Source: an uncultured Dehalococcoidales bacterium (GTDB taxonomy: Bacteria; Chloroflexota; Dehalococcoidia; Dehalococcoidales; BS750m-G39). From it: a stretch of DNA of 64,000 nucleotides. Below are positions 1-64,000 of the stretch, in pieces. The stretch covers positions 3,726-67,725 of the forward strand of contig CAZDHX010000005.1 in NCBI GenBank assembly GCA_964505425.1. Direction: 5' to 3'. Below the pieces are notes generated by a model. The model was not told where the DNA came from. It ran no database searches and saw only the letters and a list, made by a program, of their open reading frames with translations. Each line of letters starts with the position of its first letter. Position 1 is the stretch's first letter. The position numbers were made by a program, and so were the translations under genes.

Positions 1-761
1 AGCATCAAGAAAAGTAATGCTGCGTTTATTTCTAGTCCCCCGTGTCCGCTACCCAATATTGGCATCCGGATCTTCGAAATCTTTTTATCTGAAGTAATCA
101 TAAATATATGCCGGATGCATTCGCAAATGCTACTCGGCTCTGCTCTGATACCAGTAGTTTCCCTCCTTATAGTAGCTGCCGTGATCAAAACGTTAACAGG
201 AATGTTCCAAGGTGAAGGTAAAGCTATGGTAGTCCCCGGAAGGTATGTACCGTCGCTATTTTTTAAAGCTCGCGATGTTTCCAATGTCTTCCCAATGACT
301 TTCCCAATTTCTGGAATTTTAGCGGGGTATCTGTCCAACATAAATGCGCCAAGGGCGCTATTTTTATCTGTTATACAATCATCAATAAATGCCGTATTTG
401 CAGGAAGCACCACAGCCGCAGTTTCATCCATCCCCGATATTTCTTGAATTTTACCGACTCTTAAATTGACTGAAGCCCCCCCCAATTTAACAGACAGACC
501 ATCTATAACTTTTACTTTCTTTACTTTCTTTTTCCCTTTTTCAATTAATACATAGATTGCTACACCGCCCAAGGTTAGCACACATCCAACTATAAACATT
601 ATCCACTTGGGGCTTGCGGTCAGTGTAAAGTTTTTTAGACCATCAAAACTGCAAAATGAGAGGAAAATAAGGACTAAACCGCAGATGACCAGAATATTAA
701 CTGTTGGTGCGTTAAATATGTATCTTATATTTTCAGCCGTTTCCTTGAGATCCTTAATCAT
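1..761 (-). CDS. Partial CDS (first 253 codons; C-terminus lies beyond the window edge): two predicted TM helices followed by an alpha/beta domain with macro-like motifs
   Basis: Absent from the ORF track because it runs off the window. Hand translation of the minus strand from ATG at 761 (SD-like AAAGGGGAAGA upstream) stays open to position 1: MIKDLKETAENIRYIFNAPTVNILVICGLVLIFLSF...WIMFIVGCVLTLGGVAIYVLIEKGKKK...AAVVLPANTAFIDDC...RMPILGSGHGGLE. It supersedes antisense track ORF 115..447. Visibly AT-rich. Confidence 0.6.
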   Translation of the reverse strand, partial: MIKDLKETAENIRYIFNAPTVNILVICGLVLIFLSFCSFDGLKNFTLTASPKWIMFIVGCVLTLGGVAIYVLIEKGKKKVKKVKVIDGLSVKLGGASVNLRVGKIQEISGMDETAAVVLPANTAFIDDCITDKNSALGAFMLDRYPAKIPEIGKVIGKTLETSRALKNSDGTYLPGTTIALPSPWNIPVNVLITAATIRRETTGIRAEPSSICECIRHIFMITSDKKISKIRMPILGSGHGGLEINAALLFLM

Positions 762-769
762 CTTCCCCT

Positions 770-1273
770 TTACTTATACCTCCTCACCTCAAATCGGTAC
801 AGTTTTACCGGCTCCTTGGCACCAATGCCTGCCTTCTGGCGGCAAATATCAAGCTGCTCATTCACCGTGTCCACCCCCCCAAGGTCGGGGAGGAGTAAAC
901 CCTTCCGCCACCCCGCCTCAACAATAACTCCGTACCTCTTCGGGTCTAGCTGTTTCTTGCTCTTTACCGGCTGGGGGGTGGTGAGGACGTCCACGCTGTT
1001 TTCAAGGTCTTTGAGCTCATCGGGGGTGATGGGGAGGAAGCGGGGGTCTCTGGTCGCCGAGCTGATGGCATTGAGGATAATCTCCTCAGCAACGTTGCTC
1101 TTTCGCGGCTCAATGGTGCCGATGCAACCTCTCAGTTCGCCGAGCTTGTGGATGGAGACAAAGGTTCCAGCCCTCTCCTTCATCTGGAGGGTGAGCTTTT
1201 GCGGCTTGAAGACCCTGCCCTCTTTGATATAAGCCTCCACTGTTTTCTTGGCTAATTTCACCAGCGAGTGCAC
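770..1273 (-). CDS. AMMECR1-domain protein (AmmeMemoRadiSam system protein A)
   Basis: Track ORF of 167 aa with the LRGCIGT motif typical of AMMECR1. It is adjacent to MEMO-like and radical SAM partners. Confidence 0.85.
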
Positions 1274-1274
1274 C

Positions 1275-2084
1275 TCATCCCCCCTTTATTATTATGCCGG
1301 CATAGCCCACCACGCTTGAGTAATCGCCGGTGGTATCTCCGCTGGTCTGGTATTTAACCAGCTCCGCCCCCTTCGCCCCCAGTTCCTTGGCGGCAACGAT
1401 AAGGCTCACCGCCGGGGCAAAGCCGCACATGGTGATATCAAATTTATCAACCCGCCTTAATAGCTCGTCCTCATCTAAGGCGAGTACCGCTTCTATGGCT
1501 TGATTGTCCTTCTTCTGGGCTGAGGCTTGCGGCTCATAGTGGGTCATGTCGCTGGAGGCGATAATTACCGCCTTCCCGCCCGATTCTTTAACCGCCCTGG
1601 CGAGCGCCTTGCCGATTTCCTTATAGATGGCGCCGCCGGCGTAGGCAAGCACGATTGGTACCAGCTTAAACTCCGTGTTGAAGTATTGCAGAAAGGGGAG
1701 CTGGACCTCAATGGAGTGCTCGCCGAGGTGGGCTGAATAGTCCTCCTCCAGGTATCTGGAGTTGGCTAGGATTTTCTTTGCCATCTCGGAGTCAATTTCT
1801 ACCTCGCCTAGCGGTGTTTGCCAGCTGCCTTCGGTCATGATGCTGAACGGTCTTCCCCTCCCGGTATGGTTCGGCCCCATGATGATAAAGGTGTCCTTAA
1901 ATTTAATCCGAGAGATGGTTGCCCCCGCCACCGCCCCCGAATATATATAGCCGGCGTGAGGAGAAATCAGCCCGATTACCTCTTGTTTTTTTGCTTTCTC
2001 CGCCACCATCCCCTTGAGCATCCGCTTAAGCTCCGAGGCTGATGCCGGATAGAACTGCCCCGCGACCACCGGGTTCCTGATCAT
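1275..2084 (-). CDS. MEMO1-family protein (AmmeMemoRadiSam system protein B)
   Basis: 269 aa with [11 protein letters not shown] and SSDMTHY motifs characteristic of the MEMO/extradiol-dioxygenase-like family. Tightly packed between the A and rSAM genes. Confidence 0.85.
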
Positions 2085-2086
2085 CT

Positions 2087-3121
2087 TTACCTCCCCTCCG
2101 TCCCCCGCGTTCTGAAATTAAGCTCTGTCCCGCAGAACTTGCACCTTGGGCCGGCAAGCCCGATTACGTTAGCCTGGTAGCCTGACCTCTGCACAACAAG
2201 CCGCCCGCAGGAAAAGCAGATGGTAGATTCGGTTTTATGCCCGGGGACATTACCGGCATAGACGAACTTGAGCCCGGCCTCCTTCCCGATGTCATAGGCA
2301 TGCTCTATGGTGGATACCGGGGTCGGGGGCAGGTGCGCCATATGGTGGTGGGGATAAAAGCGGGTCACATGCCACGGCGTTAGCTCGCCGAGTTCGTCCC
2401 TTATCCAGCGGGCGATGCCCCCCAGTTGCTCGTCGTCGTCGTTCATGGTTGGTATAATGTTGGTGACGACCTCAACATGCATGTTCCATCTCTCCTTAGC
2501 CCGCTTGGCAACCTCAAGTATCCCCCGCCACTGGGTTACCTTTGCCAGGTTGCGGTAGAGGGCGTCGCTAAAGCCCTTGATATCAACCCGCCAGGCATCA
2601 AGGTAGGGCCCGATGGTGTCCAGGGCTTCGGGGGTGAGAAAGCCGTTGGTCACATAAACGGTATAGAGGTTATTCTTCTTCGCCAGCCGGGCGGAGTCAA
2701 AGGTATATTCAAACCAGATGCTGGGTTCATTATATGTCCAGGCAATGCCGTCACAATGATAGTGCCTTGCCAGTTCCACGGCGGTCTTGGGCTGGATTTC
2801 CTGGGAGTTAGCCCATGGTTCGTCCTCCGTGGGGCAGGAGATTTCCCAGTTCTGGCAGTCCTGGCAGTGAAAGTTGCATCCCCACCCCCCTATAGAAAAA
2901 GCCAGGGTGGCGGGGTAGAAGTGGAAGAGGGGTTTCTTTTCAATGGGGTCGGGGGCTACCGAGGACGCCTTGGCGTAGTTCATGTTGTAGAGGACGCCGT
3001 CTTTATTGTAATAGACGCGGCAGACGCCGTACTTGCCGGGGGCGATATTACAGCGCCACTGGCAGGTAGCACATTTTACCCTGGAGTTGGGCAGTTTTTC
3101 ATAGAGCATTGCCTCGCGCAT
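2087..3121 (-). CDS. AmmeMemoRadiSam system radical SAM enzyme
   Basis: 344 aa with the CNFHCQDCQNW (CxxxCxxC) radical SAM cluster motif plus an N-terminal Cys-rich segment (CATCQWRC). First gene of the trio. Confidence 0.85.
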   Translation of the reverse strand: MREAMLYEKLPNSRVKCATCQWRCNIAPGKYGVCRVYYNKDGVLYNMNYAKASSVAPDPIEKKPLFHFYPATLAFSIGGWGCNFHCQDCQNWEISCPTEDEPWANSQEIQPKTAVELARHYHCDGIAWTYNEPSIWFEYTFDSARLAKKNNLYTVYVTNGFLTPEALDTIGPYLDAWRVDIKGFSDALYRNLAKVTQWRGILEVAKRAKERWNMHVEVVTNIIPTMNDDDEQLGGIARWIRDELGELTPWHVTRFYPHHHMAHLPPTPVSTIEHAYDIGKEAGLKFVYAGNVPGHKTESTICFSCGRLVVQRSGYQANVIGLAGPRCKFCGTELNFRTRGTEGR

Positions 3122-3167
3122 GATGCTCCTTCACCCCATTATAACACTCGGCTAGTGCGAGTTACAC

Positions 3168-3246
3168 CCTCACCCCCTGTGTCCCCCTCTCCCTTGAGGG
3201 AGAGGGGGAGGACAATAAAAAAGAGGTGAGCATACCAACTCACCAC
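3168..3246. repeat. Composite GC-rich hairpin intergenic repeat, copy A (module A hairpin plus degenerate module B)
   Basis: CCCTCACCCCCTGTGTCCCCCTCTCCC-TTGA-GGGAGAGGGGGAGG followed by AAGAGGTGAG-N8-CTCACC. Same family as the copies at 7182, 42549, 50506 and 61843. Confidence 0.8.
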
Positions 3247-3277
3247 ATATTGTCTCAACAATGTATATGTTATAATT

Positions 3278-4330
3278 ATGTATAATATGGCGTGGGAAAT
3301 ACCGAAATACACTCTTGCAGATGTAGATAATGCAGGGGAACTTCTTGTTCATAAACACCGAGATGAACAAGAGTATACTCTTGCCCTTAAAGTCATTGAT
3401 AATTGGCGTGCCGTGCATGCTTTCCCATTGAATACCATGCAGGTGTACTTACGAAAAAAGGCCAGCATTATAGACCATAATGCTATTGTGGCTCAACGCA
3501 TCAAACGACTTACTTCAATAGAATTAAAGTTGCGACATATGCCTGAGTTAAAACTCTCAGAAATGCAGGATATTGGTGGTTGTAGGGCTGTGGTTAGATC
3601 GGTAGCAGCAGTTAAAAAGTTAGTAAAAGCTTATCATGATAGTGATATTAAGCATAAACTTGATGATTGGGATGATTACATTAAAGAGCCAAAGCTAAGT
3701 GGATACCGTAGTTATCATCTCATATATCGCTACTATAGCGATAAAAAGTCTACCTATAATGATAGAAAAATTGAAATGCAGTTACGCTCCAAACTCCAAC
3801 ATGTTTGGGCTACAGCAGTAGAAACAGTCGGTACATTCACGGGGCAAGCACTAAAGTCAAGCATTGGCGCAAGAGAGTGGTTACGTTTTTTCCAGCTAAT
3901 GGGGACGGTTATTGCCCTGAAAGAGGGTACCGCCCCTGTTCCTAATACACCAACAGACAATAATAGTCTACTGCGAGAGTTACGGGATTGTGCAACTAGC
4001 TTGCAAGTGGAGACTAAATTGTCTGCTTATGGGGCTGCATTGCATGAACTAACAAGGGAAAGGCACAAAGCGCACTTTTATCTTCTAGCACTAAACCCAG
4101 TCGCAAAGACTATTAGGGTTCGAGAGTATAAAAAAGGAGAGTTAAGTAGGGCACTTCGAGACTATACGCCAACAGAACAGGGTATTCGGAAGAAACCTGG
4201 TGGGGAAGCCGTTCTTGTGTCTGTTGACTCAATGGCAGCGTTGCGAAGCGCATATCCTAATTACTTTCTTGATACTGTTAAATTCCGTGAAGAATTGCAG
4301 TCCGCTCTCAGTGGGAAAATCGGCAAGTAA
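3278..4330 (+). CDS. RelA/SpoT-domain nucleotidyltransferase (small alarmone synthetase-like) with a ~150-aa C-terminal extension; toxSAS/CapRel-like architecture
   Basis: 350 aa with synthetase-fold motifs DIGGCRAVV, SGYRSYHLIY and IEMQLRSKLQHVWA. No hydrolase domain. AT-rich, monocistronic, and flanked by repeat copies at 3168 and 4344. The alternative ATG at 3287 is equally possible. Confidence 0.8.
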   Translation: MYNMAWEIPKYTLADVDNAGELLVHKHRDEQEYTLALKVIDNWRAVHAFPLNTMQVYLRKKASIIDHNAIVAQRIKRLTSIELKLRHMPELKLSEMQDIGGCRAVVRSVAAVKKLVKAYHDSDIKHKLDDWDDYIKEPKLSGYRSYHLIYRYYSDKKSTYNDRKIEMQLRSKLQHVWATAVETVGTFTGQALKSSIGAREWLRFFQLMGTVIALKEGTAPVPNTPTDNNSLLRELRDCATSLQVETKLSAYGAALHELTRERHKAHFYLLALNPVAKTIRVREYKKGELSRALRDYTPTEQGIRKKPGGEAVLVSVDSMAALRSAYPNYFLDTVKFREELQSALSGKIGK

Positions 4331-4343
4331 TGGAACTTGCTCA

Positions 4344-4369
4344 AGGGGAGGGGGATAAAGGGGGAGGGT
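4344..4369. repeat. Partial (one-arm) copy of the GC-rich repeat family, reverse orientation
   Basis: GGGGAGGGGGATAAAGGGGGAGGG matches the GGAGAGGGGGATAAAGGGGGTGAGG arm of the other copies. Confidence 0.55.
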
Positions 4370-4411
4370 TTTCCTTGACTACATAGCTACCAAAGGCTAG
4401 ACTTGAGTTAG

Positions 4412-5029
4412 ATGAAGGTTATCGGTCTTACCGGCGGCATTGGCAGCGGCAAGAGCACCGTCTCCGGCTTCTTAGCGGAGCTGGGGGCGACGGTTATTGA
4501 CTTGGACAAGGTGTGGCATGAGGCGCTCAAGCCTGATACCGAGGTGGGGCGGGTGGTGGCGGCTGCCTTCGGCAAGGTGATTGTCACTCCGGAGGGCGAG
4601 ATTGACCGCAAGAGGCTGGGGAAGATAGTCTTTGCCAATCCCGATGCCCTGGCCCGCCTGAATAATATAATGCACCCGTGGATGTATGACACGGTGAAGG
4701 ATCAGCTTGATGAATATCGGCGGCAGGGGGTAGGGGTGGTGGTGCTGGAAGCCCCCCTCCTCATTGATATGCCTCTTCGTTTGAAAAAAGGTACGCCTTC
4801 ATTGCTGGACGAAGTGGACGAGGTCTGGGTAACTTTAGCCCCGGAGCCGGTGGTGCTCAAACGCCTGAAGAAAAAGAGCGGCATGCCCGAAGAGCAGGCG
4901 CTGGCTCGCATCCGCTCCCAGCTGTCTTCCGAGGAGAGAAACAAGCACGCCGATGTAGTCATAGATACCGATTGCCGTCTTAATGAGCTCAAGGCTAAGG
5001 TAAAGAAGCTATGGCAGAGGCTTGCTTGA
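4412..5029 (+). CDS. coaE: Dephospho-CoA kinase
   Basis: 205 aa with the N-terminal P-loop IGLTGGIGSGKST, typical of CoaE. Confidence 0.9.
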   Translation: MKVIGLTGGIGSGKSTVSGFLAELGATVIDLDKVWHEALKPDTEVGRVVAAAFGKVIVTPEGEIDRKRLGKIVFANPDALARLNNIMHPWMYDTVKDQLDEYRRQGVGVVVLEAPLLIDMPLRLKKGTPSLLDEVDEVWVTLAPEPVVLKRLKKKSGMPEEQALARIRSQLSSEERNKHADVVIDTDCRLNELKAKVKKLWQRLA

Positions 5030-5055
5030 CACCTAGCTAGAGCAATTGCTACAAT
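5026..5055 (+). promoter_or_regulatory. Putative sigma70-type promoter for rplU-rpmA-rpmE
   Basis: TTGACA (5026-5031), 18-nt spacer, TACAAT (5050-5055). Lies 24 nt upstream of the rplU start. Confidence 0.5.
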
Positions 5056-5078
5056 AATCTGTTTACGGAGGTTTTAAG

Positions 5079-5459
5079 ATTTACGCTATTATTGAGACCG
5101 GGGGCAAGCAGTATAAGGTAAACCCCGGTGAGACCATAGATGTAGAACGCCTGGACGTGGCTGAGGGCAAGACCGTCGAGCTGGATAGGGTGTTGCTTAT
5201 CGCCGATGGCGAGCGGGTAATTGTCGGTACGCCCACTGTTGACGGGGCAAAGGTGGTTGCCACCGCGCAGGGGGAGGGCAAGGGCAAGAAGGTTATCGTC
5301 TTTAAGTACAAGCCCAAGGTCCGTTACCGCAAGAAGACCGGGCATCGCCAGCTTTACACCAGGCTGGTTATAGATAAGATAGTTGAGCCGGGAGCGGCTG
5401 AGGTCAAGCCGGTCAAGAAAGCCCGGCGCAAAAAAGAGGTGAAGGAAAGTGGCGCATAA
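5079..5459 (+). CDS. rplU: 50S ribosomal protein L21, apparent ATT start codon
   Basis: The conserved L21 N-terminus (I)[13 protein letters not shown] is encoded from 5079, upstream of the track start (GTG at 5157). The frame is closed by TAA at 5055-5057, with no ATG/GTG/TTG between. GGAGG at 5067-5071 lies 7 nt before ATT. Confidence 0.85.
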
Positions 5460-5703
5460 AAAGGGAGGCGGCAGCACTCGTTGCGGTCGCGATAGCAAGT
5501 CAAAGCGGCTCGGCGTTAAAAGATTTGACGGTCAGCGTGTAAATGCCGGCACGATTATCGTCCGCCAGCGCGGCACCCGCATCCACCCCGGCAGCAACGT
5601 CGGCGTGGGCAAGGACTATACCATTTACGCCCTGATTGACGGCGTGGTCAAGTTTGAGCCGACAACTAACAACCGGAGGAAGGTTAGCGTTCGCGCTAGC
5701 TAA
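5449..5703 (+). CDS. rpmA: 50S ribosomal protein L27
   Basis: [24 protein letters not shown] is the canonical L27 N-terminus. Confidence 0.95.
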
Positions 5704-5708
5704 TTATT

Positions 5709-5918
5709 ATGAAGCCTAAGATTCATCCCGAGTATTATAACGATGCCCAGGTAGTCTGTGCCTGTGGCAATACCTTTACCATCGGCTCGACCAAGAAGAT
5801 GATGAAGGTCGAGCTTTGCAGTAAGTGCCACCCCTTTTACACCGGTGAGCAGAGGGTGGTGGATACCATGGGGCGGGTGGAGCGCTTTAAGCGGCGCTAT
5901 AAGAAGGTGGAAGGTTAA
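5709..5918 (+). CDS. rpmE: 50S ribosomal protein L31
   Basis: [10 protein letters not shown] start and Cys pairs (CACGN...[10 protein letters not shown]), typical of zinc-type L31. Confidence 0.95.
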
Positions 5919-5931
5919 ATAGACAGGGTTA

Positions 5932-6855
5932 ATGGGGAAGGAGCGGGCGAGTACCGCTCCTTTTTGTTTGCTGATGGGCGATAGGTTTTATTATGGCGGG
6001 CAGGCGGTTATTGATGGGGTGATGATGCGGGGGCGGAAGGCGATGGTTACCGCCGTGCGTCGCCCCGGCGGTGGGGTGGCGGTAGATGCCCAGCCCCTGA
6101 CCGGTATCTATTCCGGCTGGGTGAGGCGGACCCCGCTACTGCGAGGCATTATTGTTTTTCTTGAGGTCCTGGTGCTGGGTATCAAGAGCCTGCTCTACTC
6201 GGCTAACGTCTCCCTGGAGGAGGAAGAGGCGCAAATTTCCGGATGGTTTGTCTGGCTCCTGTTAGCTGTTTCACTGGGTTCGGGGGTGGCTCTTTTCTTT
6301 ATGGCTCCCCTTTTCCTTACCAAATTGCTTGCCCCGCATGTCACTTCGTCCCTGGTGTTTAACCTGATAGAGGGCGTTATTCGGGTGGCTATCTTCGTTG
6401 CTTACCTTAAGCTAATCACCCTCATGCCTGACATCAAGCGGGTATTTGCCTATCACGGTGCTGAGCATAAGGCGGTGCATGCCTACGAAGCCGGTGTGCC
6501 GCTGGAGGTGGCAGAGGTCAGAAAATACAATACCGCCCATGTTCGCTGTGGCACCAGCTTTCTCTTTGTCGTCTTGATTATCGCCATCATCGTTTTTGCC
6601 CTTGTTGGCTTGCCCTCGCTTTGGCTCATGGTCCTGTCGCGAATCGTGCTCATGCCGCTCATTGCCGCCCTCAGTTATGAGGTCATCTATTTTGGCAATA
6701 GACATACTGATAACTGGATGGTCAGGGCGGTTCTCGCCCCGGGGCTGTGGTTACAGTCGCTGACGACGAGGGAGCCAGATGATGCTCAGCTAGAAGTAGC
6801 CCTATCGGCTTTGCGGAGGGTGGTGGAGATTGACCAGGCTGAGGAGACGGCTTAA
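5932..6855 (+). CDS. DUF1385-family membrane protein (YqhQ-like)
   Basis: YHGAEHKAVHAYE motif with several TM segments, in the common position after rpmE. The start may instead be the internal ATG at 5974 (MGDRFYYGGQAVIDGVMMRG). Confidence 0.8.
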   Translation: MGKERASTAPFCLLMGDRFYYGGQAVIDGVMMRGRKAMVTAVRRPGGGVAVDAQPLTGIYSGWVRRTPLLRGIIVFLEVLVLGIKSLLYSANVSLEEEEAQISGWFVWLLLAVSLGSGVALFFMAPLFLTKLLAPHVTSSLVFNLIEGVIRVAIFVAYLKLITLMPDIKRVFAYHGAEHKAVHAYEAGVPLEVAEVRKYNTAHVRCGTSFLFVVLIIAIIVFALVGLPSLWLMVLSRIVLMPLIAALSYEVIYFGNRHTDNWMVRAVLAPGLWLQSLTTREPDDAQLEVALSALRRVVEIDQAEETA

Positions 6856-6857
6856 TT

Positions 6858-7181
6858 TTACGTGTCCTCTTTGGTTAGCTCTTGGAAGAAGCAGGTCTTG
6901 TTGCCGGTGTGGCACACCGGACCGGAGGCTTTACCTTTAATCAGAATGGTATCGCTATCGCAGTCCTTCCATATTGATTTGACCTTGATGATACTGCCCG
7001 AGGTCTCGCCCTTGTGCCACAGCTCCTGGCGGCTGCGGCTGTAGAACCACGCCTCCCCGCTATTCAGTGTCCGGCGCAGCGCCTCCTCGTTCATGTAGGC
7101 GAGCATCAATACCTCGCCGGTATCAGCATCCTGAGCGATAGCCGGGACAAGACCCTTTTCGTTGAATTTTATATCTTTCAT
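6858..7181 (-). CDS. hisI: Phosphoribosyl-AMP cyclohydrolase
   Basis: [31 protein letters not shown]...CHTG is the HisI signature. The 26 codons the track adds upstream (to 7259) translate the intergenic repeat ([14 protein letters not shown]) and are rejected. Confidence 0.85.
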
Positions 7182-7267
7182 CAACCTCACCCCCTTTGTC
7201 CCCCTCTCCACTCTTGGAGAGGGGGAAGTGAGGGTTTTGAAGGGGCGAAGCCCCTTCAAACTACCCC
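7182..7267. repeat. Composite GC-rich hairpin intergenic repeat, copy B
   Basis: CAACCTCACCCCCTTTGTCCCCCTCTCCACTCTTGGAGAGGGGGAAGTGAGGG followed by TTGAAGGGGCGAAGCCCCTTCAAACTACCCC. It fills the whole hisA-hisI spacer, and its arm GGGGGTGAGG is positioned as the SD of hisI. Confidence 0.85.
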
Positions 7268-7269
7268 AT

Positions 7270-8022
7270 TTAGCTAGTAGCTAGCGCCTGCTTTAAATCT
7301 ATGTCCCCGGTATAGAGCGCCTTGCCGATTATGGCGCCCTCGGCGCCCAGTGCTTTGAGCATGTTTAAATGGTTCAGCGACGATATTCCGCCGGAGGCAA
7401 TGACCGGCGTTCTGACGGCATTAATAAGCTCGGCGATAGCGGAAAAATTTGGCTCGGTGAGGGTGCCGTCGCGGTTAATATCGGTATAGATAAAGCGACT
7501 CACCCCCAGCTCTACCATAGACTGGGCAAGTTCCACCGCCTCAAGTTGCGTCTCCTGGCGCCAGCCGTGGGTAGAGATATAGCCGTCTCTGGCGTCAATG
7601 CCGACGATAATAGATTCCCGGAAGCGCTGGCATGCCCGCTTAACCAGCCCCTGGTCCTCAACGGCGGCGGTGCCCAGAATGACCCGCTCTACGCCCGCCT
7701 TTAGCAGTTGCTCAATGGTCTCAAGCTGGCGGATGCCGCCACCCAGTTGAGTCGGCACCAGGGCGGCGCTGGCTATCTCGGTGATAATATCCAGATTATA
7801 GACCTCGCCGCCAAAGGCACCATCAAGGTCAACGATATGCAGTCTTGGCGCCCCCAGCGATTGCCACTCCAGTGCCACCTCTACCGGGTCGTCGGAGAAG
7901 ACCGTTTCCTGGTCAAAGTCACCCTGATAGAGGCGGACGCACCGGCCGTCTCTGATATCTATGGCGGGGATGATTTCTATATTAACCCACCTTATAGGTT
8001 GATATTGGAATACTTTCGCCAC
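7270..8022 (-). CDS. hisA: 1-(5-phosphoribosyl)-5-[(5-phosphoribosylamino)methylideneamino]imidazole-4-carboxamide isomerase
   Basis: [25 protein letters not shown] and ASGGIS motifs. ATG at 8022 gives a 14-aa N-terminal extension overlapping the upstream gene. An ATA at 7980 preceded by AAGGTGG would give the typical (M)EIIPAID N-terminus. Confidence 0.85.
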
Positions 8023-9563
8023 GGGCGGGCGAGGAATGCCTTGTTGTCCTTATTCTTGTTCTCCAGGAAGTCCAGCGCCTGATTTATGACCTTCCTGGTA
8101 TCGCTGGGCATTATTATATCGTCGGTGTAGCCTCGCTCGGCACTGCAATATGGGTTCTCGTAGATTTCATCGTATTCTTGTATTCTCTTGGCTTGTGTCT
8201 CTTTCGGGTTTTCCGATTCCTTTATCTCCTTGGCGAAGATGACGCTGGCGGCAGTCTCGGCACCAACGATGGTGATGCGAGCCGTGGGCCAGGCAAAGAC
8301 AAGGTCGGCACCAATGCCCTTGTCCAGCATGCCGTAATGGGCGCCGGCGTAGGACTTGCGGAGAATGACTGAGATTAGGGGCACGGTGGCGTCAGCCCAG
8401 GCAAAGAGCATCTTGGCGCCGTGGCGCAGGATGCCCTTCCAGTCCTGCTCCGAGCCAATCATATAGCCGGGGCAGTCCTGAAGGGTGACCACCGGGATGT
8501 TGAACAGGTCGCAGAACCTGACGAACCTCGCTCCCTTGTCTGAGGCATCAACATCAATAACCCCGGCGGCCCACATTGGCTGGTTTGTCCAGATGCCAAC
8601 CGGGCGCCCGTTAAAGCGGGCAAAGCCGGTGATGACACTCTTGGCATGGTCTTTCAGTGTCTCAAGGAAATAGCCATCATCAACGATGGCTTTGATTAGC
8701 TTGTACATGTCATAGGGTTGGGTTGGGTTGTCGGGTATTATACTGTCAAGCTCGGGGCAGGTGCGGTGTGGGTCATCCTGGCACTCAATACGGGGCGGCA
8801 TCTCCCGGTTGTTTAACGGGAAGAAGGACAGGAGCTCCTTAGCCTTGTCTATGGCATCTTTGTCGTCCTCGGCGACAATATGGGTCTGTCCTGATTTAAC
8901 GGCATGAGCCTTCCACCCCGAGAGCTCCTCAAGGGAGATTTCCTCCCCGAGCTGGGTCTTAACAAAGGCCGGACCGGCAATTCCCATGAAGCCGGTATTC
9001 CGACATTGAATAAGGAAGTCCTGCATTATGGGGTGGTAAGCCTGCCCGCCAAGGCAGGGACCCATGAGCAGGGCTATCTGGGGGACTATGCCTGAAGCCA
9101 GGATTTGGGAGCGGAATAGCCAGCCGTAGGCTTCCAGGGTATCCATTCCTTCCTGGAGGCGGGCGCCGCCGGAGTCATTCATGCCGATAAGCGGCCACCC
9201 CATTTCCTTGGCCAGATTGATAGCCCGGATTTCCTTCAAGCCGTGATACTCGCCGAAAGTCCCCGCCATCGCCATAAAATCCTCGGCAAAGGCAACAACC
9301 GGTCTGCCATTGACCAGACCGTAACCGGTTACCACTCCTTCGGCGGGCACTTCTCTCTTGTCCATGCCAAAATGCACCGTTCGGTGCTTAACGAACAGCC
9401 CTATCTCGGTGAAGGTGCCGGGGTCAAATAGGTAGTCTATCCTTTCCCTGGCTGTCCACTGTCCCCTCTGGTGGCGCTTTTCAATAGTCTCGGGGGGCGC
9501 CATCTGCAATATTTTTTTTCTCTTCTTTTTATATTCCTCAATCAGCTTTTTGGTCGTTGCCAT
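7992..9563 (-). CDS. Acyl-CoA carboxylase carboxyltransferase subunit (propionyl-CoA carboxylase beta / methylmalonyl-CoA decarboxylase alpha family)
   Basis: 523 aa with two carboxyltransferase halves (GGARLQEG..., GAHYGM...), typical of the family. No biotin carboxylase or BCCP gene is in the window. Confidence 0.9.
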   Translation of the reverse strand: MATTKKLIEEYKKKRKKILQMAPPETIEKRHQRGQWTARERIDYLFDPGTFTEIGLFVKHRTVHFGMDKREVPAEGVVTGYGLVNGRPVVAFAEDFMAMAGTFGEYHGLKEIRAINLAKEMGWPLIGMNDSGGARLQEGMDTLEAYGWLFRSQILASGIVPQIALLMGPCLGGQAYHPIMQDFLIQCRNTGFMGIAGPAFVKTQLGEEISLEELSGWKAHAVKSGQTHIVAEDDKDAIDKAKELLSFFPLNNREMPPRIECQDDPHRTCPELDSIIPDNPTQPYDMYKLIKAIVDDGYFLETLKDHAKSVITGFARFNGRPVGIWTNQPMWAAGVIDVDASDKGARFVRFCDLFNIPVVTLQDCPGYMIGSEQDWKGILRHGAKMLFAWADATVPLISVILRKSYAGAHYGMLDKGIGADLVFAWPTARITIVGAETAASVIFAKEIKESENPKETQAKRIQEYDEIYENPYCSAERGYTDDIIMPSDTRKVINQALDFLENKNKDNKAFLARPWRKYSNINL

Positions 9564-9629
9564 CTAAGCCTTTCTCCTTTCGGGTTTATTATAGCATTAT
9601 TATTGCGGGGACAACAACGCCGTTGTTTC

Positions 9630-9658
9630 TTGACACTACTAGGTCAGGTTGTTAAACT
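9630..9658 (+). promoter_or_regulatory. Putative promoter of the cobO-fbp-rdgB-moaA operon
   Basis: TTGACA (9630-9635), 17-nt spacer, TAAACT (9653-9658). Confidence 0.3.
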
Positions 9659-9694
9659 TATCTTACTACAGCCAGCTCTCGCTTAGGTGTTTCA

Positions 9695-10258
9695 TTGGTT
9701 AAAGAGGTATCATTTAGTCCCTCGTCACCACAACCGCCGCGCCGGGGTCTGGTTCAGGTCTTCACCGGCGATGGTAAGGGGAAGACCTCGGCAGCCATCG
9801 GGGCCGTCGTCCGAGCCCTGGGTCACGGTCTCAGGGTCTATATTGGCTTCTTCATGAAGGGCGACCGTCCCTCCGGTGAGCGCGATATCCTCTCCCGGCT
9901 ACCGAATGTCACCATGGAGAGCTTTGGCGCTGGCGGATTTGTTGACCCGGCGAATATTAAGTCAGGGGAAAGGGAGCAGGCAAAAAGAGGCCTGGTCGCG
10001 GCTCGCAAGGCGATGCTCAGCGGCAACTATGACCTGGTGGTCCTTGACGAGCTTAACCTTGCCCTAGCCTGGAAGCTGGTTGAGCTGGATGAGGTGCTCA
10101 GGCTTATTGATGAAAAGCCCGAGGGGGTGGAACTTATCCTTACCGGTCGCCAGGCTGATAGCCAGCTGGTTAAATCGGCTGACCTAGTTACCGAGATGTT
10201 GAAGATTAAGCACCCCTACGATGAGGGGGTGAGGGCGCGGGAGGGGATTGAATATTAA
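9695..10258 (+). CDS. cobO: Cob(I)yrinic acid a,c-diamide adenosyltransferase (CobA/CobO/BtuR family)
   Basis: GLVQVFTGDGKGKTSAAIG P-loop and family-typical length. TTG start. Confidence 0.85.
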   Translation: MVKEVSFSPSSPQPPRRGLVQVFTGDGKGKTSAAIGAVVRALGHGLRVYIGFFMKGDRPSGERDILSRLPNVTMESFGAGGFVDPANIKSGEREQAKRGLVAARKAMLSGNYDLVVLDELNLALAWKLVELDEVLRLIDEKPEGVELILTGRQADSQLVKSADLVTEMLKIKHPYDEGVRAREGIEY

Positions 10259-10273
10259 CTGCAAGGAGGAATT

Positions 10274-11371
10274 ATGAAGGTCACATTAAGTGTCATCAAG
10301 GCGGATATTGGCGGTTATGTCGGGCATTCTGAGTCTCATCCTGATATTTTAGCCAGGGCGGGGGAGCTTATGGCCAAGGCTAAGAAACAGGGGTTGCTGG
10401 TTGATTTTCATGTAACCAAGTGCGGAGATGACCTGCAACTGATTATGACCCACCAGCACGGCACGGAGAATGAAAAAATCCACAAGCTTGCCTGGGATAC
10501 CTTTGTTGACTGCACCAACGTAGCCAGGGAACTGAAACTTCATGGCGCTGGGCAGGACTTACTCTCCGATGCTTTCTCGGGCAACGTCAGGGGGATGGGT
10601 CCGGGGGTAGCCGAGATGGAATTTGAGGAGCGGGGGTCTGAGCCTGTAATTGTGTTTATGGCAGATAAAACGTCATCTGGGGCGTGGAATCTGCCGCTAT
10701 ATAAGATGTTTGCCGACCCGTTTAATACCATCGGGCTGGTTATTGCCCCCAATATGCACGCCGGTTTTACCTTTGAGGTACATGACATAAAGGAACACAA
10801 GAAGATAACCTTTAACGCCCCTGAGGAGATTTACGACTTGCTTGTTTTTATCGGCGCGCCGTCACGCTATATGGTGAAGGCGGTCTACCACCAGGAGACC
10901 AAAAATATAGCCGCCGTATCCTCTACCCAGCGTCTGGCGTTAATTGCCGGACGATATGTGGGCAAGGATGACCCGGTGTGTATCGTCCGTGCCCAGGGTG
11001 AGTTCCCGGCAGTGGGTGAGGTGATGGAGCCGTTCACCCTGCCTTTGTTGGTGGAGGGGTGGATGCGGGGCTCGCATAATGGTCCCCTTATGCCGGTGTC
11101 GGTTGAGGATAGCACCCCCACCCGCTTTGACGGGCCGCCACGGGTGATAGCACTTGGTTTCCAGCTCGCCGAAGGCAGGCTGGTGGGACCCAGGGATATG
11201 TTTGCCGATAAGTCATTTGACGACGCCCGTCGGCAGGCAAATGAGGCTGCCGATTTTATGCGCCGCCACGGTCCCTTTGAGCCGCATCGCCTCCCCCTTG
11301 AGGAGATGGAATATACCACCATGCCCCAGATTTTAAAGAAGCTGGAGGGAAGGTTTAGCAAGCTTGAGTGA
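10274..11371 (+). CDS. fbp: Bifunctional fructose-1,6-bisphosphate aldolase/phosphatase (class V FBPase)
   Basis: MKVTLSVIKADIGGYVGHSESHP N-terminus and ~365-aa length, characteristic of the archaeal/deep-branching bacterial FBP A/P. Confidence 0.9.
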   Translation: MKVTLSVIKADIGGYVGHSESHPDILARAGELMAKAKKQGLLVDFHVTKCGDDLQLIMTHQHGTENEKIHKLAWDTFVDCTNVARELKLHGAGQDLLSDAFSGNVRGMGPGVAEMEFEERGSEPVIVFMADKTSSGAWNLPLYKMFADPFNTIGLVIAPNMHAGFTFEVHDIKEHKKITFNAPEEIYDLLVFIGAPSRYMVKAVYHQETKNIAAVSSTQRLALIAGRYVGKDDPVCIVRAQGEFPAVGEVMEPFTLPLLVEGWMRGSHNGPLMPVSVEDSTPTRFDGPPRVIALGFQLAEGRLVGPRDMFADKSFDDARRQANEAADFMRRHGPFEPHRLPLEEMEYTTMPQILKKLEGRFSKLE

Positions 11372-11960
11372 ACTCCTCCTGGCAACGAATAATAAAGGCA
11401 AGGTGCGTGAATATAAGCATATGCTCAAGGACTTACCCTTTGAATTGGTCTCTCCGGCGGAGGTGGGTATCAATACCGAGGTTGATGAAGTAGGGGAGAG
11501 CCTTGAGGAGAATGCCAGACTTAAGGCGACCACTTCGGCTCGGCAGAGCCGGTTGCTGACGCTGGCTGATGACTCCGGGCTTGAGGTTGATGTGCTGGGT
11601 GGTGAGCCGGGCAGGCTTTCGGCTCGTTATGCCGGTGAGGGTGCTTCCGATAGGGACAGGGTTGACTACCTCCTGTCCCGGCTCAAGGATGTGCCCGAGG
11701 AGAAGCGCTCGGCTCGCTTCCGGTGCGTTATTGCCATCGCCACCCCTGACGGCGAGGTAGAGTTTTGTTCTGGGGAATGCCCTGGTGTTATCACCCTTGA
11801 GCCGAGGGGAGAAGAGGGCTTTGGCTATGACCCCATATTCTACCTCCCTGAGCTTGGAAAGACGATGGCGGAGCTAACCCTGGAAGAAAAGAATCGGGTC
11901 AGCCACCGGGGGCGGGCGGCCAGGGAGGCAATCGAGCTGCTCAGGAGCAAATATCTATGA
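11364..11960 (+). CDS. rdgB: dITP/XTP pyrophosphatase (RdgB/HAM1 family)
   Basis: LLATNNKGKVREY, DDSGLEVD, FGYDPIF and SHRG motifs. Confidence 0.9.
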   Translation: MSELLLATNNKGKVREYKHMLKDLPFELVSPAEVGINTEVDEVGESLEENARLKATTSARQSRLLTLADDSGLEVDVLGGEPGRLSARYAGEGASDRDRVDYLLSRLKDVPEEKRSARFRCVIAIATPDGEVEFCSGECPGVITLEPRGEEGFGYDPIFYLPELGKTMAELTLEEKNRVSHRGRAAREAIELLRSKYL

Positions 11961-12940
11961 CCGGACTATCTGATTCATATCAGCGCCCGATAAACTATCT
12001 GCGCATATCGGTGACCGACCGCTGTAACCTGCGCTGTGTTTACTGTATGCCGGCGGAGGGCATCAACCTGATGTCGCATGAGGATATTCTCAGCTACGAG
12101 GAGATTTACACCGTAGCCCGGGCGGCTGCCGGGCTGGGGATAAATAAGCTCAGGCTCACCGGCGGCGAGCCCCTGGTAAGGCTGGGCTTGCCCGAGCTGG
12201 TAAAGATGCTGGCTCAGATAGAGGGCATAGATGATATTTCCCTGACGACAAACGGCGTCTTGCTCAGCCGCTATGCCGCCGAGCTGAAAGATGCCGGCTT
12301 GCGGCGAATTAACGTTAGTCTGGATACCCTTAAACCGGAGAGGTTTAAGCTGATTACCCGCCTCGGCGATAACCTTGACGAAGTGCTGGAAGGCATTGAG
12401 GTCGCCAAGAAGGTGGGGCTTGAGCCGGTCAAGCTTAATACGGTGGTCATGGCGGGCATCAACGATGATGAGCTCCTTGATTTCGCCAGTAAGACCGTCG
12501 CCGAGGGGTGGCATGTCCGCTTTATTGAGCTTATGCCCCTGGTCGGCAAGGATACTACCCCGCGTTTTGTCCCTGCAAGCGAGATGAAGCGGCGGCTTGA
12601 GCCGTTGGGGGAGCTTACCCCCTGCCTGCCCAGCGTGGGTAATGGGCCAGCCAAGTATTTCCGCCTTCCCCGGACCAAGGGCGATATCGGCTTTATTACC
12701 CCTATCAGCGAACATTTCTGCTTTCAGTGCAACCGGATGCGGCTGACGGCTGACGGCAAGCTCCGCCCCTGCCTATTAAGCGACTACGAGGTTGACCTCA
12801 AGCAGCCTTTGCGCGGCGGTATATCTTTAGGCGGGCTGAGGAAGCTGATTAAGCAGGCGGTAGCTAATAAGCCGCAGCGCCATCAGCTAGCCGAAGGTTC
12901 CGTCCCTAAACGGCGCCCGTTCTCTCAGGTTGGGGGATAA
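11957..12940 (+). CDS. moaA: GTP 3',8-cyclase (molybdenum cofactor biosynthesis protein A)
   Basis: YLRISVTDRCNLRCVYCMP radical SAM motif and C-terminal CxxCNRxRLTADG. ATGA overlap with rdgB. Confidence 0.9.
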   Translation: MTGLSDSYQRPINYLRISVTDRCNLRCVYCMPAEGINLMSHEDILSYEEIYTVARAAAGLGINKLRLTGGEPLVRLGLPELVKMLAQIEGIDDISLTTNGVLLSRYAAELKDAGLRRINVSLDTLKPERFKLITRLGDNLDEVLEGIEVAKKVGLEPVKLNTVVMAGINDDELLDFASKTVAEGWHVRFIELMPLVGKDTTPRFVPASEMKRRLEPLGELTPCLPSVGNGPAKYFRLPRTKGDIGFITPISEHFCFQCNRMRLTADGKLRPCLLSDYEVDLKQPLRGGISLGGLRKLIKQAVANKPQRHQLAEGSVPKRRPFSQVGG

Positions 12941-12943
12941 AAA

Positions 12944-13837
12944 ATGATTAAAATATACACTGACGGTGCTTACAACCCGGTTCCTGGTCAAGGGGGGTGG
13001 GGGGCGGTTATCGTTGAGGGCAAGCAGAAGCGGGTCTTCTCCGGCACGGCGCAGAAAACGACCTCTAACCGCATGGAGATTGCCGCTGCCCTTGAGGGCA
13101 TTCTCAAGACCAAGCCCGGCGCCGAGATAACCCTATATACCGATAGCCAGTACCTCTTCGGCTGCATGGCTTCGGGGTGGCAGAGAAAAGCCAACCGCGA
13201 CCTGTGGCAGCAGCTGGACAAGGCGGCCAACCAGCGTCAGGTGAGGTGGGAGTGGATTGATGAGGATTCAAGGAATGCCTTCCATAAGGAAGCCCATGAC
13301 CTGGCGAACAGTTCGGCCAGCCAGGGTGGGGCAGTGAAAAAGGGAGCCGCCAAGACCGCAGCCAAAGAATTGACCCATGTAGATGCTGCCGGTCACCCGC
13401 GCATGGTGGATATTTCGGGGAAACCTGATACCCAGCGTGAGGCGGTGGCTAAGGGGGTGGTCAGGATGCAGCCCTCAACCCTTGCCCGGCTGAAGAAGGG
13501 TATGATGGCCAAGGGGGACGTGCTGACGGCAGCCCAGCTCGCCGGCGTTATGGCTGCCAAGCAGACGCCTAGTTTAATACCCCTCTGCCACCCGATTCTT
13601 ATCGGGGATATCAAGGTTGAGTTCAGCCTTGATGAGGCAAATAGCGTGGTGGAGATTACCACCACGGTGAAGAGTTTGGGTAAGACCGGGGTGGAGATGG
13701 AGGCGCTCACCGCCACCGCCGTTACCGCCCTCACCATCTATGATATGTGCAAGGCGATAGACCGGGGTATGAGGATAGAGAATATCCGTCTGGTCAAAAA
13801 AAGTGGTGGCAAAAGCGGCACAATTAGTCTTGAGTAA
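12944..13837 (+). CDS. moaC: Fusion protein: N-terminal RNase HI-like domain plus C-terminal cyclic pyranopterin monophosphate synthase (MoaC)
   Basis: Residues 1-125 carry IYTDGA, GGWG, NRMEIAA, YTDSQY and HDLA (RNase H DEDD pattern). Residues 135-297 carry LTHVD...MVDISGK...PLCHPI...EMEALTA...YDMCKA (MoaC). Confidence 0.85.
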
Positions 13838-13893
13838 AGATAGTTATTGGTATATACTACCTTCACTACCACTAAACATGTTGGGGGTGTGCC

Positions 13894-15006
13894 ATGAAGC
13901 TCTCATGTCTTCAGGAGAACCTGAATCGAGGACTTGGTGTGGTGGGGAAGGCGGTGGCTACCCGAACCACCCTTCCCATAACCAATAACGTCCTCTTAGC
14001 TACTGAAAAGTCCCGCCTGAAGTTAGTTGCCACCAATCTTGAGATGGCTATCAGCTGCTGGATTGGGGCCAAGGTGGAGGAGGAGGGGGCAATCACCGTT
14101 CCCGCCCGCCTTCTAACCGAGTTTGTCAGCTCCCTCCCCAGCGAGAAGGTTGACATCGCCCTTTCCCCTCAGACCAAGACCCTGGGGCTGAAGTGTGCCC
14201 GCTTTGAGGCGCGAATCAGCGGCATTGATGCCAAGGACTTTCCACCGATACCCAAGGTGGCTGATGGTATCACTACCAAGGTTGAGGTAGAGGAACTGCG
14301 TCAGGGGATTACTCGGGTCGCCTTTGCCGCTGCCACTGAGGAGTCCCGCCCCGTGCTCACCGGCGTTGACGCCAAGTTTGAGGGTGATTCATTGACGCTG
14401 GCGGCGGCTGATGGCTTTAGGTTAGCCGTCTATAAGCTACCCCTTGCCTCCCCGGTCAGTAAAGAGACCGAGGCTATTATTCCCGCCCGCGCCCTCTCTG
14501 AGCTAAGTCGGCTTATAGCGGACGAGGAGGCGGTGGAGATAACGGTGAACCCGAGTAAGGGTCAGGCTCTATTTCGCCTGAAGAATATTGAGCTGGTTTC
14601 CCAGCTGGTTCAGGGCACCTTCCCCAATTATGCTCAGCTTATCCCCCAGGGCTACACCACCCGAGCCGTGGTCAGTGTCGGTGATTTCCTGAGGGCGACC
14701 AAGACCGCCTCCATATTTGCCCGCGACGGCAGCGGTATCGTCCGCCTGATGATAGCCCCGGGCAAGCTGGTAGTTTCCGCCCGCTCGGAGGAGATTGGCG
14801 ATGATGTTGGCGAGATTGATGCCGAGGTTGAGGGGGAGGAGGCGAAGATTGCCTTCAACGGCAAGTACCTCACCGATGTCCTGGGCGTCCTTGGTGAAGC
14901 CCAGGTAGCCCTGGAGGCTACCAACCCGTCAAGCCCTGGCGTTGTCCGCCCGGTGGGGGTGGATAACTATATCCACGTCGTCATGCCCATGTTTGTGCAG
15001 TGGTAG
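13894..15006 (+). CDS. dnaN: DNA polymerase III beta sliding clamp
   Basis: 370 aa with MKLSCLQENLNRGL, NVLL, PVLTGV, FNGKYL and VVMPM, typical of DnaN. The last 26 nt overlap the convergent serine recombinase ORF. Confidence 0.9.
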   Translation: MKLSCLQENLNRGLGVVGKAVATRTTLPITNNVLLATEKSRLKLVATNLEMAISCWIGAKVEEEGAITVPARLLTEFVSSLPSEKVDIALSPQTKTLGLKCARFEARISGIDAKDFPPIPKVADGITTKVEVEELRQGITRVAFAAATEESRPVLTGVDAKFEGDSLTLAAADGFRLAVYKLPLASPVSKETEAIIPARALSELSRLIADEEAVEITVNPSKGQALFRLKNIELVSQLVQGTFPNYAQLIPQGYTTRAVVSVGDFLRATKTASIFARDGSGIVRLMIAPGKLVVSARSEEIGDDVGEIDAEVEGEEAKIAFNGKYLTDVLGVLGEAQVALEATNPSSPGVVRPVGVDNYIHVVMPMFVQW

Positions 15007-16462
15007 GTAATTCTAGGGGAATCACGCCTTGAATCTCTACTCTCTCAGTGCTGGCATAAACTTTGATGTCTAGCGCATCCAGAGCCAGCTTTATAATCTC
15101 CGGCGTGCTATCTTGTAGGTTCTTCAATACTCGGTCATAAAGCTGACCTAACCTAATTTTGGCCTCCGCAAGGTTCGCAATATTGTCCCTAGTATTGAGA
15201 AAGTCATTCAGTTTGGCTTCATCTTCATGGCGCAGGCGTTTGAGATTATTCAAGCGGTCTAAGACTTCGTCCTTTCCAAACTCTCCCAACTCTAGAGCTT
15301 GAAGTAAATTGGTTCGACGTTGCTCATAGTTCCGCAAGTTCTTTTCTAGTTCCTTAATCTCAGCCTCTATTGCATCCAAGTTTCCAATGTCGCTTGCTTC
15401 GGCAAGTTGACTCAGTATGATTTCAGGGTTCGCTAATACCGTTTTAGTCTTACTCCAGACTATTTCTTCAAGTTCTCCAGCTCGTACGTACCGGGCTTGG
15501 CATTTCTTACTGGTATTCTCATGGGGTCTGGCACTACTGCACTGGTAATAACGGTATTTTTTATTCAGACAGTGTCCAACAAGTGGCTTTCCGCAAATCG
15601 CACAGTAGGCATGACCTGTAAGCAGGTATTCATGTTTTGGCCGTCCCATTCTTACCCTCGGCCTATTGAGCTGTTCATTGGCGGCTTGGAATATATCTTC
15701 GCTTACTATAGCTGGGGTCACGTTCGGCAATAGGGTATTCTTGAAGTAGGTATTACCGATATAGCCGGAATTGCGGACAATTCGCCTGATAGTGAGGCTA
15801 TGCCATAATTTACGCTTGCTTTCATCGTTTTTGGTGGCTTTGGTGTGCACTCCGCTCTGGTTCAGTCTACGTGCTATTGATACCAAGCTTTCCCCGATTG
15901 CTACCCGGTTGAAAATCTCTCGTACTATAACGGCTTCAACCTGGTTTACCTCACGCCTTTTTGTCTCTTTATTCCAGTCATAACCGTACATGCCGACACC
16001 GGTACCCTGGGGCATTATGCCGCCATTCAGCTTTGCACGTTTCCCTCGCATGGTGCGTTCTCGTATTTTTTCCGCTTCCAGCTTTGAGGCAAAGCCCCGA
16101 ATGTAACTAATCAACTTGCCAAGCTCTGAACTATCTACCGTCTCAGTAACAGCCTCAAGTCTGACGCTGTGCTTTTCAAGTTCCTGAGTAAGTATGACGC
16201 CGTGAGTAGGGTCACGTGATAGCCGATCCAAGCAGTAAACCACTACAATGTCAATATCCCCGATTCGTATCAATTCCCGTAGCTCGTTTAGCTTGGGACG
16301 TTCAAGTGTTAGCCCTGAGTATGCCTCAGAAAAGCGGTAGGCTACGTTATAGCCCTTATCTTGGCAATATGCAAGGCAAGCCTCAAGCTGTGTGTGTAGA
16401 CTAGTTCCTTCCTGTTCTTGGTCTTCGGTGCTTACTCTACAATAGGTAGCTGCGGTTTTCAT
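14981..16462 (-). CDS. Large serine recombinase
   Basis: YCRVSTEDQ catalytic-Ser motif, a resolvase N-domain, a recombinase domain, a Zn-ribbon (CAICGKPLVGH...YYQC) and a C-terminal coiled coil. The start is taken at ATG 16462 (ATGA overlap with the upstream small ORF, GGGGG SD) rather than the track start 16483. Confidence 0.9.
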   Translation of the reverse strand: MKTAATYCRVSTEDQEQEGTSLHTQLEACLAYCQDKGYNVAYRFSEAYSGLTLERPKLNELRELIRIGDIDIVVVYCLDRLSRDPTHGVILTQELEKHSVRLEAVTETVDSSELGKLISYIRGFASKLEAEKIRERTMRGKRAKLNGGIMPQGTGVGMYGYDWNKETKRREVNQVEAVIVREIFNRVAIGESLVSIARRLNQSGVHTKATKNDESKRKLWHSLTIRRIVRNSGYIGNTYFKNTLLPNVTPAIVSEDIFQAANEQLNRPRVRMGRPKHEYLLTGHAYCAICGKPLVGHCLNKKYRYYQCSSARPHENTSKKCQARYVRAGELEEIVWSKTKTVLANPEIILSQLAEASDIGNLDAIEAEIKELEKNLRNYEQRRTNLLQALELGEFGKDEVLDRLNNLKRLRHEDEAKLNDFLNTRDNIANLAEAKIRLGQLYDRVLKNLQDSTPEIIKLALDALDIKVYASTERVEIQGVIPLELPTTAQTWA

Positions 16463-16608
16463 TTCTTCTTTACCCCCTTCCACTTTGGCTTATTCCAGTA
16501 GGGAGACCGGCACTTAGGACAGGTCTTAGGTTCTTTTGGCTGGCGCGGTACCCAAATATGCCCGCAACGTAGGCATTTAAGTATCGGCAGTTCAAAGCTC
16601 TTGTTCAT
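16459..16608 (-). CDS. Small zinc-ribbon protein, translationally coupled to the recombinase
   Basis: MNKSFELPILKCLRCGHIWVPRQPKEPKTCPKCRSPYWNKP has two CxxC pairs. Its stop overlaps the recombinase ATG. The track start at 16644 is probably too far upstream because it overlaps the promoter. Confidence 0.55.
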   Translation of the reverse strand: MNKSFELPILKCLRCGHIWVPRQPKEPKTCPKCRSPYWNKPKWKGVKKK

Positions 16609-16614
16609 ACACTG

Positions 16615-16644
16615 ATTATATACGTATAAACATATAATTGTCAA
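16615..16644 (-). promoter_or_regulatory. Putative promoter giving a leaderless Zn-ribbon/recombinase mRNA
   Basis: On the minus strand: TTGACA (16644-16639), 18-nt spacer, TATAAT (16620-16615), then 6 nt (CAGTGT) and ATG at 16608. Confidence 0.35.
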
Positions 16645-16824
16645 TACCTCTTGAGTGATTTTTGCCTAAAATTGGGCATTGTGTATGGTATTTATAGGCG
16701 ATAACAAAGGTATCATTGTTGGTCATTCCTCACCTCTATTATTAGTTTCCACCAGAATTTGTGCCACGCCTGCTTTTGCGCCGGTGAAGCTGGCCCTAGC
16801 TTAATAACCGCTTTGACCTGTGGC

Positions 16825-17031
16825 TCAACTCTTGTCTTCCCCAACTTCAGCCTCACTACTAGGTGGGGTTAACCACCTCTCCCTCTTGGGCCAAACCGTC
16901 AACACCCTGCTGCATACCACCTTAAGCACGTCCCCGCGCCTGATCCTATGAAACCAAGTCCAAGTTTTCGGCAATGAGATGGCGAGGCTGTAGCCCAGAG
17001 CTATAATTTTTTGCATTTCCAAACTCAGCAT
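16825..17031 (-). CDS. AbrB/MazE (SpoVT-AbrB)-like small DNA-binding protein
   Basis: ALGYSLAISLPKTWTWFHRIRRGDVLKV resembles the swapped-hairpin AbrB motif (x-IPK-x...GD-x-V). GGAAGG SD lies 5 nt before the ATG. Confidence 0.45.
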   Translation of the reverse strand: MLSLEMQKIIALGYSLAISLPKTWTWFHRIRRGDVLKVVCSRVLTVWPKRERWLTPPSSEAEVGEDKS

Positions 17032-17166
17032 GCTTGCCTTCCCACGATTTTCCTGCTTATACTGGAACTATAACAGAACGATTGTGCACAAAGTCTCTAG
17101 TGGCATTACACAAATTCGCCAAACCTGAGCAGGGCAAAGCACAAACAAAGCTGTCAAGAGGGCTCG

Positions 17167-17688
17167 ATGGGAAAACGAGGCAAAAAAGTTAGCGATAAGA
17201 CAAAGAAAGAAGTCCTGAAGTTAAGCAAGCAATACGGCGTCAATTACTTGACGAGTCACTTTAACCTGAGTAAGAGCGAAATCTACAAAATTCTCAGGCA
17301 GGAGAGGGCAAAACCGGCTCATTTTGCTGAGCTTTCAGCTACTGCTCTAAAACTAGCAGAAATATTGGACTGGTATTATAAAAATCGTTGTTTAACTATT
17401 GACCCGTTAATATCATCAGACTTCCCTTATACAACGCACACGCCGGAGTCGCCGATGTTGAATGAGCGGGAGCTTTCAAATCTTATCGCTCACTTGGGCG
17501 GTGAGATACCTGAGCTGGTACCTATTGGTGAATACCCAAAAGCTTGTGAGCAGTGGTTTGCCCTCGGTGATATGAAGCGGGAGAAGCAAACACCAAGCGC
17601 TACGATTACCGGAGACCTAATCTTGAAACTTAAACTGAAGGCAAATCAAATGGACTTCATAGGTAAGTGCCCCGACTGTCCTCGCTAA
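17167..17688 (+). CDS. Hypothetical protein with N-terminal HTH-like segment
   Basis: 173-aa track ORF. The basic N-terminus (KKEVLKLSKQYGVNYLTSHFNLSKSEIYKIL) looks like an HTH, and the C-terminus ends in CPDCPR. No family recognised. Confidence 0.5.
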   Translation: MGKRGKKVSDKTKKEVLKLSKQYGVNYLTSHFNLSKSEIYKILRQERAKPAHFAELSATALKLAEILDWYYKNRCLTIDPLISSDFPYTTHTPESPMLNERELSNLIAHLGGEIPELVPIGEYPKACEQWFALGDMKREKQTPSATITGDLILKLKLKANQMDFIGKCPDCPR

Positions 17689-17869
17689 TCAGGACAACTT
17701 TGGAGAAGGGATTTGGCTGTTGGGGGGCAAGAGTATCGATCCGCTAGAAGGTGCAACATGGGCTCACCGAGCAAAACGAGCTACTATTGCACAAAAGCCT
17801 CTTTTGTGATATCTGATAACCTAGCTGGTTGAACAAACCAAGTTTGATCCCTAGAAGCTAGAAAGGCTA

Positions 17870-17898
17870 TTGACAACCTTTCCACTTTGTGGTATTGT
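17870..17898 (+). promoter_or_regulatory. Putative promoter of the Rrf2-led sulfur supercluster
   Basis: TTGACA (17870-17875), 17-nt spacer, TATTGT (17893-17898) preceded by TGG (extended -10-like). Confidence 0.45.
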
Positions 17899-17905
17899 AT
17901 ACTAA

Positions 17906-17924
17906 GTTGATAGTATTAGTCAAC
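17906..17924. promoter_or_regulatory. Imperfect palindrome, candidate Rrf2 operator
   Basis: GTTGATAGTATTAGTCAAC (GTTGA-N9-TCAAC) sits immediately downstream of the -10 element and 17 nt before the Rrf2 gene ATG. Confidence 0.35.
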
Positions 17925-17940
17925 AAAGGAGTACACTATA

Positions 17941-18384
17941 ATGAAGCTTTCAACTAGAGGGCGTTACGGAACCAGAGCACTCCTGGACCTAGCTCTCCAT
18001 CAGGGGGAGGAACCGGTACTGTTAAAAGACATTGCCGGCAGGGAGCAGATTTCAGTACGTTATCTAGACCATCTGATCACCCCCCTTATAGCTGGAGGCA
18101 TAGTGCGGACTACCCGAGGCGCCAGAGGTGGGGTTTCGCTGGCTAAATCTCCTAAGGAGATAAAGCTGAGCGAAATCGTGCGACTTCTTGAAGGTTCCAT
18201 TGCCCCTGTGGAGTGTGTTAGCAGTCCGGGAATATGCAGTCGCTCTAAATTATGCGTCACCCGCGATATATGGAGTGAACTGAAGCAGGCAATGGATGGG
18301 ATTTTGGAGTCCACCACCCTGCAGGACTTGGTGGAACGGCACAAGAGAAAAGAGCAGCCCGAAGAGACTATCTACCACATCTAA
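17941..18384 (+). CDS. Rrf2-family transcriptional regulator (IscR/CymR-like, three-Cys cluster ligands)
   Basis: MKLSTRGRYGTRALLDLA wHTH start and the Cys triad ECVSSPGICSRSKLC. Confidence 0.9.
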   Translation: MKLSTRGRYGTRALLDLALHQGEEPVLLKDIAGREQISVRYLDHLITPLIAGGIVRTTRGARGGVSLAKSPKEIKLSEIVRLLEGSIAPVECVSSPGICSRSKLCVTRDIWSELKQAMDGILESTTLQDLVERHKRKEQPEETIYHI

Positions 18385-18434
18385 GCTTGCCGCTAATAAC
18401 TCCAACGTCATACGTAAGAGGAGAGAGTATTTCC

Positions 18435-19445
18435 ATGGTTGACAGGTATTCCAGACAGGTTCTTTTCCCAGGCATAGGTGAAGAAGGGCAGAGGAAACTG
18501 GGCAGCAGCAGTGTGGTGCTTATTGGCTGTGGAGCCCTGGGGACTGTCATTGCCACATCGTTGGTGCGTGCTGGCGTGGGCAGGATTAAGGTCATAGACA
18601 GGGATTTTATTGAGTACCACAACCTGCAGCGGCAGGTCCTCTTTGATGAAGAGGATGTAAAGGCTCAACTGCCCAAGGCGATAGCCGCCGAGCGCCATCT
18701 AAAGAAGGTCAACTCTTCAATTGAAATTGAAGGGATAGTGACCGATGTGAACCATACGAATATTGAACGGCTTGTCGCCGGTGCCGATGTAATCCTGGAC
18801 GGGCTGGACAACTTTGAGACCCGCCTCCTTATAAACGATGTTTCCCTGAAGCATAAGATTCCGTGGGTATATGGCGGAGCCATAGCGGCATCGGGGATGA
18901 CCATGAACATAATTCCGGGGCAAACGCCTTGCTTGCGGTGTTTTCATCCTGAAGTACCCCGTGAAGCGAGGATTCGCACCTGTGAAACGGCGGGGGTAAT
19001 CAATCCTGCCCCTTTTATTGTTGGCTCTCTGCAGTCTGCTGAGGCAATGAAGATATTAATCGGCGCTGAGGAAGTCAATCGGGACCTGATAATAATAGAT
19101 GTTTGGAAGGGCAAATTCAGCCGCCTGAAGGTTGGCTTTCGTGCCGATTGTCCAGCCTGTGGGGGCGAATATGAGGCTCTGGAGGGAAAGTTTGGCACGA
19201 GAACCACCTCACTTTGCGGGCAAAATGCGGTTCAGGTCATAAATCCCGACGTAAAGGAGGTCTCCTTTGAGAGGCTGGCGAAACAACTCAGGCTGATAGG
19301 CAAAGCCAGTTACAACGAGTTCATGCTACAAGCCAACGTTGACGGTCATGAAATGTTCTTTTTTCCTGACGGACGGGCAATTATTAAGAACACCACTGAT
19401 GAGTCATTAGCACGAGGGCTTTACGCCAAATACATCGGTGTTTAA
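18435..19445 (+). CDS. ThiF/MoeB/HesA-family E1-like adenylyltransferase with a ~90-aa C-terminal domain and no rhodanese domain
   Basis: RYSRQVLFPGIGEEGQRKL, VLIGCGALGT (nucleotide loop), two CxxC pairs (CLRC, CPAC) and RTCETAGV. The start is taken at ATG 18435 (AAGAGGAGAGAG SD) instead of track 18387. Confidence 0.85.
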   Translation: MVDRYSRQVLFPGIGEEGQRKLGSSSVVLIGCGALGTVIATSLVRAGVGRIKVIDRDFIEYHNLQRQVLFDEEDVKAQLPKAIAAERHLKKVNSSIEIEGIVTDVNHTNIERLVAGADVILDGLDNFETRLLINDVSLKHKIPWVYGGAIAASGMTMNIIPGQTPCLRCFHPEVPREARIRTCETAGVINPAPFIVGSLQSAEAMKILIGAEEVNRDLIIIDVWKGKFSRLKVGFRADCPACGGEYEALEGKFGTRTTSLCGQNAVQVINPDVKEVSFERLAKQLRLIGKASYNEFMLQANVDGHEMFFFPDGRAIIKNTTDESLARGLYAKYIGV

Positions 19446-19454
19446 GGTGGTTTT

Positions 19455-20624
19455 ATGATTTACTTAGATAATGCAGCCACATCGTGGCCCAAGCCAGAAA
19501 GCGTCTACCAGACCATGGATGAGTTCCTGAGAACGAAGGCGGGCAATCCCGGTCGTGGTAGCCATAGCATGGCAACGGCTGCCAGCGGAACAGTTGAAGA
19601 GACAAGGCTGCTCCTGGCACGGCTGATTAACGCCCCGGACAAAGAGCGGGTTATATTTACCTTCAACTGCACCGATTCGCTGAACATAGGACTCAAGGGA
19701 CTGCTCAAGCCCGGTGACCACGTCATCACCAGCAGCATTGAGCATAATTCTGTGGTTCGTCCCTTGAGGAAACTTGAACAGCAGGGGGTCAAACTAACAT
19801 GGCTTTCCCCTCATGCGGGGGATGGATTTGTCTCTCCCCAAGATGTGGAAAAGGCGATAATCAGGAAAACAAGGCTGGTGGTGATGACCCATGCTTCCAA
19901 CGTGAGCGGGGTCATGCAGCCAATTGATGAATATGGGGCAATCGCCAGGCGGCATAACCTGGTTTTCATGGTAGACGCTGCCCAGACCGCCGGCAAGTAC
20001 CCTCTTGATGTCCAGGCAAATCATATTGACCTGCTTGCCTTTTCCGGGCATAAAGGCTTGTTCGGTCCGCCGGGTACGGGGGTGCTCTATATTGGAGAGC
20101 GTGTTAACCTTGATTCGCTGCGCGAGGGCGGCACCGGCTCACACTCGGAACGGGAAGAACAGCCACTTGACCTGCCCTATAGATATGAGGCCGGGACACT
20201 AAATAGCGTCGGCATCGCTGGGCTGGGTGCCGGGCTGAAGTTTATTTTTAAAGAAGGAATGGGAAAAATCTTAGCACATGAGAAATCCCTGACCGATAGG
20301 CTAACCGAAGGTTTATCACCTATCCCGGGAGTAACTCTTTATACGGCTAAGGATAGCTCCAAGCAAGCACCTGTCATCTCCCTTAACATCAACGGCTATG
20401 AGCCAGGGGAGGTGGGAACCATCCTTGACCAGGCGTTTGACATCAAGGTAAGGACGGGGCTTCACTGCGCCCCGGCAGCCCATAAGACGCTGGGTAGCTA
20501 TCCCTTGGGCACTGTCCGCCTAAGTCCGGGATATTTTAATACTGCCGAGGAGATTGAGGTAACGCTTCAGGCACTAGACAGGATCGCGAGGACGGCGGCT
20601 ACTAAAGCCGCTGTCCTTCACTAA
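19455..20624 (+). CDS. Class V aminotransferase, cysteine desulfurase / selenocysteine lyase family (short-N-terminus subgroup)
   Basis: IYLDNAATSWPKP N-terminus, SGHKGLFGPPGTG (PLP-Lys region) and RTGLHCAP. From memory it resembles the EF2568-type subfamily; an HMM search is needed to confirm. Confidence 0.85.
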   Translation: MIYLDNAATSWPKPESVYQTMDEFLRTKAGNPGRGSHSMATAASGTVEETRLLLARLINAPDKERVIFTFNCTDSLNIGLKGLLKPGDHVITSSIEHNSVVRPLRKLEQQGVKLTWLSPHAGDGFVSPQDVEKAIIRKTRLVVMTHASNVSGVMQPIDEYGAIARRHNLVFMVDAAQTAGKYPLDVQANHIDLLAFSGHKGLFGPPGTGVLYIGERVNLDSLREGGTGSHSEREEQPLDLPYRYEAGTLNSVGIAGLGAGLKFIFKEGMGKILAHEKSLTDRLTEGLSPIPGVTLYTAKDSSKQAPVISLNINGYEPGEVGTILDQAFDIKVRTGLHCAPAAHKTLGSYPLGTVRLSPGYFNTAEEIEVTLQALDRIARTAATKAAVLH

Positions 20625-20636
20625 AGGAGAATCGGA

Positions 20637-21098
20637 ATGGCGAAGACAAATATGCTCTGCCCGTTTAGTAATAGGTTATGCAGTGAGTGCCCCCTCTACA
20701 GAGGCAGGCATTACTACCTCAGTTTGTGCCAGCAATACCGGGGTCACATTGGCAAGTCACAGGAGAAAACTAAAGCTGGTGCTGACCACAATTCGGTTGA
20801 CTTCCAGGCTATGTGGAAGATGGTGCAGCCGTGGGCTGGAGCTGCCCCCCAGCCGGAGGCTGAGACCAAGATTAAGCTGAGGCTCATAGATGTGGAAGAT
20901 GAAACAAGCAGATTTTTTGACCTTGAGGAAGCCAAGGCTTGGGACTGGAGCGACCCAACGATTATGAGAGTAATCGGTGACCTGCAAGTCACCAGCTGGG
21001 ATAATCTGGTTGAGATCGTACGCTTCAAAGCCAAGAAAGGCCATCGGCAGCTAGATGTTTACGAAGCCCCCCGTTTCATGCTGCTGGGAGGAGGATAA
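20637..21098 (+). CDS. Cys-rich protein with a C-terminal domain ending LLGGG-stop; candidate atypical ThiS/MoaD/CysO-like sulfur carrier
   Basis: 153-aa track ORF in tight operon context. The N-terminus is [12 protein letters not shown]...C (4 Cys). The C-terminal ~75 aa ([11 protein letters not shown]...[16 protein letters not shown]) ends in a free Gly-Gly-Gly. The function is inference only. Confidence 0.55.
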
Positions 21099-21105
21099 AT
21101 TCAAG

Positions 21106-22104
21106 ATGGTCAAGAGCCAAAAAGTAGACACCCTTCAATACAAGACGATAGAGATACCCAAGTTAACCAGGGGCATAGCCAGGGACTCTGCTGAGCTCAT
21201 CGGGAATACACCTTTGGTCAGACTGAACCGAATAACCAGGGGCGCAAGGGCAGAGGTGGTCGCCAAGCTTGAGTCCTTTAATCCCGTAGGCAGTGTGAAG
21301 GACAGGATTGGGGTCGCCATGATTGTGGAGGCTGAAGAAAGGGGACTTATTAAAAAAGATACGGTTATCGTCGAGCCCACCAGTGGCAACACCGGTATTG
21401 CCCTTGCCTTCGTCTGCGCCGCCCGGGGGTATCAGCTTATTCTCACCATGCCCGATACCATGTCCCTGGAGCGCCGGCAACTCCTCTCCATCTTGGGCGC
21501 TGAGCTGGTACTTACCCCCGGGGCAGAGGGGATGTCAGGGGCAGTAAGAAAGGCGGAACAGCTAGTTGCGGAAAACCCTGGATACTTTATGCCCCAACAG
21601 TTCAAGAACCCGTCAAATCCAGAGATACACCGGCTGACCACCGCCGAGGAGATATGGAGGGATACTGACGGCAGGGTGGATATTCTGGTTGCTGGCATAG
21701 GCACTGGTGGAACGATTACCGGAGTTGCTGAGGTAATAAAGTCTCGGAAGCCCGAATTTAAGGCTATCGCTGTTGAGCCGGTTGATTCTCCGGTGCTTTC
21801 CGGGGGGAAACCGGGCTCGCACAAGATTCAGGGCATCGGGGCGGGTTTTATTCCCGATGTCCTGATAACTGACCTGATTGACGAAATTATCAAGGTCACT
21901 AATGAGGATGCCGGCATAATGGCAAGAAGATTAGCCAAGGAAGAAGGAATCCTGGCGGGCATATCCTCGGGGGCAGCCACCTGGGCAGCCCTGGAGGTGG
22001 CTAAAAGACAGAAAAATAAAGGCAAGCTTATCGTGGTAGTCCTGCCTGACACCGGCGAGCGCTATCTTTCTACCTGGCTATTTCAGGAACAAAAACAGGA
22101 TTAA
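21106..22104 (+). CDS. cysK: Cysteine synthase (O-acetylserine sulfhydrylase, CysK/CysM family)
   Basis: [17 protein letters not shown] (PLP-Lys), TSGNTG and GIGAGFIP motifs. The start is taken at ATG 21106, using the GGAGGAGG that also encodes the upstream GGG tail. Confidence 0.9.
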
Positions 22105-22125
22105 ATAAAAGGGAGAGGTACTATC

Positions 22126-22839
22126 TTGTTTAAGACCTTAAAAGAGGACATTCAAGCAATATTTGCCAAGGATCCGGCGGCGAGGAACTCGCTGGAGGTC
22201 ATCTTCTGCTATCCTGGATTGCACGCCCTCTGGCTTCACCGCCTGGCTCACTATCTCTGGCGGCACAAGCTCCGCTTTCTGGCTCGCTTCCTCTCCCATG
22301 TCAGCCGCTTTCTAACCGCCATTGAAATCCACCCCGGAGCCAAAATTGGCAAGCGCTTCTTTATTGACCACGGCGCTGGGGTGGTCATTGGGGAGACGGC
22401 AGAGGTAGGCGATGACGTACTGCTCTATCAAGGGGTGGTTCTGGGTGGAACCAGCCTAAAGAAAGAAAAGCGTCACCCCACGGTGGGTAATAGTGTGGTA
22501 ATTGGAACCGGGGCGGTAGCCCTGGGTGCCATCACCATAGGTGAGGGAGCCAGAATTGGCTCCGGCTCGGTGGTGGTAAAGTCAGTGCCGCCAGGGGCTA
22601 CGGTGGTGGGAATACCGGGGAGGATAGTGGAGGATAAGAAGCCCCTCATGGACTTAGAGCACGGCAAATTACCCGACCCGGTGGCAGAGGCGATAAGGCT
22701 GGTCTTAAAGGAGCAGGATAGGTTAGAGGAGCGATTGAGGAAGCTTGAGAGCTTGGGCGGGGTAGCGGTCTCTAAGGATGAGTTGGCGGAGATGAAGAAG
22801 GAAATCGAGCGCGAATTCAGCCAGGGCGAGGGAATATAA
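22126..22839 (+). CDS. cysE: Serine O-acetyltransferase
   Basis: [28 protein letters not shown] and [13 protein letters not shown] hexapeptide repeats, with a C-terminal coiled-coil extension. Confidence 0.9.
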
Positions 22840-23664
22840 ATGCCGAGGAAGCTATCTGAGCTTACAGTGTTAATCAGGGGTGGCGGAGAGGTAGCCAGCG
22901 CCATAGCTCACCGGTTACACCGCAGCCATTTCCGGGTTTGCCTCACGGAGATAGCCAACCCCCTGGCCGTCAGCCGCAGCACTAGCTTCTCGGAGGCGGT
23001 TTTTGGCGGGGTAAAGACCATTGAAGGAGTGACAGCCGAGCTTGCTCTCGCCTCGCCAGAGGAAATCTACCGGCTCTGGGGGCAAGGAAAGATACCCGTA
23101 GTAATAGACCCTCAGGCATCAGCGAAGGAGGGGTTACAGCCCGATGTGCTGGTTGATGCCATCATGGCCAAACGAAATACCGGCACCAGGATTACTGATG
23201 CCCCACTGGTAATTGGCATGGGGCCCGGCTTTCACGCTGGCAGGGATGTGCATATCGTAGTAGAGACCAACCACAGCAATAACCTGGGCAAGGTGATACT
23301 TAAAGGAGAGGCTGAGAAGAATACGGGAACCCCGGTAGCCATAGGCAGACTTACTAGGGAGAGGGTGGTCTGGGCACCCAAGGCAGGCGTCTTTACCACA
23401 GATAGGGAGATTGGCGACTCGGTAACTGCTAAGGGGGTTGTGGGGCAGGTTGGGAACCTAAGGCTGCAGGCGCCGATAGGCGGCATACTGCGCGGGCTAC
23501 TAAGGAGCGGGGTAAAGGTATCCAAGGGTACCAAGCTTATTGAGGTTGACCCGGTAAATGATAAGGCTGTCTGCTATGCCATCAGGGACAAGATGAGAGT
23601 TATAGCTTGGGGAGCTCTTGAAGCCATAATACTGAAATTCAAAGTAGGGGAAAAGGAATGTTAG
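22840..23664 (+). CDS. YqeB/EF2563-like protein (family linked to selenium-dependent molybdenum hydroxylase maturation)
   Basis: VLIRGGGEVASAIAHRLHRSHFRV Rossmann-like start followed by PLAVSRSTSFSEAVFGG. The match to the EF2563/YqeB C-domain family is from memory and needs HMM confirmation. Confidence 0.55.
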   Translation: MPRKLSELTVLIRGGGEVASAIAHRLHRSHFRVCLTEIANPLAVSRSTSFSEAVFGGVKTIEGVTAELALASPEEIYRLWGQGKIPVVIDPQASAKEGLQPDVLVDAIMAKRNTGTRITDAPLVIGMGPGFHAGRDVHIVVETNHSNNLGKVILKGEAEKNTGTPVAIGRLTRERVVWAPKAGVFTTDREIGDSVTAKGVVGQVGNLRLQAPIGGILRGLLRSGVKVSKGTKLIEVDPVNDKAVCYAIRDKMRVIAWGALEAIILKFKVGEKEC

Positions 23665-24446
23665 AGATTTATCAGGAGTTAGCCAATATAACTTCAAAAG
23701 GGGAGCAGGCAGTATTAGCCACGGTCATCTCCAGTCGCGGCTCTGCGCCGAGGAAAGCGGGGGCAAAGATGCTCATTAGGAGAGACGGCAGTTTTATCGG
23801 CACCGTAGGCGGCGGGGGCGTTGAACAGCAGGTGAGGGGAAAAGCTAGTGAGGTAATGGATTCAGGTGAGCCGCAAATAGTGCACCTTGACCTTTCTGGC
23901 TCTGGGGAAAATGCAGCCATGATTTGCGGCGGGCAGATGGACGTCTTCCTGGAGCCAATCCTGCCCCCGGAAACACTTTATCTCTTTGGCGCGGGGCATA
24001 TCTCCCAGAGCACAGCCGCCATGGGCAAGATGTTGGGGTTCCGGGTGGTAGTTATAGACCCGCGCCCCGAATATAACAACATTGACCGATTCCCTGATGC
24101 CGATTCACTGGTAGTTGAAGAATATGATAACGCCTTTTCTAAATTGGAAGTGGACGGAAACGGTTACATCGTCATCTATACCACAGGGCATATCCTTGAC
24201 GAACAATGCCTGCGGTTTGCTGTTGACACCAAAGCAAAGTATATCGGGATGATTGGCAGCAAAAAGAAGGTTATGGAAGTTAAGGAGCGCTTAGTGCAAA
24301 AGGGGGTGTCCCAACAGCAGTTGGACAGGGTCAATGCCCCAATAGGAATAAAAATCGGTGCTGAGACCCCGGAAGAGATTGCTATAAGCATCCTTGCCGA
24401 GATAATCAAGGCTAAGAGAATTGGAGGGAAGAGCTATGCAGTTTGA
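23658..24446 (+). CDS. XdhC/CoxI-family molybdenum cofactor insertion/sulfuration accessory protein
   Basis: ATVISSRGSAPRKAGAKMLI...GTVGGG (XdhC N-domain) and LYLFGAGHIS...VVVIDPRPE (Rossmann C-domain). Overlaps the previous gene by 7 nt. Confidence 0.8.
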   Translation: MLEIYQELANITSKGEQAVLATVISSRGSAPRKAGAKMLIRRDGSFIGTVGGGGVEQQVRGKASEVMDSGEPQIVHLDLSGSGENAAMICGGQMDVFLEPILPPETLYLFGAGHISQSTAAMGKMLGFRVVVIDPRPEYNNIDRFPDADSLVVEEYDNAFSKLEVDGNGYIVIYTTGHILDEQCLRFAVDTKAKYIGMIGSKKKVMEVKERLVQKGVSQQQLDRVNAPIGIKIGAETPEEIAISILAEIIKAKRIGGKSYAV

Positions 24447-25578
24447 GACCATAGCTATTCACGCCGGAGAGAGACCGGATAGAGCCTTTGGCGCTATATC
24501 AGTACCTATCTATCAGACGTCAACTTTTGTCTTTGAGGATGTGGGTAAGACGAAGGGCTATGATTACTCACGTACGGCAAACCCAACACGGAAGGTTCTG
24601 GAGGATACAATTGCCCAGCTTGAAGGCGGGAAGGCGGGGTTTGCCTTTGCCACCGGGATAGCTGCTGAGACCACGGTTATGCACCTGCTTAAGGCTGGAG
24701 ACCACGTAATATCAGGAGATGATGTTTACGGGGGAACCTACCGGCTATTTCAGAATGTAATGTGTGACTTTGGGCTGGAGTTTACCTTTTTAAGAATGGG
24801 TAGCAGAGAGACGATTGAGCAGGCGATAAAGCCCAATACCAGAATGTTATGGCTGGAGACACCGTCCAATCCATTGCTAAACATCGTTGATATTGAGATG
24901 GCGGTTGATGTGGCTAAGAAGCATAAATTGCTGACAGTAATAGATAATACCTTCGCCACCCCTTATTTCTTAAGACCAATTGAGTATGGAGTCGACCTTG
25001 TTGTCCATTCCACAACTAAGTACCTAAATGGGCACTGTGATGTGGTTGGTGGAGCTGTAGTAACCACTACTGACGAGCTAACTGAGAGGATTCAGTTTCT
25101 GCTCAATGCTATGGGGACTTGTGCCTCCCCATTTGATTGCTGGCTGGTGCTTCGGGGAATTGAGACCCTCCCGGTGCGGATGAGGCAGCATGAAGAAAAT
25201 GCCATTGCAGTGGCGAACTATCTTAGCCAAGATCCTGCGGTAAAAAAGGTATTCTATCCTGGGCTTAAGTCTCACCCCGGCCATGAAATCGCTAGGAGGC
25301 AGATGAAGGGATTTGGCGGAATGGTCTCACTTGAACTAAACGGCGGGATTGAAGCGGTTAACGGCTTTCTAAAAAGGATTAAGGTCTTTCCCCTAGCAGA
25401 GTCGCTGGGGGGAGTTGCTTCACTTGTTGAACACCCAGCAACAATGAGCCATGCCTCAATGCCCGAGAACTACAGAAAAAAGGTGGGAATTACTGACCAA
25501 TTAATCCGGTTATCAGTCGGTTTAGAGAATATTGACGATTTGATTGAAGATTTACGTCAGGCGCTTGAGCCTGGCTGA
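24436..25578 (+). CDS. Cys/Met-metabolism PLP enzyme (cystathionine gamma-synthase / gamma-lyase / O-acylhomoserine sulfhydrylase family)
   Basis: FETIAIHAG, YSRTANPT and HSTTKYLNGHCDVVGG (PLP-Lys). The start is taken at ATG 24436 (GGAGGGA SD). Confidence 0.85.
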   Translation: MQFETIAIHAGERPDRAFGAISVPIYQTSTFVFEDVGKTKGYDYSRTANPTRKVLEDTIAQLEGGKAGFAFATGIAAETTVMHLLKAGDHVISGDDVYGGTYRLFQNVMCDFGLEFTFLRMGSRETIEQAIKPNTRMLWLETPSNPLLNIVDIEMAVDVAKKHKLLTVIDNTFATPYFLRPIEYGVDLVVHSTTKYLNGHCDVVGGAVVTTTDELTERIQFLLNAMGTCASPFDCWLVLRGIETLPVRMRQHEENAIAVANYLSQDPAVKKVFYPGLKSHPGHEIARRQMKGFGGMVSLELNGGIEAVNGFLKRIKVFPLAESLGGVASLVEHPATMSHASMPENYRKKVGITDQLIRLSVGLENIDDLIEDLRQALEPG

Positions 25579-25589
25579 AGGAGTGGGAC

Positions 25590-26813
25590 GTGTCTTATGC
25601 CAGAGCGTTACGATGCCGAAAATGCGGGCAGGAATATCCCCTGCAACCCATTAACCTGTGCGATTTCTGTCTCAGCCCGCTTGAGGTCAGCTATGACTAT
25701 AAAGGCATGGCTAAGGTGGTAAGCCGTGAGAAAATTAGCGGTGGTCCTCTAAGCATGTGGCGTTATCGTGATATGCTGCCGGTGGAGGGTAAGGAGATAG
25801 ACATTGGCACCGGCTTTACCCCCCTCATCAGAGCCGACAACCTGGGGCGTGAACTGGGGCTGGACCATCTCTATATCAAAAACGACTGCCTTAATCCAAC
25901 TTACTCCTTCAAGGACAGGGTAGTCTCGGTAGCCATTACCAAGGCACGGGAATTCGGCTTTACTGCCGTAGCCTGTGCCTCAACCGGTAACCTGGCGGCT
26001 AGCGTCGCCGCCCACGCCGCCAAGGCGAATGTGAAAGCCTATGTTTTCGTTCCTGCTGATGTAGAGTCCGGCAAGCTGATAGGGGCGGCAATCTACAAGT
26101 CGGTTCTGATGACTGTTGAGGGGGACTATGATGATGTCAACCGCCTCTGTGCTGAGGTGGCACGAAGATACAAATGGGGATTTATTAACATCAACCTCAG
26201 ACCGTACTACGCCGAGGGGAGCAAGACCCTGGGCTACGAGGTAGCTGAGCAGCTGGGATGGCGTGCCCCTGATTGTGTGGTGGCTCCGGCGGCTTCAGGG
26301 CTTCTCTTCACCCGAATATGGAAGGGGCTGGATGAGCTAGCCATGCTGGGCTTAATTGAGCCGGTTAACACCCATATGTATGTTGCCCAGGCTGCCGGCA
26401 GCTCGCCCATTGTCAATGCCTTTCAGGCGGGCACTCTCCACGTGCACCCGGTGGAGCCAGAGACCATTGCCAAATCCATAGCCATTGGTAACCCGGCTGA
26501 TGGCTATTACGCCTTGATGGTTGCCCGACAGTCGGGTGGTAGCGCCTGCGCTGTAAGTGACGAAGAAGCCATTGCCGGGGTGAAGTTGCTGGCTCAGACC
26601 GAGGGCATCTTTGCCGAAGCCGCCGGCGGGGTGGTGATTGGCGCATTAAGAAAGGTGGTAGCTTCGGGGTTGATTAAGAGGAATGAGCTTACGGTGGCTT
26701 TCATTACCGGAGCCGGACCAAGGACGCAGGAGGTAGTGGCGGACATTGTGCAACCACTTACTGTCCGTCCCACCCTGGAGTCAGTGGAGGAGGTGCTCAA
26801 AGTCCCTGTCTGA
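25590..26813 (+). CDS. Threonine synthase-family PLP enzyme with N-terminal zinc ribbon
   Basis: CRKCGQEY...CDFC ribbon, NPTYSFKDR (PLP-Lys) and ASTGNLA. Sequence alone cannot separate a bona fide ThrC from a sulfur-incorporating paralogue. Confidence 0.8.
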   Translation: MSYARALRCRKCGQEYPLQPINLCDFCLSPLEVSYDYKGMAKVVSREKISGGPLSMWRYRDMLPVEGKEIDIGTGFTPLIRADNLGRELGLDHLYIKNDCLNPTYSFKDRVVSVAITKAREFGFTAVACASTGNLAASVAAHAAKANVKAYVFVPADVESGKLIGAAIYKSVLMTVEGDYDDVNRLCAEVARRYKWGFININLRPYYAEGSKTLGYEVAEQLGWRAPDCVVAPAASGLLFTRIWKGLDELAMLGLIEPVNTHMYVAQAAGSSPIVNAFQAGTLHVHPVEPETIAKSIAIGNPADGYYALMVARQSGGSACAVSDEEAIAGVKLLAQTEGIFAEAAGGVVIGALRKVVASGLIKRNELTVAFITGAGPRTQEVVADIVQPLTVRPTLESVEEVLKVPV

Positions 26814-26839
26814 AATGTAATAACCCAGAGGAGGCTGAA

Positions 26840-27082
26840 ATGGCTAAGAAGCAGGTAATGTTTACCTTTCCCCAGGAGCTAATCCAGGAGCCCGTCATCT
26901 ATAGCCTGGGGCACAAGTTTAAGGTGGTGACTAATATCCGCCGTGCCGACGTCTCGGAGAATAGAGGCTGGGTGGTGCTGGAGCTGGAGGGGGAGGAGAA
27001 GGAGATTGAGCAGGGCATCGCCTGGGTGAGAAGCAAAGGGGTAAGGGTTGACCCGGTTATGGGCGATATTGTGGAGGGATAA
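26840..27082 (+). CDS. Stand-alone NIL-domain protein
   Basis: 80 aa. FPQELIQEPVIYSLGHKFKVVTNIRRADVSENRGWVVLELEG matches the NIL (MetN C-terminal-like) pattern. Confidence 0.7.
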   Translation: MAKKQVMFTFPQELIQEPVIYSLGHKFKVVTNIRRADVSENRGWVVLELEGEEKEIEQGIAWVRSKGVRVDPVMGDIVEG

Positions 27083-27085
27083 ACA

Positions 27086-28252
27086 ATGAAACGGATATAC
27101 CTTGATTATGCGGCCACTACGCCGACCCACCATGAGGTGGTAAAGGCAATGCTTCCCTACTTTAGCGATGTCTTCGGCAACCCTTCAAGCATCCATTCCT
27201 ACGGGCAGGAGGCAAAGGGGGCTATTGAAGAAGCCAGGGCTAGGGTTGCCGACCTCATCGGTGCCCGGGATGGGGAAATCGTCTTCACCAGCGGCGGCAC
27301 CGAGGCGGATAACTTTGCCCTTAAGGGGGTGGCTTTCGCCAACGAGGGCAGGGGCAACCATATAATTACCAGCCCCATTGAGCACCACGCCGTTGTAGAA
27401 ACATGTAAATTTCTGGAGAGACGGGGGTTTAAGATAACCTACCTCCCGGTGGATGGGTATGGCTTGGTTGCCCCTGATGATGTCAGAAAGGCTATCACTG
27501 ATAAGACCATCCTAATTTCGGTGATGCACGCTAGCAATGAAGTCGGCACCATACAGCCAATAGCCGAGATAGGCAAGGTTGCCAGGGAAGCCGGCGTCTA
27601 TTTCCACACTGACGCCGTGCAAACAGCGGGGCACATTCCAGTGGATGTGAACGAGCTTGGGGTGAACCTGCTATCTATGTCAGCCCATAAGTTATACGGT
27701 CCCAAGGGGACGGGGGCGCTGTATATCAGAAAAGGCACCAGGCTAACCCGCTTTATGCATGGCGGTGACCAGGAAAGAAGGCGGCGGGCGGGTACGGAGA
27801 ATACCCCCGCCATTGTGGGCTTTGGCAAAGCGGCGGAAATTGCCCAACAGGAAATGGGGGAAGAAGCAAAACGGCTGACCTATCTTCGTGACAAACTCAT
27901 CAGTGGTCTGTTGGAACGGATTGACCATACCCGCCTAAATGGTCATCCCACAATGAGGCTGCCCAACAATGTTAATATAAGCGTTGATTATGTCGAAGGA
28001 GAATCAATGCTTCTGAATCTAGACCTGGAAGGCATTTGCGCTTCTACCGGCTCTGCCTGCAGCTCATCAAGCCTTGAGCCCTCCCACGTGCTCCTGGCAC
28101 TGGGGCTTTCCCCTGAGCAGGCACACGGTTCGCTCAGGTTTAGTCTGGGTAAGTGGACCACCGAGGAGGAGATAGAGCGAGTTTTAGACATTCTGCCCAG
28201 AGTTGTTACCAAGCTCAGGGCTATGTCACCGCTCTTAAAGAGCCAGAGATAG
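27086..28252 (+). CDS. iscS: Cysteine desulfurase (NifS/IscS type)
   Basis: [25 protein letters not shown] (PLP-Lys) and the active-site loop STGSACSS. Confidence 0.9.
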
Positions 28253-28263
28253 GAGAGGAAAAC

Positions 28264-28665
28264 ATGCGTGACGTTTGGTCGCTATATAGTGAGAAGGTGA
28301 TGGAGCACTTCAGGAACCCGAGGAATGTGGGGGAGATGGGAAACCCTGATGGCATCGGCCATGTGGGAAACCCGGTGTGCGGCGACGTCATGGAGCTTTA
28401 CATCAAGGTGGATGACAGCACCATTACTGACGCCAAGTTCAAGACCTTCGGCTGTGGCGCTGCCATCGCCACCAGCTCCATTCTCACCGAGATGGTAAAA
28501 GGAAAGAGCATAAGTGAGGCGCTGGAAATCTCCAATCGGGCGGTGGCTGAAGCCCTGGACGGGCTGCCCCCGGTTAAGATGCACTGCTCGGTTTTAGCTG
28601 AGGAAGCACTTAAATCAGCCGTTGAGGACTACCTTGCTAAAAGCAAGAGTAAGGAAAGGAGGTAA
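28264..28665 (+). CDS. iscU: Fe-S cluster scaffold (IscU / NifU N-terminal type)
   Basis: [20 protein letters not shown] and [12 protein letters not shown] (three Cys ligands). The start is ATG 28264; the longer track ORF from 28153 overlaps iscS. Confidence 0.9.
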
Positions 28666-28667
28666 AA

Positions 28668-29126
28668 ATGGTACGCAGGCTAGCCATAATGGTGCTACTT
28701 CTGGGTGCGGTGGGTATAGTCATGGGGAGTGTGTTTATTGGTTTGGGTGTGGCTAGGAACAATGAACTGAAGGAGGCAATGCGGGTAGAACATGTAACTC
28801 TTGGCATTGAAGACGTGGTGACCAAAGGTCAGGTAATTGATTCCTTGGAGGAAGCGAAAGACGCTGGTGACACCATGAGGGAGCATCGCCGTGGAATAGC
28901 GGCGACATATGAAGACCTATTAGGCGAGGGGCACTTTGACCCAACAAAGCCAGAGCACTTGACCTACGCACAGGCGTTGAACCTGGAGAACTACCTGTAC
29001 CTTGCCGTTGTTGCCTTTGGTCTTACTCAATCGGTCATTGGTAGTGGCGTCTTTATGGTGGTCACCGGGGCTGCCATTGGCGGGATTGGACTAGCCCTGC
29101 TCGCCTTAGCAAGAGCATCCAAGTGA
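28668..29126 (+). CDS. Hypothetical membrane protein (N- and C-terminal TM segments)
   Basis: 152-aa track ORF with hydrophobic termini (LAIMVLLLGAVGIVMGSVFIGLGV; VFMVVTGAAIGGIGLALLAL). No family recognised. Confidence 0.5.
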   Translation: MVRRLAIMVLLLGAVGIVMGSVFIGLGVARNNELKEAMRVEHVTLGIEDVVTKGQVIDSLEEAKDAGDTMREHRRGIAATYEDLLGEGHFDPTKPEHLTYAQALNLENYLYLAVVAFGLTQSVIGSGVFMVVTGAAIGGIGLALLALARASK

Positions 29127-29175
29127 GCTAAGCGTGAGTCATGGGATCTGATGGGCTACTCTAGCAGGAGGGACA

Positions 29176-30240
29176 GTGGAAGTAAACCAAATACCTGAGA
29201 TTGGCAAAATCTCGCCGGCAATCTTCAGCGAGCTGATATTTCCCCGCCTGGGGGCTAAGAGTGAAAAAATCCTGGTCGGGCCGCAGCACGGGGTGGACGT
29301 GGGGATAGTGGAAATCGGGGACAAGGCGGTCTCGTTTACCTGCGACCCGGTGTTTATCGTCCCTGAGTACGGCTGGGAGAGGGCTGCCTGGTTTGCCATT
29401 CATATTCTTGCCTCTGACGCCGTGACCTGCGGGCTTAAGCCCAAGTTTCTGTCCATAGACCTGAACCTGTCCATGGAGATGACCAAGGACGAGCTGCAGA
29501 TAGTCTGGGATACCATGCACCGGGAGTGCGAGCGGCTGGGAATCTCGGTCATCTGCGGGCACACCGCCAGGTACGAGAACTGCCATTACCCCATGGTGGG
29601 CGGGGCTACCATAATCGGGGTTGGGGAGAAAGAGGAATATGTCACCCCCAGAATGGCAGGAGCTGGCGATAGGATAATTATTACCAAGGGGCCGGCTATT
29701 GAGGCGACAGGCATCTTGGCTACCATGTTTCCCCAGCTTATTGAGAAGGAGTTCGGGCTTGACTTTAGCCAGAGGGCACAGCAGATATTCTATAAGATGT
29801 CAGTGGTGGAGGACGCCATGACAGCGGTAGGCGTTGGCATTAGAGACAATGGCGTTACCGCCATGCATGATGCCACCGAGTGCGGGATATGGGGCGGACT
29901 TTATGAACTGGCTCAGTCGGCTGGTCTGGGGGTGAGGATAGAAAAGGAGCAGATTGTAGCTGAGGACTGTGTTGAAGAAATATGCCGCTTTTTTGGCATT
30001 GACCCCTACGCCTCAATAAGCGAAGGGACGCTAATCATTGCCTGCCGTGAGCATAAAGCCAGGGAAGTGGTGGAGGCTTTGTCTCAAAAGGGTATTAAAT
30101 CTTCTATTGTCGGAGAGCTGACTAGACTAGATAAAGGAATGGTTCTAGTAGAAGGAGGAAACGAAAAGAAACTTGAGCACCCTATCGTTGACCCCTTCTG
30201 GAAGGCTTTCTACCATGCCCTTGAGAAATACAAATCATGA
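29176..30240 (+). CDS. PurM-superfamily (AIR synthase-related / HypE-SelD-ThiL-like) ATP-dependent enzyme
   Basis: GVDVGIVEIGDKAVSFTCDP, HILASDAVTCG and VICGHTA, the typical PurM-like N and C domains. It lacks the SelD N-terminal Cys/Sec loop and the HypE C-terminal PRIC. GTG start with an AGGAGGG SD. Confidence 0.7.
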   Translation: MEVNQIPEIGKISPAIFSELIFPRLGAKSEKILVGPQHGVDVGIVEIGDKAVSFTCDPVFIVPEYGWERAAWFAIHILASDAVTCGLKPKFLSIDLNLSMEMTKDELQIVWDTMHRECERLGISVICGHTARYENCHYPMVGGATIIGVGEKEEYVTPRMAGAGDRIIITKGPAIEATGILATMFPQLIEKEFGLDFSQRAQQIFYKMSVVEDAMTAVGVGIRDNGVTAMHDATECGIWGGLYELAQSAGLGVRIEKEQIVAEDCVEEICRFFGIDPYASISEGTLIIACREHKAREVVEALSQKGIKSSIVGELTRLDKGMVLVEGGNEKKLEHPIVDPFWKAFYHALEKYKS

Positions 30241-30279
30241 GAGTAAACGGTGAACTAAATATATGCTCAGAGGAGATAG

Positions 30280-31281
30280 ATGATAGCTCAGTTCTTCATC
30301 ACATTTAAGGATTATCTCATTGCAGTATTGCCCTTCCTGGTAACAGGGTTTTTCCTGAGTGGTTTAATCTATGAGTTTGTCCCCACTAGCTGGGTTGAGA
30401 GACACCTTGGCGGGAAGGGGATAAAGCCCCTGATCTACTCCACCCTTATCGGGACAGCCCTCCCTATCTGCTGCCTAGGCTCTCTCCCGGTGGCGGTGAG
30501 CCTCCACCAGAAAGGGGCGAGATTGGGTTCAGTTTTGGCCTTTCTGGTGGCAACACCAGCTACCTCTATTACTGCTCTCCTGGTGTGCTATGCTCTGCTC
30601 GGCATAAAGTTCACCGCCTTCATATTCTTTGCCGTGATAGCGATGGGATTGAGCATGGGTTTTATCGGGAATTTGCTCAGGGTCAAGCCGAAAGCCTCCC
30701 TTTCCCGGGATAAACAGCTAGCTACTGACCCCGTATGCGGAATGAGTGTAGAGACAGGCAAGGCAGTGAAAACAGAATACCGAGGGGATGCTTATTATTT
30801 CTGCTGTTCCCACTGCCAGCAGGCGTTTGAAAGTAGACCCCAAAAATATCTGGGGATTTATCCCAGGAACATTGCTCACCGGATGAAGCATGTTTTCAAA
30901 TACGCCTTCGTGGATATGGTTAAGGAGATGGGCCCCGAGCTGCTTTTAGGCTTGGCTTTAGCAGCACTGGTGGCCACCATTACCCCGGTCGGGGAGTTCA
31001 TAGGAGATTATTTTAGCGGGGGTTTAGGCTATCTATTCAGCCTTGTCTTCGGTCTCATGATGTATATCTGCTCTACAGCTAGCGTTCCTCTAGTTCACGC
31101 CTTCCTATCCCAGGGAATGAATATTGGGGCGGGAATGGTATTGCTAATAGTCGGCCCAGTTACTAGCTGGGGGACAATTCTAGTCTTACGCAAGGAGTTT
31201 GGTGGCAGGACATTGCTTATCTATTTGGCAATCATCTGTGTAATGGCTCTGGCTCTGGGCTATTTCTTTTCCCTGATATAA
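30280..31281 (+). CDS. DUF318/ArsP-like permease with an embedded YHS (TRASH-type) metal-binding domain
   Basis: Multi-TM protein with LPICCLGSLP and ICSTASVPL permease motifs. The central loop is DPVCGMSVETGKAVKTEYRGDAYYFCCSHCQQAF (YHS). Confidence 0.75.
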   Translation: MIAQFFITFKDYLIAVLPFLVTGFFLSGLIYEFVPTSWVERHLGGKGIKPLIYSTLIGTALPICCLGSLPVAVSLHQKGARLGSVLAFLVATPATSITALLVCYALLGIKFTAFIFFAVIAMGLSMGFIGNLLRVKPKASLSRDKQLATDPVCGMSVETGKAVKTEYRGDAYYFCCSHCQQAFESRPQKYLGIYPRNIAHRMKHVFKYAFVDMVKEMGPELLLGLALAALVATITPVGEFIGDYFSGGLGYLFSLVFGLMMYICSTASVPLVHAFLSQGMNIGAGMVLLIVGPVTSWGTILVLRKEFGGRTLLIYLAIICVMALALGYFFSLI

Positions 31282-31297
31282 AGAATAAAGAGATGAC

Positions 31298-31732
31298 ATG
31301 GCGAAAATAATTGCCGTCTGTAAGAGTGAGAAAAAGGGCACTAAAAAGGAAGTTGTGACGGAAGGATTTCTTCGGGAGGACTTTGGTCTTATTGGTGATG
31401 CCCATGCCGATTGCTGCACGCATCGTCAGGTAAGCCTGCTGGCGATTGAGAGTATTAATAAAATGCGAAGTCTAGGCTTCGATATAGGCCCAGGGGATTT
31501 TGCCGAGAATATTACCTGTGAAGGGGTAGAGCTGGTCTCATTGCCGGTGGGGACGCGGCTCTTAATAGGAAAAGAAGTTATCTTAGAGGTTACTCAGATC
31601 GGAAAGGAGTGCCATAGCAGGTGTGCTATCTATCGTCAGATAGGCAAATGCATCATGCCCAGAGAAGGGGTATTCGCCAAGGTAATCGGCGGTGGATTGG
31701 TTAGGGCTGGAAACACGATAAAAATAAAATGA
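31298..31732 (+). CDS. MOSC-domain protein
   Basis: 144 aa. HRQVSLL...GDFAENITCEG...G is typical of the small MOSC beta-barrel family. Confidence 0.75.
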   Translation: MAKIIAVCKSEKKGTKKEVVTEGFLREDFGLIGDAHADCCTHRQVSLLAIESINKMRSLGFDIGPGDFAENITCEGVELVSLPVGTRLLIGKEVILEVTQIGKECHSRCAIYRQIGKCIMPREGVFAKVIGGGLVRAGNTIKIK

Positions 31733-31742
31733 TAGAGATAAA

Positions 31743-32753
31743 ATGGCAAAAAGATTACTTGCTTCATTTCTGATCGGGGCTTTAGTAATTATTACCTTAA
31801 TGGTAGGTGGCTGTTATTATAAAAACGCTGAAAAACCGGTTGGCATAGCTGTTGAATTCAATAATCATGCTGCCTGTGCTTATATAGCCGACGCTAAGGG
31901 CTGGTTCGAAGAGGAAGGGCTGGAGCTAGAGCCTGTCTTCCAGATTTACGAGTCAGGGGCGGCTGTTGCCGCCGCTTTAGCCCGGGGAGATATTCAAATT
32001 GGCTATATGGGGTTGACAGGAGCCATTATGACCTATGCTCAAGGAGTACCAATAAAGGTGATAGCCGGAATTCATAAGTACGGTTATGGTCTCGTTGCAA
32101 AACCAGAAATAAAAGAGATAGAAGATTTGCACGGCAAGACCATTGGCTGTCTAAGGGAGGGTACTGTGACCGACCTCCTGCTTAACCTTATGATAGACAA
32201 ATATCAGCTTAAGAATGTAACCATTCTCCGCATGAATCCCACCGAAGAGGTCATTGCTTTAATTACTGGGAGACTAGATGCTGCATTCCTTCCTGAACAA
32301 CACGCCACCATGGCTGAACTCCAAGGATTTCCTATGCTCATTAACAGCCAAGACTTATGGTCTGGGATGCAGGGGGACGTTTTGGTAGTTAGGGCTGAGG
32401 TTATAGAGGACAATCCTGAGCGGGTAGAGCGATTAATGGGAGTTACCCAACAGGCAACAGCTTGGGTAAACGAGCACCCCGCTGAGACAGCGGAAATTAT
32501 GGCTGGGCAATTACAAGCTGCTGGGGAGAGTATCTTTCCCATCGAGGAAGCAGGGCTTGCCGCAAGCCTAGAAATCACCCCCCAAGTTATATCCCGCTCC
32601 ATGGATAGGATTGAATATACCATGAGTATTGACCCAAAGGTAGTTCAAGATACGATAGACTATATGGTGGAGTTAGGCTATATAAAAGAGGGGATCAAGG
32701 CTGCAGACATCCTAGATTTAGCCTATCTCCGGGAGGGAGGGCAAGATGGTTAA
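31743..32753 (+). CDS. NMT1/THI5-like (SsuA/TauA-type) substrate-binding lipoprotein, orphan
   Basis: Signal/lipobox-like N-terminus (LMVGGCYY) and a periplasmic-binding fold pattern (GDIQIGYMG...). No ABC permease or ATPase gene is adjacent. Confidence 0.7.
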   Translation: MAKRLLASFLIGALVIITLMVGGCYYKNAEKPVGIAVEFNNHAACAYIADAKGWFEEEGLELEPVFQIYESGAAVAAALARGDIQIGYMGLTGAIMTYAQGVPIKVIAGIHKYGYGLVAKPEIKEIEDLHGKTIGCLREGTVTDLLLNLMIDKYQLKNVTILRMNPTEEVIALITGRLDAAFLPEQHATMAELQGFPMLINSQDLWSGMQGDVLVVRAEVIEDNPERVERLMGVTQQATAWVNEHPAETAEIMAGQLQAAGESIFPIEEAGLAASLEITPQVISRSMDRIEYTMSIDPKVVQDTIDYMVELGYIKEGIKAADILDLAYLREGGQDG

Positions 32754-32877
32754 AAATGAAGTAGAGAGATTTCCTGTATTACGGCTTACCAGGGAAGGCA
32801 CAGCCACCGGTGCTCTCCAAAGTGCCCTGATTACCTGTCCGTAGCTAGAGCCGAAAGAATAAAAAGGGAGGGAGAGT

Positions 32878-33174
32878 ATGCCTATCAAGTGGAGCACCGT
32901 CAGGGTGAGCGAGACTGTGGATGAGATTGAGGAGCTTATGAACTCCATCAGACCGACCTTGTGGCGGATGCGTGAGAAGGCGGGAGAGCTGAGACGGAAA
33001 CCCAACCTACCGGGGTATATTGACCAGCCCACTGTCACGATGACCTCTAAGGTGGATAACTTCAACACCTATATAAAGGGCTACATTGAGCGTATCCGCA
33101 ACCTCATACCCAAAGAGACACTGGAGGAGGAGCGCAAGGCTTTGGAGTATGGCAGACAGCAATCGCTAATCTAA
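32878..33174 (+). CDS. Hypothetical protein
   Basis: 98-aa track ORF with a GGGAGGGAG SD, followed by a strong terminator. No family recognised. Confidence 0.45.
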   Translation: MPIKWSTVRVSETVDEIEELMNSIRPTLWRMREKAGELRRKPNLPGYIDQPTVTMTSKVDNFNTYIKGYIERIRNLIPKETLEEERKALEYGRQQSLI

Positions 33175-33238
33175 AAACTGCCGGGAATTGAAAGGGTAAC
33201 TATGCCCAAAATTAGCTTCTAGTGGTTAACCAAGTATA

Positions 33239-33273
33239 AGAGGGTCGAGACGAAGTCTCGACCCTCTCTTTTT
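33239..33273 (+). terminator. Rho-independent terminator
   Basis: A perfect 13-bp stem AGAGGGTCGAGAC-GAA-GTCTCGACCCTCT followed by CTTTTT. Confidence 0.75.
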
Positions 33274-33362
33274 AACCTCTGTGGCTGCACAAAGCAAGCT
33301 TTCGTGCGGTAAGACGCCCTTGATGATATAATCAAATTGCTGATAATTCAAAGCGGTAACAA

Positions 33363-34031
33363 ATGAATTATAAATTAAGCCCATCAGACCTTACGTTCCT
33401 TTATGAAGGTTGCAAGCGGTGTTTCTACCTAAAGATGGTCCACAACATAGCTCAACCTTCAATTCCTTTACCCTCTATCTTTGCCCAAATCGCTGGGCTC
33501 TTAAAGAACCATTATGATGGCAAACAAACGAGCGAATTACACGTTGACATTCCTCCGGGAACGGTGAGTCACGGTGAGAAGAGCGTCCGGTCTCAGATTA
33601 TCCAATTACCAAAGCATAATGATACCTGCTATATAAGTGGGAGATTTGACATTGTTGTTAGTTTTGAAGACGGAACCTATGGCGTCATAGACTTCAAGAC
33701 CAGTAATCCAAATACGGAATCCGCCAATCTTTACAGCCGGCAGCTACACGCCTATGCGTATGCCTTGGAACACCCCGACCCTGGTGCACTTGCTTTGTAC
33801 CCTGTTACAAAGCTAGGATTGTTGTATTTCTACCCCTCTAGAGTTGATCAGCAAAGTATTGAGCAGCTTTCCTACGAAGCTGATATTACTTGGGTTGAAA
33901 TCAAAAAGGACGAGCCAAGTTTCCTAAACTTCATAGATGAGTTATTGGATGTACTTGAATCGCCCCTAGCGCTGGAACATTCCCCTGATTGCCCATGGTG
34001 CAAGTATACCCAGAAATTGAGTAGCATTTAG
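33363..34031 (+). CDS. PD-(D/E)XK nuclease, Cas4/RecB-like, with terminal Cys pairs
   Basis: GRFDIV ... GVIDFKTS (D / DxK), QLHAYAYAL (QxxxY), N-terminal CKRC and C-terminal CPWC. Confidence 0.7.
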   Translation: MNYKLSPSDLTFLYEGCKRCFYLKMVHNIAQPSIPLPSIFAQIAGLLKNHYDGKQTSELHVDIPPGTVSHGEKSVRSQIIQLPKHNDTCYISGRFDIVVSFEDGTYGVIDFKTSNPNTESANLYSRQLHAYAYALEHPDPGALALYPVTKLGLLYFYPSRVDQQSIEQLSYEADITWVEIKKDEPSFLNFIDELLDVLESPLALEHSPDCPWCKYTQKLSSI

Positions 34032-34097
34032 TGGAGCCTCGGCTTAACAAAATGAGTTTTTGTGCAACAGAACAGAAGATCGCAGAAACGTAGTAAT

Positions 34098-34883
34098 TCA
34101 CAGCCAACGTCGCAAGTGCTTGAAAAAGGTTATCAGCGCAGAGGTCAAAGACAACCAAAGATGGAGCCGAACTTTATTCAGAGGACTCAAAGGCAGAGGG
34201 TCGCCTAAAATGAATGTCTCCCTATTACTGTAGAAGCGGTCGACAAATTCCTTTCTTAAGACTGGTCTTTGCTGAGCAGGATACAGCTTATTGGTTACTT
34301 GGCTCTCATATTGCCAAATAGCAGCCTTCTTGGCTTTCAACACATCTGAAATATCAACCACAAGTAATTTCGGTGCAACGTTGGGGGTGGGAATTGCCCA
34401 AACAAAATATTGGTAAAGCAACGTCTTTCTTCCCAATTTACGAAGCGCACTACGCACAATAAGGTGAGTTGCCACATGGTCAGGGTGTCTGTCCCCAATA
34501 TATGGAAGAAAGACTTCCGAGGGCTCGAATTGCTCCAAAATTTTTATTACGTCCGACATAGCTTCTCGTCTGTGCTTATACAGTGCGCCATCCTCTATGC
34601 CTAGAAAGAGGAGCCTACCTTTGTCAAGGCCTAACTTATGCATAGCTCGTTCTTCCTCAAGTTTCCTTTGCTTTGCCAGTTCGTCCGGAGTGGGATTTTG
34701 CTTGATTCCAAATGTCAGCAGGTGAGAATTTCTGCCATCGGTCATGCATACGACAAAAACTTCTTTCCCGGCTTTCGTTCTTAGCGCTATCGTTCCTCCA
34801 CAACCAAATGTCGCATCATCCTTATGTGGGGCAAAAACCACGGAACGCGCCACTGTACTAAGTTCGACGTCCGAGTAGCTCAA
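34098..34883 (-). CDS. PIG-L/LmbE-family N-deacetylase
   Basis: VFAPHKDDATFGCGG (PHxDD-type motif) and GDRHPDHVATH (HPDH). TTG start with a GAGGTGAAG SD. Confidence 0.8.
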   Translation of the reverse strand: MSYSDVELSTVARSVVFAPHKDDATFGCGGTIALRTKAGKEVFVVCMTDGRNSHLLTFGIKQNPTPDELAKQRKLEEERAMHKLGLDKGRLLFLGIEDGALYKHRREAMSDVIKILEQFEPSEVFLPYIGDRHPDHVATHLIVRSALRKLGRKTLLYQYFVWAIPTPNVAPKLLVVDISDVLKAKKAAIWQYESQVTNKLYPAQQRPVLRKEFVDRFYSNRETFILGDPLPLSPLNKVRLHLWLSLTSALITFFKHLRRWL

Positions 34884-34999
34884 CTCTTTACTTCACCTCA
34901 CAAAGCTGTCTTCAAATTGCACTACGCAACGCATTAGACTCTGGGCCAAGGTGCAACTCTAACAACTTCAAAATCGCTCGGCAATATGGGTTCATGTTC

Positions 35000-35788
35000 T
35001 CAATGAGGCGGAAAGATGAAGCGAACTACCGCTTGAAAATTCTTGCCCAAGCATTGAGCTTTGCTGACTTCTTTGTACAGTTCGATCAAGGGTTCTGAGT
35101 TAGTCGTCACCCAGCTTACTCCGACCGTACCTTCGCCGTGGCATCCTGAAAGAGCGACTGCAGTTTTTCCCGATCCGAACGGGCTTTCTGCTTTTGTGAT
35201 AATAGCTAGGTCCAAGGCCCAAGTGCCACTCTTACCCCCTGGGCTAGGCTTTTCACCTACCATCTGTTGAGATACCACGTCAAATACCACCCAGTTAACC
35301 CTTTCATAAGGATTTAGTCTTATCAGGTTTAGTCTGGCCAAATCTGGAACGACAGGCCCCTGCTCAGTGAACTCGGCAAAAATGAACCGCCCCTGTCTCA
35401 GCAAGGGCTCTACTGGCAGCAAGGGGCGCCATCCTCCCACAAACAATGGGTGCTTCCCAGTATCTAGTGCAATTGGGAGCTTGCGTAGCCTCGTGCGGAG
35501 CGTCTTGCGGAAAGCAGCTACTACGGGGTGCACAAAGGCGTTGCTCCATGCGAAGGTATCCATAGGGGACGGCGCCATCCCGTATCTAAATCCAATCACT
35601 GCTTGACTTAATTCTTTTCGGTCCAAGAATATTTCTCGGTTGTAGCCGTCTACGGCATCCCAATCTTTCTTTTTTGCCAGTGCGGTTCTTACTGCCTTAG
35701 CAACTGCGATAGTCCCACCAACTATCTCAACAACCGTGATTACACCGCTGGGCAATAGTTGCGCTGCCACAGCTACGGTTTCCCACAT
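35000..35788 (-). CDS. Hypothetical protein with N-terminal hydrophobic helix
   Basis: Track ORF trimmed to ATG 35788 (AGGAGGG SD 6 nt upstream): MWETVAVAAQLLPSGVITVVEIVGGTIAVAKAV... No family recognised. Confidence 0.55.
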   Translation of the reverse strand: MWETVAVAAQLLPSGVITVVEIVGGTIAVAKAVRTALAKKKDWDAVDGYNREIFLDRKELSQAVIGFRYGMAPSPMDTFAWSNAFVHPVVAAFRKTLRTRLRKLPIALDTGKHPLFVGGWRPLLPVEPLLRQGRFIFAEFTEQGPVVPDLARLNLIRLNPYERVNWVVFDVVSQQMVGEKPSPGGKSGTWALDLAIITKAESPFGSGKTAVALSGCHGEGTVGVSWVTTNSEPLIELYKEVSKAQCLGKNFQAVVRFIFPPH

Positions 35789-36290
35789 TTTTGTCCCTCC
35801 TGTACCCCCCAACCCTTTGTGTCCGCATAGGTCTACCCTACTTTTGTGCCTAGAAGCCTATCAGCTTATCCTACAGGGTGTGTCGCCTAAGACCCCCCGA
35901 GTACTCAACATTCTACGCCTTGACCGACTCCGTTTCAATCCTCTTTAACTAACGCTTCTCGCCGGAGCATATCTAATTCCCGTAATAGGATTGATCCCAA
36001 TCTTGCTCCCCGTCAACTCGCAGCGACCTAGAAAGCGGCAAATCAGTCCCCTCTGGGGGCGGGCAAGCCCAGCTACTGCAAACAGAGTCATCGTAGCTCT
36101 CATCAGCTTAACCCGCAACCATCTTGGAACTGATTATATCAGATGCCAACAGCCAATCGCGAAACCGGTCACGTCGTCTAGAACCCAAGCAGCATGCCAT
36201 AGGGAATGAGACAGCATAGCTCAACAATAGTCAGTTTTGTGCAACGATAATTCAGCACATCGCATGGAGCGCTAGCTTATTACGTGCAGC

Positions 36291-39200
36291 CTAGTCTTGG
36301 CCTTCTACTACAGCTATTTCGGCCTCAGTTAATCCGTACAACTTGTAGACTATCTGGTCGATGAGCTTGTCGGTCAGTTCAATGCGCTCCAGCAGGGGCC
36401 TTAGCTTGGTTACGGATGCCTGAAACTCACCCCGGATGTTCTCCTGTGGCCCCCGGCGAGTCACATCAATGTCTTTGGCTGCCTGGATTGCCCGTCTGTT
36501 TTGCTCCAGAGCGCCAAAGAAGCCCTCCCACCCCACGTCTGTTTTCCAGTATTCCCTCACCTTAGTCTTATTTTTAAGATCCTCAACATTAACGGCAAGA
36601 TAACTCTCCAACCAAGAAAGAAATCCCTTTATCTCCACCTGCTTCTCCTTGTGAAGCCTGGTCATCTCTTCTGCTAGGTAAGCGAGCAGGTCATGGATAA
36701 CGTCTGACTGCTCCTTCTCTGTCTCTGGGGAGCTATCGGGCTTGTGGGGTAGACGCTGGCTGACGAAGGACATGAGTTGGCCCCAATCTTCACTTTTAAC
36801 GTATTCCTGATAAAGCCTTTGTTCGTCTTCCATGAGCTGCTTGCGCTCTGGCTTTGGTGTTGAAAATTTTATCTGACGAATAGGGAGTACCTCTAGTTGT
36901 GGAGCTTGGAATTGGAAATATCCGCCGCCCATTCGCAGGGCACCAAAATACTCGCAATAAATCATGTTCATGAGGGATGAGTTCAGTACTGCACCTAGGT
37001 ATCCTAGGCTATATCTACCACCATAAGCGCAGTTTGTATTCGCTGAAGCAAACTCTCTGGCAAAGTCAGTGAATCCTTCGAGACGCAGTGCCATTTTAGC
37101 AAAAATAATCTTAGGCTGTTTGTATAGTTCACGACGAGACTCCGAGACTGCACTGTTAGCAGTATCAAGATAAGGTTCTAAGTAGCGTGAACCTCTGTGG
37201 TCAAGAGGCTCGACGCCCCAGAGTGAGCAATATCTATCAATAAGGCCAGTGTTAATAAATTTTTGTTTGTGCGGTCCCGGCTTTCCGCTGATAGCAGGTG
37301 TAAACTCGTCTGATTCAGCTGCTGTGCTAGTTGCCTGAACTGTTGCTATCGCTGAAAGTGGTTGAGATTTTGCACCAACTTTCACTACCAATTCGAAGTT
37401 AGATGATAAAAGAAATCCCCACAGCAAGTCGGGTAAGGCTGTAAGATTCGCGCTCTCATGGACGGCAACCTTGCCAATCATCTTTTCGTTACTCTCAGCA
37501 GTAAAAATCTTCACCGAGTAATCACCTGCTTTTCCGCTCCCACGCTTAAAGACGGAGACAACAGGATAAACGAAGGGATCTTCAAAGACCTTTACCTGCG
37601 AACAATCATAGAGACTCACAAGTTCATGTTGCGAAACAATCATATTCCGAAATGCAACAGCATATGGAGCTGATAAGAACTTATTTGGAGTAATTAAAGC
37701 AGTCATCCTTTCCCTGGCAACCAGTGAGAGGCCTAGTTCGAAGAATAAAAGATAAATGTCGTAAGCACCAGCGGCACTGGTAAACTTAGTTTTCCAAAAA
37801 GGTTTCTCATATGGCGACAAAATTCGATTCAATTCTATTGCATTCACATACGGCGGATTCCCTACTACGGCACTAAAGCCTGGATTCGGCAGCCGCTGTC
37901 CGTTTCGGTCAAAGAACACTTCAGGGAACTCCAGCTCCCACTGAAAAAATTGTCGCTCCTCACCTATCTTCATACTACTAGCAAACCAGGGTTGCTTTTC
38001 TATCTTTGCCCACTCTGGTTCTGGAGCACGGATGTTGGTAAGGAGATTGTCGTAATCTTGAGACTCCACCTCATTCCCAAAGTAGGTGCTGGTCCAGATG
38101 TGTGCCACTTCCTTATAGCGTTTCAAAATATCACGGGCGATGCCATAAAGTTTTTCCTTCTCCTGGATATCCTGAATTTTGTCAGAGGATATGGCGGCGA
38201 TGCGGAAGTAATTGTCTACCGCCGTAGCGACATTCTGGACAAACCAAGCTTCCCACATCGTGGTGGGCTGGACTTCCGGCAGTTTCTTTCCCAAGCCCTT
38301 CATCTTAAGCTCTTTACCCGGCAAAGCACCCAGCTCTGAAATCCTGGCTCCAATCAGAGAGTTGCCACAGCGCAAATGGTGGTCTAAGAAGCTTAGTGGT
38401 TTGTCAACTGAGACAGTGGAAAGCCACAAGGACAGCTTGGCAAGATCGACCACTAAGGGATTGAGATCAACGCCGTAAATGCAGCGCTCTACTACCTCGC
38501 GGCGTGCCCATCGTATCTCGTCCTCCTCCATTTCCCTGGGGTCTTCACCTAAAGCCTCGACAAGGGCTCGTGCCAGAAAGTCCGTCGCCTCCACCAAGAA
38601 ATGCCCTGACCCCATTGCCGGGTCAAGGACTCTCATGGAAAGGATGGTATCAATCAAATTCCCATCGGAAGCCTTCGCCTCTTCAATAAGAGGCCCGACA
38701 GTATTACTGACTATGTATTTGACGATGTAGTCGGGGGTGTAATAGGAGCCGGTAGCTTTACGCTCTCCCTTGTCAGTTTCCAGATAAACAGAGCCAGCAC
38801 GATAGGTCTTAAGTGCCTTGCGATCACCCAGTTCCGTAATGGGGATGAACTTCTCCCGCTTAGCATCTTTTATTACCGCAATATCCTTAGCGGCGTAGTG
38901 AGGCTGGTGCTCAAGAAGCCCCTCGTATATGGAGCCCAGCTCCCTTACGCCCAGATCTCTATAGCTTACGAAGCCACGTCCAGTGCGTCCGGCAGCCCGT
39001 GCCCGCGCTAGTTGGTCGATAGCTGCTGCCAGGTAGGAGTCACCTATCTTCCATGCAGCAAGCTTCTGGTGTTCTTTCTGGTCATCGAAGAGCCTGCCGT
39101 TATAAGGTGGAATATGCAGGAAATCGTCGCCATTGTTGATAAGGTTGAACAGCTCCCTAAGCCGTGACCAATACATAGTAGTGGTTGGGCTAAGCTGGGA

Positions 39201-39890
39201 CTCGAATGGCTCCTTCGCAGCTATCTCGTGTGTTAAAGCCCGCAGGCTATAGGTGCCCCAGTAAGTAGGGTTAGTCACCGGCAGGAATTCTCTGGCCTCA
39301 GCATAGAGAGTAAAGAGCAAGCGACGCTCGTAATGGGCCTTACCCTTGACACACTCCAGCTCTTGATTTGGAGCTAACATTTCCGCATTTCCGGTCCGCT
39401 TATAAGATACGGTAAATTTACCGTTATCTGCCACGTTACTAATTGGAGCGCCACGCATCGGCATGATCCTAACGTTAGCATCAGCTATCTGAACATTCCC
39501 ATCTTTGATTTCGGGCTTAGGCATTTTGCGGAATTCTGAATCAATGGAGTAAATTAACGGGTCTTCCTTTATCCATTTAGCATAGGCACCCGAAACAGAG
39601 CCATGCCAATCTTCTGGAAGAGGAATAGAAGGATAGACTTGGCCCTGGCCATTAACATGAGCGATTACGAAACAATTTATCGTCTCCGAAGGAATAATAC
39701 ACCCGGAAAATCCCATACCTCCTTTGGCAGGTTTCCACCTTGTTATTTCTTTTGCATTTGGGTCTAGCCATAGTCTGTCTTCCCCCGACCAAGCTTGTTG
39801 TGCTCTTTTTAGATCGCGGATATAGGCTTCGTCAAAGGGGCTTTTCCAGAAATACGAAGTCCAGACTTGTACCGGAAGACGCATCATCAA
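36291..39890 (-). CDS. Type IIG / PglX-like gamma-class N6-adenine DNA methyltransferase (1199 aa) with an unrecognised ~185-aa N-terminal domain
   Basis: IPPYNGRLFD, TGSYYTPDYIV, DPAMGSGHFL (motif I), VVGNPPYV (motif IV) and the C-terminal IVYKLYGLTEAEIAVVE tail, typical of Eco57I/MmeI/PglX-type enzymes. No obvious PD-(D/E)XK motif at the N-terminus. Confidence 0.85.
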   Translation of the reverse strand: MMMRLPVQVWTSYFWKSPFDEAYIRDLKRAQQAWSGEDRLWLDPNAKEITRWKPAKGGMGFSGCIIPSETINCFVIAHVNGQGQVYPSIPLPEDWHGSVSGAYAKWIKEDPLIYSIDSEFRKMPKPEIKDGNVQIADANVRIMPMRGAPISNVADNGKFTVSYKRTGNAEMLAPNQELECVKGKAHYERRLLFTLYAEAREFLPVTNPTYWGTYSLRALTHEIAAKEPFESQLSPTTTMYWSRLRELFNLINNGDDFLHIPPYNGRLFDDQKEHQKLAAWKIGDSYLAAAIDQLARARAAGRTGRGFVSYRDLGVRELGSIYEGLLEHQPHYAAKDIAVIKDAKREKFIPITELGDRKALKTYRAGSVYLETDKGERKATGSYYTPDYIVKYIVSNTVGPLIEEAKASDGNLIDTILSMRVLDPAMGSGHFLVEATDFLARALVEALGEDPREMEEDEIRWARREVVERCIYGVDLNPLVVDLAKLSLWLSTVSVDKPLSFLDHHLRCGNSLIGARISELGALPGKELKMKGLGKKLPEVQPTTMWEAWFVQNVATAVDNYFRIAAISSDKIQDIQEKEKLYGIARDILKRYKEVAHIWTSTYFGNEVESQDYDNLLTNIRAPEPEWAKIEKQPWFASSMKIGEERQFFQWELEFPEVFFDRNGQRLPNPGFSAVVGNPPYVNAIELNRILSPYEKPFWKTKFTSAAGAYDIYLLFFELGLSLVARERMTALITPNKFLSAPYAVAFRNMIVSQHELVSLYDCSQVKVFEDPFVYPVVSVFKRGSGKAGDYSVKIFTAESNEKMIGKVAVHESANLTALPDLLWGFLLSSNFELVVKVGAKSQPLSAIATVQATSTAAESDEFTPAISGKPGPHKQKFINTGLIDRYCSLWGVEPLDHRGSRYLEPYLDTANSAVSESRRELYKQPKIIFAKMALRLEGFTDFAREFASANTNCAYGGRYSLGYLGAVLNSSLMNMIYCEYFGALRMGGGYFQFQAPQLEVLPIRQIKFSTPKPERKQLMEDEQRLYQEYVKSEDWGQLMSFVSQRLPHKPDSSPETEKEQSDVIHDLLAYLAEEMTRLHKEKQVEIKGFLSWLESYLAVNVEDLKNKTKVREYWKTDVGWEGFFGALEQNRRAIQAAKDIDVTRRGPQENIRGEFQASVTKLRPLLERIELTDKLIDQIVYKLYGLTEAEIAVVEGQD

Positions 39891-40021
39891 ACTCCTGTCA
39901 TACGAATTGTCATCGCAACTTCAAGCCTCTCATTTTAGTATAAGCTTATTATGTGGAAATAAAAAGATCCCGCTGCCGGGCAGAAGCCGCCGAGGAACCC
40001 CGAGGAAGCAGGATTCCAGGC

Positions 40022-40213
40022 ATGAACATGAGCAGCAATCAATTACCTCTTCCTAACAACGATCCGGCGCGGAAGAATGTTGACTATTCTGTTCCGCCAG
40101 AGCCAATATGTGACTCTGACGCCGATGCCGAACTGGCCCAGGCCGATATTGACCACCTGTGTCGGGTCTGGGCCGGGGTGGGACGGGCGATCCTTCTCAG
40201 GAGGAGCAGTTAA
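40022..40213 (+). CDS. Small acidic hypothetical protein directly upstream of the recombinase (possible accessory/directionality factor)
   Basis: Within track ORF 39953..40213, the stop TAA lies immediately 5' of the recombinase ATG (TAAGATG). No family recognised. Confidence 0.3.
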   Translation: MNMSSNQLPLPNNDPARKNVDYSVPPEPICDSDADAELAQADIDHLCRVWAGVGRAILLRRSS

Positions 40214-40214
40214 G

Positions 40215-41786
40215 ATGATTAGCAGAGAGAAGCCTACGATTGGCAAAGGTAACCGGACTGCGACCATCATCAGGGTATCGGACGAGAGCCAGGTGGAGGG
40301 ACACTCACTGGAAGCCCAACGGTTAGGAATTGAGCACTGGTGTCAGCAACGAGGATACGTTCTGTTCAAGGAATACACCGAGGCTGGGGTATCCGCCCAC
40401 ACCGACGAGATCGAGAAGCGGCCGGAACTCCTCCGGCTCCTCCAAGATGCGGAACAAGGGGAGTTCGACATCGTGGTAGTGCACACACTCGACCGATTGG
40501 CCCGGAAACTAAGCATTCAGATGCAAGCCCTATCGCGTTTAGCTAAGGCCGGCGTTGGTTTCGCGAGCGTGAACGACCCTTTTGACGCCACCACTCCTCA
40601 AGGCCGCCTGATGCTCAACCAAATGGGCTCTTACAACGAGTTCTTCTCCGAACTCTTGGGCATCCACGTCAGCAAGACCTTCCGATTCATGGCTGAGTCG
40701 GGGTTGACAGTCGGGCCGGTACCCTTCGGATATCGGCGCCAAGAAAAGCAGCTTCCGCCTGTGAAGGAGGAGCGGGAAGCGGAAGCTGTGAAAGAAGTAT
40801 TTCAACGTCGGGCGGGAAGTCAGTCCACAGGCGAAATCGCTGCCTGGCTCAATGCCCAGGGTTTTTGCACCAGAGAGGGCCATGCCTTCACAGCCCATGC
40901 GGTGAAAGATATCCTGAATAATCGCTATTACTGCGGGTATGTGAAGTACCACGGCGAAGAGTATCCCGGTAAGCACGCCGTCATCATCTCGGAAGACCTG
41001 TTCCAGCGTGTACAAGCCCGAAGGCAACGGCGGCAGCAGGTACGCTCGGTACACGGACCGAAGGGTTTACTCCAGGGGATCATAGCTTGCTGGCACTGCG
41101 GTAATCGGCTTCAGTCAGATCGCCACCGTCAGCTGGTACCCCTCTATCGGGAACGGCATGCTCACGAGTGTCCCACGAACAATTCGTCTATTGTGGCGGA
41201 GGTCATTGATAAGCAGATGGCAACGATTATCCATTCCCTGGGATTGCATCCGAAATGGAGGCAAAGGATGGCCGAGCTTGCCGCAGCAAACTATGACGGG
41301 CCAGACCCAAAAGCGCTAAAAGAGAAGCGCCGTCGCCTCGGCCGGGCTTACGCCGACGGGGCATTTACCGATGAGGAGTATCAAAGACGACTGGCGGAGA
41401 TCAATCATCATCTTGATCAGGCGTGCACCGTAACACCACCCGCTGTCGAAGCAGCTGTAGAACTCTTTACGAATATCCCCATGCTCTGGGCAGAGGCAAC
41501 TCCGGATGAGAGAAGACAGTTGGTGAACCCACTCGTCGAGCTGGTTTACGTAGATCTTGAGACAAAGCGCGTTGCCGCGTTCAAGCCGGCACCGGCATTC
41601 CGGGTGCTGTTTGGTACAGGGATAGAGGTGGCCCCAAACGCACCGGTGCTATTGCTACCCTCGGGAAGAGAAACCCGAGAGAATGTTGGAGATGGTGGAG
41701 ACGGGGGAGAGTTGAACTCCCCGTCCAAAGGAAGCTGCCCAGAATATACTACAAGCTTAGTCAGCTCTTTAATCTCACCCGGCTAG
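40215..41786 (+). CDS. Large serine recombinase whose 3' end overlaps ssrA
   Basis: IIRVSDESQ catalytic motif, FDIVVVHTLDRLAR, a recombinase domain and a Zn-ribbon (CWHCGNRL...HEC). The start is ATG 40215 (AGGAGGAG SD). The last 94 nt read antisense through the tmRNA 3' end. Confidence 0.9.
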   Translation: MISREKPTIGKGNRTATIIRVSDESQVEGHSLEAQRLGIEHWCQQRGYVLFKEYTEAGVSAHTDEIEKRPELLRLLQDAEQGEFDIVVVHTLDRLARKLSIQMQALSRLAKAGVGFASVNDPFDATTPQGRLMLNQMGSYNEFFSELLGIHVSKTFRFMAESGLTVGPVPFGYRRQEKQLPPVKEEREAEAVKEVFQRRAGSQSTGEIAAWLNAQGFCTREGHAFTAHAVKDILNNRYYCGYVKYHGEEYPGKHAVIISEDLFQRVQARRQRRQQVRSVHGPKGLLQGIIACWHCGNRLQSDRHRQLVPLYRERHAHECPTNNSSIVAEVIDKQMATIIHSLGLHPKWRQRMAELAAANYDGPDPKALKEKRRRLGRAYADGAFTDEEYQRRLAEINHHLDQACTVTPPAVEAAVELFTNIPMLWAEATPDERRQLVNPLVELVYVDLETKRVAAFKPAPAFRVLFGTGIEVAPNAPVLLLPSGRETRENVGDGGDGGELNSPSKGSCPEYTTSLVSSLISPG

Positions 41787-42046
41787 CCTCAACTGACCGA
41801 GTCTAGCCAGACCAGCCGATTCTTCTTTCACCACCCTCATCGGCGTTGGGGTGGTGGCACCTCAACTCTTCGGCACCCGGTCCCCGCCCGTTGAGGAGAG
41901 GCTTGGGTGGGCGCGCCGCCTATTTAATTAGGCTGCGTAAGCGAATTCAGGTTCGCCAGTTATTTTTACCACTTGTTTTATGAGGTTAGCGGCACCTCAG
42001 CCTGCAATCCTGTAGCCTACCTCCCCTGTCGAACCCACGCGTCCCC
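41693..42046 (-). ncRNA. ssrA: tmRNA (transfer-messenger RNA)
   Basis: Minus strand reads 5' GGGGACGCGTGGGTTCGACAGG ... GGACGGGGAGTTCAACTCTCCCCCGTCTCCACCA 3'. The acceptor stem pairs with a G3:U wobble (Ala identity), and there is a T-arm and CCA. The likely tag ORF at 41928-41957 is GGC GAA CCT GAA TTC GCT TAC GCA GCC TAA (GEPEFAYAA). Lies 16 nt downstream of smpB. Confidence 0.85.
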
Positions 42047-42062
42047 ATCTATTAAAAGTAAA

Positions 42063-42527
42063 CTACCTCCTTCTCAGCCGGCGGTTTTTCATGGCTCGCT
42101 CCATTTCCCTTTCCGTCTCCCGGCGGGTTATTGCCTCCCGCTTATCGTAGAGCCTTTTACCCCTGCCCAGCGCCACCTCAACCTTAGCCCGGCTATCTTT
42201 AATATATAACTTAACCGGCACCAAAGTAAAGCCCCGCTCCACCACCCGGCTGGTAAGCTCGTTAATCTGCTTGCGATGCAGCAAAAGCTTGCGGGGTCGG
42301 GTCGGCTGGTGGCTCATGTGGCTGCCCGCCTCGTAGCGGGCGATATGGGCGCCAACCAGCCACAATTCACCCTTCTCCGGTCTAACATAGGCATCAGACA
42401 GGCTTACCCTCCCCGCCCGGATTGACTTTATCTCGGTACCGGTAAGGGCAATGCCGGCTTCCACGCCCTCGCTCAGATTATAATTGTGGTACGCCTTACG
42501 ATTGGTAGCGACTGTCTTTATGACCAC
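42063..42527 (-). CDS. smpB: SsrA-binding protein
   Basis: NRKAYHNYNL...GTEIKSIR...LLLHRKQI is the canonical SmpB pattern. Confidence 0.95.
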   Translation of the reverse strand: MVIKTVATNRKAYHNYNLSEGVEAGIALTGTEIKSIRAGRVSLSDAYVRPEKGELWLVGAHIARYEAGSHMSHQPTRPRKLLLHRKQINELTSRVVERGFTLVPVKLYIKDSRAKVEVALGRGKRLYDKREAITRRETEREMERAMKNRRLRRR

Positions 42528-42548
42528 AGCTAAATTATAGCATATTAG

Positions 42549-42681
42549 TCACCCCATCCCCCTTTATCCCCCTTTGATAGTGAGCTAACTTAATAGGGTG
42601 TTTAAGAGAAGCACCAGCCCCTCTTTTATTTTATCTTCCCCCTCTCCAAGAATGGAGAGGGGGATACAGGGGGTGAGGTTG
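42549..42681. repeat. Composite GC-rich hairpin repeat, copy D (reverse orientation) plus an extra forward arm
   Basis: The forward arm is TCACCCCATCCCCCTTTATCCCCC (42549-42576). It is followed by GGGTGTTTAAGAGAAGCACCAGCCCCTCTT and TTCCCCCTCTCCAAGAATGGAGAGGGGGATACAGGGGGTGAGGTTG. Confidence 0.8.
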
Positions 42682-42691
42682 ATAATCTCTA

Positions 42692-42720
42692 TTGTCGCCC
42701 AAGGGCTAGTATGCTATACT
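42692..42720 (+). promoter_or_regulatory. Putative promoter of rpsB-tsf-pyrH-frr
   Basis: TTGTCG (42692-42697), 17-nt spacer, TATACT (42715-42720). Confidence 0.4.
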
Positions 42721-42757
42721 GTTAAGCTACTGATGAAAATTAGAAAGGGGTCCAAGC

Positions 42758-43578
42758 TTGCCGGAACAAGTCACCATTAAGGAGCTATTAGAAGCCGGCG
42801 CCCACTTCGGGCACCAGACCAGCCGCTGGCACCCAGCAATGAAGAAATACGTCTTCACCAAGCGTGAGGGAATCCATATTATTGACCTGGAACAGACGGC
42901 CGCCATGCTGGAAAGGGCGTGCCAGTTTGCCAAGGAGGTAGCCGCAGAGGGTGGTATTATCCTCTTTGTTGGCACCAAAAAGCAGGCTCAGGAAGCCGTA
43001 GAACAAGAGGCAACGCGCTGTGGCATGTATTATGTCAATCAACGCTGGCTGGGAGGGGTGCTGACCAATTTTGCCACCATACAGGCTCGTATTGACCAGC
43101 TAGTCCGCCTGGAAGACCAAAAATCCAGGGGGGACTTTGAGCGCCTGCCGAAAAAGGAGGCACTGAAGCTGGAGGATGGAATTTTGCGCCTCAACCGGCA
43201 GATGGGCGGCTTTAAGGAGATGACAAGCCTGCCCAACGCCCTGTTCATTATTGACCCCACCAAGGAAAAGATTGCCCTGGCTGAAGCCCAGCGCATGGGG
43301 ATACCGGTTATCGCCATCGTTGATACCAACTGCAACCCCAATGAGATAGACTACCCCATCCCCGCCAACGACGATGCCATAAAAGCCATCAGGCTGGTGT
43401 GCACTAAAATTGCCGACGCCATCATTGAAGGTAAGACCGGCGAGGCAGCAGCCCCCGCTGAGGCTGGCGAGGCAGGGAGTCTGGAAATCACCGAGACCTT
43501 TACCTTCACCCCTGACGAAGATAAAGTGCCCGCTGAAGATAAAGCCGACGAAGATAAAGACAAAGAAGGAGACGAGGG

Positions 43579-43582
<4 letters not shown>
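42758..43582 (+). CDS. rpsB: 30S ribosomal protein S2 (acidic C-terminal extension)
   Basis: [23 protein letters not shown] start. Confidence 0.95.
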
Positions 43583-44819
<1,237 letters not shown>

Positions 44820-44820
44820 C

Positions 44821-45378
44821 ATGTCCAGCTCCAGCCTACAGAACACTGAAGCCAAGATGCAAGCCTCGGTTGAGGGTTTAAAGCGGGAACTGGCTTCCAT
44901 CCGCACCGGGCACGCCACACCTGCCCTGGTAGAACACCTCAAGGTAGAATACGCCGGCGCTTTAATGCCGCTTAATCAAATCGCGGGCATCTCCGCACCT
45001 GAGGCAAGGCTCCTCGTCATCCAGCCCTGGGACCGAACCACCATACCCAATATAGAGAAGGCTATCCTCAAGTCCGAGCTGGGGCTAAACCCTGCCGTCA
45101 GCGGCAATGTAATCCGCCTCGCCCTGCCCCCCTTGAGCGTCGAGCGGCGACAGGAGCTAACCAAGGTGGTGCGCAAGAGGGTTGAGGAAAGAAAGATTAT
45201 GATACGCAACCTGAGGCGTGACGTCATGACCGAACTTAAAGGGCTGGAGAAGAAAAAGGATATATCGCAGGACGAGCAAAAGCGTGCCCTAGACCAGTTG
45301 CAGAGGCTCACCGATAAGTTCATCGCCGATACTGAGCAGATAGCCCGGGATAAAGAAGCCGAACTGATGGAGGTCTAG
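44821..45378 (+). CDS. frr: Ribosome recycling factor
   Basis: 185 aa with LKRELASIRTGHATPALVEHLKVEY, typical of RRF. Confidence 0.95.
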   Translation: MSSSSLQNTEAKMQASVEGLKRELASIRTGHATPALVEHLKVEYAGALMPLNQIAGISAPEARLLVIQPWDRTTIPNIEKAILKSELGLNPAVSGNVIRLALPPLSVERRQELTKVVRKRVEERKIMIRNLRRDVMTELKGLEKKKDISQDEQKRALDQLQRLTDKFIADTEQIARDKEAELMEV

Positions 45379-45379
45379 T

Positions 45380-46087
45380 ATAACTAAAGGCGAAAGAAAT
45401 GCTGTTCTCCCCACCCACATAGCCATTGTCCCCGACGGCAATGGTAGATGGGCAGAACAGCGTGGGCTACCCCGCCTTGAAGGCCACCAGGCAGGAGCCG
45501 AAAACCTGAGCACCGTAATTGAGTACCTCAACGACTGCCAGATAAAGTATGTCACCGTTTATACCTTCTCCACCGAAAACTGGAATCGCCCTGAAGATGA
45601 GGTCGCTGGCTTACTTCACCTCGCGGAGGAGCTGATAGACAAGGAGGCCCGCGAACTTCATAAAAAGGGCATCAGACTTCTTCACCTCGGTCGCCTCCAG
45701 GGGCTACCGCCAGGGCTCCAGCGAGCAATAAACAGAGGGGTGGAGCTGACCAAAAATAATACCGGCATGACCTTCAGCCTCGCCTTCAACTACGGGGGGC
45801 GGGCTGAGATTTTAGACGCCGTCGGCAGAATTATCGCCGATGGCATCCCCCCGGAAAAACTGGATGAAAAACTGTTTGCTAGCTATCTTTACATCGCCGA
45901 TTTGCCTGATGTTGACCTGTTAATTCGCACCGCCAATGAACTCCGCCTGAGTAACTTTTTGCTCTGGCAGACGGCTTACAGCGAATACTACTTCACCAAG
46001 GTTCTATGGCCTGACTTCGATAAGAAAGAGGTTGACCAGGCGCTGCTCGCCTACAGCCGGCGGCAGAGGCGCTTCGGTGGGCTATAA
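45380..46087 (+). CDS. uppS: Undecaprenyl-diphosphate synthase, apparent ATA start codon
   Basis: The catalytic N-terminal half (PTHIAIVPDGNGRWA...YTFSTENWNRP) is encoded upstream of the only canonical start (ATG 45740). The frame opens after TGA at 45365-45367 with no ATG/GTG/TTG. ATA at 45380 lies 6 nt after GGAGG (45369-45373). Confidence 0.8.
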   Translation: MTKGERNAVLPTHIAIVPDGNGRWAEQRGLPRLEGHQAGAENLSTVIEYLNDCQIKYVTVYTFSTENWNRPEDEVAGLLHLAEELIDKEARELHKKGIRLLHLGRLQGLPPGLQRAINRGVELTKNNTGMTFSLAFNYGGRAEILDAVGRIIADGIPPEKLDEKLFASYLYIADLPDVDLLIRTANELRLSNFLLWQTAYSEYYFTKVLWPDFDKKEVDQALLAYSRRQRRFGGL

Positions 46088-46091
46088 TTAT

Positions 46092-46883
46092 ATGTTGAAG
46101 AAAAGGATTATAACCGGGCTGTGGGGCATCCCTCTCTTAGTGGCGGCTGTCTGGTTTGATAAGCCCCTCCCCTGGCTCACCGTCCTGGTGGCTATCTGGG
46201 GGGCGCTGGCGGTCTTTGAATTCTACAAGCTCGCCGCCGGGAAAGGGGTACAACCTCTCACCTACTTCGGGCTGGCGTGGACGGTTTTATTTATCATCAG
46301 CCCGCATTTTAAGTATGACTTCACCCTGCCACTCCTCTTAACCTCAGGGGTGGTGATATCTCTCATCTGGCTCCTCGGGCGTCCCAAAAAGGAGGGGGCT
46401 TTCCTCGACTGGGCGTGGACATTGGGCGGAATCCTCTACCTCGGCTGGCTGCTGAGTTACTTTGTGGCGCTAAGGGGTCTGGAGGACGGCCGGAACTGGG
46501 TATTCTTCGCCCTGTTCGCCACCTTCGCCTCGGATACCGCCGCCTTCTTCGTCGGCAGGGCGCTGGGCAGGCACAAGCTCGCCCCCCGCATCAGCCCAGG
46601 AAAGACCTGGGAGGGGACTATCGCCGGCGTCTTGGGGGCTATTATCGTCAGCCTGCCCTTCACCCTGCTGATACCAATCCCGTACTGGCAGGCGATAGTC
46701 CTCGGCATATTAGTCAGCATCTTCGGGCAGCTCGGCGACCTGGCGGAGTCCCTGCTCAAGCGCAACATGGGGGTAAAGGACTCGGGCAGGCTGATTCCGG
46801 GGCACGGCGGTTTTCTGGACAGGATAGACAGCGTTGTCTTTACCGGCGTAGTAGTATACTATTACGTTATATGGGCGATATAA
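46092..46883 (+). CDS. cdsA: Phosphatidate cytidylyltransferase
   Basis: Multi-TM protein with the SxxKRxxGVKDSGxLIPGHGGxLDRIDS signature. The start is taken at ATG 46092. Confidence 0.85.
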   Translation: MLKKRIITGLWGIPLLVAAVWFDKPLPWLTVLVAIWGALAVFEFYKLAAGKGVQPLTYFGLAWTVLFIISPHFKYDFTLPLLLTSGVVISLIWLLGRPKKEGAFLDWAWTLGGILYLGWLLSYFVALRGLEDGRNWVFFALFATFASDTAAFFVGRALGRHKLAPRISPGKTWEGTIAGVLGAIIVSLPFTLLIPIPYWQAIVLGILVSIFGQLGDLAESLLKRNMGVKDSGRLIPGHGGFLDRIDSVVFTGVVVYYYVIWAI

Positions 46884-48001
46884 AGCGGGTAGCTGTCCTC
46901 GGTTCCACCGGCTCCATCGGTCGTCAAACCCTGGAAATAATCGGCGCCCACCCCAAAAATTTCGGCATTATAGGGCTGGCGGCGGGTAAGAACCTTGCCT
47001 TGCTCACCAGCCAAATCAAACAGTTCCAGCCGAGGTTTGTCTATTCCCAGGATAAAAAGGCTAACCTCCAAGGCGAGTTCCTCTCGCTGGAAGAAATGGC
47101 CAGCCACCCCGAGGTAGATATGGTGGTTATGGCCACCTCGGGGAGGTGGGGGCTAAAGCCGACGCTGGCGGCAGCGAGAGCCGGTAAGAGAATCGCCCTG
47201 GCCAACAAGGAATCGCTGGTCATGGCGGGGGAGACTATTATTGCTGAGGCAAAGAGAAACAAGGCAAGGGTTCTGCCCGTTGACAGCGAACACAGCGCCA
47301 TATGGCAGTGCCTTGAGGGTGAACAGGACAAGCCGACTAAGATTATCCTCACCGCCTCCGGCGGGCCGTTTTATGGTTATTCACCGGCTAAGCTGGATAA
47401 GGTTACCGCGGAGCAGGCGCTGAAACACCCGTCGTGGCGGATGGGGAAAAAGGTCACCATTGACTCGGCGACCCTGATGAACAAGGGGCTGGAGGTAATT
47501 GAAGCCCACTGGCTTTTTGATATTCCCATTGACAGCATTGATGTCCTTGTCCACCCCCAGAGCATAATTCACTCCATGGTTGAGTTCAGCGACGGCTCGG
47601 TTAAAGCCCAGCTCGGCTGCCCCGACATGCGCCTGCCCATTCAATACGCCCTATCTTATCCTGAACGCCTGCCCAACCCCGAACTCCCCAGGCTTGACTG
47701 GGAGAACATTAAAGAGCTGAACTTTGCCCCGCCTGATTTCGATAGCTTCCCCTGCCTCAGGCTCGCCATTGAGGCGGGAAGGAAGGGAGGGACCTATCCC
47801 GCCGTCCTCTGCGGCGCCGATGAGGTCGCCGTTGATCTGTTTTTATCCGGGCACATCAAGTTTACCGATATTGCCCGGCTCGTTGAGCCGGTGCTGGAGA
47901 AGCACCACCCTATCCCCTCCCCCACACTGGAGGAGATTCTGGCGGCGGATAGCTGGGCGAGGGAAGAGGTCAAACGATTGGCTGGCGGAGATAAGCGATG
48001 A
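46871..48001 (+). CDS. dxr: 1-deoxy-D-xylulose 5-phosphate reductoisomerase
   Basis: VAVLGSTGSIGRQTL, LANKESLV, DSEHSAI and HPSWRMG. The first ~150 codons of track ORF 46415..48001 overlap cdsA in another frame and are rejected. Confidence 0.9.
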   Translation: MGDIKRVAVLGSTGSIGRQTLEIIGAHPKNFGIIGLAAGKNLALLTSQIKQFQPRFVYSQDKKANLQGEFLSLEEMASHPEVDMVVMATSGRWGLKPTLAAARAGKRIALANKESLVMAGETIIAEAKRNKARVLPVDSEHSAIWQCLEGEQDKPTKIILTASGGPFYGYSPAKLDKVTAEQALKHPSWRMGKKVTIDSATLMNKGLEVIEAHWLFDIPIDSIDVLVHPQSIIHSMVEFSDGSVKAQLGCPDMRLPIQYALSYPERLPNPELPRLDWENIKELNFAPPDFDSFPCLRLAIEAGRKGGTYPAVLCGADEVAVDLFLSGHIKFTDIARLVEPVLEKHHPIPSPTLEEILAADSWAREEVKRLAGGDKR

Positions 48002-49050
48002 TAATTACCATATTAGCCTTTCTGGGTGTGCTGGCGCTGCTTATCATTGCCCATGAGCTGGGGCATTTTGCCACTGCCAAAGCCTATAAAATAAAGGTGG
48101 AGGAGTTCGGGGTGGGCTTCCCGCCGAGGTTATTCGGCATAAAAAGGGGAGAAACGCTATATTCACTGAACGCCATACCACTGGGCGGATTTACCAAGAT
48201 GGCGGGCGAGGAAGACCCCAAGGTTAAGGGGAGCTTCGCCGGTAAGGGTGTTGGCGCCCGGCTAATCGTGCTCAGCGCCGGCTCAATAATGAACCTCCTG
48301 CTGCCCATACTCTTATTTTCCATCGCCTTCATGATTCCCCACCAGGTGGTAATGGAACCGACGGTAGTGGCAGTAGTGAACCCTGGTTCACCCGCCGCCA
48401 GCGCCGGCATTGAAGTTGGCGATACCATTCTTGAGGTAAATGGGGAACCAATAAATAATTTCAGCGAACTCCAACGTTATACCGCGCTCAACCTGGGTCA
48501 GGAAATTACCATATTGGTTGAGCACAGCGATTCAACCAGAGAAGAGGTCCAACTGATACCCAGGTGGAAGCCGCCGGAGAATGAAGGGGCGATTGGCATT
48601 GAGCGTGATATGGAGTTTGCCCTGGCCAACAGGACTACTGCTAGCCAGCATGAGCCCTTCTGGGAGGCAATACCCATGGGAGTCAGCGAATGCGTGGAGG
48701 TCTTCGCCGTAATCAAGAATGAGGTGTTGAGGTGGGTCAGCGGGGCAACCGCCCCCCAGGTGACCGGTCCGGTTGGCATCGCCCAGATAACCGGCGAGGC
48801 GGCTAAAGCCGGGGTTAGCCCGCTTCTGGAACTTACCGGCTTTATCAGCATAAACCTGGGCATAATAAACCTCCTCCCCCTCCCCGCCCTGGACGGTGGC
48901 AGGATTGTCTTCGTCCTCCTGGAGTGGGCGCGGCGGGGCAAGCGGGTATCGCCCAAGAAGGAGGGGCTGGTGCACCTTATCGGCTTCGCTATGCTGATGG
49001 CGCTGATTCTAGTAATCACCTACCAGGATATAATACGTATTATAAGTTGA
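47998..49050 (+). CDS. rseP: Site-2 (M50) zinc metalloprotease RseP/RasP family with PDZ domain
   Basis: HELGHF (HExxH) in TM1, a central PDZ (GDTILEVNG) and NLLPLPALDGG. Confidence 0.85.
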   Translation: MIITILAFLGVLALLIIAHELGHFATAKAYKIKVEEFGVGFPPRLFGIKRGETLYSLNAIPLGGFTKMAGEEDPKVKGSFAGKGVGARLIVLSAGSIMNLLLPILLFSIAFMIPHQVVMEPTVVAVVNPGSPAASAGIEVGDTILEVNGEPINNFSELQRYTALNLGQEITILVEHSDSTREEVQLIPRWKPPENEGAIGIERDMEFALANRTTASQHEPFWEAIPMGVSECVEVFAVIKNEVLRWVSGATAPQVTGPVGIAQITGEAAKAGVSPLLELTGFISINLGIINLLPLPALDGGRIVFVLLEWARRGKRVSPKKEGLVHLIGFAMLMALILVITYQDIIRIIS

Positions 49051-49056
49051 GAGAGT

Positions 49057-50103
49057 ATGAACCCAAGACGAAGGTCTAAACCAATCGAGATTGGCAAGGT
49101 GACCGTCGGCGGTGACGCCCCTATCGTGGTGCAGTCCATGACCAAGACCGACACCCGTGACGTAAAGGCGACCATCGCCCAGATAAGGGAGCTTGAGGAC
49201 TGCGGCTGCGAGCTGGTGCGGGTGGCGGTGCCCGATATGAAAGCCGCCGAGGCAATCTCGCCCATCAAACAGGGCGTTTCTATCCCCATAGTCGCCGATA
49301 TCCACTTTGACTATCGCCTTGCCCTGATGGCGCTGGTAGCCGGGGCTGACGGGCTGCGGCTAAATCCGGGCAATATCAGCCAGCCGGAGGAGGTTAAAAA
49401 AATAGTCCAAGCCGCCAAAGAAAGAGGTGTCCCCATCCGCATCGGGGTAAACGCCGGCAGCCTGCCCGAATCCAAAAAACCAAAACTGACCGTTGCCGAG
49501 CAGATGGTTGAGGCGGCGCTGGAGCAGGTAAGACTACTGGAAAGCCTGGACTTTGACCTCATAAAGGTCTCGCTCAAAGCCTTTGATGTCCCCACCACCA
49601 TAGAGGCTTACCAGAGTATCGCTCAGAGGATACCCTATCCATTGCACATCGGCGTTACCGAAGCCGGTCCCCCCCGTACCGGCATTATCCGCAGTACGGT
49701 GGGCATAGGCACCCTTTTATATCAGGGCATCGGCGATACTATCCGGGTCTCGCTCACCGCCCACCCCAGGGAGGAGGTCATCGCCGGCTATGAAATTCTG
49801 AAGAGCCTGAATCTGCACCAGCATGGTCCGGTACTGGTTTCCTGCCCCTCCTGCGGGCGGGCTGAGGTTGATATAATAAGATTAGCCGAGGCGGTGGAGA
49901 AGGAGCTGCTAAAAATTACCAAGCCGATAAAGGTGGCGGTGATGGGCTGTGTGGTCAACGGGCCGGGGGAAGCCAAAGACGCCGATATCGGCATCGCCTG
50001 CGGCAAGGGCAGAGCCGTTTTGTTCAAGAAGGGCAAGAAGGTTAAGACTATAGAAGAGAAGGATTTTATAACTGCGCTGATGAGAGAAGTAGAAGGGATA
50101 TAA
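49057..50103 (+). CDS. ispG: 4-hydroxy-3-methylbut-2-enyl-diphosphate synthase
   Basis: VQSMTKTDT, VRVAVP, ADIHFD, and SCPSCGR / GCVVNGPGE Cys ligands. Confidence 0.9.
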   Translation: MNPRRRSKPIEIGKVTVGGDAPIVVQSMTKTDTRDVKATIAQIRELEDCGCELVRVAVPDMKAAEAISPIKQGVSIPIVADIHFDYRLALMALVAGADGLRLNPGNISQPEEVKKIVQAAKERGVPIRIGVNAGSLPESKKPKLTVAEQMVEAALEQVRLLESLDFDLIKVSLKAFDVPTTIEAYQSIAQRIPYPLHIGVTEAGPPRTGIIRSTVGIGTLLYQGIGDTIRVSLTAHPREEVIAGYEILKSLNLHQHGPVLVSCPSCGRAEVDIIRLAEAVEKELLKITKPIKVAVMGCVVNGPGEAKDADIGIACGKGRAVLFKKGKKVKTIEEKDFITALMREVEGI

Positions 50104-50116
50104 AGAGGAGGTCTCA

Positions 50117-50494
50117 ATGGAGAAATGCGCAATTTGCGGCTGCAGGATTCATCGTAAAGGGGACGACTACGCAAAACCAAATAGTAAAGGACGCTCCCAT
50201 GCCACGAAACATCACAATATAGCCAAACGTTTTCTCAACGGTGACAATCCTATTTTTCCGAAGTGCCCGTGGCCGGAGGAACAAAAAAGCCCAAAAGAGT
50301 TCTGTTACGAATGCCATGAAGAACTACTACATAACCCCATATTTTTGTCTGCTGATATTAGCGGATTTGCCAAGCTAGTTGAACGAAGGAACCTAAACGA
50401 AACTAATAAAACCGATAATAGGAGTAAAATAGCTGGACGAATTAAGCTTTTACATGAGGTGATAGAGGAAGGAATAAGGACACTACTTGGGTAG
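50117..50494 (+). CDS. Small Cys/His-rich protein, possibly HNH-like
   Basis: CAICGCRIH...HATKHHNIAKRF...CYECHEELLHN resembles an HNH/zinc-finger layout. AT-rich. Lies between ispG and a repeat copy. Confidence 0.4.
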   Translation: MEKCAICGCRIHRKGDDYAKPNSKGRSHATKHHNIAKRFLNGDNPIFPKCPWPEEQKSPKEFCYECHEELLHNPIFLSADISGFAKLVERRNLNETNKTDNRSKIAGRIKLLHEVIEEGIRTLLG

Positions 50495-50505
50495 AAAAAG
50501 GAAGT

Positions 50506-50596
50506 GGGTGTCCAAGAGGGGCGCTTTCTCCTCTTCTATATCCTCCCCCTCTCCTTTGAAGCCTTGAAGGAGAGGGGGATAAAGGGGGTGAGGTAG
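50506..50596. repeat. Composite GC-rich hairpin repeat, copy E (reverse orientation)
   Basis: GGGTGTCCAAGAGGGGCGCTTTCTCCTCTT followed by TCCTCCCCCTCTCCTTTGAAGCCTTGAAGGAGAGGGGGATAAAGGGGGTGAGGTAG. Confidence 0.85.
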
Positions 50597-50605
50597 ATAA
50601 ATAAA

Positions 50606-51010
50606 ATGAAAAAGCTAATTGTTTTAGGCGCTGTAGCTCTAATGGCTCTGCTACTCATAACCTCGGTAGCCAGCTGTCAGCAGCAGCCTCAGCCAGAAGA
50701 GCCGCCCAGCTTGGCGATTATGGTTGAGTCCAATGTCGTTGACGCCGGCTCTTCTTTCATGATCTCAGGCTCAAACCTAGATCCTTATCAGAAGGTATGG
50801 GCTGAGTTCAACTATAAAGCGAGTGACCGGGGAGAGGATGTATCAGTCTACGGTGAGCCCGATGAAGAGGGCACGATTCATGCTGTAATACCCGTTCCAG
50901 AGGATATAGTCCCTGGCGACTATGAGGTCGAGATTTATGTAGGTAAGCACCTTGATGACCGGGAGCTAATAGCTACCCTCCCTATTCATATCCAGGCGAA
51001 GGAAAAATGA
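50606..51010 (+). CDS. Putative lipoprotein
   Basis: Signal peptide with lipobox MKKLIVLGAVALMALLLITSVASC. No family recognised. Confidence 0.6.
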   Translation: MKKLIVLGAVALMALLLITSVASCQQQPQPEEPPSLAIMVESNVVDAGSSFMISGSNLDPYQKVWAEFNYKASDRGEDVSVYGEPDEEGTIHAVIPVPEDIVPGDYEVEIYVGKHLDDRELIATLPIHIQAKEK

Positions 51011-51044
51011 AGAAACTTGTTACTGTATCCGCTGGGGAAATCTG

Positions 51045-51065
51045 AAGGGGGTGAGGTAGATAAAT
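51045..51065. repeat. Solo arm of the repeat family; 21-nt exact duplicate of 50582-50602
   Basis: AAGGGGGTGAGGTAGATAAAT occurs identically upstream of both lipoprotein genes. Confidence 0.8.
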
Positions 51066-51117
51066 GTAAACGGAGTAAAAAACGCGCATATCAAATATAT
51101 CAGGAGGTCGTAAACCG

Positions 51118-51618
51118 ATGAAAAAAGTTATTGTGATAGGTATAGCACTAGTTCTGGGACTTCTTCTATTACCCGCTTGCGCTGGTGGCGGGGTATCTCA
51201 GGCAGAGTATGACAAGATAAGTAGCGACCTTGCCACGGCTCAAACGCAAATTCAATCATTGCAGGCTGACTTAGCGACAGCGCAGGCAGAAGTCCAATCA
51301 TTGCAGGGTGATTTAGCGGCAGCGCAAGCACAAGTCCAGTCTCTACAGGCAACTGCAGGGGCAAACGCCGCTGAAACGCTGGCTTACGCTGAGTTTCTTG
51401 ACGTACTTATGTCCCCCGATTACAAGAAGGTCGCTATCATTCCCCGCTTTGATTTTGCGAACGAGCTTGCGTGGCTGGCAGAGCTGGAGAATAGAGCCAC
51501 GGACTTAGGCGACACAAGGCTGAGCGACTATATTGAGGCAATGCAGAAAGGCAGCGCCGCTGCCAAACCCTCGGCATGGGATTATTGCCTCGGAATAATA
51601 GAGGAGAACTCGCAGTAA
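51118..51618 (+). CDS. Putative lipoprotein with a triple 14-aa coiled-coil repeat
   Basis: Lipobox MKKVIVIGIALVLGLLLLPAC, then DLATAQTQIQSLQA / DLATAQAEVQSLQG / DLAAAQAQVQSLQA. Confidence 0.6.
   Translation: MKKVIVIGIALVLGLLLLPACAGGGVSQAEYDKISSDLATAQTQIQSLQADLATAQAEVQSLQGDLAAAQAQVQSLQATAGANAAETLAYAEFLDVLMSPDYKKVAIIPRFDFANELAWLAELENRATDLGDTRLSDYIEAMQKGSAAAKPSAWDYCLGIIEENSQ
51226..51351 (+). repeat. 3 x 42-bp in-frame tandem repeat
   Basis: The units are 51226-51267, 51268-51309 and 51310-51351, and have diverged mostly at synonymous or conservative positions. Confidence 0.85.
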
Positions 51619-51681
51619 GGGAATTAAGGGGAGTAGAATAAACCTGCTCAATGTGGTTTAATACATAAAACCTCTAAACAA

Positions 51682-53385
51682 ATGCGCATATCAAAGCTCT
51701 TCGGCAAGACACAAAAGGAGACGCCGGCTGAGGCGGAGACAATCAGCCACCGCCTACTGCTGAGGGCGGGGATGATTCATCAGGTGGCGGCGGGCGTCTA
51801 TTCCTACCTGCCCCTGGGGTGGCGGGTGCTCAAAAAGATAGCCAGTATAATCCGCGACGAGATGGATAAAGCCGGGGGACAGGAACTATCCATGCCCGTC
51901 CTCCAGCCATTAGAGCTGTGGCAGGAAACAGGGAGAGACCAAGCCTTCGGCAAGGGGCTCTTTACCCTCACCGACCGCCGGGAGAGAAACTTGGTTCTGG
52001 GACCAACCCACGAAGAGGTCATCACCGAGCTGGTCAAGTATAACGTCCAGAGCTACCGCGACCTGCCCCTTCTCCTGTATCAAATACAGTCCAAGTTCCG
52101 CGACGAGCCCCGCCCCCGCGGCGGCTTAATCAGAATCCGCGAGTTCACCATGAAAGACCTCTATAGCTTTGACACCAGCGAAGACGGCTTAGACCAGAGC
52201 TATAGTAAGATGCTCCAGGCGTATAAAAATATCTATGACCGCTGCGGGCTGCCCAGCCGGCTGGTTGAGGCGGATAGCGGCGCCATCGGCGGCAAGGAGT
52301 CCCACGAGTTCATGGTCATCACCGAGGGCGGGGAGGACGAGATTATCTACTGCGACAAATGCAAATACGCAGCTAATGTGGAGAAGGCGGAGAGCAAAAA
52401 GAGCAAGATAGAAGCCGGGAAGCCGTTGCCCGTGGAAGAAGTGGCTACCCCCGGCACCGCCACCATTGAGCAGGTCGCCGAGTTCTTCAAGATACCCAAA
52501 AGCCATACCCTCAAAGCCGTGTTCTACATCGCCGACGGCAAGCTGGTCTTCGTCGTTATCAGGGGGGACATTGAGGTGAACGAGGTCAAGCTAAAGAACG
52601 CCCTTGGCGGCGCTGACCTCAGCCTCGCCACCGAGGCTGAGATTATCAAAGCCGGCATCGTCGCCGGGGCGGCTTCGCCCATCGGCATAAAGGGCATTAA
52701 AATCGTCGCTGACGATTCCATAACCCTGGGGGCAAACTTCGTCGCCGGCGCCAATAAAGCCGAGACCCACCTTAAAAATGTCAACTACCCCAGGGACTTT
52801 AAGGCTGACATGGTGACCGATATCGCCCAGGCTAGTGCCGGGGAGGAGTGCCCGAGGTGTGAGGGCAAGCTGCTATCAACGCGGGGCATTGAGGTGGGGC
52901 ACATCTTCAAGCTGGGCACCTTCCTCAGCCAAAAACTGGGCGCCCTCTTTATTGACCCCAGCGGCACAACTCACCCCATCATCATGGGGTGCTACGGCAT
53001 CGGGCTTGACCGCCTGCTAGCCGCCGCCATAGAGCAGAACCACGATGATAAGGGCATTATCTGGCCAACGTCCATCGCCCCCTATCAGGTCTATCTCTGC
53101 CCCATATCTATGGAAAACCAAAAGGTGACTGATGCCGCCGAAAGCCTCTACGCTGAGCTAGAGGCACAGGGCTTAGAAGTCCTCTATGACGACCGCAGAG
53201 AATCGGCGGGGGTAAAGTTCAACGACGCCGACCTCCTGGGGATACCAATCAGGGTTACCATAAGCCCGCGCACTCTAGAAAAAGATAACGTGGAGATAAA
53301 GCGGCGCTCGGAGAAAGAAGCCGAGCTGGCGCCGCTTAAGGGGATAGCGGGGAAGCTCAAGGAACTTATTGGGAAAACTGTCTAG
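51682..53385 (+). CDS. proS: Prolyl-tRNA synthetase (bacterial type with INS editing domain)
   Basis: 567 aa with RAGMIHQVAAGVYSYLPLG, FRDEPRPRGGLIRIREF and GCYGIG. Confidence 0.95.
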   Translation: MRISKLFGKTQKETPAEAETISHRLLLRAGMIHQVAAGVYSYLPLGWRVLKKIASIIRDEMDKAGGQELSMPVLQPLELWQETGRDQAFGKGLFTLTDRRERNLVLGPTHEEVITELVKYNVQSYRDLPLLLYQIQSKFRDEPRPRGGLIRIREFTMKDLYSFDTSEDGLDQSYSKMLQAYKNIYDRCGLPSRLVEADSGAIGGKESHEFMVITEGGEDEIIYCDKCKYAANVEKAESKKSKIEAGKPLPVEEVATPGTATIEQVAEFFKIPKSHTLKAVFYIADGKLVFVVIRGDIEVNEVKLKNALGGADLSLATEAEIIKAGIVAGAASPIGIKGIKIVADDSITLGANFVAGANKAETHLKNVNYPRDFKADMVTDIAQASAGEECPRCEGKLLSTRGIEVGHIFKLGTFLSQKLGALFIDPSGTTHPIIMGCYGIGLDRLLAAAIEQNHDDKGIIWPTSIAPYQVYLCPISMENQKVTDAAESLYAELEAQGLEVLYDDRRESAGVKFNDADLLGIPIRVTISPRTLEKDNVEIKRRSEKEAELAPLKGIAGKLKELIGKTV

Positions 53386-53386
53386 G

Positions 53387-53539
53387 TTACTTCTTCTTCG
53401 GCGCTACTAGAAGCACTATGCCGAAAGCTAAGACCAGAGCCCCCAACACGATGCTTGACCAAAGCGAGGGGCACATAAAGGCAGCAATGACCAGCACCCC
53501 CAGGACTATGTTAATGATGGCGACAGTTTTAACTTTCAT
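53387..53539 (-). CDS. Small (50 aa) two-TM membrane protein
   Basis: Below the track length cutoff and translated by hand: MKVKTVAIINIVLGVLVIAAFMCPSLWSSIVLGALVLAFGIVLLVAPKKK, with a GAGGGGGAG SD. Replaces antisense track ORF 53418..53624. Confidence 0.45.
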   Translation of the reverse strand: MKVKTVAIINIVLGVLVIAAFMCPSLWSSIVLGALVLAFGIVLLVAPKKK

Positions 53540-53612
53540 ATCTCCCCCTCAAATTTTTTATCTTACCCCCACATTATACAGGCTGGTGTCAAGGGTTGTT
53601 ATGGGGTTAAAG

Positions 53613-56012
53613 TCAGCTGCGTAGAGTCGCCCCAAGCTCTTTAGATAGCTTATCTATAATCTTCTGCTGGACCTTATTGACCTCGTCATCGGTCAGGGTA
53701 TGGGACGGCGACTGGAAGGTAATCCGGTAGGCGAGGGACTTCTTGCCCGACGGCAGCTTTGCCCCGGTATACAGGTCAAACAGGGCAACCTGGCTCACCA
53801 GGGGAAAGCTCTTAACAATATCCTGCACCTGGCGATTGGTTACCCCCCCATCAACCACCAGGGCAATATCCCTGACGATGGCGGGGAAGCGGGGTATGGG
53901 TTGAAATAGTTTATGCCCTAAAGTAAGGGGCAGGAGCGCCTCCATATTTATCTCAAACAGATAGACCGCCCCGGAAAGCTCGAAGGCATCGGCGACCTTA
54001 GGGTGCAGCTCACCGACAACGCCCAGCTTCTTGCCCGCCACAACGATGGCTGCCTGCTTACTGGGGTGCAGGCTCTCATCCCCGTCCGCTTCAAAGCTGG
54101 CTCCCACCCCCAAATTACTTAATAAGCCGTCAACCACCCCCTTGGCATCAAAGAAATCAAGCGCCTCACCCTCGCCGTGCCACGATTCATCAAATCTGGG
54201 ACCGCTCAGCAGTCCGCAGACCACCTCTGGCTCATTGGGCAGGTCTTTCGGGCGCGGCAGATATACCCTGCCCAGCTCAAACAGCCTGATACCGCCGGCT
54301 TCATACCTCCGATTGGCCGCCAGGGCAGCCAGCAGGTTAGCCCGCAAGCTGGGGCGCAGATATTCCTGGTCAGCGGTCATGGGGTTAGCCACCCGCAGCG
54401 GTTCAGGCTTAAGAGGGTGGGGCTTGGGCAACAGCTTATTTATCAGCTCCAGGCTGGTCAATGAATAGGTGACTATCTCCTGGAAGCCATAGCCGGTAAG
54501 GCTGCGCCTCACCCCCCGCTTGAGGTTGATGGCGGGGTCGGGGGTATGGTGGGGCAAAGGCTCACTGAGCATGGTGGTTGGAATCCGGTCATAGCCGATG
54601 ATACGGGCTACTTCCTCAACAAGGTCCTCCGCCAGCGTTATATCGCTCCGCCAGTAAGGAGAAGTGACCAGAAAGCCGGAACCCGTTGGCTTAACCTCGA
54701 AGCCCAAAGAGACTAACGCCTCTTTCATCTGCTCAGGGGTGAAGTCAGCCCCCAGAAAAGCATTTACCCTGTCGGTTGATAGCGCTATCGGCTCAGGCTT
54801 TTTTCTTCCCGGATAGGCGTCAACTATACCCTTAGCCGCCTTGCCGCCAGCTAACTCGCCGATGAGCTGGGTAGCCCGTTCGAGGGCGGGAATAGTCAGC
54901 TCGGGGCTGATGCCCCGCTCAAAACGCATCCTGGCCTCGCTGGGCAGGCCCAGGGTATTGCCGGTGTGATAGATGCTCGCCGGGTTAAAGTTAGCCGCCT
55001 CAAGCAGTATTGCCGTCGTCTCGTCGGTTACCTCGCTGTCGGCGCCGCCCATCACCCCGGCGATAGCCACCGCCCGCTCCTCATCGGCGATAACCAGCGT
55101 CTCCCCGGAAAGGGTCCGTTTCACACCGTCTAAAGTAACCATAATCTCGCCCTCGCCAGCGCGGCGGACGATAATCTTCTTACCTCCGACCTGACTATAG
55201 TCAAAGGCGTGGAGGGGCTCGCCGTACTCCAGCATGACATAGTTGGTAACATCAACGATGTTGTTTATCGGGCGCATGCCGCAAGCCAGAAGGCGCTGCT
55301 GCATCCACGCCGGGGACTCGCCTATCTTTATGCCGGTAATCAGGCTGGCGCTATACCGGGGGCAGAGGTCGGGGGCTTTGATTTCTATTGATATTTGCTC
55401 CTCTATCGGCGGCGATACTTCCGCATAGCTGGCTTCGGGGAGACGTATTTTTTTGCCGGTAAGGGCAGCCGCCTCCCTGGCGACCCCGATTACCGAGAGG
55501 CAGTCGGGGCGGTTGGGGGTGATATCAAGGTCAAATATAACGTCGCCGAGATAATCAGCCAGGGGGGTGCCAAGCGGGGCATCAGCGGGTAAGACCATGA
55601 TTCCCTCGTGGCTATCGGAGATGCCCAGCTCCTTCTCCGAACAGACCATGCCGCTGGAGGCAACACCGCGAATCTTGGCTGCCTTCAGGCGAAACGCCTC
55701 GCCGGTGTGCCCGTCTACAAGCTGAGCGCCAACATGGGCGAAGACGACCTTATCACCAAGTTTTAAATTTGGCGCCCCGCAGACAACGGTCTGCTGCTCG
55801 GTGCCTAAATCCACGGTGGGCAGGGTGAGGCGGTCAGCATTGGGGTGGGGGTCGATGGCTACAATCTGCCCGACAACGACGTTCTCCCAGCTCCCCCCAA
55901 CGACCTGCCACCCCTTGACCTCGCTGCCAGCCATGGTCAATTTCCCGGCTAGCTCAGCCGGAGACAGGCCGACATCCACATACTCCTTAAGCCAATTAAG
56001 CGGGACTTTCAT
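53613..56012 (-). CDS. pheT: Phenylalanyl-tRNA synthetase beta subunit
   Basis: 799 aa with an MKVPLNWLKEYV start and tRNA-binding, B3/4, B5 and FDX-ACB domains, as judged from the sequence pattern. Confidence 0.95.
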   Translation of the reverse strand: MKVPLNWLKEYVDVGLSPAELAGKLTMAGSEVKGWQVVGGSWENVVVGQIVAIDPHPNADRLTLPTVDLGTEQQTVVCGAPNLKLGDKVVFAHVGAQLVDGHTGEAFRLKAAKIRGVASSGMVCSEKELGISDSHEGIMVLPADAPLGTPLADYLGDVIFDLDITPNRPDCLSVIGVAREAAALTGKKIRLPEASYAEVSPPIEEQISIEIKAPDLCPRYSASLITGIKIGESPAWMQQRLLACGMRPINNIVDVTNYVMLEYGEPLHAFDYSQVGGKKIIVRRAGEGEIMVTLDGVKRTLSGETLVIADEERAVAIAGVMGGADSEVTDETTAILLEAANFNPASIYHTGNTLGLPSEARMRFERGISPELTIPALERATQLIGELAGGKAAKGIVDAYPGRKKPEPIALSTDRVNAFLGADFTPEQMKEALVSLGFEVKPTGSGFLVTSPYWRSDITLAEDLVEEVARIIGYDRIPTTMLSEPLPHHTPDPAINLKRGVRRSLTGYGFQEIVTYSLTSLELINKLLPKPHPLKPEPLRVANPMTADQEYLRPSLRANLLAALAANRRYEAGGIRLFELGRVYLPRPKDLPNEPEVVCGLLSGPRFDESWHGEGEALDFFDAKGVVDGLLSNLGVGASFEADGDESLHPSKQAAIVVAGKKLGVVGELHPKVADAFELSGAVYLFEINMEALLPLTLGHKLFQPIPRFPAIVRDIALVVDGGVTNRQVQDIVKSFPLVSQVALFDLYTGAKLPSGKKSLAYRITFQSPSHTLTDDEVNKVQQKIIDKLSKELGATLRS

Positions 56013-56014
56013 CT

Positions 56015-57049
56015 TTAGAACTGCCTCAAAAATCTAAGGTCGCTGCCATAGAACAACCTCATATCATCAATCCCGTAGCGCAACATGGGGAGACGTTCCA
56101 CGCCCATGCCAAAGGCAAAGCTGGGATAGACATCGGGGTCAATCCCTCCTCGCCGCAGCACCTCGGGGTGGGTCATGCCCGCCCCCAGTATCTCAATCCA
56201 GCCGCTACCACCGCAGAGCCGGCAGCCCTTTCCGCCGCAGACGAGGCAATCTATCGCCATCTCCACGCCGGGCTCAACGAAGGGGAAATAGTCGCAGCGG
56301 AAGCGCACCTTCCTGTCTTCGCCGAAGAAACGGCGGGCAAACTCGTAGAGCGTGCCCTTAAGCTCGGCCATGGTGATGCCCTTGTCCACGACAACGCCGT
56401 CAATCATATGGAATACGGAAAGGTGGGTGGCATCAGTGGCTTCATAGCGGTAGACTCGCCCCGGCTCAATGGCTCTAATCGGCGGTTCCATGGTATCAAT
56501 AACGCGGGCACTTATGGCGGTACAGTGGGTACGCAGCAGCTGCGGTCTTTCCCCCTTTGCGGTCTCCACCCAGAAGGTTGACATACTTTCGCGGGCGGGG
56601 TGGTGCTCGGGAACATTCAGCATCTCAAAGTTGTAATAGTCCCACTCCGCCTCCGGCCCCTCCACCACCTGAAAGCCCATGGAGACAAAGATGTCGCAGA
56701 TTTCATCAATGGTCTGGGTTATGGGGTGCAAACGACCTTGAGGGAGAGGACGCCCGGGGAGAGTGATATCAATCTGCTCCTTACCGACGGCGGTTACCAG
56801 CCTCTCCTCTCCCAGAAGTTTTCTTTTTTGCTCAAGGCTGTTCTCTAGCGTGGCTTTAATTTCGTTGGCCAGGGCGCCGACCTGCTTCCTCTCGTCAACG
56901 GGTAATGAAGCTAAACTGCGCAGGGCTTTGGTCAGCTCGCTCTTCTTCCCCAGATAGCGCACCCGCCACCCCTCCAGCTCCTTAACATCAGCGACGGCTT
57001 CTAACTCTTGGGCGGCTTTTTGCTTTAACTCCTCGAGCTGCTTTAACAT
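56015..57049 (-). CDS. pheS: Phenylalanyl-tRNA synthetase alpha subunit
   Basis: 344 aa with [22 protein letters not shown] and GMGVERL class II motifs. Confidence 0.95.
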
Positions 57050-57060
57050 GGTTGTCTTGG

Positions 57061-57089
57061 ATTATAGGTTATCAAAGGAGAAGGGTCAA
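57061..57089 (-). promoter_or_regulatory. Putative pheST promoter giving a near-leaderless mRNA
   Basis: On the minus strand: TTGACC (57089-57084), 17-nt spacer, TATAAT (57066-57061). Only 11 nt lie between the -10 element and the pheS ATG (57049), with no SD. Confidence 0.55.
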
Positions 57090-57090
57090 G

Positions 57091-57119
57091 AAAAAAGAAA
57101 GAGGGGCTGACGCCCCTCT
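57091..57119 (-). terminator. Rho-independent terminator downstream of the R-M methyltransferase (a module-B-type hairpin of the repeat family)
   Basis: On the minus strand: AGAGGGGC-GTCA-GCCCCTCT followed by TTCTTTTTT. Confidence 0.65.
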
Positions 57120-57149
57120 TAGACACCCTTACTGGTTTGATCATTTTCC

Positions 57150-58058
57150 TTAAGGCTCGAACAACTTCGGAGACTTGAATTCCAGCAAAAAGTCTTTGAT
57201 TCGCCTCTCTGCCAGTTTTACATATTCCTGACTTATGTCATACCCAATATAGTGACGATTTGTCTTTATGGCTGCTATTGCCGCTTGCCCACTCCCTATA
57301 AAGGGGTCTAGAATCACTTCCTCAGCAAATGTATAAAGCTGGATTAATCTATAAGGTAGTTCTACGGGGAAAGGCGCCGGGTGACCTACCTTGCGTGCCG
57401 ACTCAGCAGAGAAAGTCCAAACGCTTTTAGTGAACTCCAAAAACTCCTCCTGTGATATGGTGTTCTGCCGTTTATGGACGTTTCTTCTGCTGAACATGCC
57501 CTTGGAAAAAATCAGAATATACTCATGAATATCCCTTAAGGTCGGATTGGCTGCACTCAGCCAGCTTCCCCAAGCCGTAGAAGGACTAGAACTAGAAGCC
57601 TTATTCCAGATAATTTCCCCTCTCATTAGAAAGCCCAACTCTAACATATCCTCCACAATAAAAGCATGGAGGGGAATATAAGGTTTTCTGCCTAAATTGG
57701 CAATATTTACACAAGCTCTCCCCCCAGGGACAAGAACTCTATAAACTTCTTTCCATACTCGCTTCAGAAATTCACGATATTGTTCCAGCGTCAGGTTCTC
57801 GTCATACTCTTTCCCCACATTATAAGGTGGTGAGGTAACCATCAGATGAACGCTATCGTCTGGGAGTTCCAGCATGTTCTCACTGGTTCTACAAAAGATT
57901 CTATCTAAAAATTGAGGTGGGACAGAAGCTTCAACATATTCAGCCCTTTGTTCTGCCGGCAAGCCTTCGTACAACTTGCTGGTATAAAAGGCGGTTGAGT
58001 CATGATTTATCCTCCCCGGGGAGCCAAAGGGACTTGTTTGTGTACCTCTTCTCCTCAT
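57150..58058 (-). CDS. Beta-class N4-cytosine/N6-adenine DNA methyltransferase (SPPY motif IV, so probably N4-C)
   Basis: Motif IV TSPPYNVGKEY precedes motif I DPFIGSGQAAIAA (beta permutation; N6_N4_Mtase type). The start is ATG 58058, in an ATGA overlap with the upstream ORF. Confidence 0.85.
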   Translation of the reverse strand: MRRRGTQTSPFGSPGRINHDSTAFYTSKLYEGLPAEQRAEYVEASVPPQFLDRIFCRTSENMLELPDDSVHLMVTSPPYNVGKEYDENLTLEQYREFLKRVWKEVYRVLVPGGRACVNIANLGRKPYIPLHAFIVEDMLELGFLMRGEIIWNKASSSSPSTAWGSWLSAANPTLRDIHEYILIFSKGMFSRRNVHKRQNTISQEEFLEFTKSVWTFSAESARKVGHPAPFPVELPYRLIQLYTFAEEVILDPFIGSGQAAIAAIKTNRHYIGYDISQEYVKLAERRIKDFLLEFKSPKLFEP

Positions 58059-58687
58059 TCCTCCCTCCAGTAGTCTACCCATCTCTGGTAAGGATGATAG
58101 TCTATCTCTGGCTTTTGCCAGCTTATTTCAATAACTTTAGCTTCCTTGCTTTGTATTAAGGACAACAGAGCTTCTTTTGTAATCTCAGCACCGCGAGGGT
58201 TGGTGCCTGGCTTGGGTAATTTGATATATCTTTCACTACCCATCTTCTCAAGCAAATGACGCTGTGTTTCCACTGGTATGAAATAAAGCCCACCCTTACC
58301 ACCCCAAAAAATCTGTACAAATATAATATCGCTTGAAGGATAATAACTTTCCTGAAATTCTTTTGCGTTTTGGGCATCAACTGTCCATACTAATTTAACC
58401 CCACCGAACCCTTTGCCAGTAATTGTTTTTATAGAAACAGGCTGCCCAAATAACTTAACATCTACCTCAGGCTCGGTGATAGGAATATCTGTCTGCACAT
58501 TGCTCTCGCCAAATTTGTAGATAAGCAAGGAGACTATAATGTTTTCACGAACAGAGCCTACTTGCATACCTATCTTTCCAGCCCTTGAGCACTCTAACTC
58601 GGCAATTCTAAAAAGTTGGGGTAAGCGCTTTTTAATTTTAAGTTTAAGTGCTTCATCCTCAAATAGTTCAACCAAGTGACTGCTCAT
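58055..58687 (-). CDS. Putative type II restriction endonuclease (partner of the adjacent methyltransferase)
   Basis: 210 aa, AT-rich and translationally coupled to the MTase. The TEPEVDVKL segment could be a (D/E)xK motif. The family was not identified by eye. Confidence 0.5.
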   Translation of the reverse strand: MSSHLVELFEDEALKLKIKKRLPQLFRIAELECSRAGKIGMQVGSVRENIIVSLLIYKFGESNVQTDIPITEPEVDVKLFGQPVSIKTITGKGFGGVKLVWTVDAQNAKEFQESYYPSSDIIFVQIFWGGKGGLYFIPVETQRHLLEKMGSERYIKLPKPGTNPRGAEITKEALLSLIQSKEAKVIEISWQKPEIDYHPYQRWVDYWREE

Positions 58688-58807
58688 CTTACCCCCATTC
58701 TACCACCTTATTTGCCAACAATCTAGAGTGGGGAAGAAAGTCTCAAGAGCGCAGCTTATGAGGGCGGGCGGGTGGGAAAAAAGACGCACGGGGAGTGGGG
58801 CGAGGCG

Positions 58808-58838
58808 GGGAAAACAAAAAAGGGGGCGAAGCCCCCTT
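58808..58838 (-). terminator. Rho-independent terminator of the thrS-infC-rpmI-rplT unit
   Basis: On the minus strand: AAGGGGGC-TTC-GCCCCCTT followed by TTTTTGTTTT. Lies 20 nt after the rplT stop. Confidence 0.7.
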
Positions 58839-58858
58839 GAAAATCCCCCTAAACTATC

Positions 58859-59218
58859 TCAGCTCTGAATTTTGCCCTTAGCTATTGTCACCAGATTAGC
58901 AAAAGCCTCCGGCTCTTTAACCGCCATATCAGCCAGCATCTTGCGGTTAATCTCAACCCCCGCCTTCTTCAAGCCGTCCATAAACTGGCCATAGGTAAGA
59001 CCCTGGGAGCGGCTGGCGGCGCTGACCCGCAAAATCCAAAGCCTTCTCATATCACCCTTCCGCTCCCGGCGGTGGAAATAGGCATAGCTCAAGGCATGCA
59101 GCATAGACTCGCGCGCCCGTTTGATAAGAGAATGTCTCGTTGCCCGGTGACCCTTGGTCAGGGCGAGCACCTTTTTATGTCGTCTGTGGGCGGTTATTCC
59201 CCTCTTTACGCGTGGCAA
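58859..59218 (-). CDS. rplT: 50S ribosomal protein L20
   Basis: MPRVKRGITAHRRHKKVL is the canonical start. Confidence 0.95.
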   Translation of the reverse strand: MPRVKRGITAHRRHKKVLALTKGHRATRHSLIKRARESMLHALSYAYFHRRERKGDMRRLWILRVSAASRSQGLTYGQFMDGLKKAGVEINRKMLADMAVKEPEAFANLVTIAKGKIQS

Positions 59219-59227
59219 AATAGCCTC

Positions 59228-59425
59228 CTATCCGTAGGGTACAAGCCTCTTTATCCGAGCCCTATCAGCAGGAGCTGCTGGTATGGTCTCATCAAAAAGC
59301 CGCCTCGTCCGCTTAGCCTTTCGGCGGCGCAGATGGCTCTTACCAATCTTGAGCCGCATAATCTTGCCGCTACCGGTGATATGGAAGCGGCTCTTGGCTC
59401 CCTTATGAGTTTTGATTTTCGGCAT
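59228..59425 (-). CDS. rpmI: 50S ribosomal protein L35
   Basis: MPKIKTHKGAKSRFHITGSGK is the canonical start. Confidence 0.95.
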   Translation of the reverse strand: MPKIKTHKGAKSRFHITGSGKIMRLKIGKSHLRRRKAKRTRRLFDETIPAAPADRARIKRLVPYG

Positions 59426-59426
59426 T

Positions 59427-59981
59427 CTAAGACTCTTTTACCCCCTCCCCGGTCTTAATCTGGGTGCTCTTTTGCCCCATCGGCGCCAGGATTACGGTCA
59501 TGCTCCTCCCCTCCACCACCGGCTGCCGGGCAATAGCCACCGCCCCCTCCAACGCCTCCGACACCCTCTGAAGTAGCCTCCAGCCAAGTTCAGGGTGGGT
59601 GATTTCACGCCCCCTGAACCTTACCGTTACCTTAACCTTGTCCCCCTCATCCAGCAACTTCCTAATTGTTCTAATCTTCGCCTCAAAGTCGTGGTCATCA
59701 ATGTTGGGGCGAAACCTGACCTCCCTCAGCAGCGAGACCCGCTGGCTCTTCTTAAGCTCTCGCTCCTTCTTAGCCTGCTCGTACTTATACTTCCCGTAGT
59801 CAAGAAGCCGGCACACCGGGGGGACGGCGGTGGGAGCTACCTCAACCAGGTCAAAGCCATGCTTCCTCGCCGTTTCCAGGGCTTGCAGTCGGGGCATAAT
59901 CCCCAACTGCTCCCCCTTTTCCCCTACCAGCCGGACTTCTCTGGCGAAAATCCTCTCGTTTATCCGAAGTAGTTTAGCTAT
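59427..59981 (-). CDS. infC: Translation initiation factor IF-3, apparent ATA start codon
   Basis: The conserved N-terminus (I)AKLLRINERIFAREVRLVGEKGEQLGIM lies upstream of the track ATG (59906). The frame opens after TAG, with ATA at 59981 and GGAGG about 10 nt upstream. An unusual infC start codon is a known autoregulatory feature. Confidence 0.9.
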   Translation of the reverse strand: MAKLLRINERIFAREVRLVGEKGEQLGIMPRLQALETARKHGFDLVEVAPTAVPPVCRLLDYGKYKYEQAKKERELKKSQRVSLLREVRFRPNIDDHDFEAKIRTIRKLLDEGDKVKVTVRFRGREITHPELGWRLLQRVSEALEGAVAIARQPVVEGRSMTVILAPMGQKSTQIKTGEGVKES

Positions 59982-60041
59982 TCCCTATTTACCTCCGCTA
60001 CGAGCAAAAAAATATAACATAAGCCATTAGGCGTAGTCAAG

Positions 60042-61763
60042 TTAGAGCTCACTTGTCCGGCTCGCTATCGCCGCCTTGAGGTCTTCTTTAAAGCTAGCAA
60101 AGGGCATCACCTCAAGCTTTTCCTCCCTGCGCCGACGGACGGAGACGGTGGAGGCTTGAACTTCTTTATCCCCGACAACCAGCATATAGGGTATCTTATC
60201 AAGCTGGGCGCGGCGAATCTTGAGGTTTACCGTTTCCGAGCGCTCGTCAACCTCCACCCTCACCCCCTCGTTCTTAAGCTCCGCCTCCAGCTTGCGGGCA
60301 TAGTCCAGGTGGCGGTCGGCAACCGGGATGATAATTGCCTGCACTGGCGCCAGCCAGACGGGGAAGGCGCCCCCGTAGTGCTCAATCAACGAGGCAAGAA
60401 AGCGCTCCATACTGCCCAGCACGGTGCGATGCACCATGGCGACCAGATGCTCCTGCCCGTCCTCGCCGGTATAGGTAACATTGAAGCGGGAGGGGAGGTT
60501 AAAATCAACCTGAATGGTCGGGCCCTGCCACCCCTCAAACTTGATGTCTATCTTGGGTCCGTAAAACACACCCTCCCCCGGGTCTATTTCATAGGCAAGT
60601 CCCTGGCGGGTAAGAGCCCGGCTCAAGGTCTCGGTCGCCTCCTCCCAGACCTTGGCATCGCCGGCATATTTTTCGGGTCGGGTGGAGAGAAATATCTGAT
60701 AGCCGCTAAAGCCAAAGGCATCCATCATAAAGCGGGCTAAATCCAGAACCCCCGCCACCTCGTCCTCCAGCTGGTCAAAGCGGCAGAAGATATGGGCGTC
60801 GTCCTGAGTAAAACCTCTGACACGGGACAGCCCGTGCAGCACCCCGGAGCGCTCATAGCGATATACCGTGCCCAGCTCGGCATAACGCAGCGGTAGCTCA
60901 CGGTAGCTGTGGTGGGAGGTCTTATAAATCAAAATATGCCCCAGGCAGTTCATCGGCTTGATGATATACTCCTGCCCCTCCACCTCCATCGGGCTATAAA
61001 GGTAATCACGGTAAAACTCCCAGTGACCGCTGGTCTTCCACAAGTCCAGCTTGGCGAGGTGGGGGGTATAGACGATGTCATAGCCGCGCTTGATGTGCTC
61101 CTCCTTCCAGAAGTCCTCAATGATGCGCCGTATCACCGCTCCCTTGGGGTGCCAGTGAACCAGCCCCGGACCAGCCTCCTCATGGAGGCTGAAGAGGTCA
61201 AGCTCTTTGCCCAATTTTCTGTGGTCGCGCTTTGCCGCCTCATCAAGCTTTTTCAGGTGCTCAGCCAGAGCCTCCTCGGTGTCAAAGGCAACGCCGTACA
61301 CCCGTTGCAACATGGGACGCCTCTCGTCCCCCCGCCAGTAGGCACCGGCAATGCTGAGGAGCTTAAACGCCCCTATCTCGCCGGTAGAACCGACATGGGG
61401 CCCGCGACATAAATCAAGGAACGCACCCTCCTGATATAAGCTAACCTTCTCATCGGGGATTTCATCAATCAGCTCCAGCTTATAGGGCTGAGGGGCAAAG
61501 AGGGCTTTCGCCTTCTTCTTGGTAACCTCCTGGCGGCTAAAGGGGACATTGGCGGCGATTATCTCCCTCATCTTAGCCTCAATAACCGGCAGGTCCTCGG
61601 GGGTCAGGGGGCGGGGCAAATCAAAGTCATAGTAGAAGCCGTCTTGAATAGCCGGGCCGATGCCGAATTTAGCCTCGGGGAAGATAGATAGCACCGCCTC
61701 CGCCAGAACATGAGCTGCGGAATGGCGCATTATCTCCAATTTTTCACTGTCTTTAGAAGCCAT
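60042..61763 (-). CDS. thrS: Threonyl-tRNA synthetase (573 aa, starts at the editing domain; no N-terminal TGS domain)
   Basis: HSAAHVLAEA editing-domain His motif, class II core FRxE-type motifs (YRYERSG) and a C-terminal anticodon-binding domain. Confidence 0.95.
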   Translation of the reverse strand: MASKDSEKLEIMRHSAAHVLAEAVLSIFPEAKFGIGPAIQDGFYYDFDLPRPLTPEDLPVIEAKMREIIAANVPFSRQEVTKKKAKALFAPQPYKLELIDEIPDEKVSLYQEGAFLDLCRGPHVGSTGEIGAFKLLSIAGAYWRGDERRPMLQRVYGVAFDTEEALAEHLKKLDEAAKRDHRKLGKELDLFSLHEEAGPGLVHWHPKGAVIRRIIEDFWKEEHIKRGYDIVYTPHLAKLDLWKTSGHWEFYRDYLYSPMEVEGQEYIIKPMNCLGHILIYKTSHHSYRELPLRYAELGTVYRYERSGVLHGLSRVRGFTQDDAHIFCRFDQLEDEVAGVLDLARFMMDAFGFSGYQIFLSTRPEKYAGDAKVWEEATETLSRALTRQGLAYEIDPGEGVFYGPKIDIKFEGWQGPTIQVDFNLPSRFNVTYTGEDGQEHLVAMVHRTVLGSMERFLASLIEHYGGAFPVWLAPVQAIIIPVADRHLDYARKLEAELKNEGVRVEVDERSETVNLKIRRAQLDKIPYMLVVGDKEVQASTVSVRRRREEKLEVMPFASFKEDLKAAIASRTSEL

Positions 61764-61791
61764 ACTTAAAATTCTCTCTACTGTGAATTTG

Positions 61792-61820
61792 ATTATATCA
61801 GCTACCAGCTACCTGTGCAA
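61792..61820 (-). promoter_or_regulatory. Putative thrS promoter
   Basis: On the minus strand: TTGCAC (61820-61815), 17-nt spacer, TATAAT (61797-61792). Lies 28 nt upstream of the thrS ATG. Confidence 0.55.
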
Positions 61821-61842
61821 TTTATTCAGATAGAATGCTTAT

Positions 61843-61929
61843 CAACCTCACCCCCTTTATCCCCCTCTCCAATCTTGGAGAGGGGGAAAGATATTAAAAA
61901 GAGGGGCTTGCGCCCCTCTTAAACACCCC
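61843..61929. repeat. Composite GC-rich hairpin repeat, copy G (best-preserved, type copy)
   Basis: CAACCTCACCCCCTTTATCCCCCTCTCCAATCTTGGAGAGGGGGAAAG (module A) followed by AAAAAGAGGGGCTTGCGCCCCTCTTAAACACCCC (module B). Confidence 0.85.
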
Positions 61930-61938
61930 GCTTTCGGG

Positions 61939-61967
61939 TTGCTAGATTTAAGGCGAACCTCTATAAT
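61939..61967 (+). promoter_or_regulatory. Putative promoter of the MFS transporter gene
   Basis: TTGCTA (61939-61944), 17-nt spacer, TATAAT (61962-61967). The ATG follows 15 nt downstream without an SD. Confidence 0.5.
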
Positions 61968-61982
61968 GCTCAAGATACCCAG

Positions 61983-63131
61983 ATGATAAAGAGGATTTTC
62001 CCCATCCTCGCCCTAGCCATCTTCTCCTCAATGCTTGGGGTAGGGATAATATCTCCCCTGCTGCCCATTTACGCCGAGAATATGGGAGCCACAGGAATAT
62101 GGATAGGTATAATCTTTGCTGGCTATTCTATCTCGCGAAGCATAATTATGCCTATGACTGGCAGGCTTTCCGACCGCAGTGGACGAAAGCTGTTTATCGC
62201 CATCGGTCTTATCATCACCTCAATTATGTCACTGGGCTATATATGGGCAAATAGCCCCTCCCAGCTAATCTTAGTCCGCTTTCTTCACGGTGCTGCCTCG
62301 GGCATGATTCAGCCCATCGCCCAGGCTTATATCGGCGATGTCGCCCCGGAGGGCGAGGAGGGAAAATGGATGGGCTACTTCAACACTGCCTTCTTCGCCG
62401 GTTTTGGCTGTGGTCCCCTGATGGGTGGGGTATTAACCGACCATTTTGGTATGGCCGTTGCCTTCGGTACTATGGGTGCTCTTAATCTGCTGGCCTTTTT
62501 GACCGTGGTTTTTTACCTTCCCGAGGTTAGACTGAGCAAGAGTGCAGCCGGCGCCCCTCCATCATTTAAAGAGATGAGCACCAGTGACATGGTGAAGGGT
62601 CTTTTTGGTTTTCAGCTAGCCTTTTCCGTCGGCAGGGGAACCTTCGCTACCTTTCTCCCCATCTTTGCCGCTATATACTTTGGCTTGAACCTGACCCACA
62701 TCGGGATACTATTGGCAGTTAATATCTTGATGATGGCATTCCTCCAAATATATGGTGGTAATATTGCCGATAGGTTCAATAGAAAAGCCTTGGTAATCAT
62801 TGGCGGTCTTGTTAATATCAGCTACTTGGCTCTGATTCCCCTGGGGGGCAACTTCTGGTATCTATTAGGGATATGTGCCCTCGGTGGTGTTGCTGGCGCA
62901 ATTTCGACACCAGCTCTCTCAGCCCTGACTGTGGAGGAGGGCAGAAGGTTCGGTATGGGCTCGACGGTGGCTATTATAGCTATGTCATTAAGCATGGGCA
63001 TAGCCATAGGACCACTGCTGGGTGGGGTGATATATGACTTTATAAACGTTAATTCCGTATTCTACTTCGCGGCGATTGTTGGCGTTATCGGAACCGGCTT
63101 ATTTGCCTGGCTTGCCCGCTTGAGGGGTTAA
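61983..63131 (+). CDS. MFS transporter
   Basis: 382 aa with ~12 TM segments and the MFS loop motif GRLSDRSGRK between TM2 and TM3. Confidence 0.8.
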   Translation: MIKRIFPILALAIFSSMLGVGIISPLLPIYAENMGATGIWIGIIFAGYSISRSIIMPMTGRLSDRSGRKLFIAIGLIITSIMSLGYIWANSPSQLILVRFLHGAASGMIQPIAQAYIGDVAPEGEEGKWMGYFNTAFFAGFGCGPLMGGVLTDHFGMAVAFGTMGALNLLAFLTVVFYLPEVRLSKSAAGAPPSFKEMSTSDMVKGLFGFQLAFSVGRGTFATFLPIFAAIYFGLNLTHIGILLAVNILMMAFLQIYGGNIADRFNRKALVIIGGLVNISYLALIPLGGNFWYLLGICALGGVAGAISTPALSALTVEEGRRFGMGSTVAIIAMSLSMGIAIGPLLGGVIYDFINVNSVFYFAAIVGVIGTGLFAWLARLRG

Positions 63132-63135
63132 ATGC

Positions 63136-63369
63136 CTACTTCTCACCCCGCAACTGCTTCCACCTCTCCTCCCCCAGGCACTTACGGGCGGAAGCACACC
63201 ACTCAATACATGAGGGGAGCTTCTCCCTAAAGACATTCTTACCGCACTTGGGGCACTTGACCCTATTTTCATCGGAGAAGATTTCAACCTCGGCGCCGCA
63301 GTGGGGGCACTTATATAATTCCACCCGCAGATTTCTGAATTCCTGACCCGGACACTTGTTATACACCAC
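63136..63369 (-). CDS. Small zinc-ribbon protein
   Basis: CPHCGAEV...CPKCGKNV (two CxxC pairs) plus extra Cys residues. GTG start. Confidence 0.5.
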   Translation of the reverse strand: MVYNKCPGQEFRNLRVELYKCPHCGAEVEIFSDENRVKCPKCGKNVFREKLPSCIEWCASARKCLGEERWKQLRGEK

Positions 63370-63397
63370 CCTAACCTCCCAGACTAAGAGGATAGTG

Positions 63398-63571
63398 CTA
63401 CAGGCTCTTGCCTGCCTTGAGTCGCTCTATCATCGACGGAAAGATATCCGAATAAACGGTGCGGTAGGGACCCTCTAGCATATTGGCTTCAAGCCACTTC
63501 CCCAGCTCTTTTCTAGCCTCTATCTTTCCTGCCTCCCGTGCTTCCGCCAGTTCAGACTTTTTGCCGTCCAT
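63398..63571 (-). CDS. Small hypothetical protein (57 aa)
   Basis: Below the track cutoff and translated by hand: MDGKKSELAEAREAGKIEARKELGKWLEANMLEGPYRTVYSDIFPSMIERLKAGKSL. GAGGGAGAAG SD. Directly upstream of the Zn-ribbon ORF. Confidence 0.35.
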   Translation of the reverse strand: MDGKKSELAEAREAGKIEARKELGKWLEANMLEGPYRTVYSDIFPSMIERLKAGKSL

Positions 63572-63597
63572 ATCGCTCTTCTCCCTCAGCTTTCTTA

Positions 63598-63674
63598 TGG
63601 TGGGCCATTCTGGACTCGAACCAGAGACCCCAGTCTTATCAGGACTGTGCTCTAACCAACTGAGCTAATGGCCC
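63598..63674 (-). tRNA. tRNA-Ile (anticodon GAU), CCA encoded
   Basis: Minus strand reads GGGCCAT-TA-GCTC-AGTTGGTT-AGAGC-A-CAGTC-CTGATAA-GACTG-GGGTC-TCTGG-TTCGAGT-CCAGA-ATGGCCC-ACCA, a full cloverleaf with all stems paired. Not linked to any rRNA gene in the window. Confidence 0.9.
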
Positions 63675-63727
63675 AAAAGACATTCTATTTTACGATAGAG
63701 CGGCCTGATAAATCAACCGCTTAAATA

Positions 63728-64000
63728 TCATGCGCAAAAGGCTTTAACAATGGCTAGGACTATCATGAATGAAAATATTAATATAGGTAAAAGTAAAGTT
63801 ATTTGGAACCAATCACGTATACCCAAACAGCAAGGTTTTGTAAAAACGTATTTCAGCAATTCTTCTATACGCAGGTTTGCTTCACGCCTTGCTTTTGCCC
63901 AATCTTTGACCTTTGTATCTGAGTTAGGTATAAGTATTTTATTGAAACCAGACTCAGTTTCTATACGTTGGTTAAGACCGATTGCGCAGTTCAGACGATT
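63728..64000 (-). CDS. Partial CDS (C-terminal 90 codons; N-terminus beyond window edge) ending in a TM segment
   Basis: Hand translation of the minus strand entering from position 64000: ...KDWAKARREANLRIEELLKYVFTKPCCLGIRDWFQITLLLPILIFSFMIVLAIVKAFCA-stop (TGA at 63728-63730). AT-rich. No family recognised. Confidence 0.35.
   Translation of the reverse strand, partial: NRLNCAIGLNQRIETESGFNKILIPNSDTKVKDWAKARREANLRIEELLKYVFTKPCCLGIRDWFQITLLLPILIFSFMIVLAIVKAFCA

Follow-up and report, generated by a model that had tools for sequence, protein, structure and literature searches.

A serine recombinase gene reading antisense into ssrA at the edge of a probable tmRNA-integrated island in a Dehalococcoidales bacterium

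The window analysed here, a stretch of 64,000 nucleotides from an uncultured Dehalococcoidales bacterium, contains the tmRNA gene ssrA at 41693-42046 on the minus strand. ARAGORN calls the gene with the tag peptide GEPEFAYAA, and the Rfam model RF00023 matches it over its full length (163.9 bits, E value 7e-65). It is accompanied by smpB (42063-42527, minus strand; Pfam, and synteny with the relatives L086 and L087), which opens a conserved chromosomal block of smpB, rpsB, tsf, pyrH, frr and further genes. In L004, L015 and L030 dnaN is found near ssrA, but as these lineages are distant and dnaN lies on the smpB side, it was not taken as a clue to an inversion. A large serine recombinase of 523 aa is encoded at 40215-41786 on the plus strand (Pfam Resolvase and Recombinase domains) and is convergent with ssrA. 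Two observations back its start at 40215, the homologue alignment and a conserved small ORF ending at 40213. The end of the ORF (41693-41786, plus strand) overlaps ssrA by 94 nt, corresponding to 31 codons plus 1 nt, and is read from the strand opposite the CCA, acceptor and T-arm of the tmRNA; its tail reads ...GDGGDGGELNSPSKGSCPEYTTSLVSSLISPG. An earlier note, made from the DNA letters only, had described a recombinase running antisense to the tmRNA 3′ end, with about 31 last codons complementary to the T-arm, acceptor and CCA region, and both statements agree with ARAGORN, Rfam and the ORF end at 41786. The GC-richer block it mentioned is also observed, with a GC content of 0.56 at 40-42 kb versus 0.44-0.51 at 33-40 kb. 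The small hairpin CTCGGG-N8-CCCGAG that it pointed out is present at 41660-41679 but is unremarkable, and a significance for it is unsupported. As a substitute ssrA terminator or as an att feature it was rejected, with a fold z-score of -1.29 and no T-run; no terminator is called at 41660-41679, and the hairpin is missing from L001 and L081.

Large serine recombinases are characterized by an N-terminal resolvase domain with a catalytic Ser, a recombinase domain, a Zn-ribbon/coiled-coil C-terminal region and a length of about 450-700 aa. By its domains, invariant residues and 523 aa the window protein is such an enzyme. It matches PF00239 (1.6e-29) and PF07508 (1.5e-19), and the catalytic R-V-S motif together with C292, C295 and C319 is invariant in an alignment of 23 homologues. 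The Zn_ribbon_recom domain of Pfam is called in some homologues and uncalled in the window protein, and the best NCBIfam match is CcrB, under the CcrB cut-off. The functional body comprises approximately residues 1-492. In comparison with the recombinase of L101, which is 85% identical, 135 synonymous and 71 non-synonymous codon differences are observed in the body, and 1 synonymous and 5 non-synonymous changes in the tail. This codon pattern points firmly to purifying selection on the body.

The enzyme belongs to a Dehalococcoidia-wide family whose members are convergent to ssrA, and distant members likewise adjoin tRNA-Asp, tRNA-Ser and tRNA-Pro genes. The best described islands at this target are the ssrA-GIs of Dehalococcoides mccartyi with the integrase DsiB (McMurdie et al. 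2009, 2011; PMC2764846, PMC3146451), and ssrA-GIs of the same kind are reported for Dehalogenimonas (PMC13390414). The Dehalococcoides-type integration module consists of DsiB, DsiA, RecF-like, ParB, Mom and primase-like genes and a pseudo-tRNA-Gly. It is present in L016 and L018, and a tRNA-Gly-like gene is found in L018 and L027. L016 and L018 were compared as stand-ins for D. mccartyi DsiB, since their gene modules match the published description. The window recombinase is 35% identical to the DsiB-type protein of L016 and collinear with it over 499 aa (1e-97), so that, with L016 and L018 as proxies, it looks like a member of a sister clade of the DsiB-type proteins rather than a DsiB orthologue. 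A prophage origin was also considered. Matches in the phage database are limited to phage serine integrases with identities not above about 30%, and thus give no sign of the element being a prophage.

The foreign segment extends over about 8.9 kb (about 32.8-41.69 kb). The genes upstream of the recombinase, a Type IIG restriction-modification gene and a small ORF, do not correspond to the six-gene module. The small ORF (39953-40213, plus strand, 86 aa) adjoins the recombinase start and has homologues in the same position at 13 of 16 clade loci, with a conserved C-terminal motif ...HLCRVWAxVGRAILLRR. It has no match in Pfam, NCBIfam or PADLOC and is a candidate accessory or directionality factor. 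The next gene (36291-39890, minus strand; Pfam, PADLOC) encodes a single-polypeptide Type IIG restriction-modification enzyme of 1199 aa, which is Eco57I/MmeI-like with a DrmMI-like methylase region. It is followed by a cargo ORF of 270 aa (35000-35812, minus strand), a PIG-L family deacetylase (34098-34883, minus strand; Pfam) and a Cas4-like PD-(D/E)XK nuclease (33363-34031, plus strand; Pfam, with weak Cas4 matches in PADLOC and NCBIfam). The 270-aa ORF and two small conserved ORFs have no match in PADLOC, NCBIfam or Pfam. The cargo is defence-type, and it is different in every relative, L101 included.

The left terminus of the foreign DNA (32797-33210, plus strand) contains a 98-aa ORF (32878-33174) and shares about 90% DNA identity with an element of L085 that lies in a different context. 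It abuts a 5′ remnant of fdhD of about 20 codons (32746-32805, plus strand). In L088 and L089 NMT1 is followed by a full fdhD, and the homology to the window stops at about 32797-32806, which defines the left synteny breakpoint. A Logan contig spans the junction between the fdhD remnant and the element with 0 mismatches. The 8.9 kb may be a composite of two elements, because the left boundary is formed by the terminus of an unrelated mobile element within fdhD. The ancestral ssrA-downstream genes, present in relatives, are missing from the window. With a truncated fdhD at the far end and these genes missing, the window copy would have been rearranged, or the contig misjoined. The earlier note had not found the ssrA 3′ end a second time in the window and had called the far end undefined or lacking a long repeat. 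The lack of a repeat stands: blastn-short gives only chance matches of up to 13 nt in the window, and a search of the whole window with the 18-mer of the ssrA terminus at up to 3 mismatches returns only ssrA itself and an overlapping offset. No degenerate far-end repeat, attR or direct repeat for the element was found in the window at this threshold. The far end of the foreign DNA, however, can be located at the truncated fdhD at about 32.8 kb. A metagenome scan for the displaced end (terminator plus core) recovered 10 empty ssrA sites and no attR, and neither an attP nor an excision junction was found for the window element. The window copy is probably unable to excise.

Comparison of ssrA loci with and without islands, a check suggested by the earlier note, shows that ssrA is followed by its native terminator hairpin in L085, L086, L087 and 10 metagenomic contigs. 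In the window, L001 and L081 this terminator is replaced by the recombinase 3′ end, and the homology breaks exactly at the CCA end at 41693. Since ssrA is unoccupied and still has its native terminator in 13 close relatives, the arrangement is acquired and not ancestral, and the ancestral, immobile arrangement that the earlier note named as a refutation is not borne out. Its sporadic presence and the synteny break at the site are what a mobile island would produce.

The ssrA-terminal core TGGTGGAGACGGGGGAGA is found at 41693-41710. Exact direct repeats of this core of 18-19 nt bound islands in L001, L012 and L035 with a spacing of 3.0-5.4 kb, and in L001 the ORF of a second recombinase runs into the repeat. 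The core ends 1 nt into the T-loop and would be supplied by the attP of the element. Judged from the extents of these repeats, the crossover would lie in the T-loop at the core end; this position is consistent with McMurdie 2011. Just outside the ssrA end, at 41684-41692, is the element-side motif TGTTGGAGA, which probably belongs to the P-arm half-site of attP as its distal part. T(T/G)TGGAG(T/A) is conserved in the clade regardless of the ORF frame, and in the relatives with empty sites the terminator occupies the position of 41684-41692. The repeats are followed by a motif (...CCTGAAACAC) similar to the one of 15 bp in McMurdie 2011. Two further matches were rejected. A 28-nt, 71% match to ssrA-internal sequence at 36006-36033 is judged to be chance, because it covers a part of ssrA that is never duplicated by integration. 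The 10-nt CACCGGTGCT common to 32806-32815 and 41641-41650 is judged to be chance or coding (Ala-Pro-Val) and was dismissed because relatives put the crossover in the T-loop.

Nineteen relatives of 35-76% identity adjoin a tmRNA gene. Members of the family are found at intact ssrA or at partial ssrA copies of 17-27 nt in tandem arrays, and so-called orphan relatives adjoin such partial copies, up to three per locus. Among the fetched relatives, 37 long recombinase ORFs cross the ssrA-terminal core; intact ssrA accounts for 29 of these and partial repeats for 8. All three frames are used (17, 12 and 8 ORFs), and the reading ends at the first chance stop codon, giving overlaps of 23-426 nt. Not one of the 37 has a stop codon of its own before the att core, and the same read-through is observed in all 11 tRNA-adjacent relatives (own stop in 0 of 11). 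No protein-level conservation of the overlap tail is found among homologues, in which the same DNA is read in three frames. With frame and length varying freely, the comparison shows the antisense tail to be noise. The overlap is best seen as a by-product and not a coding feature, probably arising because the attachment site sits inside the 3′ end of the recombinase gene. The earlier note had asked whether the tail is conserved in homologues integrated elsewhere, which would make the overlap a coincidence; the tails compared are arbitrary in frame and length, and a common C-terminus at non-ssrA loci is not observed. In proteins of this kind the final 31 residues are not to be taken as real, and the puzzling annotation, in which a protein gene passes through an essential gene for an RNA, can be explained as a structural effect of the attP position.

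Taken together, it is likely that 32.8-41.69 kb is foreign DNA whose right end is an attL-type junction of an island integrated in the tmRNA T-loop region, with attP in the recombinase 3′ end, and that this copy was later rearranged. The proposed attP inside the 3′ end of the recombinase gene would comprise a P arm made up of an 8-nt distal motif and 17-18 nt copied from the ssrA terminus. Once crossover has taken place in the T-loop, the new 3′ end of ssrA would come from the element and the tmRNA would stay intact, and the native ssrA end with its terminator would be moved to the opposite end of the island. Since the core is free of stop codons in all frames, the recombinase ORF would continue into chromosomal ssrA up to the first chance stop. 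A later inversion or deletion would have changed the window copy, which could not be excised without its attR partner.

The missing attR could also be explained by an island that is intact and mobile and has lost its far end only through a misjoin of the MAG contig in the repeated module at about 32.8-33.2 kb. Misassembly inside this 415-nt module may have occurred: the module is also present in L085 in another context, the Logan contig stops about 30 nt into it, as is typical of a k-mer assembler at a repeat, and both flanks are truncated in comparison with relatives. We nevertheless regard this explanation as rather unlikely, with the junction between the fdhD remnant and the element recovered by an independent assembly, no composition break inside 33-40 kb, and no displaced ssrA end recovered in the metagenome scan.

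It is also conceivable, although quite improbable, that the read-through is functional. The C-terminus, the stop codon or the expression of the recombinase would switch between integrated and excised state, or convergent ssrA transcription would silence the recombinase and serve as an integration sensor. The uniform lack of a stop before the att core agrees with this, and in some subclades the protein is conserved up to the core, e.g., ...LLSEDETERLKVWSWW. In addition, only 2 of the 22 codons before the core differ between the window and L101, which is unusually conserved. Because integration displaces the native ssrA terminator, read-through from ssrA would be antisense to the recombinase mRNA, and the same idea was raised in McMurdie 2011. 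The use of all three frames over 23-426 nt speaks against it, as do the equally arbitrary tails at partial repeats and the mostly non-synonymous substitutions in the tail. The missing stop has a simpler cause, in that the functional C-terminus overlaps the DNA-constrained P arm and the core is stop-free in all frames. A domesticated, immobile recombinase ancestral to the ssrA neighbourhood of this lineage, as might be suggested by the absent far-end repeat, the intact recombinase under purifying selection and the same arrangement in many Dehalococcoidia, is very improbable and largely refuted by the empty sites of 13 close relatives, two of them with an identical tag peptide, by near-identical modules with different cargo, and by the exact direct repeats and tandem arrays in relatives.

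On the preferred reading, an ssrA-integrated island with a rearranged window copy, the mechanism of the Dehalococcoides ssrA islands is shared by many other Dehalococcoidia, where a simpler module of recombinase and small ORF carries defence genes and not dehalogenases. More distant relatives act alike at tRNA-Asp, tRNA-Ser and tRNA-Pro genes. Almost no variation is seen in the tmRNA 3′ end of the genomes compared, and integrases with this end as attB could, if their activity is confirmed, serve as landing-pad enzymes for hard-to-engineer bacteria. A wider generalization, which we consider unlikely, is that the window recombinase belongs to a large, so far undescribed Chloroflexota clade of serine integrases, every one of which targets the T-loop of tmRNA or tRNA genes and carries attP in its own 3′ coding end. 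The missing stop would then be a selected, family-wide trait coupling expression or the C-terminus to the integration state, for example by antisense silencing through ssrA read-through after displacement of the native terminator.

Several known systems can be compared with this arrangement. Islands and prophages with tyrosine integrases in tRNA and tmRNA genes (Williams 2002, 2003; Islander/TIGER) also target the 3′ part of the gene. Their attP copy of the gene 3′ end restores function, the displaced fragment marks the far end, and the integrase gene usually adjoins the att site. However, the enzymes are unrelated in family and chemistry, the blocks of identity tend to be longer, and the tyrosine integrase ORF normally does not lie across the crossover. 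SCCmec of Staphylococcus (CcrAB/CcrC) relies on an enzyme from the same broad branch of large serine recombinases, as seen in the best NCBIfam match CcrB. Its insertion site is likewise the 3′ end of an essential gene present in single copy, and tandem or composite cassettes occur. In contrast, its target is rlmH (orfX) and not an RNA gene, it needs the two recombinases CcrA and CcrB, and its ccr genes are internal and not read across the att site. In cluster G and related mycobacteriophages, for which Broussard et al. reportedly described integration-dependent immunity in 2013, attP is said to lie in the 3′ end of a phage gene. The altered gene is reportedly the repressor, in a system with a tyrosine integrase, where integration removes a degradation tag and the regulatory effect was demonstrated. 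A change of the protein C-terminus upon integration through an attP in the gene 3′ end is thus common to both, whereas here the sequence evidence speaks against a functional consequence.

The closest similarity is to the D. mccartyi ssrA-GIs, in which a CcrB-like large serine recombinase also lies at the island edge convergent with ssrA, the ORF has no stop before attL and enters ssrA or a neighbouring island, the GC content of the island is lower and the cargo is variable. As in these islands, relatives of the window element carry a repeat of roughly the last 20 nt of ssrA, a crossover placed in the T-loop and tandem islands downstream of ssrA. The gene dsiB always overlaps attL or ssrA, with a divergent tail (McMurdie 2011, PMC3146451). 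Unlike these islands, the window lacks the small resolvase DsiA, ParB, Mom, a primase-like gene and a pseudo-tRNA-Gly. Its recombinase, only 35% identical to DsiB-type proteins, has a conserved small ORF in front of it instead, and its copy lacks the far-end repeat. The distal P-arm motif differs (GTTGGAG(A/T) versus CGTGTTTC), and the cargo consists of restriction-modification and nuclease genes with no reductive dehalogenases. The equation with the Dehalococcoides mechanism made in the earlier note therefore holds for the ssrA-proximal end, the convergent recombinase and the relatives at ssrA, but not as a common module and probably not as DsiB orthology. The overlap of ORF and ssrA, like the mechanism, was already known from McMurdie 2011; here it occurs in a further lineage and together with another gene module.

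The tmRNA gene ssrA (tag GEPEFAYAA) is found at 41693-42046 on the minus strand, full length by ARAGORN and Rfam (163.9 bits, E 7e-65), and smpB (42063-42527, minus strand) is just past it. Convergent to ssrA, a large serine recombinase with Resolvase and Recombinase domains is encoded at 40215-41786 on the plus strand. Its homologues start in alignment at the same position as its ATG at 40215 and a conserved small ORF ends at 40213, therefore the protein has 523 residues. Over its final 94 nt (31 codons) the ORF runs antisense to the CCA end, acceptor and T-arm of the tmRNA. Our analysis thus bears out the antisense overlap described in the earlier note, along with the higher GC content of 40-42 kb, and a search confirmed that the window has no second copy of the ssrA 3' end. 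A hairpin that the note had also pointed out is present at 41660-41679; on examination, nothing supports it as a meaningful feature.

A database search gave 199 recombinase homologues, the named ones all from Chloroflexota/Dehalococcoidia, which align well up to about residue 470. Their C-termini form three classes, ...GGDGGELNSPS..., ...WWRRGRVELPVQ... and ...LVETGENRTPRP..., which correspond to a single DNA sequence, the tmRNA 3' end in antisense, read in its three frames. We fetched 80 loci from species-representative genomes (L-numbered here), and relatives with 35-76% identity are convergent to and abut a tmRNA gene. Counted systematically, the ORFs of recombinase length that read through the ssrA-terminal core (window 41693-41710) number 37: 29 lie at intact ssrA, 8 at partial copies. 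The three frames are used by 17, 12 and 8 of them, and the stop codon is found 23-426 nt past the core start. L101 is the closest relative, at 85% amino-acid identity; in the recombinase body 135 codons differ from it synonymously and 71 non-synonymously, versus 1 and 5 in the tail. The variety of frames and these tail substitutions show that the tail is not a conserved peptide; it is conserved as DNA only, because its DNA is ssrA. A C-terminus shared at non-ssrA loci would have spoken against the link to ssrA, and the opposite is observed: at partial repeats the tail matches ssrA for 17-27 nt and then departs, and next to a tRNA gene it is the tRNA that the tail mirrors. Separately, codons 471-492 (window 41134-41786), just before the core, differ from L101 at 2 of 22 positions versus 206 of 470 in the body. 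This strong conservation is compatible with a constraint on attP P-arm DNA or with a recent exchange of the segment.

With SmpB as anchor we found three close relatives (L085, L086 and L087) that are syntenic with the window over ssrA, smpB, rpsB, tsf, pyrH and frr; L086 and L087 also have an identical tag peptide. All three carry a terminator hairpin (GCGCCAGCC...GGCTGGCGC) within 7 nt of the CCA end, followed by ABC-transporter, response-regulator and purL genes. The recombinase 3' end takes the place of this terminator in the window, L001 and L081, and homology stops exactly at 41693. When metagenomes were scanned for terminator and core together, ten further empty ssrA sites came up and no displaced native ssrA end. 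The genes adjacent to the recombinase are different in every relative, and in L101 homology to the window starts just 55 nt upstream of the recombinase. These comparisons indicate that the arrangement was acquired; the empty sites in close relatives speak against an ancestral and immobile one. Between smpB and ssrA, L085 has an IS1595-family transposase and a HaeIII-type restriction-modification pair (10570-14222, about 3.8 kb), so that defence genes have a second insertion hotspot in this gap. Intergenic palindromic repeats TCCCCCTCTCC-N6-GGAGAGGGGGA with the flank ...CACCCCCTTTATCCCCCT are scattered over the window (3165-3226, 7182-7243, 42637-42664, 61843-61904; also 42537-42573 and 50569-50600), one of them in the smpB-rpsB gap, and resemble REP-type or terminator elements.

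In three loci the terminal 18-19 nt of ssrA recur upstream of the gene as an exact direct repeat, at 5.4 kb (L001), 3.8 kb (L012) and 3.0 kb (L035). Among genomes L001 is the closest relative; its recombinase and that of the window are 76% identical. In L001 the 3' end of a second recombinase reads into the repeat, therefore the islands there are in tandem. Where no tmRNA gene is nearby, the recombinase always lies against a partial copy of ssrA, and a locus can hold up to three such copies; the sequence after these copies, ...CTCCaCCTGAAACAC, resembles the 15-bp motif of the Dehalococcoides ssrA islands. The repeats stop 1-2 nt inside the T-loop, where the crossover was put in Dehalococcoides (McMurdie 2011, PMC3146451). 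From these repeat ends we infer the same crossover position in the relatives. Immediately before the core, on the element side, the window's clade has an 8-nt motif, T(T/G)TGGAG(T/A), in every ORF frame; this conservation at the DNA level is as expected of the distal part of an attP half-site. The attP would thus lie inside the recombinase 3' end, and the element would carry its own copy of the ssrA terminus. Integration would leave the tmRNA intact and displace the native ssrA end.

The far end of the island was traced with L088 and L089, which are syntenic with the window over 17.9-32.75 kb (Rrf2 ... AIRS, MOSC, NMT1) and continue into fdhD, a formate dehydrogenase accessory gene. In the window, fdhD (32746-32805) keeps about 20 codons and is cut by foreign DNA, with unrelated sequence from about 32797 on. 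Neither another fdhD fragment nor the ancestral ssrA-downstream genes are found anywhere in the window; core genes, dnaN among them, are present further left. The foreign segment (32.8-41.69 kb, about 8.9 kb) is flanked by two chromosomal blocks, both truncated. It encodes a 98-aa ORF, a Cas4-like nuclease, a PIG-L deacetylase, an ORF without assigned function, a 1199-aa Type IIG restriction-modification enzyme, and the small conserved ORF with the recombinase. Its first 415 nt (32797-33210, a terminus and the 98-aa ORF) are about 90% identical to an element at L085 5198-5612. The context there is different, so this module is a mobile-element terminus and not an ssrA repeat. The window's island is incomplete. 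An inversion or deletion that took away the attR side and left a stranded island end is likeliest. The alternative is a contig misjoin within the 415-nt module. An independent Logan assembly of SRR14802574 spans the fdhD/foreign junction with 0 mismatches; its contig stops about 30 nt into the module, so the module is apparently repeated in the source metagenome. Short repeats inside the foreign segment look like chance. In the flanking block, 30280-31281 encodes an ArsP-type permease into which a YHS metal-binding domain is inserted. L088 and L089 have other genes at this spot, for a PKD/Big_9 protein or as a 78-aa ORF, and it looks like a small variable locus in an otherwise conserved sulfur/Fe-S gene block.

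The small ORF has 40-90 residues and meets or overlaps the start of the recombinase gene in the window (39953-40213), L081 (4487-4717), L082 (9798-10004), L083 (9786-10004) and others. Its C-terminal motif, (I/V)(E/D)HLCRVWAEVGRAIL(L/M)RR, is conserved; Pfam, NCBIfam and PADLOC gave no family match, and the ORF is a candidate directionality or accessory factor. A 310-aa tyrosine integrase precedes the serine recombinase by about 1.3-1.5 kb in three islands of the window's recombinase clade (L082 7784-8716, L083 7617-8549, L101 334-1266) and is absent from the window's island.

Remoter relatives, at about 26-34% identity and from Thermomicrobiales, Anaerolineae and other Chloroflexota, converge on genes for tRNA-Asp (L034, L036, L044, L047, L053, L059), tRNA-Ser-gct (L054, L055, L057, L060) and tRNA-Pro (L046). 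In each of the 11, the ORF continues for 20-93 nt into the antisense of the tRNA 3' end and yields tails such as GIRTRG and DSNPRS. Throughout the family, these recombinases never have their own stop codon before the att core, at 37 of 37 ssrA-type cores and 11 of 11 tRNA genes. Most simply, the stop is missing because attP overlaps the functional C-terminus; a regulatory role is possible but improbable. In the literature searched we found no description of serine integrases targeting tRNA T-arms. The window also holds a second large serine recombinase (14981-16483, minus strand), a 500-aa protein with Resolvase, Recombinase and Zn-ribbon domains whose gene sits in a low-GC patch at 15-18 kb. 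It is unrelated, with 25-30% identity to the ssrA family. Its ORF is convergent to dnaN (13894-15006, plus strand) and extends 26 nt into the antisense of the last dnaN codons, the same read-through architecture with a protein gene as target; a search within 19 kb gave no repeat of the dnaN end.

The earlier note had proposed the mechanism of the Dehalococcoides ssrA islands, which is right in kind. It is not novel, as the recombinase/ssrA overlap was already published for Dehalococcoides (McMurdie et al., PMC3146451), and the island here is not whole; a comparable island without detectable repeat was reported in Dehalogenimonas (PMC13390414). Our literature search, of incomplete coverage, gave no description of the wider recombinase family or its tRNA-targeting relatives. 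The published module is present in L016 and L018, with a primase-like gene with DUF3631, Mom, ParB, a 209-aa resolvase and a 542-aa recombinase. The window recombinase is collinear with this DsiB-type protein, yet only 35% identical, and none of the DsiB/DsiA partner genes is in the window. Unlike that module, the window's clade has the small ORF with the ...HLCRVWAEVGRAIL(L/M)RR motif (13 of 16 loci). We therefore file the window island as one that works like a Dehalococcoides ssrA island and is a distinct variant, probably outside the DsiB/DsiA family.
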